Shown here in pieces: positions 1-64,000 of a DNA stretch of 64,000 nucleotides; position 1 is the stretch's first letter, and the number at the start of each line of letters is the position of its first letter. The position numbers and the translations under genes were made by a program. Under the pieces are notes generated by a model. The model did no database searches and had not been told where the DNA came from. It saw only the letters and a list, made by a program, of their open reading frames with translations. The DNA lies in contig CAXHZK010000013.1 of NCBI GenBank assembly GCA_964021915.1, positions 18-64,017 of the forward strand, read 5' to 3'. The stretch is from an uncultured Roseobacteraceae bacterium. Lineage in GTDB: Bacteria; Pseudomonadota; Alphaproteobacteria; Rhodobacterales; Rhodobacteraceae.

Positions 1-1
1 A

Positions 2-103
2 GAAGTGTTGTCAGGCATGGGTCTGCACCTCGGCATGGACGTTGAGGATTGGCCACCGGACAACATCGAAGATCTGGCGAAGAAATTCGACGACCAGTTC
101 TAA
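2..103 (+). CDS. rpoA: RNA polymerase alpha subunit, 3' end (partial)
   Basis: Hand translation [33 protein letters not shown] is the alphaproteobacterial RpoA C-terminus; it directly precedes rplQ. Confidence 0.93.
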
Positions 104-235
104 GGTTTTGGGTGGGCCTTCGGGCCCATCCGCAAATGCCCGCACTGGCGGGGAAAATTGGACAATGCTGTCCCACTAACGGAGCAGGCGTCATCGCAGC
201 GCAGGCCCATCATAAAACAAAATGGAGACTATCAA

Positions 236-652
236 ATGCGTCACGCACGTGGTTACCGCCGCCTGAACCGTACACATGAACACCGCAAAGCGCTGTTCGC
301 GAACATGGCTGGCTCGCTCATCGAACATGAGCAGATCAAAACAACATTGCCTAAGGCAAAAGAACTCAAGCGCGTCATCGAAAAGCTCGTGACACTTGGC
401 AAGCGCGGCGATTTGCACGCACGCCGTCAGGCCCGCGCTCAGCTCAAGCAGGACATGCACTGCGCGAAACTCTTTGAAATCCTCGGCCCACGCTATGCCG
501 AGCGTCAGGGTGGCTACGTCCGCGTTCTCAAGGCTGGCTTCCGCTACGGCGACATGGCGCCAATGGCGATCATCGAATTCGTCGACCGCGACGTCGACGC
601 AAAAGGCGCAGCTGACAAGGCACGTCTGGCAGAGTTCGAAGACGTCGAGTAA
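236..652 (+). CDS. rplQ: 50S ribosomal protein L17
   Basis: [33 protein letters not shown]-like and [23 protein letters not shown]; GGAG RBS before ATG 236. Confidence 0.98.
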
Positions 653-674
653 AGCGCTCGCGATATGAATTTAG

Positions 675-706
675 AAAGGCCTCGCAATTTGCGGGGCCTT
701 TTGTTT
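675..706 (+). terminator. Intrinsic terminator after rplQ
   Basis: aaaggcctcgc-aattt-gcggggcctttt hairpin with T tract. Confidence 0.85.
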
Positions 707-1121
707 ATCTCTCTGACGGTTTTAGGGCCGAGAAATCGTTTGGTGCAACAGCAGCCCTAACTCTTGACGGTATGCAATTCCCGCCACCTTGGTAATCTCG
801 GTGGGTTGTGCGGGCTTGCTCGTTGTTTAATAAATAAAAAGTTGGACTTAGGTCTTGCGGATTAAGTTCCACAAAAAGAAAAAAATCCGCGTCGCCCTTT
901 GTTATTAAGTCCACGGGCCAGCGTGAGATTTCAGTTGGCCTTTCGAAGTATTGGCGGGTCTTAACTTCGATTGATTTTGGATCGCCATCAACAATTACAA
1001 TGAGATCATGCCCAGGGGCGCCTTCTGGACTTGCGTATGCAGGCATTCCTAGAGAGCCAATCCTCGCAAGAGCAAGGGCTTCCCCGAGGCTGCCGGATTG
1101 TTGGTGCGGGAGTTTTCTCAT
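705..1121 (-). CDS. Small PD-(D/E)xK family nuclease (138 aa)
   Basis: GEALA helix, GHDLIV and IEVKTR give an E..D..ExK catalytic pattern; AGAGG RBS before ATG 1121. Confidence 0.75.
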   Translation of the reverse strand: MRKLPHQQSGSLGEALALARIGSLGMPAYASPEGAPGHDLIVIVDGDPKSIEVKTRQYFERPTEISRWPVDLITKGDADFFLFVELNPQDLSPTFYLLNNEQARTTHRDYQGGGNCIPSRVRAAVAPNDFSALKPSER

Positions 1122-1228
1122 TGTTGGCCTCTTGCATTTAGTCTGAAAAATAGTTTGGCTTAACGAAAGCTGGCGCTGCAAATGCTAGCTGGCTTTTCAA
1201 TTATTGGGCTAGAGGTTACAAACATTCA

Positions 1229-2539
1229 ATGCCCGACCTTTTCTCTTCCGCTTCTGAAAACCCTTCATCGGGGCCCCGCCCCTTAGCAGACCGACTTCGC
1301 CCGAAAATCTTGGCCGAGGTGATCGGCCAAGAGCAAGTGCTTGGCCCCGACGCCCCCCTTGGCGTAATGCTGGCGTCCGGCTCGCTGTCCTCCCTTATCT
1401 TCTGGGGTCCGCCCGGTGTTGGTAAAACAACAATCGCCCGCCTGCTCGCCAATGAATCCGATCTTCATTTCGTTCAGATCAGCGCGATTTTCACGGGCGT
1501 GCCGGACCTGCGTAAGGTGTTCGAGGCGGCGAAAATCAGACGGCAGAACGGCAAGGGGACGCTCCTATTCGTTGACGAAATTCACCGTTTTAACAAGGCG
1601 CAGCAAGACGGCTTTCTGCCCTATATGGAGGACGGCACGATCCTGTTGGTGGGGGCCACAACCGAGAACCCCAGCTTTGAATTGAATGCTGCGGTTCTGT
1701 CGCGGTCCCAAGTGTTGATCCTCACCCGTCTTGACCTCGCTGATTTGGAACGCCTCGCGCAGCGGGCCGAGCAAGAGTTGCAAAAGCCGCTCCCCCTCGA
1801 TGGCCCCGCAAGAGAGGCGCTGTTGGAAATGGCTGACGGTGACGGCCGTGCATTGCTCAATTTGATCGAGCAGATCGCGGCATGGAAAGTCGACGGCAAA
1901 ATTAACCGTGATGAACTGTCCAAACGCCTGATGAAACGGGCCGCGAAATACGACAAGTCGGGCGAAGAACATTACAATCTGATCAGCGCCTTGCATAAAT
2001 CTGTGCGCGGGTCTGACCCTGACGCAGCCCTCTATTGGTTCGCGCGCATGTTGGCAGGTGGAGAAGACCCGCGTTTTCTTGCCCGCCGTATCACGCGGAT
2101 GGCGGTTGAGGATATCGGTCTTGCCGATCCGCAGGCGCAATCGGTGTGCCTGCAATCGTGGGAAACCTATGAGCGGTTGGGATCACCAGAAGGCGAACTC
2201 GCGCTCGCGCAGGCGGTGACATACCTCGCGCTCGCGCCGAAATCGAACGCGACCTATGTGGCGTATAAGGCCGCGATGAATAGCGCCAAGCAACACGGAT
2301 CAGAGCCGCCGCCCGCGCATATCCTCAACGCGCCAACCACGTTGATGAAAGAGCAAGGGTTTGGCGCAGGCTACGCCTATGATCACGATGCCGAAGATGG
2401 GTTTTCGGGGCAAAATTATTTCCCCGAGGCGATGAAGCGCCCGATCTATTACACCCCCGTTGATCGCGGATTTGAGCGTGATCTGAAAAAGCGGGTTGAA
2501 TTCTTCGCGGGGCTGCGGGCCAAACGCGGCAAGAATTGA
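1229..2539 (+). CDS. rarA: Replication-associated recombination protein A (AAA+ ATPase, RarA/MgsA)
   Basis: GPPGVGKT Walker A, LFVDEIHRFNKAQQD, ISALHKSVRGSDPDAALYW, EDIGLADP. Confidence 0.96.
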   Translation: MPDLFSSASENPSSGPRPLADRLRPKILAEVIGQEQVLGPDAPLGVMLASGSLSSLIFWGPPGVGKTTIARLLANESDLHFVQISAIFTGVPDLRKVFEAAKIRRQNGKGTLLFVDEIHRFNKAQQDGFLPYMEDGTILLVGATTENPSFELNAAVLSRSQVLILTRLDLADLERLAQRAEQELQKPLPLDGPAREALLEMADGDGRALLNLIEQIAAWKVDGKINRDELSKRLMKRAAKYDKSGEEHYNLISALHKSVRGSDPDAALYWFARMLAGGEDPRFLARRITRMAVEDIGLADPQAQSVCLQSWETYERLGSPEGELALAQAVTYLALAPKSNATYVAYKAAMNSAKQHGSEPPPAHILNAPTTLMKEQGFGAGYAYDHDAEDGFSGQNYFPEAMKRPIYYTPVDRGFERDLKKRVEFFAGLRAKRGKN

Positions 2540-2570
2540 CAACCATCGCGCAAACCGCCACATGGGCGGC

Positions 2571-2930
2571 ATGTTATCATCTGTGATCTCTGTGGCGCTT
2601 GGCGGCGCGTTTGGCGCTGTGGCGCGATACCTTGTTGGTCTGGCCGTGACCTTTCCGATGGGAACGCTGGCCGTCAACATCATGGGGTCACTGGCGATAG
2701 GCGTCGTTTGGGCGCTGTTCACGGCGCGGGGGCTACAGGCGTGGTTGCCGTTGGTGATGACCGGATTTTTAGGGGGCTTTACGACGTTCAGCGCGTTCAG
2801 CCTTGATACCATGCGCCTGATCGAGGGCGGCCGCCTTGGCGCGGCGTTTACATATGTTGTAGCATCCGTGCTGCTATCGCTGGGGGCCTGCGCGTTGGGT
2901 CTGTGGCTGACCAAAGGAATGACAGTATGA
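2571..2930 (+). CDS. crcB: Fluoride efflux channel CrcB/FluC
   Basis: GGAFGAVARY, GTLAVNIMGS, GFLGGFTTFSAF motifs. Confidence 0.95.
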   Translation: MLSSVISVALGGAFGAVARYLVGLAVTFPMGTLAVNIMGSLAIGVVWALFTARGLQAWLPLVMTGFLGGFTTFSAFSLDTMRLIEGGRLGAAFTYVVASVLLSLGACALGLWLTKGMTV

Positions 2931-3982
2931 GCGGTGTGCAAACCCGTCAAATCGGCCCCGACGACGGGGATCAACGGCTGGATCGCTACATGCGCCGCCT
3001 GTTTCCGCATGTCACGCAAGGGCGCGTGGAAAAGATGTGCCGCAAGGGCGAAATCCGTATCAACGGGGGGCGCGTGAAATCAAACACGCGGCTTGAGGTT
3101 GGTCAAACGATCCGCATTCCGCCACTGCCGACTGAGGAAGAGGCGCGGATTGCTTCGTCGCTGCTCAAGCACGGTGTGACCAAGGCGGATGCCAAGCTGA
3201 TCCAATCATGCGTGATCTACAAAGATGAGCATATGATCGTGATCAACAAACCTGCGGGGCTGGCAACGCAAGGCGGGTCAAAGACCACTCGCCACGTCGA
3301 TGGCATGGCCGAGGCATTGATGTATGATTACGATGAAAAACCGCGCCTTGTGCACCGCTTGGACAAGGACACATCGGGTGTTCTGATCCTTGCTCGCACG
3401 CGAATGGCAGCCAAGGCGTTGACCGAAAACCTCAAGCACCGTGAGACCCGCAAGATTTACTGGGCCGCGATTGCAGGTGTGCCGCATCCACGTGCGGCGA
3501 CGATCAAATACGGTCTGCTCAAGGCGCCGGGTCACGGCAAAAGTGGCGAGAACGAGAAAATGCGCTGTGTTCATCCCAATGATGTGGCCAGCACCGAAGG
3601 CGCGAAACGCGCGACCACGGATTATGCGGTGATGGATACCATTGGGCAGCGTGCATCGTGGTGCGCGCTGGTGCCGATTACGGGTCGCACACACCAATTG
3701 CGCGCGCATATGGCCGAGATCGGGCACCCGATTGTGGGTGACGGTAAATACGGCGGGTCGAGCCAGGAAAATGCTGGCGACGGCTGGGGCTCCGGCATGG
3801 GTGAAGAGATTGGGCGCAAGATGCACCTGCATGCGCGGTCATTGACGATTGAACATCCGTTTACGGGTGCCACGTTGCACCTGACCGCCCCATTGCCTGA
3901 CCACATGCAGGCGACATGGGATTACGTGGGCTGGGTCGTATCCCACGCGCCCGTTGATCCGTTCAATATGCCTGATGAGTGA
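2927..3982 (+). CDS. RluA/RluC family pseudouridine synthase with S4 domain
   Basis: RLDRY S4 domain, NKPAGLATQGG, HRLDKDTSG, GRTHQLRAH; ATGA overlap with crcB. Confidence 0.95.
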   Translation: MSGVQTRQIGPDDGDQRLDRYMRRLFPHVTQGRVEKMCRKGEIRINGGRVKSNTRLEVGQTIRIPPLPTEEEARIASSLLKHGVTKADAKLIQSCVIYKDEHMIVINKPAGLATQGGSKTTRHVDGMAEALMYDYDEKPRLVHRLDKDTSGVLILARTRMAAKALTENLKHRETRKIYWAAIAGVPHPRAATIKYGLLKAPGHGKSGENEKMRCVHPNDVASTEGAKRATTDYAVMDTIGQRASWCALVPITGRTHQLRAHMAEIGHPIVGDGKYGGSSQENAGDGWGSGMGEEIGRKMHLHARSLTIEHPFTGATLHLTAPLPDHMQATWDYVGWVVSHAPVDPFNMPDE

Positions 3983-4652
3983 TCTGCGGCTCGTGATTTT
4001 TGACGTCGACGGTACGCTCGTCGATAGTCAGGCCGAGATTATGGCCGCGATGACGCGGGCATTCGCATCCGAGCGTTTGCCAATGCTTGATCGCTCGAAG
4101 GTGTTGTCCATTGTGGGATTGTCACTGGCCGAGGCTTTTGCGGTCTTGTGTCCCGACAGCGACCATGCGCAGCAATCGCGATTGGTTCAGGCCTATAAGG
4201 ACGCGTTCAACGATTTGCGCGGACCTGACGGCAATGCCGAGCTTTCCCCGCTGTTTGATGGCGCGATGGATGCGCTTCGGAACTTACATGCGCAGGATAA
4301 TACGCTGCTGGCCGTAGCTACGGGTAAATCGCGACGTGGTCTTGATAAGATGATCGAGCGCCATAGCCTGCAAGGGCTGTTCGTTAGCCAGCAAGTCGCT
4401 GATTTCCACCCCAGCAAGCCGCATCCCGCGATGGTGCTGCAGGCGCTAAGTGATACAGGCATCGAGGGACATCGTGCCGTGATTGTTGGTGACACCACCT
4501 ATGATATGGATATGGGACGGTCGGCTGGCGTAGGCACGATCGGCGTCAGTTGGGGGTATCACGATACAACCAGCCTAAACGCTGACATCCTGATCAATAG
4601 CTTTGCCGAGCTACCAACAGCGATCGACAGATTAACGAAAGCAAAAACATGA
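3975..4652 (+). CDS. HAD-IA family hydrolase (phosphoglycolate phosphatase-like)
   Basis: FDVDGTL, ATGK, SKPHP and VGDTTYD motifs. Confidence 0.92.
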   Translation: MSDLRLVIFDVDGTLVDSQAEIMAAMTRAFASERLPMLDRSKVLSIVGLSLAEAFAVLCPDSDHAQQSRLVQAYKDAFNDLRGPDGNAELSPLFDGAMDALRNLHAQDNTLLAVATGKSRRGLDKMIERHSLQGLFVSQQVADFHPSKPHPAMVLQALSDTGIEGHRAVIVGDTTYDMDMGRSAGVGTIGVSWGYHDTTSLNADILINSFAELPTAIDRLTKAKT

Positions 4653-5365
4653 GCATTTTGAAGCAAAAACGGTTTTGGAAATCCGCCGAGGCGGCCCCAC
4701 GCGACGGTGGCTATGGCGTGTCGCTTGACGGACGTTCGGTCAACACCCCCAATAAAACCCCATTGGTCGTTCCCACATTAGCGATGGCCGAGGCGATTGC
4801 TGCAGAATGGGATGCACAGGTTGAGCAAATTGATCCGCTGACAATGCCCGTAACCCGAAGCGCCAATTCCGCGCTCGATAAAGTTGCCCCGCAGCAGGCA
4901 GAAGTCGTCGCGATGTTGGCCGAATACGGCGGCAGTGATCTGCTCTGTTATCGCGCCGTAGGGCCAAGGGAGCTAATTGAACGCCAAGCGAACGCTTGGG
5001 ATCCGTTGCTGAATTGGGCAGCCGATCAGTTTGGCGCCCGTCTGGTTGTCGGTGAGGGCGTGATGCATGTTGCCCAAGATCCGGCATTGCTTTCCAACCT
5101 TCACGCCGAAGTCGCATCATTCGATAATTTTGCACTCGCGGGCGTCCATGATCTGGTTTCAATTTCAGGGTCTTTGATTGTCGCGCTCGCCGTTACCCGT
5201 GAATATTTGCCAGTGGATCAGGCATGGGCGGTGTCGCGCATTGATGAACATTGGCAGGTTGAACAATGGGGTGAGGACGACGAGGCGACGGCGACAGAAG
5301 TGAAAAAACTGGAAGCATTCACACATGCTGCCCGATTCTATCAGATGTCCCTGACGCAGCGTTAA
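4649..5365 (+). CDS. ATP12 family ATPase chaperone
   Basis: KRFWK, LDGRSVNTP, AEWDAQ, MPVTR, DLLCYRA, WGED pattern; usual position after rluA-HAD. Confidence 0.9.
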   Translation: MSILKQKRFWKSAEAAPRDGGYGVSLDGRSVNTPNKTPLVVPTLAMAEAIAAEWDAQVEQIDPLTMPVTRSANSALDKVAPQQAEVVAMLAEYGGSDLLCYRAVGPRELIERQANAWDPLLNWAADQFGARLVVGEGVMHVAQDPALLSNLHAEVASFDNFALAGVHDLVSISGSLIVALAVTREYLPVDQAWAVSRIDEHWQVEQWGEDDEATATEVKKLEAFTHAARFYQMSLTQR

Positions 5366-5442
5366 GCAAAGAAAAAGTTTAAAAATAAGCGTTGAATCCC
5401 CGATTCGTGAATAAATGCGGTCAGGTTTTCAAAATGCTAGAC

Positions 5443-5470
5443 TTGACCTTTGCAAACAACTCCGCACAAT
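5443..5470 (+). promoter_or_regulatory. Candidate sigma70 promoter of aapJ
   Basis: TTGACC-N16-CACAAT about 100 nt upstream of the aapJ start; pattern match only. Confidence 0.35.
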
Positions 5471-5573
5471 ATCTGGCGATTGGACGGGAGAACTTGGTCC
5501 AACGTAACAATCGTCCTTCGGGGCAAATAATACCGCTCTGAACTTTGGGGCGGAAACTCAGGAAGAGGTAAAA

Positions 5574-6593
5574 ATGAAAAAAACCGTATTTCTCGGCGCA
5601 CTGACTGTTGCTGGTCTGGCTGCCGGTGTTGCATCAGCTGGTACACTTGATGACGTTAAAGCACGTGGTTCTTTGAACTGTGGTGTGACAACTGGTCTTG
5701 TTGGCTTTGCTGCACCAAATGCAAGCGGCGAATGGGAAGGCTTTGATGTTGGCGTATGTCGCGCTGTTGCGGCTGCTGTCTTCGGCGACCCAACTGCTGT
5801 TGAATTCGTTCCAACAACAGGCAAAACACGCTTTACAGCGCTTGCTTCTGGCGAAATCGACCTGCTGGCACGTAACACAACGTGGACAATGTCCCGTGAC
5901 GTTGACCTTGCGTTCGAATTTGTTGGCGTAAACTACTATGACGGCCAAGGCTTCATGGTTCCAAAAGAGCTCGGCGTTTCTTCTGCCAAAGATCTTGATG
6001 GCGCGACTGTCTGCATTCAGACTGGTACTACTACCGAGCTGAACCTTGCTGACTTCTTCCGCTCTAACAACATCTCTTATGAGCCAGTGCCAATCGAAAC
6101 AAACGCTGAAGCTCAGCAGCAGTATCTTGCTGGTGCATGTGACGTGTACACAACTGACGCATCCGGTCTGGCTGCGACACGTGCTACATTCGAAGCACCT
6201 GGCGATCACACACTTCTGCCAGAAATCATCTCCAAAGAGCCACTTGGCCCACTGGTTCGCCACGGCGACAACGAGTGGGGCGATATCGCTCGCTGGACAT
6301 TGAACGCACTGATCACAGCTGAAGAGCTGGGCGTGACTTCTGCAAACATTGCTGAGCTGTCCGCAGCACCAGGCAACAACCCAGAAATCAACCGTCTGCT
6401 CGGCACTGAAGGCGAACTGGGCGCAATGCTCGGTCTCGACGCTTCATGGGCGAAGAACGCGATCATGGCTGGTGGTAACTACGGTGAACTGTACGAACAG
6501 AACATCGGTGAAGCTACTCCAATCGGTCTTGCACGTGGCTTGAACGCCATGTGGACCGAAGGTGGTCTGATCTACTCACCACCTTTCCGCTAG
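5574..6593 (+). CDS. aapJ: General L-amino acid ABC transporter substrate-binding protein (AapJ/BztA)
   Basis: Signal peptide, RFTALASGEIDLLARNTTWT, NYYDGQGFMV, IISKEPLGP, GLIYSPPFR. Confidence 0.95.
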   Translation: MKKTVFLGALTVAGLAAGVASAGTLDDVKARGSLNCGVTTGLVGFAAPNASGEWEGFDVGVCRAVAAAVFGDPTAVEFVPTTGKTRFTALASGEIDLLARNTTWTMSRDVDLAFEFVGVNYYDGQGFMVPKELGVSSAKDLDGATVCIQTGTTTELNLADFFRSNNISYEPVPIETNAEAQQQYLAGACDVYTTDASGLAATRATFEAPGDHTLLPEIISKEPLGPLVRHGDNEWGDIARWTLNALITAEELGVTSANIAELSAAPGNNPEINRLLGTEGELGAMLGLDASWAKNAIMAGGNYGELYEQNIGEATPIGLARGLNAMWTEGGLIYSPPFR

Positions 6594-6609
6594 GATAGAG
6601 TGTAAGATG

Positions 6610-6639
6610 AAAGGGCGCGGTGCAAACCGCGCCCTTTTT
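6610..6639 (+). terminator. Hairpin/terminator after aapJ
   Basis: aaagggcgcggt-gcaa-accgcgcccttttt. Confidence 0.85.
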
Positions 6640-6723
6640 CCAATAAACGACCAACAAAGCGTAACGCACACTTGTCCGATACTGGACCTGTCGCGAAAAG
6701 CGCTGATCTAATGGGGACATATT

Positions 6724-7950
6724 ATGACGTCGATCACAGACCCACCGCAGGGGTCATTTCGCCTGTCCATGCTCATCAACGACACACGCTATCGCTCGAT
6801 CACGTTCCAAGTGATCGCGTTTATCGTGCTCGCAGCGTCGCTGGGCTATTTAGTAAACAACTTGTTCACCAACCTCGCGATGCGCGGTTTGAACATCGAC
6901 TTTGGATTTCTCGGCGCGCCGGCTGGCTACGATATCAACCAGCGCCTGATTGAATACACAAGTCAGTCAACCAACCTTCAGGCCGCATTTGTGGGTATTC
7001 TCAATACGCTGCTTGTGGCGTTCCTCGCTTGTGTAACGGCCACTATTTTTGGTGTGTTGGCTGGTGTCTTGCGACTGTCAAACAACTGGCTCTTGCGCAA
7101 GTTGATGGGTTTCTACGTTGAGATTTTCCGCAACATTCCTGTTCTGATCTGGATCATCATTATCTTTACGATCATGACTGCTGTCCTGCCAGGGCCAAGG
7201 GAATTCCGTGGTGATGCAGCGACTTCGTCAATGTTCATGGGAATCTCTGCCTTTACCAACCGTGGCGTCTATATTCCGCTTCCGTTTTTTGAACGTGGCT
7301 TTGGTGGCGGCACCGATTTCTTGCTGGTGCTTGCGCTGCTCGTGGGATCGTTTTTCACAATGCGTTGGGTCAACGCCCGTGCGACACGCATCCAAGAATC
7401 GACCGGTATTCGCCCTGCTACATTGGTAACGAACCTCGCTGTTTGGTTTGTACCGCTTATCTTGGTTAGCCTCCTGCTCGGTCTTTCGTTTGAGATTCCT
7501 GAGCTGAAGGGCTTCAACTTTCAGGGCGGTATCAAGATCGGTGGTCCACTGATCGCAATTTGGTTTGCTTTGTCTATCTATACGGGCGCGTTCATCGCTG
7601 AAAACGTGCGTGCGGGTATTCAGGCTGTTTCCAAAGGACAAACAGAAGCTGCTGGCGCATTGGGCATTCGCCCTGGTCGCATCATGAGCCTTGTTGTTCT
7701 GCCGCAGGCCCTACGGGTGATCATCCCGCCGCTGATTTCAAACTATTTGAACATCACCAAAAACTCGTCTTTGGCGATTTTGGTCGGCTACGCGGATGTG
7801 ACTGCGACGCTGGGTGGTATTACACTGAACCAGACAGGCCGCGCGATTGAATGTATCTTGCTGTTGATGCTTTTCTATCTCGTGATCTCGCTTCTGATCT
7901 CTGGCGTTATCAACGTCTATAACAACGCCATCAAATTGAAGGAGCGCTAA
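6724..7950 (+). CDS. aapQ: Amino acid ABC transporter permease (AapQ/BztB)
   Basis: YVEIFRNIP, EAA loop (GQTEAAGALG), YLNITKNSSLA. Confidence 0.93.
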   Translation: MTSITDPPQGSFRLSMLINDTRYRSITFQVIAFIVLAASLGYLVNNLFTNLAMRGLNIDFGFLGAPAGYDINQRLIEYTSQSTNLQAAFVGILNTLLVAFLACVTATIFGVLAGVLRLSNNWLLRKLMGFYVEIFRNIPVLIWIIIIFTIMTAVLPGPREFRGDAATSSMFMGISAFTNRGVYIPLPFFERGFGGGTDFLLVLALLVGSFFTMRWVNARATRIQESTGIRPATLVTNLAVWFVPLILVSLLLGLSFEIPELKGFNFQGGIKIGGPLIAIWFALSIYTGAFIAENVRAGIQAVSKGQTEAAGALGIRPGRIMSLVVLPQALRVIIPPLISNYLNITKNSSLAILVGYADVTATLGGITLNQTGRAIECILLLMLFYLVISLLISGVINVYNNAIKLKER

Positions 7951-7953
7951 GCA

Positions 7954-9252
7954 ATGTCTGATACACATAGCAACTCCGTCGCGTTCGTACGCACACAAGA
8001 TGTCCCACCATCGCCACCACCGCACAATGCGGCCGGACCGGCGAAATGGCTCAAGGACAACCTGTTTGCGACGCCATTGAACAGCGTCATGACCATTCTT
8101 GCTCTGCTGGCCATCTACATGATCCTGTCCGGCACTGTGCCATGGATTTTGAATGGTGTCTGGGCATCGCCAAGCCTTGCGGCTTGTCGTGATGTTCTTA
8201 ATGGTGAATCTGGTGCATGCTTTGCGGTTCTGTCCGAACGCTGGCATCAGCTGATCTTTGGTTTCCAATATCCGGCTGACCTGTATTGGCGCCCTGGTTT
8301 GGCATTCCTTTTGCTGTTTGCAGCCGCTGCACCTGTTCTGTTCTTTGATTTGCCGCGCAAATTGCTGATCTTTACAGGTCTCTACCCGTTCATCGCGTTC
8401 TGGCTGTTGTGGGGTGGCTCTATCGGCACGCCGCTGCTGGCCTTGGCGGGTGTCGTAGCGGGCTACCTTGTCTACTCCCGCTTTGTCGCTGGTAGCTTTG
8501 CGCTAGGTTTCTTTGGCGGTATCGCAGCTGCGTTTATTGTCTGGTGGCTCGGCGGCTACATCGTTCCGGACGGCGAAGTCACAGAAGGCGCTATGCGTTC
8601 CGTGCCAAGCCGTTACATGGGGGGCTTTATGCTCAACATGATGCTGGGTGTTGTGTGCGTGTCACTGTCCATTCCATTGGGCATTGCACTTGCGCTTGGT
8701 CGTCAATCCAGCATGCCATTGATCAAATATGTCTGCGTGATCTTCATCGAGTTTATTCGCGGTGTGCCATTGATTACGCTGTTGTTCGTGGCGAACGTCA
8801 TGTTGGGTTACTTCTTCCCTCCTGGTTCTGGTGTTGATCTGTTCCTGCGGGTTGTGATCATGATCACGATGTTCTCGGCGGCCTATATCGCCGAGGTTAT
8901 TCGTGGCGGCCTCGCAGCCTTGCCAACAGGTCAATATGAGGCAGCAGATAGCCTTGGATTGGATTATTCCCAAGCCATGCGCCTTATCATCCTGCCACAG
9001 GCGTTGAAAATCTCGATTCCAGGCATCGTGAATGTGGCCGTTGGCCTGTTCAAGGATACGACACTGGTATCGGTCATTTCGATGTTCGATCTGGTTGGTA
9101 TGATCCGCGGACCAATTCTTGCCTCCACAGAATGGAACGGCGTCTATTGGGAACTGTTCGGCTTTGCAGCCCTTCTGTTCTTTGTCGTCTGTTATGGCAT
9201 TTCACAATACTCACAATGGTTGGAGCGTCGTCTCGCAACCGACCACCGTTAA
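7954..9252 (+). CDS. aapM: Amino acid ABC transporter permease (AapM/BztC)
   Basis: IEFIRGVPL, AEVIRGGL, GQYEAADSLG, FKDTTLV. Confidence 0.93.
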   Translation: MSDTHSNSVAFVRTQDVPPSPPPHNAAGPAKWLKDNLFATPLNSVMTILALLAIYMILSGTVPWILNGVWASPSLAACRDVLNGESGACFAVLSERWHQLIFGFQYPADLYWRPGLAFLLLFAAAAPVLFFDLPRKLLIFTGLYPFIAFWLLWGGSIGTPLLALAGVVAGYLVYSRFVAGSFALGFFGGIAAAFIVWWLGGYIVPDGEVTEGAMRSVPSRYMGGFMLNMMLGVVCVSLSIPLGIALALGRQSSMPLIKYVCVIFIEFIRGVPLITLLFVANVMLGYFFPPGSGVDLFLRVVIMITMFSAAYIAEVIRGGLAALPTGQYEAADSLGLDYSQAMRLIILPQALKISIPGIVNVAVGLFKDTTLVSVISMFDLVGMIRGPILASTEWNGVYWELFGFAALLFFVVCYGISQYSQWLERRLATDHR

Positions 9253-9267
9253 GGGGAGGCTCTTCAA

Positions 9268-10035
9268 ATGACTGAAGCCGCAACAATGCAAGTATCCGAC
9301 GAAGTCGCGATCACAATTGACAACATGAACAAGTGGTACGGCACATTCCATGTGCTGCGCGACATCAACCTGACCGTCCAGCGCGGCGAGCGGATCGTGA
9401 TCTGTGGCCCGTCTGGGTCCGGTAAATCCACGCTTATCCGTTGCATCAACGCACTGGAAGAGCACCAGAAGGGCAGCATCGAGGTTGATGGCACACTGTT
9501 GTCATCTGATCTCAAAAATATCGATAAGATCCGGTCAGAGGTTGGCATGTGTTTCCAACACTTCAACCTGTTCCCGCATCTGACGATTTTGGAAAACTGC
9601 ACGCTGGCGCCGATCTGGGTTCGCAAGACACCCAAGAAAGAAGCCGAAGAAATCGCGATGCACTTCCTTGAGAAGGTCAAGATTCCTGAGCAGGCTGACA
9701 AGTATCCAGGTCAGCTTTCTGGTGGTCAGCAGCAGCGTGTGGCGATTGCCCGTTCGCTTTGCATGCAGCCACGTATTATGTTGTTCGATGAACCAACATC
9801 TGCGCTTGACCCTGAGATGATCAAAGAGGTGCTCGACACCATGATCGAACTTGCCGAAGAAGGCATGACAATGCTTTGCGTGACGCACGAGATGGGTTTT
9901 GCACGTCAGGTTGCCAACCGCGTGATCTTTATGGACCAAGGCCAGATCGTCGAACAAAACGAGCCAGAAGAGTTCTTTAACAACCCGAAATCAGAGCGGA
10001 CGCAATTGTTCCTCAGCCAGATTTTGGGCCACTAA
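9268..10035 (+). CDS. aapP: Amino acid ABC transporter ATP-binding protein (AapP/BztD)
   Basis: [34 protein letters not shown]. Confidence 0.96.
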
Positions 10036-10055
10036 GCGCCATACATTTTGACAAG

Positions 10056-10086
10056 AAGGGCTGCGCCAATGGCGCGGCCCTTTTTT
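10056..10086 (+). terminator. Intrinsic terminator after aapP
   Basis: aagggctgcgcc-aat-ggcgcggcccttttt. Confidence 0.85.
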
Positions 10087-10129
10087 GTTTCTGCTTGGAT
10101 ATTTGGCAAACTCGGCGCAGGATCATGCT

Positions 10130-11344
10130 ATGAAACAGTCATATTACAATCTTGCCGATCCTGACTTTCTGATCAATCCGGCACCCATGCTTACGCAGAT
10201 GAGGGCGGAAGGGCCGTTGGTGAAAATCAAACTGCCCGTCGTGGGCAGGCTGTGGGCGACCACAACCCACGCTGCCACGTCAGAGGTCGTGAAAGGCAAT
10301 GACCGGTTTTTCCTGACGGGACAGGGCGCAGGGCTCAAGAAAAAGGGCAATGCCGCCATGCCGTGGTGGGCACCAAAGAGCTTTCGCGCGCTGGCGGACA
10401 ATATGCTGGGCAAGGACGACCCTGAACATCGCCGATTGCGCAAATTGGTTGATCAAGCCTTTGCCCGTCGCGGCATCCGAGACATGCGCGGCGATATTGC
10501 AATGCTGGCCCGATCGCACCTAAACACGGCTGGCCATGGCTCCGTCGATATTGTCCCAGTGTTTTGCCGCAGCTTCCCGCTCTCCGTCATTGCAGAGCTG
10601 CTTGGCGTGCCTGACGACAAGCGTGCACAATTTGCAAAGGCAGCAGGCACTCTTGGTGAGTTTGACGGCCCCATGTCGATTTTTCGCATGCTTCGCGCAG
10701 TGTCCAAGCTTCAGAATCTGGTGCGTGATATGGTGAATGATATGCGCACTAACCCCCAAGCTGGGTTGATCGCTGATCTCATTGATGTCGAGGCACAGGG
10801 CGATAAGTTGACCGAGAACGAGCTGGTTTCAATGGTGTTCCTGCTGTTGTTTGCAGGGTTTGAAACCACGACCAATTTGATTGCTGGGTCAATCATCGCT
10901 CTTGATCAAAACCCTGACCAAAAGGCGTGGCTTTTTGCTGATTTTGACGGCCGGATAGAAGCCGCGACCGAAGAGCTGTGCCGGTTCGTGTCATCGGTCG
11001 CAGGCACCAAGCCACGGATCGCTGCACATGACACGACGATTGACGGGCAAGCCTTGAAAAAGGGCGATAAGATTATGGCGCTACCCGTAGCTGCCAATTA
11101 CGACCCAGCTGTGTTTGATGGCCCCGAAAAACTGCAATTGGATCGCTTCCCCAATCCGCACTTGGCGTTTTCAGCCGGCACACATTTTTGCCTTGGGATG
11201 CAATTGGCGCGTGTCGAATTGCAAGAGGCGCTGCGCGCTCTCAATGCGCATGCACCAAACCTCAAGGTCGCGGATGATCCGCCGCAGTATGCCCGCAGGC
11301 CCGGTCACCGCGCTCTTAAGGCGCTAAATGTAAACCTTGCTTAA
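10130..11344 (+). CDS. Cytochrome P450
   Basis: DDPEHRRLR, AGFETT I-helix, EELCR (ExxR), FSAGTHFCLG heme-binding motif. Confidence 0.95.
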   Translation: MKQSYYNLADPDFLINPAPMLTQMRAEGPLVKIKLPVVGRLWATTTHAATSEVVKGNDRFFLTGQGAGLKKKGNAAMPWWAPKSFRALADNMLGKDDPEHRRLRKLVDQAFARRGIRDMRGDIAMLARSHLNTAGHGSVDIVPVFCRSFPLSVIAELLGVPDDKRAQFAKAAGTLGEFDGPMSIFRMLRAVSKLQNLVRDMVNDMRTNPQAGLIADLIDVEAQGDKLTENELVSMVFLLLFAGFETTTNLIAGSIIALDQNPDQKAWLFADFDGRIEAATEELCRFVSSVAGTKPRIAAHDTTIDGQALKKGDKIMALPVAANYDPAVFDGPEKLQLDRFPNPHLAFSAGTHFCLGMQLARVELQEALRALNAHAPNLKVADDPPQYARRPGHRALKALNVNLA

Positions 11345-11757
11345 TTGTCTACTTTGCCGCGCAACTGCTTTACGTTTGAACGTTGTTTTTTGGCATCTAA
11401 CCGTCGCCTGACCGATCCCAGTGTCGGGCGCGTTGCGATCCTGCGTTTTGGCACCACCATCGCCTTGAGGATCATTTCCTTCAGCCGTTCATAGCCAATT
11501 TCACGATTGCGGGCCTGCGAACGGGTATCCTGAATAAACAGTACAATCGCCCCATCTTTGGTCCATTTTTGCCCTGCTATCCGGCGAAGCCGCTTTTTTA
11601 CGGCCGCCGTCAGGTTTGGGGAACGCTCGGCCTCAAACCGCAACTCGACCGCGGTTGATACTTTGTTGACGTTCTGGCCGCCGGGACCAGATGCCCTCGC
11701 AAAGTTTTCGGTCAGCTCCCAATCGGCGATGGTGGTCTCATTGTTGACGACGATCAT
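11341..11757 (-). CDS. arfB: Alternative ribosome rescue peptidyl-tRNA hydrolase ArfB
   Basis: RASGPGGQNVNK, RSQARNR and basic tail RIATRPTLGS. Confidence 0.95.
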   Translation of the reverse strand: MIVVNNETTIADWELTENFARASGPGGQNVNKVSTAVELRFEAERSPNLTAAVKKRLRRIAGQKWTKDGAIVLFIQDTRSQARNREIGYERLKEMILKAMVVPKRRIATRPTLGSVRRRLDAKKQRSNVKQLRGKVDN

Positions 11758-11914
11758 CGGTTTACTTCCACGCGGTTGCACAATTCGGCGATCCTTTGCC
11801 AGTTTGACAGAGCATATCAAAGATCACTGCCCTGTTATCGCTTATCAATTGGCAATACGCCAGTTTGCCCTCATATCTACTGTTAACACCGTTCCAAGGA
11901 CGTAAGGTTTAAAT

Positions 11915-12517
11915 ATGAAATATCTTAAGACACTCGCTCTCTCTGCTGCGTTGAGCATCGCTGCATTGCCCGCAATGGCCGAGCAACTTTCGCTCGACGA
12001 GATTTCACAGTTTTTAAATGGCCTGCAAACAGCGCAGGGCGATTTCACGCAAATCAACAGCGATGGAACGCTTTCAACGGGGCGGCTGTTTCTCAAACGT
12101 CCTGGCCGCATCCGGTTTGAATATAATGCGCCAGATAATTCACTGGTCATGGCTGGCGGTGGTTCGGTCGCTGTATTTGATCCACGGTCCAACAACGGGC
12201 CAGAGCGCTATCCGCTGCACCGCACCCCGCTCAAAATTATACTGGAACGCAATGTTGATCTTGCCAAGGCGCGCATGGTGACGGGCCATTCATCCGATAG
12301 CACATCAACAACTGTCACCGCCCAAGATCCGGACAACCCGCAATACGGAAATATTCAGTTGGTTTTCACCAGCAGCCCAATTGAATTACGTCAATGGATT
12401 GTGACCGATGATGTCGGTGATCAGACGGTCGTGATCTTGAATGACCTAGAAGCCGGAATCCCGATCGCCGACGCAAAGTTTAGCATTCTTGGCGAAATCG
12501 CCAGCAGGGAACAATAG
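11915..12517 (+). CDS. lolA: Outer-membrane lipoprotein carrier LolA family
   Basis: Signal peptide, GDFTQ, LKRPGRIRFEY, TPLKIIL, LRQWIVTD. Confidence 0.88.
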   Translation: MKYLKTLALSAALSIAALPAMAEQLSLDEISQFLNGLQTAQGDFTQINSDGTLSTGRLFLKRPGRIRFEYNAPDNSLVMAGGGSVAVFDPRSNNGPERYPLHRTPLKIILERNVDLAKARMVTGHSSDSTSTTVTAQDPDNPQYGNIQLVFTSSPIELRQWIVTDDVGDQTVVILNDLEAGIPIADAKFSILGEIASREQ

Positions 12518-12527
12518 TGTCAACGAT

Positions 12528-12551
12528 AGGGGCGTCGCATAAGACGCCCCT
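12528..12551. terminator. Hairpin between convergent genes
   Basis: aggggcgtc-gcataa-gacgcccct, perfect 9-bp stem. Confidence 0.7.
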
Positions 12552-12558
12552 GAGCTAT

Positions 12559-13143
12559 CTAAATTTTGCGGCAGGAGCGCAGCTGAGCATCATACATAAT
12601 AGCGCGTGAATCGACTTCGTTCGCAATACGGACGAGCCAGCTTTTGCTCCGCCAAGTGCCTCGTTTATATCCCGTGCGGCCGTCGTGATAGGCGAGGTAT
12701 TGGTTGCGCGTGTCGAATAGTTGAACGCCTACCTCTTCTCGGGTTTGGGACATGTACCAGCCCATAAAATCAGCGGCATCGTAAATATCATCGCGCCGCG
12801 CGCCAAATCCGCCCTCTTTTTGCTGGTAATCTTTCCAAGTGCCATCTAGCGCTTGGGAATAACCAAATGCAGAGGACTGGCGCCCCATCGGGATCACACC
12901 TAACGCATATTGATAGGGGGTCCGGTTGTTGCCGATGAATTTACTCTCTTGGTAAATGATCGCCATGACGACGGGAATAGGAACGCCCCATTTCCGCTCA
13001 GCGGCCCTAAATGCCCGGAGATATTTCGGACGCTCATCCAAAATAGAACACGCATTTTCGAGATTGCGCGGGGCCGAAAACTCTCTGGAACCACAGCTGG
13101 CAACGGCCAGCAGCAGTACCGCTACTCTTAGAAATCTGCTCAT
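12559..13143 (-). CDS. Lytic transglycosylase (SLT-like) lipoprotein
   Basis: Lipobox LAVASC, IIYQESKF catalytic Glu, SSAFGYSQA, YLAYHDG. Confidence 0.85.
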   Translation of the reverse strand: MSRFLRVAVLLLAVASCGSREFSAPRNLENACSILDERPKYLRAFRAAERKWGVPIPVVMAIIYQESKFIGNNRTPYQYALGVIPMGRQSSAFGYSQALDGTWKDYQQKEGGFGARRDDIYDAADFMGWYMSQTREEVGVQLFDTRNQYLAYHDGRTGYKRGTWRSKSWLVRIANEVDSRAIMYDAQLRSCRKI

Positions 13144-13220
13144 TTGCTCTTACCCTTAGGGGTTATTTTTAAGCAGCATAGCCCAATAATTTGCATGTGG
13201 GAACCATGATGGTGCTTTTG

Positions 13221-14102
13221 CTAGATCACAAATGCCAGAATGAGCGGCAATGTGATCACGCTCAGCAACGTCGATGAGACGACAAGCCCTGCTACGACTT
13301 GTGCCTCATGCCCGTATTTTTCGGCCAATAGATAAGATGTAACGGCAACGGGGGTGGAAATTTGAACGATCAACACCGCTGTTGGGACAGCGCCCAACTC
13401 GAAATAGAGCGCTACGCCAGCCGCAGCGCCAGCGCATATGATGGCCTTGGACACCGACAATGCGACAGCGGTCCAGATGTCTTTGACATGCAGCCGTGCT
13501 ACCGCAACCCCAAGCGTGATCAACATCAAGGGGATGGCCATTTGCCCCGTCAATTCAAGCGCATTGGTTAGGGCCACTGGTGTTTGCCACCCTTGCCAAA
13601 GAAATAGCGCCCCAAGGAATGTCGCGGCGACAACCGGTTCCTTGAATGCGCGGATGATCGACCCACCACCAGACACGACCCAAACCCCGATTGTGAATGA
13701 CAGGATCGCCATGACAGCGAAAACGACAACCGCATATCCCAAACCTTCTGTGCCAAACGCAAAAAGCGCCAGCGGCAGGCCGAGGTTGCCCGTGTTGCCG
13801 AAAACAAGCGGTGCTAAGTAGGTCGCGATGGACAGGCGAAAAAAAAGAATAAGCACACCAAAGACCAATGCGATCAGCGCATATGTGGCAAAACTAGCAA
13901 GGCTCAGCGCCGCCAACGCCTCGGGCGCGATATCGGTATTCATCAGGGCCACAAATATCAGACAGGGCACAGAAACTGTCATCGCCAGTCGCGTCACAAA
14001 CTGCATCGGATAGTCAAACCCCATGCGCACCCAAATATATCCAATCGTAGCCAAAACAAAAACGGGTGCCGTAATATTCAACACTGTAAGGGCAATGATC
14101 AC
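13221..14102 (-). CDS. AEC family transporter
   Basis: Multi-TM protein with GNTGNLGLP and STPVAVTSYLLA. Confidence 0.9.
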   Translation of the reverse strand: MIIALTVLNITAPVFVLATIGYIWVRMGFDYPMQFVTRLAMTVSVPCLIFVALMNTDIAPEALAALSLASFATYALIALVFGVLILFFRLSIATYLAPLVFGNTGNLGLPLALFAFGTEGLGYAVVVFAVMAILSFTIGVWVVSGGGSIIRAFKEPVVAATFLGALFLWQGWQTPVALTNALELTGQMAIPLMLITLGVAVARLHVKDIWTAVALSVSKAIICAGAAAGVALYFELGAVPTAVLIVQISTPVAVTSYLLAEKYGHEAQVVAGLVVSSTLLSVITLPLILAFVI

Positions 14103-14180
14103 AGACTGTTTCCTTTAATCTGGGTGGCGGGCCATGGACACAGACCGCAAATCGCGGCTATGAAGAACCAAGGGAGTGCT

Positions 14181-14507
14181 ATGTTTAAAAAGCGTGCAAA
14201 ATATGCGTTAGGTCAAGTGGTCAAGCACCGCAAACATCCTTTTCGGGGTGTTGTATTTGATGTCGACGCAATGTTTTCCAACACCGAAGCATGGTATGAT
14301 GCAATCCCCGAGGACGCGCGCCCAGCCAAAGACCAGCCGTTTTATCACCTGCTCGCTGAAAATGATCAAAGCTACTACGTGGCCTATGTATCAGAGCAAA
14401 ACTTGATCGCTGACTATTCTGGTATCCCGGTTGAACACCCGGATCTGGACGATTTGTTTGGTCCATTCGAGGATGGGCAGTATCCGCTTCAGGTTCAATT
14501 GAACTAA
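14181..14507 (+). CDS. hspQ: Heat shock protein HspQ
   Basis: GQVVKHRKHPFRGVVFDVD, QPFYHLLAEN, YVSEQNL; GGGAG RBS. Confidence 0.95.
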   Translation: MFKKRAKYALGQVVKHRKHPFRGVVFDVDAMFSNTEAWYDAIPEDARPAKDQPFYHLLAENDQSYYVAYVSEQNLIADYSGIPVEHPDLDDLFGPFEDGQYPLQVQLN

Positions 14508-14642
14508 GCGTCAGCCTGCGTTTGCACCTGCAATTGGGCCTCGTGATTTTTGCAATTCCTCAAAACTATTCCATTTTGCACCGAATTGATGGATGCTGGT
14601 CCAAATACGCGGCCACAACATTCAATGCGAGAGCGTAATCAC

Positions 14643-15182
14643 ATGACCAAGCCAGTAACATATGACCGGATTTCCCGCCTGAACCATTGGATCATCGCGC
14701 TCGCAATGATCGGCATGCTGGCGGTGGGGCTATATCTTGAATTTGGCGGGCTTGATCGTAACGCAAAGCGGCCTTTGCTGAACATTCACCGGTCTGTCGG
14801 TGTGTTGGTTCTGATCTTTGGCGCCTGGCGGGTCGCTTACCGGATCAAGCAGGGCTTTCCGCCGCCTGCATCAACTAGTGGCCCCGCTTGGCAAGAACGG
14901 GTGGCCAAGTGGATGCATTGGGCCTTGCTTGCGGGGATCATCATCATGCCGGTGTCTGGTATCGCCATGACCGTGTTTCGCGGTCGTGCGGTTGATGTGT
15001 TTGGATGGTTTGCCATTCCAGCACAGGCAAAAAATGATCTGCTCGTGTCTATTGGATCGAATGTGCACGGTGCCGCAGGCAAGCTTATTGCGCTTTTAGT
15101 GATCGTGCACCTGTTGGCCGCGATTAAACACCACGTCGTTGATAAGGACGCGACACTGCACCGGATGATACGCGGGGGCTAG
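14643..15182 (+). CDS. Cytochrome b561 family protein
   Basis: SRLNHW, HRSVG, HWALL..MPVSG, HLLAAIKHH heme ligands. Confidence 0.92.
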   Translation: MTKPVTYDRISRLNHWIIALAMIGMLAVGLYLEFGGLDRNAKRPLLNIHRSVGVLVLIFGAWRVAYRIKQGFPPPASTSGPAWQERVAKWMHWALLAGIIIMPVSGIAMTVFRGRAVDVFGWFAIPAQAKNDLLVSIGSNVHGAAGKLIALLVIVHLLAAIKHHVVDKDATLHRMIRGG

Positions 15183-16756
15183 TACCCCAACGCGCAACCG
15201 TCCTTGCGCGGGTCAGATCCGCCAATCAGCACGCCATCATCGTTAAGCTGGATAGCCTGCGCGCCACCGATGGCTGTTGCAGGGATTTGCACATCATGCC
15301 CGAGATCGGCCAATCCTTGCCTTGTGCTATCGGCATAGCCACGTTCGACATTCAGCACTGCACCATCAGCAAAGCAACGCGGCGCGTCGATTGCTGCCTG
15401 CACATCCATGTCAAAATCGGTCAGGTTGCTAATGAAACGGGCATGGCCCGTTGATTGATATGCACCACCCATCACACCAAATGGCATGTATGGCTTTCGG
15501 TCTTTCTTCAAAAGCCCCGGGATGATCGTATGCATTGGGCGTTTGCCTGCTCCGGCCTCGTTCGCGTGTCCGGCCTCAAGCGTGAAGCCCGCGCCTCTGT
15601 TCTGAAGGAGGATGCCGTATTTGTCGCTCGCGATGCCACTGCCGAATGAATGGAACACGGAATAGATCAGCGATACGCACATCCGGTCCTTGTCCACGAC
15701 AGTGATATAGATGGTATCTTTGTGTACGGCCTCTGCGCCGGGCAGGGACGCGGCCAATGCTTTATTTGGGTCAATAAGAGCGGCAAGCTGTTTGGCCGTA
15801 TCCATTGACAGCATGTGGTCTAACCGCTCCATGTGATCCATGTCAGCGACAAAGCGGTTTCTTGCATCATATGCCAGCTTGGTGGCTTCGGCCTCGATAT
15901 GCGCACGCTGAACGCCAAATGGGTCCATACCCGCAATATCAAATTGCTTGAGCATGTTGAGAATGAGAATGGCTGTTGCGCCTTGTCCGTTCGGCGGATG
16001 CTCCCACAGGTCCAGCCCGCCGTAACCGCCGGAAATCGGGGCTGTATAGTCACAGGCCGTATTCGCAAAGTCATCGAGCGTATGAACGCCGCCCATTGCA
16101 TTCAGGCTGCGCACCATATCCTCGGCGACTTCGCCCTCATAAAACGCGTCCCTTCCGTCCAGCGCGATGCGGCGCAACACCTCTGCTTGTTGTGGCGCGC
16201 GAAAAACCTGTCCTGTCTGGGGCGTTTTCCCATTCAACAGGTAGAAATTTTTGGCCACGCCCTGCAAGCGGTCGGTCGCCTCTGCCCAATCATCTGCAAC
16301 CCTTGGGGCTACGGGAATACCCGCCTCGGCGTAATGAATTGCTGGCGCTAATGACGCTTTTAATCCCAGTTTTCCAAAGTCCCGCGAAAGGGTGCAAAAT
16401 GCGTCAACAGCACCGGGGATGGTTACTGCCTCTGGCCCGTTCAATGGCACTGCCGTCAGGCCCTGATCCCGCATTTTCGCAGCATCCATACCCGCAGGCG
16501 CGCGACCTGACCCATTCAGCGCAACAACACGATCTTCGCCAGCTGGTGACAACAAGACGAAACAATCACCACCAATGCCAGTCATTTGTGGTTCAGCAAT
16601 GCCGAGCAACACGGCCCCCGCAATTGCAGCATCTACAGCGTTCCCGCCTGCTTCTAATATTTGCACAGCAACTTTTGCGGCCAGCGGATGCGACGTCGCG
16701 CACATGCCATTGGTTGCATAAGTCGCGGATCGGCCGGGCAGGTGGAAGTCGCGCAT
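15179..16756 (-). CDS. ggt: Gamma-glutamyltransferase family protein
   Basis: GGNAVDAAIA, EPQMTGIGGD, DTIYITVVD nucleophile Thr, KRPMHTIIP, GSDPRKDG. Confidence 0.93.
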   Translation of the reverse strand: MRDFHLPGRSATYATNGMCATSHPLAAKVAVQILEAGGNAVDAAIAGAVLLGIAEPQMTGIGGDCFVLLSPAGEDRVVALNGSGRAPAGMDAAKMRDQGLTAVPLNGPEAVTIPGAVDAFCTLSRDFGKLGLKASLAPAIHYAEAGIPVAPRVADDWAEATDRLQGVAKNFYLLNGKTPQTGQVFRAPQQAEVLRRIALDGRDAFYEGEVAEDMVRSLNAMGGVHTLDDFANTACDYTAPISGGYGGLDLWEHPPNGQGATAILILNMLKQFDIAGMDPFGVQRAHIEAEATKLAYDARNRFVADMDHMERLDHMLSMDTAKQLAALIDPNKALAASLPGAEAVHKDTIYITVVDKDRMCVSLIYSVFHSFGSGIASDKYGILLQNRGAGFTLEAGHANEAGAGKRPMHTIIPGLLKKDRKPYMPFGVMGGAYQSTGHARFISNLTDFDMDVQAAIDAPRCFADGAVLNVERGYADSTRQGLADLGHDVQIPATAIGGAQAIQLNDDGVLIGGSDPRKDGCALGY

Positions 16757-16843
16757 GATTGACCCTCTATTGGTTGCAACCGCAACATTAGGCGGTTCGA
16801 ACTTTGTTGCAATCGAAAAAGAGAATGTATCGGAGAGCTTTGC

Positions 16844-16889
16844 TCGGCACCGTGCAACTGGGTGGGGGCTATGAAGTGCACGGTGCCGA
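16844..16889. repeat. Intergenic 13-bp perfect inverted repeat (REP-like hairpin)
   Basis: tcggcaccgtgca (16844-16856) and tgcacggtgccga (16877-16889), 20-nt loop. Confidence 0.7.
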
Positions 16890-17053
16890 AGTAAGCATTT
16901 ACTCGCTACAGTTATCGTTTTGAGCTCTGAAAACGGCAGACAAATGATGGAATTGTGACCCTTTCGGGGCATTTCACAATTAGAGCCAATTGACAGTTGT
17001 GCTGTAGGAAAAGAACATGTGTTCAATTCCTTTCGCACAAAACGGGGTATTCC

Positions 17054-18211
17054 ATGGAAAAAGTCGCAATCACAGGAGCAGCGCGCACCCCCATGGGGGG
17101 ATTTCAGGGTGTTTTCGCCGAAGTAGATGCATCTGTTCTTGGTGGAGCTGCAATAAAATCGGCCATGATCGGTGCAGGCATATCAACCGCGGATGAGCTC
17201 CTTATGGGGTGCGTGCTTCCGGCGGGGCAGGGGCAAGCGCCTGCGCGACAGGCAGGATTCGCCGCAGGGTTAGGGCAAGATGTGCCGGCAACCACGGTCA
17301 ACAAGATGTGCGGGTCCGGCATGAAAACGACCATGATGGCATTTGACCAAATCGCGTTGGGCACAGCGACAACGATTGTTGCTGGTGGGATGGAAAGCAT
17401 GACAAATGCGCCTTACCTGATGCCCAAAATGCGCGGTGGCGCGCGCATTGGCCATGCCCAAGTCGTTGATAGCATGTTTCTTGATGGCCTTGAGGACGCA
17501 TATGACAAAGGGCGCTTAATGGGCACATTTGCCGAGGATTGCGCCGACCATTATCAATTCACCCGCACCGCACAGGACGAATACGCCCTGACATCCTTGT
17601 CCAACGCATTGGTCGCCGAACAAAGCGGGGCCTTTGCCAATGAAATTTCGCCAGTCACGTTCAAAACGCGCAAGGGTGAGATTGTAATTGATCGCGATGA
17701 ACAGCCATCAAAGGCACGGCCTGAGAAAATACCCAACCTCAAACCTGCGTTTCGCCAAGATGGCACTGTGACCGCTGCGAATGCATCGAGCATTTCCGAT
17801 GGTGCTGCTGCATTGGTTCTGACGAGCGACCCGCAATCACCTGTGCGCGGGTATATTTTGGGCCACGCCAGCCATGCACAAGCGCCGGGATGGTTCACTA
17901 CCGCGCCCGTGCCTGCCGCGAAAAAGCTGTTGGACCGCATCGGTTGGGCGGTCGAGGATGTTGACTTGTGGGAAGTGAACGAGGCCTTTGCAGTGGTGCC
18001 CATGGCCTTTATGGCCGAGATGGGCATTTCGCGTGATAAGATGAACGTGAATGGCGGCGCAACTGCGCTGGGCCACCCGATAGGCGCATCGGGAACGCGC
18101 ATCATCGTAACACTGCTCAACGCACTGGAAAGTCGCGGGCTCAAACGTGGGATAGCTGCCATTTGCATCGGTGGTGGCGAAGGCACAGCAATCGCTATAG
18201 AGCGCCCCTAA
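17054..18211 (+). CDS. Acetyl-CoA C-acyltransferase (thiolase)
   Basis: NKMCGSG, NEAFA, GHPIGASG, CIGGGEG. Confidence 0.95.
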   Translation: MEKVAITGAARTPMGGFQGVFAEVDASVLGGAAIKSAMIGAGISTADELLMGCVLPAGQGQAPARQAGFAAGLGQDVPATTVNKMCGSGMKTTMMAFDQIALGTATTIVAGGMESMTNAPYLMPKMRGGARIGHAQVVDSMFLDGLEDAYDKGRLMGTFAEDCADHYQFTRTAQDEYALTSLSNALVAEQSGAFANEISPVTFKTRKGEIVIDRDEQPSKARPEKIPNLKPAFRQDGTVTAANASSISDGAAALVLTSDPQSPVRGYILGHASHAQAPGWFTTAPVPAAKKLLDRIGWAVEDVDLWEVNEAFAVVPMAFMAEMGISRDKMNVNGGATALGHPIGASGTRIIVTLLNALESRGLKRGIAAICIGGGEGTAIAIERP

Positions 18212-18236
18212 CAATAGGCATCTGCAGGAGAAATTG

Positions 18237-18695
18237 ATGCGCGTGAATTACCAGCTTCTTACTCAGACAATCGCGTCGTTGACCGAAGGCGAGGATGACG
18301 CAGTTGCGCTAATGGCCACGGTTGCTTGCGAAGTGCACCACTCTGATGATCGGTTCGACTGGACTGGGTTCTACCGTGTCACTGGACCTGAATTGCTCAA
18401 GATTGGACCATATCAAGGTGGGCATGGCTGTTTGCAAATCCCGTTCTCACGCGGCGTTTGTGGTGCTGCAGCGACAACCCGAAAGGTGCAGTTGGTTGAT
18501 GACGTGGAAACATTCGCAGGCCATATCGCCTGTGCATCATCGACACGATCCGAATTGGTTTTGCCAGTTCTGACCTCTGACGGCGCCTTGCTCGGTGTTT
18601 TTGACATCGACAGTGATCAACCCGCTGCCTTTACCGCTGAAGACGCCGAACAACTGCAATCCATTTTATCTGCGGTTTTTGCCTACGCCCGTTGA
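18237..18695 (+). CDS. msrC: GAF-domain free methionine-R-sulfoxide reductase
   Basis: DWTGFY, IGPYQG, GVCG, HIACASSTRSELVLP, DIDS. Confidence 0.85.
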   Translation: MRVNYQLLTQTIASLTEGEDDAVALMATVACEVHHSDDRFDWTGFYRVTGPELLKIGPYQGGHGCLQIPFSRGVCGAAATTRKVQLVDDVETFAGHIACASSTRSELVLPVLTSDGALLGVFDIDSDQPAAFTAEDAEQLQSILSAVFAYAR

Positions 18696-19819
18696 CGGTC
18701 GTTTTGGGCCTCCAACGCCGAATAGAACCGCTCACGCGGCCAATCCTCTGCGATGGCCTGACGGAATAACGCCGCCTGCGTCTGAGGGGCAAGTCCGCCA
18801 ACTGGTGGATCACGGTCAAGGTTCGTCGGAAACGAATAGCCTTCGGCACATGCCGCAATTGCAGCGGCCTGATCGGCGCTGGACATATCTGATACCTGCA
18901 TAGCCGGATACATAGCCTTGCACATGGCAACCCTGTCGATCGTTTCCATCGCGCGCCCGAACGCCGATGACACCTGCAATAGATTGGCCATACGCTGGAC
19001 ATCCGCACTCTCATTCGCGCCAGCAGCATGAAATAATGCGGGGCTAAAGAATAATGCATCCCCTTTTGCCAATGGCAATTGGATGCAGTTGGCTTCAAAA
19101 TAGTCGCGAAAATCCGGCCTGCGCCATGCCGCATACCCTGCCAGATATGCCTGACTGAACGGCAACAATTTAGTGGGCCCGCTTTCAACCGGCATGTCAG
19201 TATGTGCCACGGCACCCTGTAGCGTCAGGGCAGGTGATAATGCATGCACATGTGACGGATAGGTCGACGAAACATCGTCAGTTTGGAATCCAAGATGATA
19301 ATCCCTATGCGCCTGCTGTGCCGCACCACCGGGGCGCACCAAATTCACCTGTGACGTCATCTGATAGTTCGGGCCGAGCCACGCCTCGCTTATCGCGGCA
19401 ATGGAAGTATTTCCGAAATATAACGCAAAAACATCGGGTGCTCTTAGGCACAGTTTTTGAAGGGAATTCCAAATTCGGGCATTATTGCCTGCCGCTGAAA
19501 AATGATCCGCTGCGGCATGATCGGCCTCATCTTGGATAATCTGCTCAAAAACGGCGGTCGCTGCATCAATCGGCTGTGTGTCTGCATATGCACCCCTTAG
19601 CACCACGATACCGGATCCCTGGCCAATGTTGGTGGCCCATTCTGCCAACAGATTTGACCGACCTTGGGGAGTGATCAAATCGCACTGTGCGACATCGTAA
19701 ATCGGTACGTTTTGCGCAATCTCATGTGCATGCGGCACGTCTTCAGGGGCAAGGGACTGTGCGCATAGGCTTTGGAATTCGCTCAAGTCGCATGATTGGG
19801 CTGTGTAATATGTCGTCAT
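18683..19819 (-). CDS. PhyH-family Fe(II)/2-oxoglutarate dioxygenase
   Basis: QQAHRDYH (HxD), GPTKLLPFS, FHAAGAN and a downstream Arg. Confidence 0.88.
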   Translation of the reverse strand: MTTYYTAQSCDLSEFQSLCAQSLAPEDVPHAHEIAQNVPIYDVAQCDLITPQGRSNLLAEWATNIGQGSGIVVLRGAYADTQPIDAATAVFEQIIQDEADHAAADHFSAAGNNARIWNSLQKLCLRAPDVFALYFGNTSIAAISEAWLGPNYQMTSQVNLVRPGGAAQQAHRDYHLGFQTDDVSSTYPSHVHALSPALTLQGAVAHTDMPVESGPTKLLPFSQAYLAGYAAWRRPDFRDYFEANCIQLPLAKGDALFFSPALFHAAGANESADVQRMANLLQVSSAFGRAMETIDRVAMCKAMYPAMQVSDMSSADQAAAIAACAEGYSFPTNLDRDPPVGGLAPQTQAALFRQAIAEDWPRERFYSALEAQNDRQRA

Positions 19820-19891
19820 GATCAATTCTCCTAAAACCACCTTATGCAGAAAGCCACTTGATCAAACCCCGTTTCGCATCAATTATCCATC

Positions 19892-20899
19892 ATGACCCAT
19901 CGCTTTCCGATCAAAGAAATCGCCCAACAATCCGGCCTAAGCACGGCGACAGTCGACAGGGTCATAAACGGACGTGCAAACGTAAGTCAGCAGACAAAAA
20001 CACGGGTCAGCACAGCGATCGAAGAATTGAAACTGCAAGAAGGCCAGCTCGCCGCGCGTGGCATGAGAATGTTCGTCGATTTCGTGGTTGAGGCCCCGCG
20101 GCGGTTTTCGTCAAAAATCCGCAACGCGGTTGAGCAGGTCATCCCCCACTTTTCCCCAGCAGTCATTCGCCCCAGATTCACGTTCCAAGAGGAAATGACC
20201 GAGGCCCAGACCATCGCGCATATTGACCGTATAATCGGGCGCGGCAGCAGCGGTGTTTTCCTCAAGGTGCGCGATCTACCCGCAATCCATGACGCTGTAA
20301 CCCGATTGCGCGACAAGAAAATTCCTGTGGTGACGATGTTTACCGATCTTCAGACCGAGCGGCTGGCCTATGTCGGTGCTGACAACTATCAAGCGGGCCA
20401 GACAGCGGCCTATTTGATGCTGCAATCATTGGGTGCCACAGCAAAAGGGCCGATCTTGATGATCAAAAGTCAGGACAGTTTCGCTGGCGAAGAACTGCGC
20501 GCCGCTGGGTTCAAGGCGACGATTGCGGGCCACGGACTGCGGCTGATGCATATTGCTGGCGCAAGCGGATTGACCACAAACACGGCAGTGCAAATAAAGG
20601 CTCGCGCTGTTGATTTCGGCCCTTTGGCTGGCGTTTACTCTATGGGCGGCGGTAATCGCGCGACGCTTGAAACCTTGGCGGCGGTCGGGTTGGAGGCTGG
20701 GGTGTTTGTTGGGCACGATCTGGATGAGGAAAACATTATCCTCTTGCGCGGTGGGCGGCTCCATTATGTGCTCGAGCATGATCTTTGTCAGGACTTGGAA
20801 ACCGGCTTTGCCCATGTTTGCCACGCGCATGGGCTCGGCCCTGCACCGACGAAAGGCACGTCTGTCATACAGGTCGTGACACCGTTCCAGCTGCCCTAA
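19892..20899 (+). CDS. LacI family transcriptional regulator
   Basis: IKEIAQQSGLSTATVDRVIN HTH plus periplasmic-binding-like domain (YVGADNYQAG). Confidence 0.92.
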   Translation: MTHRFPIKEIAQQSGLSTATVDRVINGRANVSQQTKTRVSTAIEELKLQEGQLAARGMRMFVDFVVEAPRRFSSKIRNAVEQVIPHFSPAVIRPRFTFQEEMTEAQTIAHIDRIIGRGSSGVFLKVRDLPAIHDAVTRLRDKKIPVVTMFTDLQTERLAYVGADNYQAGQTAAYLMLQSLGATAKGPILMIKSQDSFAGEELRAAGFKATIAGHGLRLMHIAGASGLTTNTAVQIKARAVDFGPLAGVYSMGGGNRATLETLAAVGLEAGVFVGHDLDEENIILLRGGRLHYVLEHDLCQDLETGFAHVCHAHGLGPAPTKGTSVIQVVTPFQLP

Positions 20900-20933
20900 A
20901 AATTTGATTGCTTTTTCGTATGAAATCGCCGAG

Positions 20934-20960
20934 CGTGAAAATTGAGTTAAAAATTTCACG
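20934..20960. promoter_or_regulatory. Palindromic operator candidate upstream of the XRE-cupin regulator
   Basis: CGTGAAA-N13-TTTCACG ending 8 nt before ATG 20969. Confidence 0.55.
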
Positions 20961-20968
20961 GACCGCAC

Positions 20969-21538
20969 ATGTTGCACACCCCACCTCATGAGATACGCAC
21001 ACTTGGCGCTGATCTTCGTGCCTTGCGCAAGGCGCGCGGCATGACGTTGGCGGGTGTTGCTGATGAGCTGGGAAAATCTGTAGGTTGGGTCAGTCAAGTC
21101 GAACGCGACCTGTCCGAACCATCAATCAGTGACCTAAGGCAGTTTGCACGTATGCTGGATGTATCCGTCAGCAGCCTGTTTCGCGTGGCCGCAGCCGCGG
21201 GCGAAGAGGGCTATATCGTCCGCGCCGATGCCCGCCGCCCAATTGGGTCGCGCGAAACAGGGCTGGTCGAGGAATTGCTATCCCCCGATCTGACCGATGA
21301 TTTTGAAATGGTGCACTCTACGTTTGCGGCCAATTCCAAAATGGGAGAGCCGATCAGCCGTCCAACCCAAGAAGTCGGATATATCATTTCAGGCGAGCTC
21401 GACCTTTGGATCGACAACACACTCTTTCACCTCAAATCGGGTGACAGCTTTCGTATTCGGGGCCAGCGCTACCGCTGGGAAAACCCGCATGACCTGCCAT
21501 GCATTGCAATCTGGGCCATCGCGCCCCCAGTGTATTGA
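20969..21538 (+). CDS. XRE-family HTH regulator with cupin domain (PuuR-like)
   Basis: LRALRKARGMTL..SQVERDLSEPS, EVGYIISGEL, YRWEN. Confidence 0.92.
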   Translation: MLHTPPHEIRTLGADLRALRKARGMTLAGVADELGKSVGWVSQVERDLSEPSISDLRQFARMLDVSVSSLFRVAAAAGEEGYIVRADARRPIGSRETGLVEELLSPDLTDDFEMVHSTFAANSKMGEPISRPTQEVGYIISGELDLWIDNTLFHLKSGDSFRIRGQRYRWENPHDLPCIAIWAIAPPVY

Positions 21539-21545
21539 GGTCATT

Positions 21546-21920
21546 ATGATCAACGGAAGCTGCAATTGCGGCGAAATCACATTCACTGCCAACAGCGTAT
21601 CGCGCGACCCAGCGGCCTGTCATTGCGGGCAATGCCGCAAACAATCTGGTCACTATTGGGCCTCCGTGCAAATTGACGATGATCAATTGCAGGTCACGGG
21701 CGACGTACGCTGGTATCAATCCAGTCTGTCCGCGCGGCGTGGATTTTGTGCAACGTGCGGGTCATTCCTGTTCTGGAAATCCGACGTCGACACCGACACC
21801 GGTGTCGCCCTTGGTGCATTGGATGGCGAAACAGACCTGCATCTGGAACGACATATCTTTACCGCCGACAAAGGCGACTATTACGACATCACCGACAGCG
21901 TTCGGCAAAGGGAGCAATAA
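21546..21920 (+). CDS. GFA family protein (glutathione-dependent formaldehyde-activating)
   Basis: GSCNCG, CHCGQCRK, RGFCATCGS. Confidence 0.93.
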   Translation: MINGSCNCGEITFTANSVSRDPAACHCGQCRKQSGHYWASVQIDDDQLQVTGDVRWYQSSLSARRGFCATCGSFLFWKSDVDTDTGVALGALDGETDLHLERHIFTADKGDYYDITDSVRQREQ

Positions 21921-21921
21921 C

Positions 21922-24384
21922 ATGAGCGATTTTCCAACCACGGCCCGTGTGGTCATCATCGGCGGCGGCGTTGTCGGCGTATCGACCCTTTACCACCTCG
22001 CCAAAGAAGGCTGGACTGATTGCGTGTTGCTCGAAAAGAACGAGCTGACAGCCGGCTCAACTTGGCACGCAGCGGGTAACTGCCCCAACTTTGCGCCAAA
22101 CTGGGCCGTAATGAACATGCAGCGGTATTCGCTCGAGATGTATCGCGGGTTGGCCGAAGAGGTTGACTACCCGATGAACTATCATGTGACGGGTGCACTC
22201 CGGCTGGGGCACACCAAAGAACGCCGCGAAGAGTTTGAAAAAGTCGCAAGCCAAGCCCAAGCGATGGGCCTTCCGCTCGAGATGATCAACATCGAAGAGA
22301 TGGCAAAGTTTAACCCCTTCGTTGAAACGCATGATCTGTCCGGCGTTCTATGGGATCCGCTTGATGGCGACATCGATCCAGCGCAGCTGACACAAGCGAT
22401 GGCAAAGGGCGCGCGCGATTTGGGCGCTCGTATTGAGCGTTTCTGCCCAGCCACGGGCGTTACCCAAGCCGAGAATGGTGAATGGATCGTTCATACAGAA
22501 AAAGGCGAAATCCGTTGCGAAAAAGTCGTGAACGCAGCAGGTTACTACGCCGCGCGTGTGGGTGACTGGTTCAAGCCATACGGCGGACGCGACGTGCCGT
22601 TGGTCGTCATGTCACACCAGTATTTCCTGACTGAGGAAATTGACGAGATCAAAGCATGGACAGAAGAAAACGGTAAGAAGACACCAATGATCCGCGATGT
22701 GGATTCGTCGTACTATCTGCGTCAGGATAAGAACGGGCTGAACTTGGGTCCATACGAGCGGAATTGTAAGGCGCACTGGGTCTCAAAAGAAGACCCAATG
22801 CCGCACGACTTTAGCTTCCAGCTTTATCCCGACGACCTTGACCGTCTTGAATGGTATATCGAGGACGCGATGGCACGTGTTCCAGTTTTGGGCACAGGCG
22901 GTGTTGGCCGTAACATCAACGGCCCAATCCCTTATGCACCTGATGGACTGCCAATGGTTGGCCCAATGCCGGGCGTGACAAACGCATATGAGGCACACTC
23001 ATTTACATTTGGCATTGTCCAAGGTGGCGGCGCAGGCAAGGCAATGGCCGAATGGATCATTCAGGGCCATACCGAAACCGATATGTGGGCCGTCGATCCG
23101 CGTCGCTATACCGACTACGCCGATCACGATTATTGTCTGCAAAAAGCATTGGAAACATATGGCCACGAATACGGCATGCATTTCCCGCACAAAGAATGGC
23201 CAGCAGGCCGTGATAAAAAGCTATCACCCGTTGATGCTCAGGTCCGTGCCCAAGGCGGTGTCATGGGTCCATATAACGGTTGGGAACGTGCCAATTGGTA
23301 TGCCAAAGACGGTGATGACACGTCAGTTGAAGCCACAGAAACATGGGGCCGGACAGGTCCATGGGAAATCCGTGTCAAGGAAGAGGCAGAGGCCGTGCGC
23401 GACGCTGCCGGTATCCTCGATCTGCCCGGTTTCAGCCGCTACCGTTTGCAAGGCGAGGGCGCGGCCCAATTCCTGCGTGACAATGTAACCGGTGGCATCC
23501 CCAAGATTGGCCGCATTGGCCTGATCTATTTTGCCGATGACAATGGCCGTATCCTGACAGAAATGTCCGCGATGCGTCTGGACGAAGATTTCTTCTTCCT
23601 GATCACGGCTGCCACCGCACAATGGCACGATTTTGAAGTGCTGCGTGACCGGACACCTGCCGACGCTGCGTTCACCCTTACCGATGTGACGACTGAATTT
23701 AGCTGTCAGATTTTGACAGGGCCAAAGTCGCGCGATGTCCTTGCTGATTGCTCCGACGCTGATTTATCGCTTGGGTGGCTTACACATCAGTCCGCCCAAA
23801 TTGACGGGACTTGGGTCCAGCTTGTGCGCGTATCATTCGCAGGTGAATTGGGTTGGGAAATTCACACCAAGGTCGACGATACGTCCAAGGTTTATGATGC
23901 GGTCATGGCCGCAGGTCAGGCACACGGCCTTAAACCGTTCGGCATGTATGCGCTCAACAGCTTGCGGATCGAAAAGGGATACCGCGCATGGAAGGGTGAT
24001 TTGTCCACTGACTATTCAATCCTGCAAGGCGGGTTAGAACGCTTTGTGAAGTGGGAAAAGGAATTCCCTGGCAAGGCTGCAATGCAGGCCGAAAAACAAG
24101 CAGGCGTGACCAAATCATTCGTCACACTGGTGTTTGACGATGTGCCCCCAGCAGATGCCCCGTATATGTCGCCGATCAAGCACAATGGCGTCGTCGTCGG
24201 TGAAACAACGTCGAGCACCTACGGTTACCGTGTCGAAAAAGCAATCGCTCTTGGCATGGCCAAAGCGGAGGCATCGACGCCCGGAACCAAGCTAACCGTT
24301 GATATCTATGGCACTGAGTATTCCGCCACCGTGCAAGAAGACGCGCCGCTGTGGGATCCCAAAAACGCTCGAATTCGCGCATAG
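21922..24384 (+). CDS. FAD-dependent oxidoreductase/GcvT fusion, dimethylglycine dehydrogenase-like
   Basis: GGGVVG, GSTWHAAG, INGPIPYAPDG, SFAGELGWEIH, LRIEKG. Confidence 0.9.
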   Translation: MSDFPTTARVVIIGGGVVGVSTLYHLAKEGWTDCVLLEKNELTAGSTWHAAGNCPNFAPNWAVMNMQRYSLEMYRGLAEEVDYPMNYHVTGALRLGHTKERREEFEKVASQAQAMGLPLEMINIEEMAKFNPFVETHDLSGVLWDPLDGDIDPAQLTQAMAKGARDLGARIERFCPATGVTQAENGEWIVHTEKGEIRCEKVVNAAGYYAARVGDWFKPYGGRDVPLVVMSHQYFLTEEIDEIKAWTEENGKKTPMIRDVDSSYYLRQDKNGLNLGPYERNCKAHWVSKEDPMPHDFSFQLYPDDLDRLEWYIEDAMARVPVLGTGGVGRNINGPIPYAPDGLPMVGPMPGVTNAYEAHSFTFGIVQGGGAGKAMAEWIIQGHTETDMWAVDPRRYTDYADHDYCLQKALETYGHEYGMHFPHKEWPAGRDKKLSPVDAQVRAQGGVMGPYNGWERANWYAKDGDDTSVEATETWGRTGPWEIRVKEEAEAVRDAAGILDLPGFSRYRLQGEGAAQFLRDNVTGGIPKIGRIGLIYFADDNGRILTEMSAMRLDEDFFFLITAATAQWHDFEVLRDRTPADAAFTLTDVTTEFSCQILTGPKSRDVLADCSDADLSLGWLTHQSAQIDGTWVQLVRVSFAGELGWEIHTKVDDTSKVYDAVMAAGQAHGLKPFGMYALNSLRIEKGYRAWKGDLSTDYSILQGGLERFVKWEKEFPGKAAMQAEKQAGVTKSFVTLVFDDVPPADAPYMSPIKHNGVVVGETTSSTYGYRVEKAIALGMAKAEASTPGTKLTVDIYGTEYSATVQEDAPLWDPKNARIRA

Positions 24385-24389
24385 GCACC

Positions 24390-25364
24390 ATGACAGACGC
24401 TCAAAACATGAATTCAAATACCCAGCTGCAGCAAATCGATATTGCTGCAGCTGATGATTTTGTGTTGACCGAATTGGCAGGCATTGTTGACGTTTTGCGG
24501 GTTGCAAATCGGGTCCGAGGCAGGCCGCTGTTCACATGGAAATATGTGTCGCTTCACGGTGGCCCGATCACGAGCAGCGGTGGCGCAAGCATTCAAACCG
24601 AAGCGTTTTCCAACCACCCAGAGGCCGCGTATTTATTCGCGCTTGGCAATGAAAATAGCGAAAATCCTGGCCTCGCGCTGGGCCCCGTGATCAACCGCTA
24701 CAGATCGCGTCAAACCCGCATCATATTGTTGTCAGAGGCCGCCAGCCGCCACATTGCAGACGGCAGTAGTGGCACTGAAAACTATACCACGCATTGGGAA
24801 AATAGGGCGGTCTTGCTCGAACAGCTTGGGCTTTTTGAAACTGGCGCGGCACTTGCGGTTGATGACGGTCAAATCGTGACGGCCGCGGGGATGGGTGCAA
24901 CTGTCGATGTAACGCTTTCGATCGTTGCCCCGCATCTTTCGGCGGCTGCAATGTCGACGGTCACGGACATTTTGCTTCACGAACGCATGCGCCATTTCAA
25001 CACGTTACAACCCTACGCCGGCAGGGCGGTTCTCAGCACCGGCGACGCAGATCTGGATGCTTGTATTAGTCTTATGCAAGAACACATCGAAGCCCCTTTG
25101 CCGATCGCAAAAATTGCGTCGCAGGCCAAAGTTTCCAAGCGTTCAATCGAGCGCAAATTTCAGAGTATTTTGCATACGACGCCAAATGGGTATTACCGCG
25201 AGTTGCGATTGTCGCAGGCGAATAATTTGTTATTGAACACGAGCATGTCGATCCAAGAAATTGGATTGGCGGTTGGTTTTTCAAGCGGCTTTTCCCGTGT
25301 GTATAAAACGGTCTTTGGCATGACGCCATTTGAAGCACGCCAAAAACCGCAACGAAATGAGTGA
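24390..25364 (+). CDS. GlxA-family AraC transcriptional regulator
   Basis: DVLRVANRV, YTTHWENR, C-terminal RSIERKF and IGLAVGFSSGFSRVYK. Confidence 0.88.
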   Translation: MTDAQNMNSNTQLQQIDIAAADDFVLTELAGIVDVLRVANRVRGRPLFTWKYVSLHGGPITSSGGASIQTEAFSNHPEAAYLFALGNENSENPGLALGPVINRYRSRQTRIILLSEAASRHIADGSSGTENYTTHWENRAVLLEQLGLFETGAALAVDDGQIVTAAGMGATVDVTLSIVAPHLSAAAMSTVTDILLHERMRHFNTLQPYAGRAVLSTGDADLDACISLMQEHIEAPLPIAKIASQAKVSKRSIERKFQSILHTTPNGYYRELRLSQANNLLLNTSMSIQEIGLAVGFSSGFSRVYKTVFGMTPFEARQKPQRNE

Positions 25365-25446
25365 GAATACGCCACGAGTGGCGCAAATTGAATACGGCGA
25401 ACCTGCTGGTCTTAGTAGGTTGGTCACAGAATGATCGAGGTTTTAC

Positions 25447-26313
25447 ATGGTCACGATTCTTGACGGCGGTATGGGCCAGGAATTGATTGCACGCGCTGGG
25501 CGGGCGACGGGGCTTTGGTCGGTTCAGGCTTTGCTGGATGAACCGTCGCTCGTGCGGCAGGTGCATGATGAATATTTTGCCGCTGGCGCGGATGTTGCCA
25601 CCACCAACAGTTATTCGGTTCTGCCCGATCGGTTGGAAAAACATGACCTGAACCATCGCTTGCAAGAGCTGGCGGTACTTGCATGTGAGCTTGCCTGCGC
25701 ATCGCGTGATGCGCACGGCTCTGGCCAAGTCGCGGGCTCGCTTGGGCCACAGGGGTTTTCATACCAACCCGATAAAGCTCCACCCGCTGAACAAGCTGCC
25801 GAAGTTTATGCCCGTTTGGCCCGTGTGCACGCGGATTTTGTCGATGTGCACGTGCTCGAAACAATGGCGTCTGTTGATCAAGCGCGCGGCGGATTGATGG
25901 GTGCTGGCGTCACAGGCAAACCTGTTTGGCTGGCTTTGTCAGTGGATGACGCAGACGGCACAAAGTTGCGTTCAGGTGAGGCCCTTTCGGATGCGCTGCC
26001 TCTCATCAATGAATTTGAACCAGCTGCCGTCTTTATCAACTGCTCTCTGCCAGAGGCCGTGACACAGGGGTTACCTGTGCTCTGCGGTCACGGTGTTCCA
26101 ATCGGCGCATATGCCAACGGCTTTACGGGTATTGCCGATAGTTTTGATCACATTGGCGCGACGGTAGATGTATTAAAGGCACGCACTGATCTCGCCCCTG
26201 ACCGCTACGCCGATTTCGCCCAGTCTTGGGTTGATGTCGGTGCCACCTTGATTGGCGGATGTTGTGAGGTTGGGCCTGCCCACATCGCAACACTTGCCTC
26301 CCGATTTAAATAA
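25447..26313 (+). CDS. Homocysteine S-methyltransferase family (betaine-homocysteine methyltransferase candidate)
   Basis: ILDGGMGQEL, INCS, GAYAN, GGCC Zn ligands. Confidence 0.92.
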   Translation: MVTILDGGMGQELIARAGRATGLWSVQALLDEPSLVRQVHDEYFAAGADVATTNSYSVLPDRLEKHDLNHRLQELAVLACELACASRDAHGSGQVAGSLGPQGFSYQPDKAPPAEQAAEVYARLARVHADFVDVHVLETMASVDQARGGLMGAGVTGKPVWLALSVDDADGTKLRSGEALSDALPLINEFEPAAVFINCSLPEAVTQGLPVLCGHGVPIGAYANGFTGIADSFDHIGATVDVLKARTDLAPDRYADFAQSWVDVGATLIGGCCEVGPAHIATLASRFK

Positions 26314-26322
26314 GGAAACCCC

Positions 26323-28767
26323 ATGGCCAATGTCCCTGAAAAAGCCCGTGTCGTCATCATCGGTGGCGGTGTTATCGGTTGTTCTGTTGCGTATCATCTT
26401 GCCAAACTCGGGTGGAAGGATGTTGTGCTGCTAGAGCGTAAACAGCTGACCTCAGGGACGACTTGGCATGCCGCTGGCCTGATTGCGCAGCTTCGCGCGA
26501 CAGCCAACATGACCAAGCTCGCGAAATATTCGCAAGAGCTTTATGGAAACCTTGAGGCCGAAACAGGCGTTGCCACGGGGTTTAAGCGTGTCGGTTCCAT
26601 TACCGCCGCGCTGACCGAAGAACGCAAAGAAGAGATATTCCGCCAAGCAGGGATGGCCCGTGCATTTGGTGTCGAGGTTGAGGAAATCAGCCCTGAAGAA
26701 GTGAAATCTCGGTATGAGCATCTCAACATCGACGGCGTCAAAGCTGGCGTTTATCTGCCGCTCGACGGGCAGGGCGATCCGGCGAATATCGCGCTCGCGC
26801 TGGCCAAAGGTGCTCGTCAAAATGGCGCGAAGGTCATTGAGCGGACTGCGGTCACGGCAATCAATCGCGATGGGCGGCGTGTGACCTCTGTGGATTGGAA
26901 TAACGGCACCGAGACGGGCACGATTGAGTGCGATATGATCGTCAATTGCGGCGGTATGTGGGGCCATGAGGTCGGGCGCATGGCGGGCGTGAATGTACCG
27001 CTGCATGCTTGCGAACACTTCTACATCGTGACCGAGGCGATTGAGGGCCTGTCGCAATTGCCTGTGCTGCGCGTGCCGGATGAATGTGCGTATTACAAAG
27101 AAGACGCAGGTAAGATTTTGCTGGGCGCGTTCGAGCCAAATGCAAAGCCATGGGCGATGGATGGTATCCCCAAGGATTTTGAATTTGACCAACTGCCCGA
27201 AGATTTCGACCACTTTGAACCGATCTTGGAAGCCGCTGTAAACAGATTGCCGATGCTGGCAGAAGCCGGAATCCACACATTCTTTAACGGTCCGGAATCG
27301 TTCACCCCTGATGATGCCTACCACCTCGGCCTTGCGCCCGAGATGGATAACGTCTGGGTCGCTGCTGGTTTCAATTCCATTGGCATCCAATCGGCTGGTG
27401 GAGCAGGGCAAGCGCTGGCGGCATGGATGGATGACGGCGAAAAGCCGTTTGATCTGGGTGACGTGGACATTAGCCGGATGCAACCGTTCCAAGGCAACAA
27501 ACACTACTTGTTTGAACGGTCCAAGGAAACGCTGGGCCTGCTGTATGCCGATCACTACCCATTCCGCCAAAAGGCAACGGCGCGCGGTGTGCGCCGCACG
27601 CCGTTCCATCAGCATCTGCTGGATGAAGGTGCTGTAATGGGCGAAATTGCGGGTTGGGAACGTGCCAACTGGTTCGCGAACAAGGGACAGACACCAGAGT
27701 ATGAATACTCTTGGAAACGGCAAAACTTCTTTGGCAATGTCGCGGCTGAACTAGAGGCAGTGCGGAGCAATGTTGGCATGTATGACATGTCATCGTTTGG
27801 CAAAATTCGCGTCGAAGGCCGCGATGCTGTAGCCTTTATGAACTACGTCGGTGGTGGCCAATATGACGTGCCTGTCGGCAAGATCGTTTATACACAATTC
27901 TTGAACAACCGCGCGGGTATCGAGGCAGATGTCACAGTGACACGTCTGTCAGAGACAGCATTTCTCGTTGTCACCCCAGCCGCAACAAGGCTTGCTGATC
28001 AGACTTGGATGGAGCGCAACAAAGGCGATTTCAACGTCGTCGTAACCGATGTGACCGCAGGTGAAGGTGTCTTGGCTGTGATGGGTCCAAATGCTCGCCA
28101 GCTTTTGCAAGCTGTCTCGCCTGCTGATTTTTCGAATGATCATAACCCGTTCGGAACGGCGCAGGAGATCGAGCTAGGCATGGGCATGGCGCGGGTTCAC
28201 CGCGTAACATATGTGGGCGAACTGGGCTGGGAAATCTATGTCAGCGCCGACATGGCCGCACATGCGTTTGAGACGCTGAACGCAGCCGGTCAAGACATGG
28301 GACTGAAGCTGTGTGGAATGCATATGATGGATGCGGGCCGTATCGAAAAAGGCTTCCGCCACTTTGGCCACGACATCACCTGCGAGGATCATGTGCTCGA
28401 GGCTGGTCTCGGATTCGCAGTCAAAACTGACAAACCTGATTTTATCGGGCGTGATGCCGTTCTGGCTAAGAAAGAGGCGGGTTTGTCTAAGCGCCTCGTA
28501 CAATTCAAACTGAATGATGCTGAACCGCTACTGTACCATAACGAACCGGTTATGCGGAACGGCGAAGTCGTCAGCTACCTCACATCTGGCGTGTATGGTC
28601 ACCACTTAGGTGCGGCTATGGGCATGGCCTATATCCCATGTGAGGGTGAAAGTGCCGCAGACGTACTGTCGTCGTCATATGAGATTGATGTGATGGGGGT
28701 GAAAGTCACCGCCGAGGCCAGTCTCAAGCCGTTCTATGACCCCAAGGGTGAACGGACCAAAGCATAG
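26323..28767 (+). CDS. FAD-dependent oxidoreductase/GcvT fusion, sarcosine dehydrogenase-like
   Basis: GGGVIG, SGTTWHAAG, NGPESFTPD, TYVGELGWE, RIEKG. Confidence 0.9.
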   Translation: MANVPEKARVVIIGGGVIGCSVAYHLAKLGWKDVVLLERKQLTSGTTWHAAGLIAQLRATANMTKLAKYSQELYGNLEAETGVATGFKRVGSITAALTEERKEEIFRQAGMARAFGVEVEEISPEEVKSRYEHLNIDGVKAGVYLPLDGQGDPANIALALAKGARQNGAKVIERTAVTAINRDGRRVTSVDWNNGTETGTIECDMIVNCGGMWGHEVGRMAGVNVPLHACEHFYIVTEAIEGLSQLPVLRVPDECAYYKEDAGKILLGAFEPNAKPWAMDGIPKDFEFDQLPEDFDHFEPILEAAVNRLPMLAEAGIHTFFNGPESFTPDDAYHLGLAPEMDNVWVAAGFNSIGIQSAGGAGQALAAWMDDGEKPFDLGDVDISRMQPFQGNKHYLFERSKETLGLLYADHYPFRQKATARGVRRTPFHQHLLDEGAVMGEIAGWERANWFANKGQTPEYEYSWKRQNFFGNVAAELEAVRSNVGMYDMSSFGKIRVEGRDAVAFMNYVGGGQYDVPVGKIVYTQFLNNRAGIEADVTVTRLSETAFLVVTPAATRLADQTWMERNKGDFNVVVTDVTAGEGVLAVMGPNARQLLQAVSPADFSNDHNPFGTAQEIELGMGMARVHRVTYVGELGWEIYVSADMAAHAFETLNAAGQDMGLKLCGMHMMDAGRIEKGFRHFGHDITCEDHVLEAGLGFAVKTDKPDFIGRDAVLAKKEAGLSKRLVQFKLNDAEPLLYHNEPVMRNGEVVSYLTSGVYGHHLGAAMGMAYIPCEGESAADVLSSSYEIDVMGVKVTAEASLKPFYDPKGERTKA

Positions 28768-28792
28768 GGCCACTAGGCAGCGCCATTGCAAG

Positions 28793-28819
28793 TTCGGGGG
28801 CATGAAGCATGCCCCCGAA
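28793..28819. terminator. 12-bp hairpin between convergent genes
   Basis: ttcgggggcatg-aag-catgcccccgaa; no clear T tract. Confidence 0.6.
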
Positions 28820-28823
28820 TGCA

Positions 28824-30968
28824 TTAGGAAACGTAGTCGTGGTAATAACCCTGATACTTCTGGCTTGATCCAACACGCTCTTCATAGCTTAGAACGCCGA
28901 GAATTGGTGTTGTTTCGTTGACCACGTCACGCAGTTGCCCGATTGACTGACGGATGTCCGATTGTGTGGTTGATGCAAAGCGCGAAACCATCAGGATCAG
29001 GTCAGCCTGGTGGGCAATATAACGCGCGTCGACCACTGGAACGAGAGGAGGGCTATCAATGATGATAATATCAACACGTTCTTTGGAATGCCGCAGCAAT
29101 GTAGAAAACCGCTCTGAAACCAAAAGCTGATCCGTTGGAATATCACTCCGGCCACTGCCCAAAAACATCTGTAGCGACGATTTCGGGTCTTTGGTGAAAA
29201 ACGACGTGTCTGTTTGTTCACCAACGGGTGTGGTCAAAAAGTCCATAAAACCACTGGTTGGTTTTAGACCAAGTTGACGCGCCAAAGAGGGCTTCCGCAA
29301 ATCAGCGTCGATAAGCAGAGTCTTTTTACCCGACATCGCGTAGGTGCGCGCCAATGCCAGCGACGAAGTTGATTTCCCTTCGACCGGAATGGAAGACGTT
29401 ACAAGTATGACCTTGGCCTGCTGTTTGTCGCCGTCTGCTTCGTCTGATTCGACGATAAGACGTAACTCCTGGTCAATGCTTGCGCGCAATTGACGAAACG
29501 CTTCTCCGTATGCAGAAAGCGGTTGTTCGACAATTGCGTCTGCAATGCTCAGATGATCTGCCTCTTGAGATTCGTTTGGAATAGCGGCGGCAACTGGCGC
29601 CTGCAAAATATTAGAAAGCTGTTCAACCGAAGTCACGCCACCAATATAAAACTCATTCGCGAATGCCAGCGCTGTCCCTATGCCCATCGCCGTCATCAAG
29701 GCAATTGCAAGAATGAGCCGGACGTTGGGGGAAGTTGGATTCAAGGGTGGCAACGCCTCAGAAACCACGCGGCTGTCAGCGACTTGAATTCCGGCCTGTG
29801 TTTCAAGATCCGCTAGGCGGCTTAACAATATCTGGTACTGCCTGCGCGATTGTTCTGCTCCCTGCTGCAGTGCATAAATCTCGGCAAGGGTTTCCGAGGA
29901 TAATTCACTGCTCAAAAGAGTTTGACGAATGTCGTTTCGAAAGCCGTCAATGTTTTCATCAGACTGTGCAACTTGGTCTTGAAGATTGCCCAACTGCAAC
30001 GATGCCCGGCGCTCAAGGTTTTGTTCCAATGTTTCCAGAGAGGCGCGTAGATTGAGAGCCAGTGGTGTATCCGCAGCAACTTGACCCAAGCGTTGTTCTA
30101 GCGCGGATCGCTGATCGGCAAGGGCCTGTAATGCAGTGTCCTGGAGGCTATTGGAAAGGCCCTCCCAGTCCTGCGAAGTTAGGTACGACTGCGCAGTTTG
30201 GGCGGTAATCTTTGATTGCAATCTTGTGTCCTGGGCTGCAGAAATTGCGGCCCTTAAGGCGGCAATCGCAGCGTCGCCGCTTTCAGCTTCCAACCGATCA
30301 AGGTTGTCAAAGATGAAGGAGTCGAGTTGCTCTTCGGATAAGGCTAGCGCGCTCTGGGCTGTGGCGACACGCTCTTGCAATACGTCCCGCGATGATAGCG
30401 ATCCACCAACTTTGGCAGCGATTTGACGTTCAATGTATGAACTTGCCATTTCGTTTGCCAGCCGCGCAGAACGCTCAGGGTCTTCTGTCGTTACGCCAAC
30501 GGAAATAATATAAGTGAGGCCAAGTCGCTTAACATCTGTAGCCTTGGAAAATCTTGTCAAAACGCCCTGCAACAGAGCCTTGCCGTCAGCAGGGCTGCTA
30601 TCACGCAGTCCAATGGCTTGCAGTAATCGTTGCTTGGTTGACAGGCTGGGGCCGAATTCCGGATCAGTTATCAGGTTGGCGTCATTGACAACGGCCAATG
30701 ACATGGCCGCAGAACGTAATATTTCGACTTCACTGCCAACGCGCGCATTGAGGCTAGAGTTGCTGAACGAGGATGATTGAGAAGAATCCAGCAAGTTTTG
30801 CTCTGCTGGGTCAACAAGAATAAGGGTCTCTGCTCTGTAAAGCGGTGTGGCTGACAGGACATAAATTAACGCAACCCCGACAATTACCCCCGCTGTAAGC
30901 AGAATCAGCCGATATTGCCTCCGAATAACGGCAACAAAATCTCTTATATTATAGGGGATTTCATCCAT
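28824..30968 (-). CDS. Wzc/GumC-type polysaccharide co-polymerase with tyrosine autokinase domain
   Basis: N-terminal Wzz TM, coiled coil, EAFRQLR, SSIPVEGKST Walker A, IDADLRKP, IIDSPP and Tyr-rich end YQGYYHDY. Confidence 0.92.
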   Translation of the reverse strand: MDEIPYNIRDFVAVIRRQYRLILLTAGVIVGVALIYVLSATPLYRAETLILVDPAEQNLLDSSQSSSFSNSSLNARVGSEVEILRSAAMSLAVVNDANLITDPEFGPSLSTKQRLLQAIGLRDSSPADGKALLQGVLTRFSKATDVKRLGLTYIISVGVTTEDPERSARLANEMASSYIERQIAAKVGGSLSSRDVLQERVATAQSALALSEEQLDSFIFDNLDRLEAESGDAAIAALRAAISAAQDTRLQSKITAQTAQSYLTSQDWEGLSNSLQDTALQALADQRSALEQRLGQVAADTPLALNLRASLETLEQNLERRASLQLGNLQDQVAQSDENIDGFRNDIRQTLLSSELSSETLAEIYALQQGAEQSRRQYQILLSRLADLETQAGIQVADSRVVSEALPPLNPTSPNVRLILAIALMTAMGIGTALAFANEFYIGGVTSVEQLSNILQAPVAAAIPNESQEADHLSIADAIVEQPLSAYGEAFRQLRASIDQELRLIVESDEADGDKQQAKVILVTSSIPVEGKSTSSLALARTYAMSGKKTLLIDADLRKPSLARQLGLKPTSGFMDFLTTPVGEQTDTSFFTKDPKSSLQMFLGSGRSDIPTDQLLVSERFSTLLRHSKERVDIIIIDSPPLVPVVDARYIAHQADLILMVSRFASTTQSDIRQSIGQLRDVVNETTPILGVLSYEERVGSSQKYQGYYHDYVS

Positions 30969-31048
30969 TTTCCGGTACCAACGTAATTAAAAAACTCATC
31001 GCAGCGGATATATCAAGTGGTTCCGTGGTTGAATAGCCTTTGAGCAAT

Positions 31049-31843
31049 TTATGTTTGCAGGAATTTAACCGTTGCATCTTTGTTCAGCCGCGCGGCCGTT
31101 AATACACCACTAAGATATGCTCCGGTGTCGATTGACACTCTGCGACTGGTTTCAAATGGCTCAACGGATGGGACATGGCCATGCACGACGCGCGTTTCTT
31201 CTGTGTCTAGATCCCGCAGAGCAGGCGGACTGTTCGTCCCGGTTAAGTCACTGTCCAAATCCGCAGGTTTGGACCAAAGTAGGTTGTATTCCGTTTGCTC
31301 CGATAGTGGAGCGTGAATGTTGAGGCCGGCGTGGCAAATCAAAAACCCGGGAATTCGCAAACTTACCGGAAAACTGCGTAGCAATTGGATGTGATCGTCC
31401 GGAACAACGGCTGCGATAGACTGCTGGAGTTGACGACGGCCCAAATCTTCAAATCGCTTCCCCTTAGGGGGGAATAGCCCGTATGAATTGAGAGTTTGGC
31501 GGCCGCCATAATCCAACCAAGGGGCATCTGGAAGCGGCTTGTCCAGAAACTTTAAGAACATTTCCTCGTGATTGCCGGCCAGCGCCATTCTGGTGACCTT
31601 TTCTGGAGCCCGCCCTAGAAGCAAGTCGAGCATTTGCGCTGATTTCGGGCCGCGATCAATAAGATCGCCCAGTATGACGATCAAAATTGGTGCGTCAGGA
31701 ACGGTTTCTTGGGCATCGGCAATAATTTTGTCTTCAAGCCTGGAGTATAGCGCAAGACAGCCGTGAACATCGCCAACGACATAAACAAGCGGCGGGCTGT
31801 TGCTCAATTTTAGTCGTTTGCGGTTCAAGTCTGTATTCGACAT
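31049..31843 (-). CDS. PPP-family metallophosphoesterase (Ser/Thr phosphatase-like)
   Basis: GDVHG, GDLIDRG, GNHEE, HAG, HGH, IDTGA; TAATG overlap with upstream gene. Confidence 0.9.
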   Translation of the reverse strand: MSNTDLNRKRLKLSNSPPLVYVVGDVHGCLALYSRLEDKIIADAQETVPDAPILIVILGDLIDRGPKSAQMLDLLLGRAPEKVTRMALAGNHEEMFLKFLDKPLPDAPWLDYGGRQTLNSYGLFPPKGKRFEDLGRRQLQQSIAAVVPDDHIQLLRSFPVSLRIPGFLICHAGLNIHAPLSEQTEYNLLWSKPADLDSDLTGTNSPPALRDLDTEETRVVHGHVPSVEPFETSRRVSIDTGAYLSGVLTAARLNKDATVKFLQT

Positions 31844-33381
31844 TACTTTTGGGTCTCTGGCTCAGATGGCGTCGCCGAACTGGACGATGCTGGGCCTCGG
31901 CCCGAAAGCCCGAAAACCACAATTGCAATAAGCATTATCACATTGGCGGGCATTTCGAGGCTGAAGTCGACTAATGAGTGAACGCTACCAGCGACGAGCG
32001 CACCCAGAGCAGCGAGCGGCATTCCGTAGTCCGTCTCCTGGCGTACGAGGCGCTTGATCAGGCCATAGAAAACGTAACCCCCCAAGATGATTGGCGCGGT
32101 CCCGACGATCAGGCCCAGCTCAACCCAATGCGCCAAATAAGTAGAGTGGGCTCGGTCCCATATGAGCGACATCCGCATTGGCGCATCCTGAACTTGCTCG
32201 AAGGCGATGCGAAAACTATCGAAACCATAGCCCAACAGGGGCCGCTCCGCGATTAAGTCTAGGGCAAGCAAATAGCTTTCAAGTCGGCCTCTGATATTGC
32301 TTTCCAAGAACACGGCCCGTTCCAAAGCGCCGTCGCCCACTAAAATGAACCCAGCGCTCAGAGCAATGAAGCTTCCAGCAAAACTTACAATAAATATAGA
32401 CCTCCAAGAGATGTCATGTTTACGTAGTCCGGCAATCAGAATAACGAAAGCGCCCAATAGTCCGGCCACTAAGCCCATGCGTGATTGTGTCCCAAGAAGA
32501 GCAACAAAAATAATGGCCAAGCCGATCCATTGTGGCATGCGCTCAACAGTTTCTGGGCTGATTAACGGACGAACGCGATTTTTGCGCTGCTGCGGAAGGC
32601 TGCTCTTGTCCAGCTGCAAGGCCAGCCCAATACAGGCGCCCATCGCCAAAAACGTAGCAAAAGAATTTCGGTTGATGAAAACACCTGTAACAGAGCCAAG
32701 GTAATACTCTTTTTCGCCCCAAAAATGGATATCACCAAGCATCCGTAATGCGACGAGGCCCCAAAGCGCGTGCGCAACGACGCCCCAAAAAATCCAGACA
32801 CCAAATCTTTTTGCTCTTGGTTGATGGCCGACTGCCTCAAACGCCAAAATCGCAAAGATGATGTAACCGGCATAGCGTAGGGCAGCAGTTGTACTGGCAC
32901 TTGGTGCAAGGCTGATGGTCGACATTGTCAGTTGTAGTTGATTGACCTGATTAAATGGACCTTCAAAAAAAGGAACGTCAAACATTGGCCCTACAGGGAT
33001 GGATTGAACCAAGGCGAAAATTGGAACGATCAAAGCAATAGAGATGAGCTTCCATTGTCCGTAGCTGCGCAATGTTCTTTGGGAGTCGAGCTGATATGAA
33101 CGCATCAGGTAGGCAAGCAACGACAACGAAATTACCCCGGTAAAAAGCAGCCAAAAGACCGGTCGGTTCATGCCGATTGGGATAGCAGAAACTACGGCCA
33201 AGAGTGCGACATAGCCACAGGCAAATTTGTTGGTGGCGCGCAAATTGCTCGTGTTTCGCGGCGCTGCTTTCGTTGAGGGCTTGGACTTTGTTCCGGGTTT
33301 ATGGCGAGAATCCCGAGGCGCGGGTGCCGCTGGACCACCAAGCAACTCGTCGCTTTCAAAGTCAAAAAAATTATCGCTCAT
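31843..33381 (-). CDS. O-antigen ligase/Wzy-like membrane protein
   Basis: Multi-TM; GVFINRNSFATFL, TQSRMG, PLLGYG, HSTYL, HSLVDF. Confidence 0.88.
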   Translation of the reverse strand: MSDNFFDFESDELLGGPAAPAPRDSRHKPGTKSKPSTKAAPRNTSNLRATNKFACGYVALLAVVSAIPIGMNRPVFWLLFTGVISLSLLAYLMRSYQLDSQRTLRSYGQWKLISIALIVPIFALVQSIPVGPMFDVPFFEGPFNQVNQLQLTMSTISLAPSASTTAALRYAGYIIFAILAFEAVGHQPRAKRFGVWIFWGVVAHALWGLVALRMLGDIHFWGEKEYYLGSVTGVFINRNSFATFLAMGACIGLALQLDKSSLPQQRKNRVRPLISPETVERMPQWIGLAIIFVALLGTQSRMGLVAGLLGAFVILIAGLRKHDISWRSIFIVSFAGSFIALSAGFILVGDGALERAVFLESNIRGRLESYLLALDLIAERPLLGYGFDSFRIAFEQVQDAPMRMSLIWDRAHSTYLAHWVELGLIVGTAPIILGGYVFYGLIKRLVRQETDYGMPLAALGALVAGSVHSLVDFSLEMPANVIMLIAIVVFGLSGRGPASSSSATPSEPETQK

Positions 33382-33390
33382 GATTTCAGT

Positions 33391-33897
33391 TTATCCCTGT
33401 CGACGCACTGCTTTTAAGAAATTAAGCTGTAGTTCCGGCGCGAGTGTTTCAACCCAAGCGACTATATTGTCGTGATAGTCCGCGTGCTTTTTCAGCAATT
33501 TGGCAACTGAATTCGGGTCGCCTCCTGCCGACAATAGACGCTCCACATCTCTTAACGCCATTTCATTCAGGCCGTCATAAGAATTGATGAGACCAGTTTG
33601 AAGCGCGAGATCAATGCGACGGACTGCCATCCACTGAATCCTGCGCCCCCACACCTCGGACATGACCAATGCGTCAGCAGCATTGTTGAAGTCTGCCATT
33701 GATATAAGCGTACCCGCCCTTACCAAATGTGCCACTGACATACTTGGTGATGTGCGCAGCAATTCATTCATGGCGTCAAGACATTGGCTGCTAACGCGCG
33801 TTTTGACTGTGGCAGGCATTAACTGTGAAATTGAACTGCTTAGTGCACCATTACAGCCCAGCGCGACGGAATATTTCCCTTCGATTGTTTCTGACAC
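33391..33897 (-). CDS. Hypothetical protein co-oriented with the EPS module (start uncertain, possibly 5'-truncated)
   Basis: 168-aa ORF from GTG, ending 9 nt before the ligase start; helical, with two Cys and a TPR-like segment; overlaps the 5' end of the divergent sugar transferase. Confidence 0.6.
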   Translation of the reverse strand: MSETIEGKYSVALGCNGALSSSISQLMPATVKTRVSSQCLDAMNELLRTSPSMSVAHLVRAGTLISMADFNNAADALVMSEVWGRRIQWMAVRRIDLALQTGLINSYDGLNEMALRDVERLLSAGGDPNSVAKLLKKHADYHDNIVAWVETLAPELQLNFLKAVRRQG

Positions 33898-34528
33898 CAG
33901 CCCCCGAAAGAATCAAATCTACCGGAGCCTAGGTAAGCGCGCTTTGGATGTTGCAATCACGCTGGTTATTATTTTACCGGTTACGTTGCTGTTGGCGGTT
34001 CTGGTCATTTTGGCGCGCCGTGATGGTGGCCCCGGTTTTTATGCCCAAGAGCGTGTTGGCCTGAACGGCCAAACTTTCAAGTGTCTTAAATTGCGCACTA
34101 TGGCCGTCGACGCAGAAGACCGGCTCAAAAAACTGTGTGAAGAAGACCCCGCCGTCGCGCTGGAATGGCAAAAAAACCAAAAACTGGAAAATGATCCGCG
34201 TATTACTCGTTTAGGGCGCATCTTGCGCGCAACGAGCCTTGATGAGCTACCGCAAATTTACAATGTCCTTCTGGGCCAGATGAGCCTTGTCGGTCCACGG
34301 CCGTTTCTCCCATCTCAAAATGACCTGTATTGGCAAGCGGGCGGACGGGCTTATTACCACTGCCGTCCCGGAATTACAGGACCTTGGCAGGTTGAGGGAC
34401 GAGGCCAAACCAGCTTCCTAAGCCGTATTGAATTTGATGAGAACTACCACAGCAACCTGTCTTTCGGTGGAGATATCGCGCTAATGTGCAAGACGGTGTT
34501 GGTTGTTCTAAAGCGGACAGGTCACTAG
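33770..34528 (+). CDS. Priming sugar transferase (polyprenyl-phosphate phosphoglycosyl transferase); start uncertain
   Basis: KRALD, AQERVG, FKCLKLRTM, DPRITRLG, SLDELPQ, SLVGPRP, PGITGPWQV. Confidence 0.88.
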   Translation: MASRHWLLTRVLTVAGINCEIELLSAPLQPSATEYFPSIVSDTSPRKNQIYRSLGKRALDVAITLVIILPVTLLLAVLVILARRDGGPGFYAQERVGLNGQTFKCLKLRTMAVDAEDRLKKLCEEDPAVALEWQKNQKLENDPRITRLGRILRATSLDELPQIYNVLLGQMSLVGPRPFLPSQNDLYWQAGGRAYYHCRPGITGPWQVEGRGQTSFLSRIEFDENYHSNLSFGGDIALMCKTVLVVLKRTGH

Positions 34529-34610
34529 CCATTTTCGGCAAGAATATTGCCCCAAGACCTTGTAACAAAACAACAATCATCACTGTTGGATTGCCACTCA
34601 TCACGTTCTG

Positions 34611-34636
34611 ACCAACACGATGCCTCGTGTTGGTTT
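34611..34636 (+). terminator. Hairpin between sugar transferase and ctpA
   Basis: accaacacga-tgcc-tcgtgttggt followed by tt. Confidence 0.65.
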
Positions 34637-34691
34637 CCTGCATATCATCGGGCATTTACACGAGATTGTGCGTTTGCCTAACGCCGCGCCT

Positions 34692-36032
34692 CTATTTACT
34701 CGGCCCAAGCGCGTTCAACCCCTTTAGAATATCAATTGCATAGGCAAGCTGATAATCATCCTCGCGCAATGCGGCTGCGGATTCTGCACGCTCCCGATCG
34801 GCTTCGATTTGCCTAATCTCTTCTTCGGTAAGGCTGTCGTTATCCAGTGACCCGCGCAAATCCGCTTCGGACCGTATGCGCGGTGTGTCCTCATCTACGT
34901 TTTCTTCAACAGGCTCTGGCCGCGGCTGTGGGACGATGATGTCAGGTGAAATACCCAGCGCCTGAATCGATCGACCTGACGGCGTATAATAGCGGGCAGT
35001 TGTTAGCCTCATCGCGCTATCACCTTTCAACGGGACAACAGTCTGCACTGAGCCTTTGCCGAACGACTTGGTGCCAACGACAATCGCACGCCTATGGTCT
35101 TGTAACGCACCCGCAACAATTTCCGACGCAGACGCGGAACCGCCATTGATCAAAACGACAATCGGTTTGCCCTGCGCCAAATCACCCGGTTGTGCTGTAA
35201 ACCGATCTCCGTTGACAACTGACCGACCGCGGGTGGACACAATTTCTCCTGCATCCAAAAACGCATCGGACACGAATACAGCTTGATTTAGCAAACCACC
35301 CGGATTGTTGCGCAGATCAAGAATGATCCCGTCGACATTTTCAATGCCACCAGCCTCGGCCGCTTGTGCTTTCAGGCCTTCTTCCAAATCGGAAAACGTT
35401 TGATCGCTAAATGTCGCAATCCGCAGAACGATCGCATTGCCCTCGGTCCGGCTTCTTACTGCATCCAGCTTGATCGTGTCACGAATGATTGAAACATCAA
35501 ATGGTTCAACCTCGCCCTCGCGAACGACAGTAATAATAATTTCCGATCCGACAGGGCCGCGCATCAGGTCGACGGCATCGCTAAGCGTCAGGCCAAGCAA
35601 ATTTTCGCCATCAACCGCAGTGATAAAATCACCAGCCAGCATGCCAGCCGCATCAGCCGGAGTGCCATCAATCGGCGACACAACCTTTACCCAGCCTTCT
35701 TCTTGGGTCACTTCAATGCCCAAACCGCCGAACTCACCCCGCGTTTGAACGCGCATATCTGCTGCATCTTCTGCGGATAAAAAGCTGGAATGCGGGTCCA
35801 ATGACGACAACATGCCGTCGATAGCGGCTTCGATCAGATCGGTTTCATCGACGTCCTCAACATAGCCGCTGCGAATGCGTTCAAAAATATCACCAAACAG
35901 GTCGAGCTGCTGATAAACGGTCGCATTTTTCTCTGCGCCTTGCGCCAAAAGTGGGCCTGCAATTTGCGTCGTCACCAAAAGCCCTAATGCGGCACCGCCA
36001 CCAGCGGCGATTATCATTTTTTTCATCAACAT
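34692..36032 (-). CDS. ctpA: S41 carboxyl-terminal processing protease
   Basis: LDPHS, GLGIEV PDZ, DLRNNPGG, SASASEIVAG, GKGSVQ, YYTPSG. Confidence 0.95.
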   Translation of the reverse strand: MLMKKMIIAAGGGAALGLLVTTQIAGPLLAQGAEKNATVYQQLDLFGDIFERIRSGYVEDVDETDLIEAAIDGMLSSLDPHSSFLSAEDAADMRVQTRGEFGGLGIEVTQEEGWVKVVSPIDGTPADAAGMLAGDFITAVDGENLLGLTLSDAVDLMRGPVGSEIIITVVREGEVEPFDVSIIRDTIKLDAVRSRTEGNAIVLRIATFSDQTFSDLEEGLKAQAAEAGGIENVDGIILDLRNNPGGLLNQAVFVSDAFLDAGEIVSTRGRSVVNGDRFTAQPGDLAQGKPIVVLINGGSASASEIVAGALQDHRRAIVVGTKSFGKGSVQTVVPLKGDSAMRLTTARYYTPSGRSIQALGISPDIIVPQPRPEPVEENVDEDTPRIRSEADLRGSLDNDSLTEEEIRQIEADRERAESAAALREDDYQLAYAIDILKGLNALGPSK

Positions 36033-36039
36033 ATTCCTA

Positions 36040-37155
36040 TCAGTTCAACAATGCGAACCACTCAGTTGGGTCAACGGAAACTTGCCCTTCTCTGACCTCA
36101 AGATAAAGGGTCTGCGTGGCTGTATTTGCCGCATTTGTGAATTCTTCGTTCAACTCTATGTCAGATGGGGCGTTTTCCCCGCCCATCAAGCCAATTGGCG
36201 TACCTTTTGGCAAGACATCGCCTGCTTGCCCAAAAACACGCTCCAACCCCGCGATGACTATCAATACGTCGGCTGCGGGCTCTAGAATTACGATTGTGCC
36301 GTAGTCTAACAATTCACCGTGGAACAATAACGTCGCGGCTGCTGGCGCTGTGACCATTGCACGATCACGCGTCGCCACAATGACACCTGGTCTGCTAATG
36401 CCCGCCGCATCTTCGACTTGGTAACCACGGACCACTGTGCCGAGGACAGGTAGGGGTAAATTCCCCTTGTCGGGGCGCGCATCGACAGGCGCCTCACCCG
36501 TTAAGAATGTGCCGGATAACCCGCTGGCAAACCCTTCCAGCGTTTCCGTGCTCGCAATGAGTAAAGCGGTCTGCACCGGATCCTCGGTAAAACGACGTGG
36601 CAAATCATTGCGCTGTGCAATTGCTGTGGACAATGCAGACCGTGCAGTTTGTGCACCTTCCAATCCGTCTCGGAGCGTTTTGACAGAACTCTCTTGCAGC
36701 TGGCGCAGGATTGCTACTTCTTCCAATTTTTGGCGAAGCTCAGCAACGTCCGTCGTCAATGCAGCCGTTACTTCCGAAACCATCATGCCCGATCTCGCGG
36801 TGCCCGTTGGCCCGGATGGATGCAAAAGCAAAAGAGGCGCAGGCGCACTTTCCATTGTCTGAAGAACGCTCAGCAGCCGGCTAACCCGCCCCGATTGGGC
36901 ATTGAGTGTCGCCGCGACGGATTGTTCTCTGATCGCGGCTCGCCGCAGGCCTTCTCTGAGCGCGGCCAGCCCATCTTCATAGGCCCGCACTGTCTGTGTC
37001 AGCGCTGCGACACGGTCACTTGCAACTTGGGCTGCTTGCAGGCTGCGACTGGCATCTTGCAATTGCGCAATCGCGTCGGTCGCACTCTGCGCTGGGGTTT
37101 GTGCCTGCCCAGCCGTCGCACAAAACATGGCGAACCAAAGCAGCCAAATCCTCAT
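36040..37155 (-). CDS. envC: Murein hydrolase activator EnvC family
   Basis: Signal peptide, coiled coil, degenerate M23 domain (LPLPVLG..LYLEVR); usual gpmI-envC-ctpA order. Confidence 0.85.
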   Translation of the reverse strand: MRIWLLWFAMFCATAGQAQTPAQSATDAIAQLQDASRSLQAAQVASDRVAALTQTVRAYEDGLAALREGLRRAAIREQSVAATLNAQSGRVSRLLSVLQTMESAPAPLLLLHPSGPTGTARSGMMVSEVTAALTTDVAELRQKLEEVAILRQLQESSVKTLRDGLEGAQTARSALSTAIAQRNDLPRRFTEDPVQTALLIASTETLEGFASGLSGTFLTGEAPVDARPDKGNLPLPVLGTVVRGYQVEDAAGISRPGVIVATRDRAMVTAPAAATLLFHGELLDYGTIVILEPAADVLIVIAGLERVFGQAGDVLPKGTPIGLMGGENAPSDIELNEEFTNAANTATQTLYLEVREGQVSVDPTEWFALLN

Positions 37156-38660
37156 GTGACGATCAGGCTTTCGCCGGTCATTTCACCGGGCTGATCCAGT
37201 TTCATCAGCGCAAGCAACGTTGGTGCCAAATCCGCCAACCGCCCATCGCGTAACTGCGCAGCATCTGGTCCACCAACTAACGCCACAGGCACGGGGTTTG
37301 TCGTATGCGCTGTATGTGGGCCGCCACTGACGGGATCGATCATCATTTCACAGTTGCCGTGGTCGGCCGTGACGATCATTGCGCCACCAACCTTTTCCAA
37401 CGCCTCGCAAACCTGCCCCAATCCGCGATCCACGGCTTCACAGGCGGCAATAGCTGCATCCAAATCACCTGTATGGCCTACCATATCCGGGTTCGCAAAA
37501 TTGGTGATAATCAAATCGTAACCGTCTGCGATTGCCGCAACAAACGCGTCTGTGACCGCTGGTGCTGACATTTCCGGCTGCAAATCATAGGTCGCCACAT
37601 TGGGCGATTTTGGCATGTATCGATCCTCACCAGGGTAGGGGGTTTCCACCCCACCATTAAAGAAAAACGTCACATGCGGGTATTTCTCGGTTTCGGCTAA
37701 CCGAAACTGACGCAGCCCGTTTTTGGCCACCCATTCACCGAGCGTATTCGCAATGTCGCGCTTTGGAAAAACCGTCTGAAACCAGCCATCGTGCGCGTCA
37801 GAATAGCTCACCATGCCCAACTTGGCCGATAGCACAGGCAACTCTCTCGCGAACCCATCAAATGCAGGGTCGGCAAAGGCGGCTAATATCTCTCTCGCAC
37901 GATCAGAGCGGAAATTCAGGCAAAACAACCCGTCTTCAGTGGCAAACCCATCATAGTCACCGATAACCGTCGCCGGAATGAATTCATCAGTGATATCTGC
38001 TTCATAGGCACGCTCGACCACTTCCAACGGTGTATCAGCCGCGGCACCCTGCCCAAGCGCCATCGCGCCATAGGCCTGTTCTACACGCTCCCAACGGTTA
38101 TCACGGTCCAGCGCGTAATACCGACCCGTCACCGTGGCAATTGTCGCCGTCGCCGGCAATTTATCGGTCAGTGCGGTCAAATAGCTCACCGCACTTTGCG
38201 GCGCCACATCCCGCCCGTCAGTGATGGCATGAATAACAACAGCGATCCCCGCATCGTCCAATATCCGCGCCGCTTCAACAATATGGTCAATATGCCCATG
38301 CACGCCACCATCTGACACAACACCAATCAAATGTGCCCGCCCACCCGACGTTTTCACGCGGGCGACAAATGCACCAATTGCATCGTTCTGGGCAAAGCTA
38401 CCATCCTCAATGGCCATCTCGATCTGGCCAAGATCCATCGGCACGACGCGCCCCGCGCCAATATTGGTATGCCCGACTTCGGAATTACCCATCTGACCTT
38501 TTGGCAAACCCACGTCATTGCCGTGGGTTAACAACTGCGCGTGCGGGCCGCGCATGATCCGGTCAAAATGTGGGGTGTTCGCTTGGCGTGGCGCATTGCC
38601 AGCCTCGTCATCAGACAGGCCCCAACCATCCAAAATGCACAATACAACAGGTGCTGCCAT
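37152..38660 (-). CDS. gpmI: 2,3-bisphosphoglycerate-independent phosphoglycerate mutase
   Basis: ILDGWG, MGNSEVGH, AETEKYPHVT, NPDMVGHTG, ADHGN. Confidence 0.97.
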   Translation of the reverse strand: MAAPVVLCILDGWGLSDDEAGNAPRQANTPHFDRIMRGPHAQLLTHGNDVGLPKGQMGNSEVGHTNIGAGRVVPMDLGQIEMAIEDGSFAQNDAIGAFVARVKTSGGRAHLIGVVSDGGVHGHIDHIVEAARILDDAGIAVVIHAITDGRDVAPQSAVSYLTALTDKLPATATIATVTGRYYALDRDNRWERVEQAYGAMALGQGAAADTPLEVVERAYEADITDEFIPATVIGDYDGFATEDGLFCLNFRSDRAREILAAFADPAFDGFARELPVLSAKLGMVSYSDAHDGWFQTVFPKRDIANTLGEWVAKNGLRQFRLAETEKYPHVTFFFNGGVETPYPGEDRYMPKSPNVATYDLQPEMSAPAVTDAFVAAIADGYDLIITNFANPDMVGHTGDLDAAIAACEAVDRGLGQVCEALEKVGGAMIVTADHGNCEMMIDPVSGGPHTAHTTNPVPVALVGGPDAAQLRDGRLADLAPTLLALMKLDQPGEMTGESLIVT

Positions 38661-38759
38661 CGCCTCGTTCCTCTTCTTTCAATTCATTAACGCAGAATAA
38701 CCAATAGCAAAACCACCCCTATCGGTTTTCTGTGTCCAACAAACTCCCGCCGGAGGCAT

Positions 38760-39230
38760 CTACACCCGATGATAGGGCGATCCCGCAAGGATCGACGCCG
38801 CGCGATATAATTGTTCCGCCAACATCACCCGCACCAACATATGTGGCCAGACCATTGATCCAAACGACAATGCCGCATCTGCTCGGGCTCTGAGTGCCGG
38901 ATCAATGCCATCGGCACCACCAATAACAAACGCGACATCCTGCCTGCCTTGATCGCGCCAACCCGCGAGACGCGCTGCAAAGCGGGGCGAGCTTTCGACC
39001 GTACCACGTTCATCCAGCACACAGATAAGCGCACCGTTTGGAATGGCCCGTGATAGCAATTCGGCCTCTGCCGCCATGCCGCCACCCTTTTTGTCCTCGA
39101 CCTCGATTAACTTCACAGGCCCCAGCGCCAAAGCGCGGCCAGTCTTATCAAATCGCGTCAGGTAATCATCGTAGAGTTCGCGCTCGGGCCCCTTTCGCAA
39201 ACGGCCCACAGCACAAATTTGAACGCGCAT
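38760..39230 (-). CDS. rlmH: 23S rRNA pseudouridine-1915 N3-methyltransferase
   Basis: [34 protein letters not shown]. Confidence 0.96.
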
Positions 39231-39592
39231 CAGCTGTCGGCCTTTGCCTCGGAACCAGGCTGCCACATCTTTTCAAGCTGATAAAACTCGCGCACTTCGG
39301 GGCGGAATACATGCACGATAATATCACCTGTATCGACAAGCACCCAATCGCCCGAAATCTTGCCTTCGGTTTTGGACACGATCCCATAGGTCGCTTTGAT
39401 CTTTTCAGACAGCTTTTCGGCCATTGCGTTTACTTGACGCGATGAGCGACCCGAAGCGATGACCATATAGTCGCCGATCTCGGTCTTACCGCGCAGATCA
39501 ATCTGGAGAATATCTTCGCCTTTGTCGTCATTAAGCGATTCTAATACAGTTGCCAGCATGTCTTGGCTGGTCGGACGCTGGGCTGCGGTCAT
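39230..39592 (-). CDS. rsfS: Ribosome silencing factor (alternative in-frame CTG start at 39643)
   Basis: [39 protein letters not shown]; TGATG overlap with rlmH. Confidence 0.95.
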
Positions 39593-39782
39593 TGCGGCAG
39601 CCTCGGCAGTGGCCGCATTAGCGGCCGAAGTGGAAAGAGACAGAACATTGTCCTCCAAGGGGGTTGGGCGTGGCGCATTGCCATCGCGAGTTGCCCTTTA
39701 TTTAACAACCTCAGTTGCCGTTTTCAATATGTGAAACTCTTGATTGCGGGCCCTGTGACCGTAGCGCACCCGCAACATGGCA

Positions 39783-41150
39783 TTAATCGAATGCTTTTGC
39801 CTCAGGTGGTTTATTTTCCAACATCGTCACCTCGCGTTGCGGGAACGGGATGCTGATGCCGTGTTCGGCAAATTTGTCCCAAAGCGCAAGAAATACATTG
39901 CCCCTGATATTGGTCAGCCCGCCCGTCGGGTCCTTGATCCAGAACCGCAAAATATAATCAACCGAACTGTCGCCAAATCCGACAATATGACAAACAGTTG
40001 GACGCGACACCAACACACGATCAACCCCCTGAGCCGCCTCAATCGCAAGCTTTCTTACCTCATGCGGGTTGTCGCCATAAGCGGTGCCAAAATAGATATC
40101 GAGCCGGACAAAATCGTTGGAATGCGACCAGTTGACCACCTGACCAGTAATCAGGTCTTCGTTTGGGATCAGGTATTCCTTACCGTCGCGCGTGACGACC
40201 GACACATAACGCGCACCAAGCGAATTGATCCATCCAAACGTATCGCCAAGGCTGATAACGTCACCGGGTTTGATCGATTTATCGAGCAGGATGATGACAC
40301 CGGACACAAGGTTCGAAACAACCTTCTGCAAACCAAAACCAAGGCCAACACCAATGGCACCTGACAGAACAGCGAGGCCAGTCAAATCAATGCCAATAGC
40401 CTTCACGCCAATGAAAAACGCAGCGCCATATAGCGCGATTTGCAGCCCCTTGATGATCAGCACTTGCATTGACGGGCTGATGTCGTCGTTTGCCCTGACC
40501 TTCGACGCTGTTGTCGTCGTGGCAAATCTTGCCAAGGCAATGAGGACGCCAATGATGATTACGGCCTGCACGACCAAAAGCGCGGAAATGCGGAAATCAC
40601 CAATTTGGAACCCGATTTGGTGCAACCACCGCTCGGCCACGTCGAGCAGCCCCAAAATTTGTAACGACACATAGGTCCACGCAACCCACCGTACGGCCTG
40701 ACGCAGAAACTGCCCCTTGATGAGCCGTGTAACAAAAACAATCAGGAGCCATGCCAGCGCAAGCGTCGCAATAATGCCAAGCAAATAGGATCTGCTCGGC
40801 CATGTGATCTCTCGCATCACGCCGACAACCGTCCAGATAAGCGTGACATAGAATATAGCCCGCAATCTGCGGTGGATAACGGCCAAGATGCGCATACGCC
40901 ATTTCGGCCAGCCTTCGCGGCTCGCCATCCAATTGCGAATGGGGGCCTCAAATGCCATCCGCATCAGATGGGCAACAACAAACAGCCCAATGGCGATGGC
41001 GATTTGATAAAAATTCCAAGGCCGCAACATCGATGTGACGAACATCTCGGTTTGCTCAATCAAACTTTGCCCAGCACCGACCAATTGCTCTAGCTGATCT
41101 TCGATCGCTGCCGAGGTCTCAATTTGGTCTTGCGTATCGTGCTGCGCCAT
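39783..41150 (-). CDS. MscS-family mechanosensitive channel
   Basis: GVGLGFGLQKVVSN, IKPGDVI, LIPNE, SIPFPQRE. Confidence 0.93.
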   Translation of the reverse strand: MAQHDTQDQIETSAAIEDQLEQLVGAGQSLIEQTEMFVTSMLRPWNFYQIAIAIGLFVVAHLMRMAFEAPIRNWMASREGWPKWRMRILAVIHRRLRAIFYVTLIWTVVGVMREITWPSRSYLLGIIATLALAWLLIVFVTRLIKGQFLRQAVRWVAWTYVSLQILGLLDVAERWLHQIGFQIGDFRISALLVVQAVIIIGVLIALARFATTTTASKVRANDDISPSMQVLIIKGLQIALYGAAFFIGVKAIGIDLTGLAVLSGAIGVGLGFGLQKVVSNLVSGVIILLDKSIKPGDVISLGDTFGWINSLGARYVSVVTRDGKEYLIPNEDLITGQVVNWSHSNDFVRLDIYFGTAYGDNPHEVRKLAIEAAQGVDRVLVSRPTVCHIVGFGDSSVDYILRFWIKDPTGGLTNIRGNVFLALWDKFAEHGISIPFPQREVTMLENKPPEAKAFD

Positions 41151-41386
41151 TGTTTGCCCTTTTGTTCTACTGTGACATGCGCAATGTCATCCGACAAGCG
41201 ACAGCCCTTGCGAATTTGCCCTGCAATCTATAACTGAAGTGCCATGAGACCTGTTTTTGATATGGATGATCGTGCACGGCTGCCTTGGCGGTTCTATGGC
41301 GCGGCTTGCACAATTCTTGCGCGCGGCTAAACCCGCGCCAATCTCATCCACGTCTAACCTTCACACATATTATACGGGAGAGGACC

Positions 41387-42793
41387 ATGTCCCCCAAAAC
41401 GATCTATGATAAAATCTGGGATGCCCATGTCGCACATGAGGCTGAAGATGGCACTTGCTTGCTTTATATTGACCGCCACCTTGTCCACGAGGTGACATCA
41501 CCACAAGCGTTCGAAGGCTTGCGTATGGCTGGCCGCAAGGTGCGCCGCCCTGATCAAACAATCGCTGTCCCAGATCACAACGTGCCAACAACCGCTGGCC
41601 GTAACGATCCTAAAAACATGACCGAAGACAGCGCCATTCAGGTTGCTGCCTTGGACAAAAACGCCAAGGATTTCGGCATTCACTACTACCCAGTGTCTGA
41701 CGTGCGCCAAGGTGTCGTGCATATCGTTGGCCCTGAGCAGGGTTGGACATTGCCGGGCATGACTGTTGTTTGTGGTGACAGCCACACGGCGACACACGGC
41801 GCGTTTGGCTCGCTTGCCCACGGCATCGGCACATCCGAGGTTGAACATGTTCTGGCGACGCAAACGCTGATCCAGAAGAAATCCAAGAACATGAAAGTCG
41901 AAATCACTGGCAAGCTCGCGCCCGGAGTGACCGCTAAGGACATTACCATGGCCGTGATCGGCGAAACAGGCACTGCTGGTGGCACAGGCTACGTGATCGA
42001 ATATTGTGGTTCCGCGATCCGCGATTTGTCCATGGAAGGCCGCATGACGGTTTGTAACATGGCAATTGAGGGCGGCGCACGCGCTGGCCTGATCGCACCT
42101 GATCAAACAACATATGATTACTGCATGGGCCGCCCGCACGCACCAAAAGGTGCCGAATGGGAAGCCGCGATGACATATTGGAAAACGCTTTTCACCGACG
42201 AAGGCGCGCATTTCGACAAGGTCCTGACAATCAAAGGCGAAGACATCGCGCCGCTGGTCACATGGGGCACATCACCCGAAGACGTGCTGCCAATCACGAG
42301 CGTCGTGCCTGATCCGGCTTCGTTCGAGGGTGGCAAGGTCGACGCCGCTGCACGTTCCATCGACTACATGGGCCTGACGGTTGGTCAAAAACTGTCAGAC
42401 ATCGAAATCGATACCGTGTTCATCGGCTCTTGCACCAACGGCCGGATCGAAGATTTCCGCGCCGCTGCTGCAATCCTGAAGGGTAAAAAGATTAAAGACG
42501 GCCTACGCGCCATGGTCGTGCCCGGTTCTGGTCTTGTGCGTGCACAAGCCGAAGAAGAAGGCATCGCACAAGTGTTCAAAGATGCAGGCTTCGAATGGCG
42601 CCTTGCAGGCTGTTCCATGTGTCTGGCGATGAACCCAGATCAGTTGCAACCAGGTGAACGCTGTGCAGCCACATCCAATCGCAATTTTGAGGGTCGCCAA
42701 GGCCGTGGTGGGCGTACTCACCTCGTATCCCCTGCGATGGCCGCCGCTGCGGCGCTGACAGGTCGCCTGACTGACGTGCGGGACTTGATGTAA
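41387..42793 (+). CDS. leuC: 3-isopropylmalate dehydratase large subunit
   Basis: [33 protein letters not shown]; GGAGAGG RBS. Confidence 0.98.
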
Positions 42794-42850
42794 TGCCCCT
42801 TTGCCAAAATACCCTCACAAACCCGCAAAATGCGGCACCGGAGAATGACA

Positions 42851-43456
42851 ATGCAAAAATTTGATAATCTGAGCGGCATTGCCGCGCCTATGCCGTTGGT
42901 CAACATCGACACAGATATGATCATCCCAAAGCAGTTTTTGAAAACGATCAAGCGGTCCGGCCTCGGCGCCAACCTGTTTGACGAAATGCGCTTTACGCTC
43001 GAAGGCGACGAAATCCCTGAATTCGTGCTGAACAAACCGCAATACCGCGATGCATCGATCCTTGTCGCAGGTGATAACTTTGGCTGTGGCTCTTCTCGCG
43101 AACATGCGCCTTGGGCGATTGCCGATTTCGGTATCCGCTGCGTGATTTCCACCAGCTTCGCCGACATCTTTTACAACAACTGTTTCAAGAACGGCATTCT
43201 GCCGATCGTTCTTCCTGAGGATCAGCGCGATGCTTTGATGCAGGATGCTGAAAAGGGCGCGAATGCGCGGATCGAAATTGATCTTGAGGCACAAACTGTA
43301 ACTGCGTCCGATGGCAGCGTGTTCAATTTCGACGTCGATGCATTCAAGAAGCATTGCTTGCTCAATGGTCTCGACGACATCGGCCTGACCATGGAAAAGG
43401 CGGCATCAATCGACACATTCGAATCGCAAGCAAGCGCGGCTCGCCCGTGGGTCTAA
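42851..43456 (+). CDS. leuD: 3-isopropylmalate dehydratase small subunit
   Basis: [34 protein letters not shown]. Confidence 0.98.
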
Positions 43457-43492
43457 CGACCGATTTGCTCTAAAGTCGTTACAATCGACACC

Positions 43493-43527
43493 AAAAACAC
43501 GGGCAAACAGCATTTGTCCGTGTTTTT
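43493..43527 (+). terminator. Intrinsic terminator after leuD
   Basis: aaaaacacgggcaaa-cagca-tttgtccgtgttttt. Confidence 0.8.
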
Positions 43528-43730
43528 CTTTGTCCAACTACATCTAGTAGCTCCCGCCATAACTTGTATTTTTGGCGAACGCGGCCGTTGCGCATCCGCA
43601 TCACTTTGGCATCCGGTGCCGCGCTAAATTTTCGTTCAAGCCCCTGAATTCTTGTCCAAATTGCCCCGCTCCGGCATGATTAAGGCAAGAATGAGGCAGC
43701 CACCTTTGGTGGATAAAAAACGGTAACACA

Positions 43731-44603
43731 ATGACAACGATCGCAAGCGGCAGCAGTGCTGTCTACAAACGTATCCCCGGCGCGGCATTGCGCGCGGTGC
43801 TTGTCTTATGGCTGGTGCTGATCCCTGCGCTAATCGCCCCCGCTGATCGCGTTGAAAACATGTTGGTCGTCGCCTTTGTTGCTGTCTTTGCTGCGGTGTT
43901 CACATTGGTTGAATACAGCTCCAACGCACCCAGCCTTGTCGAATTTCGCGCAGCCCCCCCATTTAACCGTCTGCGGTTTGTCAGTTTGATGCTCATCGTG
44001 TTTTGTCTATCGCACCTTGCGCGTGGGCTAGACGGTGCAGCAGGGTTTACATTGTTTGCCCATGCCATCGGGATCAAGATGGGGCAAATTGCCGACTTTC
44101 CATATTCTCCTGTGCGGCTGTTGATCTCTATCATGCCCGAGAGCACTGAAACGGCGCAGTTGATCCAGATGCGCACGATGGCTGGACTGTCCTACCTGAC
44201 TTCGATTGTTACGCTGTTGGCCTTTATCCTCGTGTTGCGGTTTCGTGGGTGGCCGCAGCGATCAGGCGTTTTCAATGTCTGGGTGAACCTGCCAACATTT
44301 GATCCAGCTGCTGGTGGCGATGTCGTGGACCGTTTGAACCGGGACAGCATGTTCAATTTGATCCTTGGTTTCTTGTTGCCGTTCATTTTGGCGGCGATCG
44401 GCAAGATAGCAAATGACTTCGTTCAGCCGATCACGATCACAAGCTCTCATACGCTTATTTGGATGATTACATTATGGGCATTCTTGCCGCTTTGTCTGTT
44501 GATGCGCGGCGTTGCCCTCGCACGGGTTGCTCAAATGATCTACGTCCAGCGCAAACGGGCTTTCGCTCGGGCGTCGCGCTCTGGGTCGCAGCAATTGGTC
44601 TAA
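43731..44603 (+). CDS. Hypothetical integral membrane protein
   Basis: 290 aa with several hydrophobic segments and motifs EFRAAPPFNRLRF, YSPVRL, FNVWVNLPTFDP; no family recognised. Confidence 0.8.
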   Translation: MTTIASGSSAVYKRIPGAALRAVLVLWLVLIPALIAPADRVENMLVVAFVAVFAAVFTLVEYSSNAPSLVEFRAAPPFNRLRFVSLMLIVFCLSHLARGLDGAAGFTLFAHAIGIKMGQIADFPYSPVRLLISIMPESTETAQLIQMRTMAGLSYLTSIVTLLAFILVLRFRGWPQRSGVFNVWVNLPTFDPAAGGDVVDRLNRDSMFNLILGFLLPFILAAIGKIANDFVQPITITSSHTLIWMITLWAFLPLCLLMRGVALARVAQMIYVQRKRAFARASRSGSQQLV

Positions 44604-45628
44604 TAACTGGGCAAGCTTCTGCGAATGAAATTCGCGTTGCAACTTTTGCAGCCCCGCTCAGCCGCGACGGGCCGACCTTGCTACTGCGTGACATCATGCG
44701 CGGGGACGATCAAATTACAGCAATTCTCGCGATCATCGCGCAGGTTGATCCCGATATTATCTTGCTGACGGATTTTGATTACGATCTGGATCAGGTCGCT
44801 TTGGGCGCTTTCGCGCAAAAGGCCGCATTCCCCTTTCATTTTTCCCTGCCTCCCAATGCCGGAATTGCCACGGGGCTTGATCTCGATGGCAACGGCTATC
44901 TTGGCGATGCACGCGATGCGCAGGGCTATGGCCGGTTCAAGGGCGATGGCGGCATGGCGATCCTGTCCAAACTGGCGATTAACGAAAGCGGCGTTCAGGA
45001 TTATTCGCCAATGCGTTGGCGCGACTTGGCAGGTGCGACCCTTCCTTCGGTCAGTGGTGCGCCATTTCCCAGTGCACAGGCGCAGGAAATTCAACGCCTG
45101 TCGAGCAACGGACATTGGATCGTGCCATTTCAGCCTGAGGGCATGGCACCGTTTTCACTATTGGCTTTTGACGCTACGCCACCCGTGTTCGACGGGCCAG
45201 AGGACATGAATGGCCTTCGCAATCGCGATGAATTGCGCTTGATTTCCTATATGATCGACCAAATAGAAGGCCCGTTTATCGTCGCAGGCAACAGCAATCT
45301 GGATCCGTCGGATGGTGATGGCATGTCCGCCGCGATGGATGCGTTTTTAAGCCGCGCTGATCTGCTTGATCCTTTTCCAAGCAGTTTGGGCGGTATGGTG
45401 GCGGCGGACCCCGCGCACATTGGCGACCCTCGCTATGATACCGTAGACTGGCCCTCGGATGGACCGGGAAACTTGCGTGTGTCCTATGTCTTGCCAAGTG
45501 TGGAATGGGCGGTTTCGGATGCGGGTGTAACCTGGCCCGCGCCGGATGATCCCGCTGCCGCCTTACTGGGTGAGGATGGGCTCCTTGCAGGCGCGCATAG
45601 GCTCGTTTGGGTCGACATTCAGCACTAG
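44459..45628 (+). CDS. Endonuclease/exonuclease/phosphatase family protein, probably exported (start uncertain)
   Basis: IRVATF, DPDIILLTDFDYD, TPPVFDG, GNSNLDP, LRVSYVLPS, HRLVWVDI. Confidence 0.85.
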   Translation: MDDYIMGILAALSVDARRCPRTGCSNDLRPAQTGFRSGVALWVAAIGLITGQASANEIRVATFAAPLSRDGPTLLLRDIMRGDDQITAILAIIAQVDPDIILLTDFDYDLDQVALGAFAQKAAFPFHFSLPPNAGIATGLDLDGNGYLGDARDAQGYGRFKGDGGMAILSKLAINESGVQDYSPMRWRDLAGATLPSVSGAPFPSAQAQEIQRLSSNGHWIVPFQPEGMAPFSLLAFDATPPVFDGPEDMNGLRNRDELRLISYMIDQIEGPFIVAGNSNLDPSDGDGMSAAMDAFLSRADLLDPFPSSLGGMVAADPAHIGDPRYDTVDWPSDGPGNLRVSYVLPSVEWAVSDAGVTWPAPDDPAAALLGEDGLLAGAHRLVWVDIQH

Positions 45629-45706
45629 GTTTCTCTCTGGTATCTTGATCAAAACCTCGTTGCACGCTAGGGCAGGGCAACTCTTATTTCTTGCAAAGGA
45701 CGCAAT

Positions 45707-46813
45707 ATGTCTAACCCTTCTCTTTTGATCCTCGCCGGTGACGGCATCGGCCCTGAAGTTATGGATCAGGTCAAACGTATTATCGGTTGGTTCGGCGACA
45801 AGCGTGACTTGGCATTCGACGTATCAGAAGACCTCGTTGGTGGCGCTGCTTATGACAAGCACGGCGTACCGCTACATGATGACACGATGGCCAAGGCCCA
45901 AGACGTCGACGCAGTATTGCTCGGCGCAGTCGGCGGACCCGCCTATGACGACCTTGATTTCAGCGTAAAGCCAGAGCGTGGCCTTCTGCGTTTGCGCAAG
46001 GAAATGGATCTCTTTGCAAACCTGCGCCCAGCTCAGTGCTTTGATGCGTTGGCTGACTTTTCATCCTTGAAAAAAGACATCGTTGCAGGCCTCGACATTA
46101 TGATCGTGCGCGAACTGACGTCTGGTGTTTACTTCGGTGAACCACGCGGCATCCACGTTGAAAACAACGAACGCGTCGGCATCAATACGCAACGCTATAC
46201 CGAATCCGAGATTGCCCGCGCCGCCCGCGCTGCATTCGAATTGGCACGTAAACGCGGCAACAAAGTTTGCTCCATGGAAAAGGCCAACGTCATGGAATCT
46301 GGCATTCTATGGCGTGACGTGGTGAACGAAATCCATCAGGCCGAATATGCCGATGTCGAACTGTCCCACATGTATGCGGACAACGGTGCAATGCAATTGG
46401 TTCGCGCGCCGAAGCAATTCGACGTGATCCTGACGGACAACTTGTTTGGTGATATTCTTTCTGATTGCGCCGCGATGTTGACCGGATCTTTGGGCATGTT
46501 GCCGTCCGCTTCGCTCGGTGCGCCAATGGCAAATGGTCGACCCAAGGCGATGTATGAACCGGTACACGGTTCAGCGCCTGACATTTCCGGCCAAGGCAAA
46601 GCGAACCCGATCGCTTGCATCCTGTCCTTCGCTATGGCGCTTCGCTACTCGTTTGACCAAGGCGAAGAGGCGACCCGCCTCGAGGCCGCGATTGAAAAAG
46701 TGCTTGCCGACGGTGCCCGCACTGGTGACCTGATGGGCCCAGAAGGCGGCACACCTTTGTCCACAACTCAAATGGGTGATGTCATCCTCAAGGCGCTCGA
46801 CGCGTCACTATAA
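45707..46813 (+). CDS. leuB: 3-isopropylmalate dehydrogenase
   Basis: [35 protein letters not shown]. Confidence 0.98.
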
Positions 46814-46966
46814 GCTAATCAGGCAGCCAAATAATTGAACCCCGGTCACCCGTGGAATTCATAATTTGGCTGCCGCACGACCCGCGTATCGTGCACAGGA
46901 TTTTGCAGGCTGGATTTCGACAGTCTGACAATCGCATGATCTAAACATAGGAAAGCAGGGGTTTTT

Positions 46967-47929
46967 ATGTCTGGAAATTTACGCGGTGTTCTATTTGCGC
47001 TCGCAGCCTTTGCAGTATTTTCGACCCATGATGTCGCGATCAAGGTGCTCGGCGGAAGCTATTCGCCGATCCAAATCGTATTTTTCTCTGTTTTGCTATC
47101 CTTCCCGCTAGCCACGGTCATGTTGATGCGCGACAGCACCCAAGGTACGCTGATCCCGCGGCATCCTTGGTGGGTGGCGCTTCGCACGCTTGCGGCCGTG
47201 GTGACGGGATTTTCGATCTTTTACGCCTTTTCCCACCTGCCGCTTGCGCAAGTCTACGCCATTCTCTTTGCCTCTCCTTTGCTGATTACCGTTTTGGCGA
47301 TCCCTGTATTGGGAGAGGTCGTTCGTCTCCGGCGCTGGGTTGCTGTCATTGTCGGGTTGTTGGGCGTTTTCATCGTCTTACGACCCGGGCAAACCGATTT
47401 GACTTTGGGGCATTTCGCGGCACTTGCGGGCGCGATCGGTAGTGCGGTTGCGTCCATCATTGTGCGGAAAATCGGATCCGAGGAACGGCCCGTTGTGATG
47501 CTTCTTTACCCGATGGTTGCGAATTTCACTGTTATGGCGTTCTTGCTGCCAACTGTCTACAAACCCATGCCGATTGAACATTTGGGCCTGTTAGGCGTTG
47601 TTGCTGTGCTCGCTTGGACTGCCAGCCGTTTCATTATCAGCGCCTATCAAAACGGTGAGGCCGCAATCATCGCACCCATGCAATACAGTCAAATCGTCTG
47701 GGCGAGTATTTATGGCTTTTTCTTCTTTGGTGAAGTTGTCGATTTCCAAACAGGTCTCGGTGCTTTGATCATCATTGCCAGCGGTGTCTACATTGTCTTG
47801 CGAGAGAGCAGGGCGGATGCATCTAACAATACGCCGGTTTTGCGCACACGTTCCCGCGGCGATACCGCAGCCAGCCCTCGGGTCAGTGTGTTGATGCGCG
47901 CGATAGGTAAAATTCCGCCCCGCCAATAG
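46967..47929 (+). CDS. DMT/EamA family transporter
   Basis: Two EamA repeats; LGEVVRLRRW, IAPMQYSQIVWA. Confidence 0.92.
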   Translation: MSGNLRGVLFALAAFAVFSTHDVAIKVLGGSYSPIQIVFFSVLLSFPLATVMLMRDSTQGTLIPRHPWWVALRTLAAVVTGFSIFYAFSHLPLAQVYAILFASPLLITVLAIPVLGEVVRLRRWVAVIVGLLGVFIVLRPGQTDLTLGHFAALAGAIGSAVASIIVRKIGSEERPVVMLLYPMVANFTVMAFLLPTVYKPMPIEHLGLLGVVAVLAWTASRFIISAYQNGEAAIIAPMQYSQIVWASIYGFFFFGEVVDFQTGLGALIIIASGVYIVLRESRADASNNTPVLRTRSRGDTAASPRVSVLMRAIGKIPPRQ

Positions 47930-47934
47930 CCCAG

Positions 47935-49551
47935 TTAATCGAGGGGAACCGCGCTAAAGCTGTCTGCCTTTGCTCGGTTCCAGCGGCTTCGGTAACCCCA
48001 ATCGCCACCGTCATCATCCAATAAAAACCCATGTGGCAAATAGCGGTAAACTTCTTGGCCCTCGACCATTGTGCCGTCGCTTTTGCGTGTCATGAAATGA
48101 TAGGGTAGAAAATCGCGTGGATCGTGCAATCCTGCGGCCCCTGCCATTTCGCCAAGCGCCTTCATCGTGTTGTCGTGGAAACGCGCAACGCGCCGTGATT
48201 TATCACCAACTTTCAACGCTTTCTGGCGCTCCGGGTCCTGCGTGGTGACGCCAACAGGGCAATGATTGGTATGACACGCCTGCGCCTGAATGCAGCCAAT
48301 CGCAAACATATAGCCACGCGCCGAGTTGCACCAATCAGCGCCCAGCGAAAGCGCGTGCGCGATGTCAAATGCTGATACCAATTTACCTGCCGCCCCAATG
48401 CGCACACGGTTGCGCAAATTCGCGCCGCGCAGGGTGTTATGAACAAACGTCAGCCCTTCAACCATCGGCATGCCCACGTGGTTTGCAAACTCTAGCGGCG
48501 CCGCACCAGTGCCGCCCTCTGTCCCGTCCACCACGACAAAATCGGGCACGATACCCGTTTCCAACATGGCCTTCACAATACACATGAATTCGCGCCGGTG
48601 CCCGATGCACAGCTTAAATCCGACGGGCTTGCCATCTGACAATTCGCGCAACCTTCCGATAAATTTCATCAGGCCAATCGGGTCTGAAAATTCGGGGTGC
48701 GCCGCAGGGGACACACAATCAACACCCATCGGGATGTCTCTTGCCTCTGCAATTTCTTCGGTGATTTTTGATGCGGGCAACATCCCACCATGGCCGGGTT
48801 TCGCGCCTTGGCTGAGCTTGAGCTCGATCATTTTGACCTGATCGCTCGCAGCATGCTTGGCGAATTTTTCACCATTGAACGAACCGTCTTCATTCCGACA
48901 CCCAAAGTAGCCGGATCCAATTTCATAAATCAGGTCACCACCACCCGCGCGGTGGTAACGGCTAATGCCCCCTTCGCCCGTATCATGGGCAAATCCGCCC
49001 GCCTTTGCGCCACTATTAAGAGCCGAAATCGCATTCGCGGAAAGCGATCCGAATGACATCGCGGAAATATTGTAAAGTGAGGCGCTATAAGGCTGCTTGC
49101 AATCGGGGCCACCTATCGTGACGCGAAAATCATGATCATCAAAATGAACAGGCACGACAGAATGGGTCAACCAACTATATCCCGCTTCGTAGACTTTTTC
49201 TTGCGTGCCAAATGGCCGCTTATCCTCGTCACCCTTTGCGCGTTGATAAACCAATGATCTGGCTTCTCGGCTAAATGGCTGCTCTTCCTTGTCGCCCTCG
49301 ATCAAATATTGCCGAATTTCGGGGCGAATTTTTTCAAATAGATAGCGGGCATGGCCAAGTACGGGATAGTTCCGCAGGATCGCGTGGCTATCTTGCATCA
49401 TGTCCCGAATGCCGAGCGCCGTAAGAGCAGCAAAAATCAATGCTGGCACCCAAAGCCAATTTTGCCACGGCATCAGGACCAAGCAAATGACAGTCAACAC
49501 CGCCACAGCGGTGAACACAAAATAACGTTCTTCGGTAATGAGTTTGATCAC
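47935..49551 (-). CDS. FMN-binding glutamate synthase family protein with N-terminal TM helices
   Basis: ISAMSFGSLS, DTGEGG, IELKLSQGAKPG, GTGAAP, CIQAQACHTNHCP cluster; GTG start. Confidence 0.92.
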   Translation of the reverse strand: MIKLITEERYFVFTAVAVLTVICLVLMPWQNWLWVPALIFAALTALGIRDMMQDSHAILRNYPVLGHARYLFEKIRPEIRQYLIEGDKEEQPFSREARSLVYQRAKGDEDKRPFGTQEKVYEAGYSWLTHSVVPVHFDDHDFRVTIGGPDCKQPYSASLYNISAMSFGSLSANAISALNSGAKAGGFAHDTGEGGISRYHRAGGGDLIYEIGSGYFGCRNEDGSFNGEKFAKHAASDQVKMIELKLSQGAKPGHGGMLPASKITEEIAEARDIPMGVDCVSPAAHPEFSDPIGLMKFIGRLRELSDGKPVGFKLCIGHRREFMCIVKAMLETGIVPDFVVVDGTEGGTGAAPLEFANHVGMPMVEGLTFVHNTLRGANLRNRVRIGAAGKLVSAFDIAHALSLGADWCNSARGYMFAIGCIQAQACHTNHCPVGVTTQDPERQKALKVGDKSRRVARFHDNTMKALGEMAGAAGLHDPRDFLPYHFMTRKSDGTMVEGQEVYRYLPHGFLLDDDGGDWGYRSRWNRAKADSFSAVPLD

Positions 49552-49656
49552 TGTTTCCGGCCTTTGCGGTTGGTGCGGTCCTGCCCAGCCTAGGACGGTT
49601 TTTCCAACAACAAAAGTATCTTGCACATTTTCTGTAACGAAGGCGTTAATGCCGCG

Positions 49657-50466
49657 CTAGAAATCGACCGTTACACCGGGCAAATTCAACGCTTTGATCA
49701 GCTCGCGCAATTCTTGGCGGGCCGCAACATTTGAAATGTTCAGCCCCTTTACGCCCAGATCGCGAAGGTCAAGCAACGTCAGGCCGCGCGGAAACAGTTC
49801 ACGAAAAATGACCCGTTCGTTAAAGCCGGGTGCCGTGCGAAAACCAATCCGCTTGGCCAGCTTATCAATGACCCGTTCCATCTTTTCTTTGTTGATCATG
49901 GCCTGTGCACCCATACGGTTGCGCACAACGATCCAATCAATGGGCGAAAGTCCGGCTTGTGATCGTAACTGCCGCGCATTCCAAACCATTTCGGAATAGA
50001 CGGATGGTCCGGTGATTTCTTCACCGTCACTATCGACATGGGCCAACAGATCAAAATCGATAAAGCTGTCGTTCAACGGCGTGATCAACGTATCGGCCAG
50101 CGAATGCGCAACTTGGCTCAGGCGGGTGTGCGACCCGGGGCAGTCGATCAAGATAAAGTCATTTTCGGGCTCTAACCCGGTAACAGCCATTGATAGACGG
50201 TGGTCATAGGCGTTTTCACCGGGCCCAAGCATCGCTTGGTCGATTTCAGGTAAATCGTGATAGGATGGCGTCGGCAGATCAAGCCCCTCTGCCTGCAAAA
50301 ACGTGCGGCGGTTGCTAATATAGCGACCCATTGTCTTTTGACGCAGGTCCAAATCCAAACAGCCAACTTTGTGCCCCATACGCGAAAGGGCCGTTGCCAC
50401 ATGCATGGAAACGGTCGACTTGCCCGCTCCGCCTTTTTCGTTGCCTACGACGATAATATGCGCCAC
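49657..50466 (-). CDS. mipZ: Division plane positioning ATPase MipZ
   Basis: GNEKGGAGKST, DLDLRQ, IDCPG, TPLNDSFIDFD, ERVIFRELFPRGLT; GTG start. Confidence 0.95.
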   Translation of the reverse strand: MAHIIVVGNEKGGAGKSTVSMHVATALSRMGHKVGCLDLDLRQKTMGRYISNRRTFLQAEGLDLPTPSYHDLPEIDQAMLGPGENAYDHRLSMAVTGLEPENDFILIDCPGSHTRLSQVAHSLADTLITPLNDSFIDFDLLAHVDSDGEEITGPSVYSEMVWNARQLRSQAGLSPIDWIVVRNRMGAQAMINKEKMERVIDKLAKRIGFRTAPGFNERVIFRELFPRGLTLLDLRDLGVKGLNISNVAARQELRELIKALNLPGVTVDF

Positions 50467-50563
50467 TGGATTGCCCTTCGATGCGTTTGTTTCGCCTTCT
50501 ATATGCTGCCCTGCAGCCAAGTAAAAGCATCGCCTCGCGGCAGCTTTCATTTTCTGGCTCGGG

Positions 50564-50776
50564 TTGACAGGGCTGCAACAAACCACCATGTGCACCTCAA
50601 CCGACCGCATCCTGCCGCGTGAGCAGTGCGCGTGACGCGCTACACGGTCGATGACACAGGTTTCCCAATTCACGCAGGGGGTCCAGCGCCAATGTTGGCG
50701 CGACTACTGCAACCCGTGGGCGCATGATGCGCCCATACCGCTATGCGTGGGGGAAACCCTGCGCGGAAAGAATACT
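50564..50776 (+). promoter_or_regulatory. TTGACA promoter and long structured 5' leader of the DEAD-box helicase
   Basis: TTGACA at 50564-50569; hairpins at 50686-50701, 50717-50735 and around the GAAA loop at 50750-50759. Confidence 0.55.
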
Positions 50777-52078
50777 ATGGATTTTGATATGCTGGGCCTC
50801 GCGCCCCGTCTTGTTGAGAAATTAAAAGAACAAGGCATCACCGAACCAACGCCAATCCAAACCCAAGCAATCCCGCATGCCATGAATGGCCGCGATGTCA
50901 TGGGTTTGGCGCAAACTGGCACGGGCAAGACGGCGGCATTTGGCCTGCCGATGATTGACGCGTTGATGAAGGCAGGCGTAAAGCCAAGCCCCAAAACAGC
51001 GCGCGGTCTGATCCTCGCGCCAACACGCGAACTTGCAAAACAGATCGCTGATAACCTCACCAACTACACCAAGGGCAGCCACCTCAAAGTGGCGCTTGTT
51101 GTCGGTGGCGCGGGTATCGTTGCCCAAACAAAACGCCTGCAAAACGGTGTCGACCTGTTGGTCGCAACACCTGGTCGCTTGATCGACCTGATCGATCGCA
51201 AGGCCGTCCGCTTGAACGAAACGATCTATCTTGTGCTCGATGAGGCGGATCAAATGCTCGACATGGGCTTTATCCATGCCCTGCGCCAAATCGCACCACT
51301 TTTGGCGAAGCCACGCCAGACAATGATGTTCTCTGCGACAATGCCAAAATTGATGGCGGAACTCGCGAGCACTTATCTGGATGATCCGGTTCGCGTTCAG
51401 GTGAACCCTCCGGGCATGGCGGTCAAAAAGATTAACCAGTCATTGCACTATGTGGCCCAAGCGGCGAAATCCGATCTGCTGGTTGAACTGCTCGACGGCC
51501 ACCGAGAAGAGCTTGCTCTGGTCTTTGGGCGCACAAAGCATGGCTGTGAAAAGCTCTACAAATTCCTTGAAAAAAAGGGATTTGCCGCGGCTTCCATCCA
51601 CGGCAACAAATCACAAGGCCAACGAGAACGGGCCATCACTGCCTTTAAGGCAGGCAAGGTTCGCGTGCTTGTCGCTACAGACGTCGCGGCCCGCGGGATT
51701 GATATTCCCGGTGTGCGCCACGTCTATAACTATGATCTGCCGAACGTCCCTGAAAACTACGTCCACCGTATCGGCCGCACCGCGCGTGCTGGCGCCGAAG
51801 GTTCAGCCGTTGCATTTTGCGCACCTGATGAGATCGTCGATCTTAAGGATATCGAAAAAGCGATGAAAGAAAGCATCCCTGTCGCGTCAGGCCGCGAATG
51901 GGAAATTATGCCCGGTCAGAAAAAGCGCCCCAATGGTGGCGGCGGCGGTGGCCGTGGACGCGGTGCACCTCGCAATGGCGGTGGCGGCAAACCTGGCGGT
52001 GGACGTCCGGGTGGCGGAAAGCCCGGCGGCGGTAAACCCGGCGGTGGTGGACAGCGTCGCCGCAAACCACGCGGTTAA
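50777..52078 (+). CDS. rhlE: DEAD-box RNA helicase (RhlE-like) with Gly/Lys/Arg-rich tail
   Basis: Q motif, GTGKT, PTRELA, DEAD, SAT, ATDVAARGID, HRIGRTAR. Confidence 0.9.
   Translation: MDFDMLGLAPRLVEKLKEQGITEPTPIQTQAIPHAMNGRDVMGLAQTGTGKTAAFGLPMIDALMKAGVKPSPKTARGLILAPTRELAKQIADNLTNYTKGSHLKVALVVGGAGIVAQTKRLQNGVDLLVATPGRLIDLIDRKAVRLNETIYLVLDEADQMLDMGFIHALRQIAPLLAKPRQTMMFSATMPKLMAELASTYLDDPVRVQVNPPGMAVKKINQSLHYVAQAAKSDLLVELLDGHREELALVFGRTKHGCEKLYKFLEKKGFAAASIHGNKSQGQRERAITAFKAGKVRVLVATDVAARGIDIPGVRHVYNYDLPNVPENYVHRIGRTARAGAEGSAVAFCAPDEIVDLKDIEKAMKESIPVASGREWEIMPGQKKRPNGGGGGGRGRGAPRNGGGGKPGGGRPGGGKPGGGKPGGGGQRRRKPRG
51980..52051 (+). repeat. 15-nt coding tandem repeat (GGGKP/GGGRP x4)
   Basis: ggtggcggcaaacct ggcggtggacgtccg ggtggcggaaagccc ggcggcggtaaaccc. 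Confidence 0.8.
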
Positions 52079-52680
52079 TCCCCAATCAGGTCTTTCGGCG
52101 TGAGCACAGGCGGGACGTCAAACCCGTTCCGCCAACATACCAAACATAACACCGGATCAGTCCCCGTTTCCATCGCGTGGGGCTGATTGCTTTTGTGAAA
52201 ACTCGTATCACCGGATTGGAGCCATTCATCAGGCTCCCCCTCGCGCATAAAACGCGCCGTGCCGCCAACGACAATATACATTTCTTCGGCAGGGTGGTGG
52301 TGCCACGTATAATAAAGATGGGCCGGCATATAGACCATCCACATCCAAAGCGAGCTGCTGTTGAATGGCCCTCCCGCCCCGATGATCGAATAACAACCGA
52401 ACCGATCCAAGAAATCCTGCCCGATATCAGTGCCCTTATAAGTTTCCCGCCAATGCCCGTGTGGGCCTGCCTCAACAATCGCGTCGCGTAGGGCAGGGCG
52501 GTTGCTGGGCATGGCTGCGTCTGCCTGCAGAAGAGGCAAACTAGGTGTGTGAAATACGGGCACATCTTGTGGGTGGGTGTCTCGCGGAAATGGCGCAAAC
52601 AATAGCGCATCGGGGTTTTCGCAATAGGCGGTTTCCGCCTCTTTCAATAACGTGGCATAGCTTGTATTTGCGTCGGCCAT
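52075..52680 (-). CDS. dddQ: DMSP lyase, DddQ-type cupin
   Basis: WRETY..DIGQDFLDRFGCY, YMPAHLYYTWHHHPAEEMY, FHKSNQPHA, LVCWR: the pattern I recall for DddQ. Confidence 0.8.
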   Translation of the reverse strand: MADANTSYATLLKEAETAYCENPDALLFAPFPRDTHPQDVPVFHTPSLPLLQADAAMPSNRPALRDAIVEAGPHGHWRETYKGTDIGQDFLDRFGCYSIIGAGGPFNSSSLWMWMVYMPAHLYYTWHHHPAEEMYIVVGGTARFMREGEPDEWLQSGDTSFHKSNQPHAMETGTDPVLCLVCWRNGFDVPPVLTPKDLIGD

Positions 52681-52852
52681 AACAACACCTCTTTGCATTA
52701 TGCATTCAGTTTGTCGTTATTGCACCGTAGGTTCTTTGCTTTTGCCGACATGAAGCATGCCGCAAAAGAGGAGAGCAGCCAGATTGTCACGTAATCCCAC
52801 CACACGCCTCACCCAACGGAAATCGCGCAGGCGGCGGTCACATTAGGAGCGT

Positions 52853-54187
52853 TTACTTATTCGATGCGAGCGCTTGATGAAATGCCTCAAACGATGCTTT
52901 TGGCGTTCTCTTTTGGGTCTCATAGTCAACGTGCACCAGGCCAAAACGCTTTTCATACCCAAGCGCCCACTCGAAGTTATCCAACAGCGACCATCCGAAA
53001 TACCCCTGCATTGGCACCCCATCCGCAATGCAGCGCAAGACGGCCTGTAAGTGATCGTCAAAATATTTCACGCGTACCGGATCGTCGCAGCGGCCATCCA
53101 CAACGCTATCGTCGTTTGCCATACCATTCTCTGTGACCATCAGTGGCAAATCACCGGTGTATTCCGCGTGCACCCGCTTTAGCAGCATCTCAAGCCCTTG
53201 CGGATAAATCTCCCAACCCATCTGCGTCTTGGGCAGCGGGCCTTCGGTTTCCTGCATATGCGGCCACGGCTGATCCGGCATCGCTGTGATAAGTCCACGC
53301 GTATAATAATTGATCCCTAGCCAATCCATCGGCTGACCGATCGTCGCCAGATCATCCTCATACCCATCAGGCATATGCTGCCCCACAGCACTGATCATAT
53401 CTTCGGGATAGTGCCCCTTAAAAAGGCTATCCATGAACCATCGGGTTTGGATCGCGTCAAAGGCTTTGGTCGCGGTGATGTCCGCTGGTGTATCGGTTGC
53501 CGGTTCGCCATGACCAAGGTTCAGAACAATCCCGAGGTTCTTCTGCCCATGTTCGCGCATGACATCCATCGCATTGCCGTGTGCCAGTTGGATGTGATGC
53601 ATCGCCCGCATTGCCGCACGAATATCACGCAAGCCGGGGGCGTGGCCGCCCAGAAAATGCGACAGCCAAGCCACACACCAAGGCTCATTGATCGTGGCAA
53701 CACGTTCCACGCGATCACCGATCCGCTCGATCACCGCGCGGGTCATATCAGCAAAGCGCACCGGTGTTTCACGATTGGCCCAACCGCCAATGTCCGCCAT
53801 CGCCGACGGCAGTTCCCAATGGTAAAGCGTCAGGTTCGGATTAAGCCCGCGTTCCACAATCGCGTCTACCAAACGGTCATAATAATCTAACCCTTCGGGG
53901 TTCACGGTCTTCCCGTCCGGCATCACCCTCGCCCATGACGTTGAAAAACGATAGGAATCGAACCCGCCAGATTTGATGATGTCTAAGTCGTCCTCAAAAC
54001 GGTGGTAATGGTCGCAGGCGATTGAGCCGTCGTCATTGCCCACCACATTTCCGGGTGTGGCCGACCACGTGTCCCAATGGCATGATCCGCAATTCCCGAA
54101 CTTTGACCCTTCGATCTGATAGGCCGCCGTAGCTGCGCCGAATTGAAAGTTTTTGGGAAAGTCTTGGCGGGTAAAGCGAAAGCTCAT
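52853..54187 (-). CDS. GH1 beta-glucosidase
   Basis: ATAAYQIEG, YRFSTSWAR, TINEPW, VTENG, SLLDNFEWA. Confidence 0.96.
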   Translation of the reverse strand: MSFRFTRQDFPKNFQFGAATAAYQIEGSKFGNCGSCHWDTWSATPGNVVGNDDGSIACDHYHRFEDDLDIIKSGGFDSYRFSTSWARVMPDGKTVNPEGLDYYDRLVDAIVERGLNPNLTLYHWELPSAMADIGGWANRETPVRFADMTRAVIERIGDRVERVATINEPWCVAWLSHFLGGHAPGLRDIRAAMRAMHHIQLAHGNAMDVMREHGQKNLGIVLNLGHGEPATDTPADITATKAFDAIQTRWFMDSLFKGHYPEDMISAVGQHMPDGYEDDLATIGQPMDWLGINYYTRGLITAMPDQPWPHMQETEGPLPKTQMGWEIYPQGLEMLLKRVHAEYTGDLPLMVTENGMANDDSVVDGRCDDPVRVKYFDDHLQAVLRCIADGVPMQGYFGWSLLDNFEWALGYEKRFGLVHVDYETQKRTPKASFEAFHQALASNK

Positions 54188-54568
54188 ATCGGATCCTTAG
54201 GTGCATCATTTAGATGCCCTATCGAACATACAACCACGACTCTGGTCCAGCCCCATTTCATTGCGATCGAAATCTCCTAGGCACACTCGCTTTCTTTAGA
54301 TCGGCACCGTGAGTGTGATGGGGCTTATCGTCAGAAAATACCCGTACAAAAAAGGGGCCAAAATATCGAAGCCGGCGCTCCCTTTTCCCTTTGCTTTTGG
54401 AGCCCAACCGCACAGCTTCAGTTGTCGATTCCACCAAGCTCACAACCCCTAGGTTAGTTGGGTTTCAATTGGGGCCAAACTGTGTCTGGAAATCGGGCAA
54501 TTTTTCGACAAAATGATGTAAAATTCATTAAAAATTAATATTTTCAATAGGTTAAAATCATGACCCAA

Positions 54569-54596
54569 CGTCACATTGGAAAGATCAAATGTGACG
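54569..54596. promoter_or_regulatory. Palindromic operator candidate upstream of the tviB-like operon
   Basis: CGTCACATT-N10-AATGTGACG, perfect 9-bp arms in an AT-rich intergenic stretch. Confidence 0.6.
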
Positions 54597-54668
54597 ATAT
54601 TTATTCAAATTGCGGACACATTTCATTCGTAAACCTTGCTCAACGGTATGAGAAAAAGGAACGACGCT

Positions 54669-56039
54669 GTGAATATTATGCTAGACAATGGCTGCCACCA
54701 TTTCGAAGCGGCAACACCAGTAAAAAGTAACATCCGCCTTGTTTCGGACAACAATGCTAAAAAAGCAAAGTTCGAGAACATCGCAATCATTGGTTTGGGT
54801 TATGTGGGATTGCCACTCGCTGTTTGTTTAGCAGACAAATTCGAAGATGTACGCGGCGTTGATATCTCTGAGCGGCGTGTTGGCGAAATCAAAAACGGTT
54901 TCGACTCTACGAATGAGATCAGCAAATCCGAGCTTGAGACTTCTGGACTTTCCGTCAGCACCGATATGTCGACGTTAACGAACGCGTCTTTTTATGTAGT
55001 GACCGTACCGACACCTATTACCGACAGCCACCAGCCTGACCTTTCTCCTTTGCAGTCCGCATGCGACATGATCGGACCATACCTCAAGCGTGGCGATGTC
55101 GTTGTGTTTGAATCAACCGTTTACCCCGGCGTCACAGAAGATTTCTGTGCTCCTATTTTGGAAAAGCACTCTGGCCTAAAAGCAGGCGAACAATTTGGTT
55201 TGGGATATAGCCCAGAGCGGATTAACCCTGGCGACAAGGTGAATACAGTTCAAAACGTGATCAAGATTGTTTCCGGTGACACTCCAGAGACGCTCGAGCG
55301 TGTAAAAGCAGTTTATAACACTGTCATCAAAGCAGGCCTTCACTCTGCAACCAGCATCAAAGTTGCTGAAGCGGCTAAGGTTTTGGAAAATACACAGCGT
55401 GACATCAACATTGCATTGATGAACGAAATGTCGATGATTTGCGACAAAATCGGCGTAGATACCCGTTCCGTTATCGAAGCTGCCGATACAAAGTGGAATT
55501 TTGTGCCATTCACACCTGGTTTGGTCGGCGGACACTGCATCGGTGTCGACCCATATTACCTTGCTTCACTTGCTGATAAGGTTGGCCACCACCCGCAGGT
55601 TATCCTTGCTGGTCGCCGGACAAATGATGGCATGGTTGGCCACATCGGTGACGCTGTTATGCGCCGTATGATTGAAACTGGTAAGCCTATGCGCGATCTT
55701 CGGATTGGTATTTTCGGCGTCACTTTCAAGGAAAATGTGCCAGACATTCGCAATTCTAAATCTGCTGAGCTTGTTGAAACAATCAAGGGTTACGGTCTGT
55801 CACCGATGGTACACGACGCTCATTGTTCGGCTGATGTTGCCAAGATGGTCAACATCGACCTGACATCCCAAGACGAGATGGGCGACTTGGATGTTATGAT
55901 CCTTGCAACGCCACATGCGGAATATTCCAACGATCCTAAATTCTTGGACCACCTGCGTAAGGGCGGCATCTTTATTGATGTGCGTGGTGTATATCGGAAT
56001 GATGCGCGCGCTGAAGATTTCGTGTACTGGTGCCTTTAA
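54669..56039 (+). CDS. tviB: UDP-N-acetylglucosamine 6-dehydrogenase (TviB/WbpO/CapL class)
   Basis: GLGYVGLP, TVPTP, ESTVYPG, YSPERINPGD, KVLENTQRD, GGHCIGVDPYYL, TFKENVPDIRNS; GTG after an AGGA RBS (ATG 54678 alternative). Confidence 0.85.
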   Translation: MNIMLDNGCHHFEAATPVKSNIRLVSDNNAKKAKFENIAIIGLGYVGLPLAVCLADKFEDVRGVDISERRVGEIKNGFDSTNEISKSELETSGLSVSTDMSTLTNASFYVVTVPTPITDSHQPDLSPLQSACDMIGPYLKRGDVVVFESTVYPGVTEDFCAPILEKHSGLKAGEQFGLGYSPERINPGDKVNTVQNVIKIVSGDTPETLERVKAVYNTVIKAGLHSATSIKVAEAAKVLENTQRDINIALMNEMSMICDKIGVDTRSVIEAADTKWNFVPFTPGLVGGHCIGVDPYYLASLADKVGHHPQVILAGRRTNDGMVGHIGDAVMRRMIETGKPMRDLRIGIFGVTFKENVPDIRNSKSAELVETIKGYGLSPMVHDAHCSADVAKMVNIDLTSQDEMGDLDVMILATPHAEYSNDPKFLDHLRKGGIFIDVRGVYRNDARAEDFVYWCL

Positions 56040-56057
56040 ACAAAAGGTATTGGGAAC

Positions 56058-57701
56058 ATGTTTGCTATTACGCCGATCGGGTCTTGTCGTATCACGACCC
56101 CGCTTAAACGCGGACAAGAGAAATTTGGCTTCCATCTCAACATGGATCGTTGCTACGGCTACTGTCATTCACCGGCAGAGGCTGTTCAAATGGCAAGGTT
56201 CATGTTGGGGGAAATCTCTATTCCGGCTGATGTTTGGCCGCTGGTATCACGTTCGCATACCCTTTCTGCCGCCGAAGCCACCTTTCATTCACTATCTAAC
56301 TTATATGTTGTTGAGCTTGCCTCAGCAAAAGAAGTTACCGTCGACGGCGTATCCGTTCAGCTGAACTATCTAAATTCTGCATTTTCGGCGTTTTTTGCCG
56401 ACAAAACGCGCGCACAAGTTTTTTGGGATCTCGCCGAAAACGGATCTGACGATAAAAAAGCCCAATTTTTGGCGGCTGAATGGTCAGCAACGCCTGAACA
56501 GATCGCCGATGCTCAGATGCTTCAACGCCTAAAGATGAAGCGGGTTACGCAAGAGAGCCTTGAGCGTGATCTCTTGGTTCTCAAACAATTGCTTCCCAAT
56601 TTACTGGTTGTGTCTCACGTGAATGCCTGCAAACCAGATGGTCGCGCAATTGCATCTCGTTCCCAATTTATTGACATGGTTTTTGAGGCCACGAATGCCG
56701 TTCAGGTACCGTTTGATAACCCAACGCAGCTGATGGACGTCTATGGCCAAGCATTCGCAATCGAAGATGAGAGCACTGGATTGGCTCATTTTACGGATGA
56801 ATTCGGCGCCGCACTTATGCAGCATTGGGTTCGGACGTTTGTCGCGCCGTTAGACAGCGGTGTAGGGATAATCGAAAAAAGTACGACTGAAGCCTTCGAT
56901 CAAGCGGTTTCCGACGCACTTGGCGGTGCGTTTGATGAATTTACGAATTCATCATTGTTAATGCAGGCCGGGGATCTGGGAGCATTTGATCAGGCGCAAA
57001 AACTGGCTGAACAACGAACCGTTTCAATGCCAAAGTTTCTCGCGATGCCATTGGCTAAGCAAGCGGCAGATCAAGGTAATTTTGAAGCGGCGCTCGCGTT
57101 TGCAGCACCATTTTTGCAGCAAAATGATACCGCTGCAGTGCGCTTGTCAGTGATTATTTGGCACAAAATGCGTGGTCTTTCCATTGACATGAATGCCGAC
57201 CTGGATGCCATAATTGAAAGTTGGAGCGCCACGACAGCGGATTGCGCCGAGCTAAATCAGCGAATTTCTGACCTTGATATGATTCTTCGGATCAAGCCCA
57301 AGCACGGCCCGACGCGCCGCGCGATGCAGGCTGCGAGAAAAGAACTGGTTACGATTATCCGCGAGGCTGGAGCGAACCGCGATCTTGCCACTTTGGACGG
57401 GTTGGCGCCGTTTGTTGATTCGCTCCAAACGACCGTGGCGGACCTAAGTCTTTGGCGTGCTCGGGTTAATTTCCAGCTGGGTTTTGACGAAGCGGCGTTG
57501 AAAATTGGACAACAGGCAGTTGCTGAACTTCCCGATAACATTAATTTATGGGTGCTTCTTATGCGCGCGGCCAAGCGTTCATCGGAGCAAGAAAAGTCGC
57601 TACATTTCGCAAAAAATGTTGTGCGGTTGGCAAAGCCAGAGAATGAAAACCTACGCATCGAGGCGCAAACTGTGTTAGACGGAAGTTCAATAGGTGCGTA
57701 A
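56058..57701 (+). CDS. tviD: TviD-like polysaccharide O-acetyltransferase (SGNH-type N-domain, helical/TPR-like C-domain)
   Basis: MFAITPIGSCRITTP, YGYCHSPAEA, VELASAK, QLNYL, SHVNA, SRSQFI, NPTQLMDVYGQ and LAHFTDEFG parallel the S. Typhi TviD N-terminus as I recall it. Confidence 0.72.
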   Translation: MFAITPIGSCRITTPLKRGQEKFGFHLNMDRCYGYCHSPAEAVQMARFMLGEISIPADVWPLVSRSHTLSAAEATFHSLSNLYVVELASAKEVTVDGVSVQLNYLNSAFSAFFADKTRAQVFWDLAENGSDDKKAQFLAAEWSATPEQIADAQMLQRLKMKRVTQESLERDLLVLKQLLPNLLVVSHVNACKPDGRAIASRSQFIDMVFEATNAVQVPFDNPTQLMDVYGQAFAIEDESTGLAHFTDEFGAALMQHWVRTFVAPLDSGVGIIEKSTTEAFDQAVSDALGGAFDEFTNSSLLMQAGDLGAFDQAQKLAEQRTVSMPKFLAMPLAKQAADQGNFEAALAFAAPFLQQNDTAAVRLSVIIWHKMRGLSIDMNADLDAIIESWSATTADCAELNQRISDLDMILRIKPKHGPTRRAMQAARKELVTIIREAGANRDLATLDGLAPFVDSLQTTVADLSLWRARVNFQLGFDEAALKIGQQAVAELPDNINLWVLLMRAAKRSSEQEKSLHFAKNVVRLAKPENENLRIEAQTVLDGSSIGA

Positions 57702-57704
57702 GCC

Positions 57705-59654
57705 ATGGAACTTTTGTCAGAACAGTTGAATTTCAAACCAGAGGCAACTCTGGTGCCTTCAACGTTTTCTGATGAAATTTTCGAGGTGAGCCGCACCATT
57801 ACTGATCCCGAAGTTGCACGGCAGGTTTTTGAAAAGATCACGCCAATCATCCGGAAATACCGAGCGGATAAAAAGCTGGCCATCGCGTGCGGGCTTTTGA
57901 TTGAAAAGCAGCGAATTGGGACTGGAATGCGCGCGCTTTGGGATGATTTGCGGACCCGGTTCCCCGATGACATAACCGCGCTTCGGATGTTGATGCGTTG
58001 GTATCGACGCGATCAGAATGTTCCGGCTGGCATAAAACATATCGCCACCATGTTTCCGGAATGTTGGCGTGATTTGGCGCAAGCGGATCAAGCGCTTACC
58101 GGATTAGCAGAGCTCAAGGCATGGGATGAAGTCGACGAAATAATGCGCACAATTTTGGCGTTTCATCCGGCCGACCGTGCTATCCGCATGAAATATATAA
58201 AGATATTAAACGAACAGGCGCGCTATGTTGACGCTCAAAAGATTTCGACTGGCGTCGTGGGGCGTGACCGAATGGGAGCAGCGTCGCAAAAACTGCTGAA
58301 TTCGGTCGATGAACGTGCTAATACAATGCTGATGCTGGGATTAGAAAGTTCTTCAGATGTGATTTCCACGATTGTCGCCTTGGCGAATAATCCACGGAAA
58401 ACCACGTCTTCTGAAAACGTTGTGTTTTACACAGGCCAACTTGGCACTGGTGGTGCCGAAAGACAGATGACCCGCATCGCAACATCGTTTAAAAAACGGA
58501 TGGATGATGGGGATGACAACGGTCTATCGCCGCATGTTTGGGTCAAACACGCCAATGCGGCCAGCGGTGCTGACTTTTATCTGCCTATGTTGTTAGAAGC
58601 AGGCGTGAATACACGGGTTATCGCCGACGAGCCAAATGTTGCACTCGCGGATTTAACTGACATATCTGACGAACTTGCCGCGTTGATGAAGCTTCTTTCG
58701 CCAGATATTCTGAGCCAGACATGTTCACTGATCCCAATGTTTCGAGAACACAAAACGGATGTCGCGTATCTTTGGCAGGATGGCGGGATTGTGATGGCTG
58801 CACTCGCCGCGATTATCGCCGGCGTCCCACGGATTGTAACATCATTTCGGGGCCTGCCGCCCAACCTGCGCCCAAATCTCTACCGTGATGAGCAACCCGT
58901 ACTTTACGCAGCACTCGCTCGGTTGCCCTATGTCACATTCACGGCCAATAGCCAGAAATCCGCAACTGCTTATGAGGAATGGCTTGGGCTGGCCCCGGGA
59001 ACCGTAATTGCTGTTCCAAACGCTACACCTGCGATTTTGCCGGATGGCGATGACAGTGATGATGCGCTTTGGTCTGACATCACGAACCGCTCGCAGCCCT
59101 GTACGAAGACGGTTATCAGCGTGTTCCGGTTTGATTCAAACAAACGCCCAATTGAATGGGTGAACGCGGCGGCGCGATATTGCAAAAACCACGACGACAC
59201 ACGCTTTGTCATGATTGGTGGGGGCGCGCTATTTGGTGAATGCGAAGAGTTGATTGCTCAATTGGGCCTTCAGGATCGTATTTTCTTGACCGGCATTCGA
59301 AGCAATATCGGTTTTTACATGCATAAGGCAGACATGTTGCTACACCTTGCCCGCATGGAAGGCCTGCCGAACGTTTTGATCGAAGCACAACTCGCAGGAA
59401 CAGCCGTACTGGCAACACCCGCTGGCGGCACCGATGAAGTTGTGACTGATGGTGTATCGGCGCATATTTTGTCTGATTCAGACGTTTTGCCCGAAGATGA
59501 ACTTGATGCAATGTTGGCGAAAATGCTAACCGATGACGTGGCGTTGGCTGAAATGGGCCGCGTTGCAAAAGAACTCGCTGGCAATCGCTTCTCGGTCGAG
59601 ACGATTTTACGCCGCACAACTGACCTCTTTAAACAAATTCCACAGGACACCTAA
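57705..59654 (+). CDS. tviE: TviE-like GT4 polymerase with N-terminal TPR-like region
   Basis: TGQLGTGGAERQ, WQDGG, AGVPRI..FRGLPP, VFRFDSNKRP, EGLPNVLIEAQ, TPAGG match TviE-type motifs. Confidence 0.8.
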   Translation: MELLSEQLNFKPEATLVPSTFSDEIFEVSRTITDPEVARQVFEKITPIIRKYRADKKLAIACGLLIEKQRIGTGMRALWDDLRTRFPDDITALRMLMRWYRRDQNVPAGIKHIATMFPECWRDLAQADQALTGLAELKAWDEVDEIMRTILAFHPADRAIRMKYIKILNEQARYVDAQKISTGVVGRDRMGAASQKLLNSVDERANTMLMLGLESSSDVISTIVALANNPRKTTSSENVVFYTGQLGTGGAERQMTRIATSFKKRMDDGDDNGLSPHVWVKHANAASGADFYLPMLLEAGVNTRVIADEPNVALADLTDISDELAALMKLLSPDILSQTCSLIPMFREHKTDVAYLWQDGGIVMAALAAIIAGVPRIVTSFRGLPPNLRPNLYRDEQPVLYAALARLPYVTFTANSQKSATAYEEWLGLAPGTVIAVPNATPAILPDGDDSDDALWSDITNRSQPCTKTVISVFRFDSNKRPIEWVNAAARYCKNHDDTRFVMIGGGALFGECEELIAQLGLQDRIFLTGIRSNIGFYMHKADMLLHLARMEGLPNVLIEAQLAGTAVLATPAGGTDEVVTDGVSAHILSDSDVLPEDELDAMLAKMLTDDVALAEMGRVAKELAGNRFSVETILRRTTDLFKQIPQDT

Positions 59655-60668
59655 ATGAGAACTGTTTTTGTAACTGGCACCGCCGGATTTATTGGCTTTC
59701 ACCTCGCTCGTCACCTTCTTGATGAGGGGTTCAAGGTTGTCGGATTTGATGCTCTGACAGACTATTATGATGTTGAGTTGAAGAAATCCCGCCATGTCAT
59801 GCTTGAGAAAAACCCTAACTTCTCAGCACATATCGGACAGTTAGAGGACTATGATTTTCTGGCCAAGGTCGTGGCCGATGCGAACCCCGATGTGATTGTT
59901 CACCTCGCGGCACAGGCAGGTGTGCGGTATAGTTTGGAAAATCCGCGCGCTTATGTTGATACGAACCTGACAGGCACGTTCAACCTGATGGAAACGGCTC
60001 GTATTCAAAAAGTTGATCACCTGCTGATGGCATCAACGTCGTCCGTTTATGGCGGCAACACGCAAATGCCATTTGAAGAAACGCAAAAAACCGAGCTGCC
60101 GTTGACGCTCTATGCCGCGACTAAAAAGGCGAACGAGGGCATGGCGCATTCCTATTCGCACCTGTGGCATATTCCGACCACGATGTTCCGCTTCTTTACG
60201 GTTTATGGGCCGTATGGTCGCCCCGATTTGGCGCTATTCAAATTTGTAAAAGCGGCCATCGCGGATGAGCCGATTGACGTCTACAACCACGGAAAAATGG
60301 CACGCGATTTTACCTATGTTGATGATTTGGTGCACTCGATCCGCTTGTTGGTGGATACAGTGCCACCCATGCCGAATGCCGACGCACCAAAGATCGAGGG
60401 TGACAGTTTGAGCCCAGTTGCCCCGTTCCGCACAATGAACATCGGCAACGGCGCGATTGTTCCATTGATGGATTTCATTGACGAAATTGAAAACGCGCTT
60501 GGCAAACCAATCAAGAAAAACATGATGGAAATGCAAAAAGGCGATGTGCCTGGCACATGGGCGAATACCGATCTATTGGAAACATTGACCGGCTACCGGC
60601 CCAATACACCGGTAAAAGAAGGTATTCGGCGGTTTGTCGAATGGTATCGCGACTATTACAAAGTCTAG
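59655..60668 (+). CDS. UDP-uronate 4-epimerase (LpsL/CapI/GAE-type extended SDR)
   Basis: GTAGFIG, AAQAGVRYSLENP, LYAATKK, FFTVYGPYGRPD, QKGDVPGT. Confidence 0.92.
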   Translation: MRTVFVTGTAGFIGFHLARHLLDEGFKVVGFDALTDYYDVELKKSRHVMLEKNPNFSAHIGQLEDYDFLAKVVADANPDVIVHLAAQAGVRYSLENPRAYVDTNLTGTFNLMETARIQKVDHLLMASTSSVYGGNTQMPFEETQKTELPLTLYAATKKANEGMAHSYSHLWHIPTTMFRFFTVYGPYGRPDLALFKFVKAAIADEPIDVYNHGKMARDFTYVDDLVHSIRLLVDTVPPMPNADAPKIEGDSLSPVAPFRTMNIGNGAIVPLMDFIDEIENALGKPIKKNMMEMQKGDVPGTWANTDLLETLTGYRPNTPVKEGIRRFVEWYRDYYKV

Positions 60669-60671
60669 GCG

Positions 60672-61469
60672 TTGATAACCACACCAGCACATATCACACC
60701 GCCTGACACATTGGGCCGTATTGGTATCCTTATGGAAAGGGAGCTGAAAACGCGCTTTTCGGGGGGGGCTCTTGGTTACCTTTGGGCATTTATAACCCCG
60801 ATGGTTTGGATCGGGTTTGTCGTTGTCCTGTTTTGGGTCCTTGAGCGTGTTCCCCCAATTCATGTTGGCGCCGAAATTTTCGTCGCCACCGGCATTTTGC
60901 CTTACATCTTTTTTAGGCAAACTGTTTCGGCGCTCGGTCGTTCTATTCCGTCACAACGGTACATGCTGTATCTGCGGCCTGTCCAAACCAATGACATCTT
61001 GACTGCCACGATGTTGTTAGAAGGTTTCAATGCCGTAATTACTGCAATCGTTGTATTGGCGGGCATCACGCTCGTATTCGGTGTGAAGTTGCCTGCTTCA
61101 TTCGCAAATCTTTTGATGTGTCTGGTAATGGCGTGGTTGTTTGGCTGTGGTGTTGGACGATTTACAGCGGCGCTCGGGTTGATCAGTGACAGTTTTGCAC
61201 GTTCGGTTCCATTGATCTTGCGACCCATGTTCTGGCTATCCGGTATTTTCTATACCGCTGCAGAACTGCCGGAACAGGCGCGTGATCTGTTATGGTATAG
61301 CCCATTGCTTCATATCGTAGAGTTGACCCGAGAAGCATATTTTATCGGCTATGTTTCACCAATTTCCACTGCGCTTTATCCGTTGGGCGTAACTGCAATA
61401 TTCTTCCTCGTGTCGATCCCAATTGAGCGGTTCGCAAATAAGCGGCGCATTACGCGGCATCGATTATGA
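60672..61469 (+). CDS. vexB: Capsule ABC-2 permease, VexB-like
   Basis: RELKTRF, GILPYIFFR, LRPMFWLSGIFYTAAELP, SPLLHIVELTRE; 265 aa, TTG start. Confidence 0.75.
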   Translation: MITTPAHITPPDTLGRIGILMERELKTRFSGGALGYLWAFITPMVWIGFVVVLFWVLERVPPIHVGAEIFVATGILPYIFFRQTVSALGRSIPSQRYMLYLRPVQTNDILTATMLLEGFNAVITAIVVLAGITLVFGVKLPASFANLLMCLVMAWLFGCGVGRFTAALGLISDSFARSVPLILRPMFWLSGIFYTAAELPEQARDLLWYSPLLHIVELTREAYFIGYVSPISTALYPLGVTAIFFLVSIPIERFANKRRITRHRL

Positions 61470-62146
61470 TAAAACTTCACGATGTAAGCATTTTTAGACC
61501 CGGAATTCGGCCAGGTGACCCGATATTGCTCAATGCAAATACGAGGTTTGGTACGGGTGAGCGTATCGGCATTTTGGCAAAAATTGGCACGGGCAAATCA
61601 TCCATTGCGCGGATGCTGTCGGGGGTGGATGAGCCGGATCAAGGCCATGTCGAACGTCAGGGCCGTGTTAGCTGGCCCATTGGCTTTGCAGGTTTTCTGC
61701 ATCCAAATTTGACGGTTGCCAAGAACCTAGAATTTTTCGCCCGTCTCATCGGCATGCCGGTTGAGCAAGTCATCGATTTTTGCGACGAATTTTGCCAGCA
61801 ACCCGGACTACTTTCGAAATTTGTAAAAGACCTTACACCGACCCAACGCGCAATGTTGTCCTATAGCTGCGCTATGGTTGTTGACACGCCAACCACCTAT
61901 ATCGCTGATGAGGTTATTGCGGTCGGAGTCGCTTCAGATCGTGAGAGATGTGACGAGGTGCTGTTTGAGCGTCTTCAAACAGGTGGATTGGTATATTTGT
62001 CGCGAAATATCAGGCAGATCGAACGCTATTGCGACCGCTATTATGTTTTTATCAACAATCGTCTTATTCCGTGCGATGATTTAGTTGCTGCGCAACGCGC
62101 ACTTGACCGCACTACGACACAGCCCAAAGAGCAAGAAAATGTCTGA
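61466..62146 (+). CDS. vexC: Capsule ABC ATP-binding protein, VexC-like, with degenerate motifs
   Basis: IGILAKIGTGKSS, SWPIG, YIADE, PCDDLVAA. Confidence 0.72.
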   Translation: MIKLHDVSIFRPGIRPGDPILLNANTRFGTGERIGILAKIGTGKSSIARMLSGVDEPDQGHVERQGRVSWPIGFAGFLHPNLTVAKNLEFFARLIGMPVEQVIDFCDEFCQQPGLLSKFVKDLTPTQRAMLSYSCAMVVDTPTTYIADEVIAVGVASDRERCDEVLFERLQTGGLVYLSRNIRQIERYCDRYYVFINNRLIPCDDLVAAQRALDRTTTQPKEQENV

Positions 62147-63470
62147 TCCGCAAACACCCGAAGAAAAAGAAGCGATCCGAATTGCAGCGTGGCGCGCCGA
62201 GCGTGCACGCATTGCAGAAGCAGAAAAGGCAGAAAGGGTTGCGCAAAAGGCAGCCGAAAAAGAAGAATCTGCAAGAGCCGTTGAGGCCCAAACAGAACAA
62301 GCAACGCAAGACTTATTGTCCAAAGCCGCGCTTGCAGATCGGAACATTGGAAAATCAGCCAATATAAAACGACCTCGGTTCATGTCGCGGGTCAGCTTGA
62401 TTTTTCGAGTATTGATCATCGTGATTTTGCCATTTGTGGCAGCGACCTATTATCTATTCTACGTCTCGACCCCGCTCTATGAGGCGCAATCTGTGATCGC
62501 TATTTCCAAGTCGGATAGCGGCGGGAATAATAGCAGTTCGGGTGTTTTGGGGGGCATGCAGCGCTCCGCAAACCTTTCTGAGATGTTCCGTGCACACGCC
62601 TATATCCGAAGCCAGGCGCTGATGGATGCCCTTGAACTGGAAACAGGCTTTGTAACGGAATTTAGTAGCGAAGCGCTTGACCCCATAAGCCGGCTGCGTG
62701 ACATCAACTTTTTGTCTATTAGCAAGTTGATGCAGTTTGATCGCTTTGTGGAATCGACGGTGGATCTTCAAAGCGGCCTCTTGACCCTATATGTTCGGGC
62801 ACCAACGCAAGACCATGCAATCAAAATTTCGCGCGCGGTCCTCAACGAAACAGCCGTTCAGGTGAATGTTTTGGGGCAAGAAATATTTGATCAACGCCAA
62901 GCCCACGTGTCTGATGCACTAAAGTCTGCACAAGAACAGCTGTCGCAAGCCCAAGCTGACCTCGTTTCATTGCAAATCGAATATCAGGAAGCCGACCCGC
63001 GCAATCGTGTGGAAAGCATTTATACGACGATCCGTGATTTGGAGGCCCAAGCCCAAGAACTTAGTAGCACAATCCAGACCGCTCAGATTTCGGGTGTTGG
63101 CAGCAGCCCACAAACGGTGCAAGCCATCGCACTGGAGGCCCGTATTCGCGAGAGAATTGAAACCGAAAGGGGGCGCCTTGTTGAACCAGCAGGGGATGGG
63201 GAAGTATCTTTAAATACGTTATTGATTGAGTTTGAACTTGCGAGCCTCAATGTAGGGCTAGCCCAAGACGCTGTCAGAACGGCTCTTGGGGCGCAATCAC
63301 GGGTCGGACAAGAGGCGGCGCTCAATCGCAGTTTGTTTCAGATTGTCGTGCCCCCGCGGACTGCAGCAACCCCAATTTATCCAAAAATTCCAAGTTCGCT
63401 TGCTCTTGTATTGCTAGTCTCGCTAATGATTTTGGCCACTATGTCTCTATTTCGGACACGGACTTATTGA
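62139..63470 (+). CDS. vexD: Capsule export polysaccharide co-polymerase (PCP-3), VexD-like
   Basis: Charged N-terminal extension (RIAAWRAERARIAE), TM, VDLQSGLLTLYVRA, ADPRNRVESIY, C-terminal TM. Confidence 0.78.
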   Translation: MSDPQTPEEKEAIRIAAWRAERARIAEAEKAERVAQKAAEKEESARAVEAQTEQATQDLLSKAALADRNIGKSANIKRPRFMSRVSLIFRVLIIVILPFVAATYYLFYVSTPLYEAQSVIAISKSDSGGNNSSSGVLGGMQRSANLSEMFRAHAYIRSQALMDALELETGFVTEFSSEALDPISRLRDINFLSISKLMQFDRFVESTVDLQSGLLTLYVRAPTQDHAIKISRAVLNETAVQVNVLGQEIFDQRQAHVSDALKSAQEQLSQAQADLVSLQIEYQEADPRNRVESIYTTIRDLEAQAQELSSTIQTAQISGVGSSPQTVQAIALEARIRERIETERGRLVEPAGDGEVSLNTLLIEFELASLNVGLAQDAVRTALGAQSRVGQEAALNRSLFQIVVPPRTAATPIYPKIPSSLALVLLVSLMILATMSLFRTRTY

Positions 63471-63733
63471 TTTTGGAACGCGGACAGTAGCTTGAAGTGC
63501 GTTAACTGAAAATCCGCTCGGACATTGGCTGAAAGTTTTTTCAAATAATTTCGACCTGTAGCGCGGTTATGGGTCCAGAGGGTTTGAGGAGTGCTAGCGT
63601 AGTTGTCTGCCCCCACATGTCTTTGCAACCATATGCGTGTCAGCTCATGGGTCTCTGGCTTCGACAGGATTGTCAGACGAACCGGGAATTCGCGGTCGAT
63701 AGTCTCAAAACGATGCGGTTTTTTAGCTCCCAT
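63464..63733 (-). CDS. Small hypothetical protein (89 aa), probably SOS-regulated
   Basis: ORF starting MGAKKPHRFETIDREFPVRLTI..WLQRHVGADNYA with a LexA box 5 nt upstream of the ATG. Confidence 0.6.
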   Translation of the reverse strand: MGAKKPHRFETIDREFPVRLTILSKPETHELTRIWLQRHVGADNYASTPQTLWTHNRATGRNYLKKLSANVRADFQLTHFKLLSAFQNQ

Positions 63734-63738
63734 GCCCG

Positions 63739-63753
63739 GAACGTTTAGTGAAC
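63739..63753 (-). promoter_or_regulatory. Alphaproteobacterial LexA (SOS) box
   Basis: GAAC-gtttagt-GAAC on + (GTTC-N7-GTTC on -), an exact match to the known direct-repeat consensus. Confidence 0.75.
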
Positions 63754-63858
63754 ATGTGATTGTTCATAAAGCCCAAAATTGCTATACTCGCTTTTATGAC
63801 AGATGAGTATCTTGTGACTTCGAACCATAAATTAGGATTTGTCATAACTTGGCGCATA

Positions 63859-63874
63859 GGCGGTGAGGGGGGGA
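63859..63874 (-). other. Possible tRNA-Ser 3'-end remnant (att-like)
   Basis: Minus strand reads TCCCCCCCTCACCGCC, fitting tRNA positions 60-75 of a tRNA with a GGTGAGG acceptor stem and G discriminator. Confidence 0.35.
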
Positions 63875-64000
63875 GTTCATTCTTTCAGAGGGAAGATGCA
63901 GGTACCGGCATGGGATCGAAATTTCACACTCCCACAATTCAGAGATTTTGGAACTCGTCCCTAAGAACAATCAAACTTTGCTATAGATTTCGTAAAAAAC

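Follow-up and report, generated by a model that had tools for sequence, protein, structure and literature searches.

A UDP-glucuronate 4-epimerase family protein in the place of TviC in Vi-like operons of Alphaproteobacteria

We found that the place of TviC in a Vi-like operon of an uncultured marine Roseobacteraceae bacterium is taken by a protein of the UDP-glucuronate 4-epimerase (Gla/LpsL) family, and that this replacement is real and conserved. The most economical pathway, which we consider fairly probable, is that UDP-GalNAcA is made through this non-orthologous epimerase and polymerized to a Vi-like acetylated polymer. Alphaproteobacteria thus likely possess a second enzymatic route to the Vi sugar. 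A sequence-only reading of the same DNA had left two alternatives, UDP-GalNAcA made by another route or a polymer of acetylated poly-GalA, and our analysis favors the former.

The operon and its epimerase

The stretch of DNA analyzed here, referred to as the window (64,000 nucleotides), makes up nearly all of a 64.1-kb contig (C13) from a genome of 2.68 Mb that is 95% complete. Judged by the Vi-like locus, Yoonia and Litoreibacter of the Roseobacter group are its nearest relatives. The region from 54.6 to 63.5 kb holds seven closely packed open reading frames in the same orientation, in the order tviB-tviD-tviE-epimerase-vexB-vexC-vexD:

54636..56039, + strand: TviB-type nucleotide-sugar 6-dehydrogenase (Pfam UDPG_MGDP_dh N, central and C domains; NCBIfam TviB, 380 bits)
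56058..57701, + strand: TviD-like O-acetyltransferase (NCBIfam TviD over residues 1-256, 170 bits, E 6e-50)
57705..59654, + strand: TviE-like GT4 glycosyltransferase, a putative polymerase (NCBIfam TviE models, 379 and 237 bits; Pfam Glycos_transf_1)
59655..60668, + strand: extended-SDR 4-epimerase of the Gla/LpsL/UGAepi family in the place of TviC (337 aa; family comparisons and motifs)
60672..61469, + strand: VexB/KpsM-like ABC-2 permease (NCBIfam VexB 130 bits, KpsM 100 bits; Pfam ABC2_membrane)
61466..62146, + strand: VexC/KpsT-like ABC ATPase (NCBIfam VexC, 81 bits)
62085..63470, + strand: VexD/KpsE-like PCP-3 protein (NCBIfam BexC/CtrB/KpsE 122 bits, VexD 93 bits)

The best named NCBIfam matches of the neighboring genes are TviB, TviD, TviE, VexB, VexC and VexD, and the Vi-like context of the epimerase gene is therefore real. 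None of these matches reaches its equivalog cut-off, so that the locus is only distantly Vi-like and no orthologue of viaB. The TviD-like protein combines an SGNH-like N-terminal domain with a short helical/TPR tail, and the TviE-like GT4 protein is the sole glycosyltransferase of the operon. Homologues of the dehydrogenase align from about residue 45, so that its true start probably lies downstream of the TTG at 54636; the start of the vexD reading frame, which overlaps the end of vexC, is likewise uncertain. The G+C content of the Vi-like locus (0.44 to 0.51) is lower than that of its left flank (0.53 to 0.58). The last gene of the operon is vexD, and the contig ends about 600 nt beyond it. 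Elsewhere in the genome, contig C5 carries an outer-membrane polysaccharide exporter gene flanked by kpsS and kpsC, contig C24 carries kdsA-kpsE-kpsT, and Ugd is encoded at C1:94942-96306.

The sequence-only reading had tied its claim of a TviC replacement to two points, namely, that the gene be co-transcribed with the polymer genes and that its product fall outside the TviC/WbpP clade. The epimerase ATG directly follows the TAA of tviE (0 nt), and the epimerase stop lies 3 nt before the start of vexB; this packing implies co-transcription, as judged from gene spacing. A scan of the operon for promoters and terminators gave no signal above the shuffled background.

As for the family, Pfam recognizes a generic extended SDR (Epimerase and GDP_Man_Dehyd, E ∼1e-50). 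The closest solved structure is PDB 5U4Q (E 5.6e-113, 54% identity), which we take to come from K. pneumoniae and which is deposited as a 'dTDP-glucose 4,6-dehydratase.' The next matches are two biochemically characterized UDP-glucuronate 4-epimerases, BcUGAepi of B. cereus (E 2.8e-45, 32.5% identity) and MoeE5 (E 2.1e-32), with GalE, WbgU and WbpP at 1e-28 or weaker (WbpP, 6.6e-25). On the NCBIfam TviC model (NF011728) the window epimerase reaches 100.5 bits against a cut-off of 760, compared to 377 bits for a true TviC/WbpP-type protein from a related locus (L040), which shares 65% identity with WbpP and 27.8% with the window epimerase. In the epimerase tree, the window protein stands apart from the TviC/WbpP clade on long separate branches, which, together with the profile scores, bears out the second point of the sequence-only reading. 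The resemblance to UDP-glucuronate 4-epimerases is not due to chance, given these E-values and the fact that about 29 related loci have the same gene at this position. By profile scores, structure matches and active-site alignment, the protein filling the TviC slot is thus a member of the UDP-glucuronate 4-epimerase (Gla/LpsL) family and not of the TviC/WbpP group, as had been proposed.

The following motifs of the epimerase were identified:

residues 7-14, + strand: TGTAGFIG, the NAD site (VTGTAGFIG, residues 6-14), matching the extended-SDR TGxxGxxG
residues 85-97, nt 59907..59945, + strand: AAQAGVRYSLENP motif, its Arg aligning with BcUGAepi R88
residues 127-130, nt 60033..60044, + strand: STSS, the catalytic Thr and two Ser of the carboxylate-binding network (alignment to 6ZL6; PMC12338863)
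residues 152-158, nt 60108..60128, + strand: LYAATKK, the catalytic YxxxK (alignment)
residues 184-191, nt 60204..60227, + strand: YGPYGRPD, in which R189 aligns with BcUGAepi Arg185

The motifs at residues 85-97, 152-158 and 184-191 are those that had been quoted from 59655-60668 beforehand, and all three were found. In the alignment to 6ZL6, the window epimerase keeps the catalytic T128/Y153/K157 and the carboxylate binders T128-S129-S130, T182 and R189; the corresponding carboxylate-network residues of BcUGAepi are T126-S127-S128 and T178. In BcUGAepi, R88 of the GVR loop binds the alpha-phosphate (PMC11519531), and Arg185 holds the carboxylate of UDP-GalA, the Thr/Ser network being a further carboxylate binder (PMC12338863). 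Sequence comparison detected neither AALGSVPRS, nor PYAVTK, nor the DPxGAYAAVIPKW insertion in the window epimerase, which has AAQAGVRYS, LYAATKK and RPDLALFKF at these sites and no insertion. AALGSVPRS and PYAVTK are present in the genuine TviC-type comparison proteins (L040 and Caballeronia L105). The absence of the TviC/WbpP motifs from the window epimerase, noted earlier, was confirmed.

We further compared in-locus epimerases with Ugd-adjacent paralogues, which served as a stand-in for LpsL. The window epimerase clusters with such paralogues, one of which, directly beside Ugd in L075, is 64% identical to it and has the same active-site motifs. Within the tree, the window protein falls in a clade with good support that comprises 27 in-locus copies from Rhodobacterales; the TviB-adjacent, Ugd-adjacent (L075), sphingomonad and Roseomonas copies all branch outside this clade. 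This scattering of in-locus epimerases over several branches indicates that the family was recruited several times. Fourteen positions are specific to the clade (for example, PLTL-Y versus QMSF-Y before the catalytic Tyr, and L192 versus M), but they are not diagnostic, since they do not hold for 5U4Q or for TviB-adjacent copies of other clades. The residue comparison found no active-site residue that separates in-locus from Ugd-linked housekeeping copies, a result which fits either a family-wide ability to use UDP-GlcNAcA or a plain UDP-GlcA function.

Distribution of the Gla-type epimerase

We used TviD as the diagnostic Vi gene to survey related loci. The TviD-like protein has 81 relatives in a large protein database, all with Pfam PF27354 and mostly from Rhodobacterales, and a TviD alignment scan with one genome per species yielded 42 loci in Rhodobacterales, Sphingomonadales and Roseomonas. 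The Gla-type epimerase gene occupies the following places:

immediately downstream of tviE, the arrangement of the window (gaps of -4 to +64 nt): about 29 of the 42 TviD-marked loci
abutting tviB: 2 loci (L029/L095; Croceicoccus L089)
3 to 4 kb upstream of tviB: 2 loci (L026, L035)
with the vex genes on one side and a second TviE-like glycosyltransferase gene on the other: 2 loci (Roseomonas)

The epimerase is the best-conserved gene product of the locus, at 65 to 88% identity versus 40 to 62% for TviD. Between Litoreibacter and the window, for instance, identities are 87% for the epimerase, 69% for TviB, 63% for TviE and 46% for TviD.

A TviC-type epimerase was found neither in the window's locus nor elsewhere in its genome. 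The same picture emerged when the 38 other alphaproteobacterial genomes with TviD-marked loci were searched in full: in 37 of them the Gla type is present and the TviC type absent. The remaining one, Sphingomicrobium, lacks the Gla type and is the one that carries a TviC type, a WbpP-like protein 65% identical to 1SB8. Its locus is otherwise ordinary for sphingomonads (TviB 55 to 58% and TviE 41 to 44% identical to those of Gla-using neighbors). The Gla type has thus replaced TviC throughout the clade, and the two types occur reciprocally; among TviD-marked loci, this reciprocity depends on the one TviC-type genome. In a betaproteobacterial locus on a Caballeronia replicon, the order is tviB-tviD-tviE-vexA-vexBCD, followed by genes for a TviC-type SDR and a PL1 lyase; TviB of this locus is 50% identical to that of the window.

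TviB/Gla-type pairs also occur outside Vi-like loci. In a class-wide survey of 301 evenly drawn Alphaproteobacteria, TviB-type dehydrogenases were present in 133 and Gla-type epimerases in 197, with TviC types in 4, two of them strong. By comparison of coordinates, at least 15 genomes have a TviB gene within 200 bp of one of the Gla type, and at least 8 more have the two within 3.5 kb of each other. Around the 12 pairs that we fetched, from genomes of many families with G+C contents of 37 to 69%, we detected no tviD, tviE or vex genes nearby, and the pair is therefore a free-standing precursor module. In locus L114, the order is short-Ugd, epimerase, TviB. In public records, such genes go under 'GDP-mannose 4,6-dehydratase' or are listed as a generic epimerase. 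We found no description of TviB/Gla-type modules in the literature searched, nor of Vi-like loci or GalNAcA polymers in the Roseobacter group.

Proposed pathway and its alternatives

In the pathway that we propose, the TviB-type dehydrogenase would oxidize UDP-GlcNAc to UDP-GlcNAcA, the predicted substrate of the epimerase. The latter, which is NAD dependent, would oxidize C4, and the 4-keto intermediate would rotate and be reduced from the other face to give UDP-GalNAcA; during rotation, the Thr-Ser-Ser/Thr network and subsequently Arg189 would hold the carboxylate. The single TviE-like GT4 enzyme would polymerize UDP-GalNAcA, and the product, probably a Vi-like acetylated poly-GalNAcA, would be O-acetylated by the TviD-like enzyme and exported by VexBCD and an outer-membrane exporter encoded elsewhere. 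The presence of one dehydrogenase, one epimerase and one glycosyltransferase fits such a linear pathway with a single donor and a homopolymer. The epimerase may retain activity on UDP-GlcA as well.

The characterized members of the family are UDP-GlcA epimerases for which the carboxylate is needed, non-uronate UDP-sugars being mostly rejected or barely used (PMC7984243). In the literature searched, we found no report of UDP-GlcNAcA activity for any UDP-GlcA 4-epimerase family member. The B. cereus cytotoxis enzyme reportedly does not use UDP-GlcNAcA. Acinetobacter baumannii Gne2 was considered as a Gla-like precedent and dropped; it has been published as 73% identical to WbpP.

Less probable, although deserving serious consideration, is that the protein is an ordinary UDP-GlcA 4-epimerase, which would convert UDP-GlcA from the housekeeping Ugd to UDP-GalA. 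In that case, the polymer would contain GalA or consist of it, as an acetylated, pectin-like galacturonan, and the TviB product would be used unepimerized, for example, as a GlcNAcA terminus or second residue. UDP-GlcA is the substrate of all characterized family members, and the identities to 5U4Q (54%) and to the Ugd-adjacent L075 paralogue (64%), with identical active-site motifs, point the same way. UDP-GlcA is moreover available, since Ugd is encoded in the genome, and nearly all genomes with TviD-marked loci have a Ugd of the long or short type, so that looking for carriers devoid of Ugd did not discriminate between the readings. Two divergent loci, L036 and L038, with a short TviD and a TviE about 34% identical to that of the window, have kept tviD, tviE and vexBCD in genomes without any TviB-type gene. 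L036 keeps an epimerase inside the locus, which cannot act on a TviB product there. The Roseomonas loci, which carry Ugd, TviB, a Gla-type epimerase and two TviE-like glycosyltransferases, would also agree with a GalA-containing polymer. However, an ordinary UDP-GlcA 4-epimerase leaves unexplained why TviB and epimerase genes abut in at least 15 unrelated alphaproteobacterial genomes with Ugd elsewhere, and why the only TviD-marked genome without a Gla type has a TviC type. Many genomes with Vi-like loci contain a second Gla paralogue, sometimes beside Ugd, which would already supply UDP-GalA, and two donors are hard to square with a single glycosyltransferase.

The repeated pairing with a UDP-GlcA-type epimerase could also mean that the alphaproteobacterial TviB-type dehydrogenase oxidizes UDP-Glc or is promiscuous, in which case the pair would be a UDP-GalA module complete in itself, with an O-acetylated polygalacturonan as its end product. 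We consider this improbable. Among NCBIfam models, the dehydrogenase scores 380 bits for TviB, versus 211 for UDP-ManNAc dehydrogenase and 32 to 154 for UDP-Glc dehydrogenases, and its nearest structures are Cap5O (E 5e-58) and other UDP-ManNAc/GalNAcA dehydrogenases, with UDP-Glc dehydrogenases at ∼1e-25. The window TviB shares 50% identity with TviB-type proteins whose partner is a true TviC-type epimerase. Three dehydrogenases in the tree have a TviC-type partner (Sphingomicrobium, Caballeronia and G156), and all three lie within well-supported clades whose members pair with Gla types, indicating that dehydrogenase function is probably the same whichever the partner. Exchange of the epimerase partner thus took place repeatedly, and the dehydrogenases show no corresponding split. 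In the Bordetella paper, the product was UDP-GlcNAcA as determined by NMR, and L114 has a separate short Ugd beside the pair. The dehydrogenase is predicted to be a UDP-GlcNAc 6-dehydrogenase. It is very improbable that the window protein is no 4-epimerase here (e.g., a UDP-uronate decarboxylase or 4-keto reductase) or is dispensable for the polymer, for although the SDR sequence by itself does not fix the reaction and BcUGAepi variants without the Arg185 contact decarboxylate (PMC12338863), all residues linked to epimerization, Arg189 included, are conserved, and the gene is the most conserved of the locus across about 30 genomes.

Returning to the UDP-GalNAcA pathway, a broader form of it seems to us evenly poised: the UDP-GlcA 4-epimerase family would be a second, hitherto unrecognized family of UDP-GlcNAcA 4-epimerases, possibly with dual UDP-GlcA/UDP-GlcNAcA activity, its pairing with TviB-type dehydrogenases would be the main route to UDP-GalNAcA in a class that nearly lacks TviC/WbpP-type enzymes, the Alphaproteobacteria, and the marine Roseobacter group would commonly bear genuine Vi-type capsules of acetylated poly-GalNAcA. 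The current rule for glycan loci reads WbpO/TviB plus WbpP/TviC as GalNAcA and Ugd plus Gla as GalA (Cunneen et al. 2013, PMC3682973). Should the TviB/Gla pair indeed make UDP-GalNAcA, many alphaproteobacterial O-antigen, exopolysaccharide and capsule loci have an incorrect sugar prediction or none, and the pair would provide a natural test of C2-substituent tolerance in a well-studied epimerase scaffold. If the polymer is instead an acetylated galacturonan, the TviE/TviD machinery would have a new class of product. TviD/TviE systems, described from Salmonella, Citrobacter and Burkholderiales, now extend to abundant marine bacteria, whose carriers offer harmless cultured hosts for studies of this machinery. 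Carriers in culture include Litoreibacter arenae DSM 19593, L. halocynthiae DSM 29467, Antarctobacter heliothermus DSM 11445 and Maliponia aquimaris CECT 8898.

Comparison with known systems

The known UDP-glucuronate 4-epimerases (EC 5.1.3.6) comprise BcUGAepi (6ZL6/6ZLA), MoeE5 (6KV9), GlaKP of K. pneumoniae, LpsL of S. meliloti, Cap1J of S. pneumoniae and plant GAE. The window epimerase shares with them the extended-SDR fold, TGxxGxxG, the Thr/Tyr/Lys residues, the Thr-Ser-Ser/Thr/Arg carboxylate 'gripper' and the GVR(Y/T)S loop. It differs from them in that its gene is found not with Ugd but in a Vi-like operon that also encodes a dehydrogenase of the TviB (N-acetylhexosamine) type, and in its probable substrate, UDP-GlcNAcA.

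A possible parallel, named in the sequence-only reading, is the type 1 capsule of S. aureus, which contains GalNAcA and for which CapL, a TviB-like dehydrogenase, is said to be encoded together with CapI, an epimerase of the same subfamily. If this holds, CapI/CapL is the only precedent backed by sugar chemistry.

TviC, WbpP, WbgU and GnaB belong to 'clade B', the UDP-GlcNAcA 4-epimerases, in the scheme of Cunneen et al. 2013 (PMC3682973). Like these, the window epimerase belongs to the same superfamily and would catalyze the same reaction, C4 epimerization of a UDP-uronate, at the same place in the pathway. As for TviC, WbpP and GnaB, its genetic partner is a WbpO/TviB-type dehydrogenase, which is a functional resemblance and not one of sequence membership. 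Unlike them, it lies on a separate branch, with 28% identity and with 100 versus 377 bits on NF011728.

At the level of the locus, homologues of TviB, TviD, TviE and VexB/C/D are encoded in one operon, as in viaB (Salmonella Typhi, Citrobacter and Burkholderiales) and in Bordetella cap. In contrast to viaB, no gene for the TviA regulator, TviC, VexA or the lipid-anchor acyltransferase VexE was identified among the genes of the window locus, the outer-membrane exporter and kpsS/kpsC genes of this genome reside on another contig, and the TPR part of TviD is much shorter (547 aa, compared to the 831 positions of the TviD model). As in the cap loci of mammalian Bordetella, no vexE was identified in the window locus, and the genome carries kpsS and kpsC (Wear et al. 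2022, PMC8760489). In its arrangement (kpsSC, no vexE), the window system is therefore closer to Bordetella cap (PMC8760489) than to Salmonella viaB.

Base composition, gene starts and epimerase copies

Across positions 54000-64000 of the window, the G+C content is 0.44-0.51 at the Vi-like locus versus 0.53-0.58 to its left, and contigs of the source genome mostly lie above the locus as well (0.52-0.56). This low G+C content is consistent with horizontal acquisition. The tviB open reading frame, as listed, opens with a TTG codon at 54636. Since its first ∼44 residues (54636-54770) were aligned by no homologue, the true start probably lies downstream of this codon; the sequence-only reading had taken 54669.

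A search of a plasmid collection returned 268 records carrying epimerases of the Gla type (the UDP-glucuronate 4-epimerase family), with 63-68% identity to the window's enzyme and hosted by Phaeobacter (58 records), Sulfitobacter (12 records), and others. Many of these enzymes are labeled, probably wrongly, as "GDP-mannose 4,6-dehydratase." We also noted a similar labeling in PDB 5U4Q, the solved structure closest to the window epimerase, which was deposited as "dTDP-glucose 4,6-dehydratase." Chromosomal copies can be multiple: a Marivivens genome of 2.9 Mb with a complete chromosome carries three (L026, L096, and L084), two of them near identical and 20 kb apart around its Vi-like locus and the third adjoining a short-type UDP-Glc dehydrogenase (Ugd).

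Dehydrogenase and epimerase combinations in other loci

The Roseomonas loci L092/L093 and L045/L046 contain VexA and VexB/C together with a Ugd-like enzyme, a TviB-type dehydrogenase, a Gla-type epimerase, and two TviE-like glycosyltransferases. This combination suggests a heteropolymer of two uronic sugars. Both dehydrogenase kinds also occur in a further locus:

L114 (contig C5 of sampled genome G113), 9588-13080: short-type Ugd, Gla-type epimerase, and TviB-type dehydrogenase, consecutive in that order

As the single epimerase of L114 is flanked by Ugd on one side and by the TviB-type enzyme on the other, this arrangement hints that the enzyme accepts two substrates.

L036 (uncultured Rhodobacteraceae, 9953-19538) and L038 form a divergent subtype of the Vi-like locus, with a short TviD (∼285 aa, without TPR), a TviE-like glycosyltransferase, and vexBCD. 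Searches of the whole genomes found no TviB-type gene. L036 retains a Gla-type epimerase inside the locus and is apparently followed downstream by NeuA/NeuC/NeuB-like genes, as judged on N-terminal sequence alone. The polymer of this subtype is a candidate for being GalA based or otherwise different.

A complete locus was found in a betaproteobacterium:

L105 (Caballeronia sp. M1242, replicon NZ_CP071132.1), 10690-24867: complete Vi-like locus

Besides tviB-tviD-tviE-vexA-vexBCD, it includes genes for a TPR protein, an SDR of the TviC type, and a family 1 polysaccharide lyase; PGAP names all of them generically. The lyase is VexL-like, VexL being known from work on Achromobacter.

Capsule export and putative anchor genes outside the window

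Two other contigs of the source genome carry capsule genes:

C5, cluster at 22314-26889: kpsS-like gene (425 aa, Capsule_synth domain)
C5, same cluster: outer membrane polysaccharide exporter lipoprotein (378 aa, Poly_export and SLBB)
C5, same cluster: kpsC-like gene (669 aa)
C24, 846-3905: kdsA with second kpsE-like and kpsT-like genes

The C24 genes may be either another set for capsule export or the remainder of a group-2-like system that the assembly split. The three C5 genes are mutually adjacent, and the exporter lipoprotein shares 30% identity with a sphingomonad VexA. For the Vi-like polymer, the C5 cluster may be the source of the exporter that the operon lacks and of a beta-Kdo lipid anchor, a role of the kind proposed for the Bordetella cap loci.
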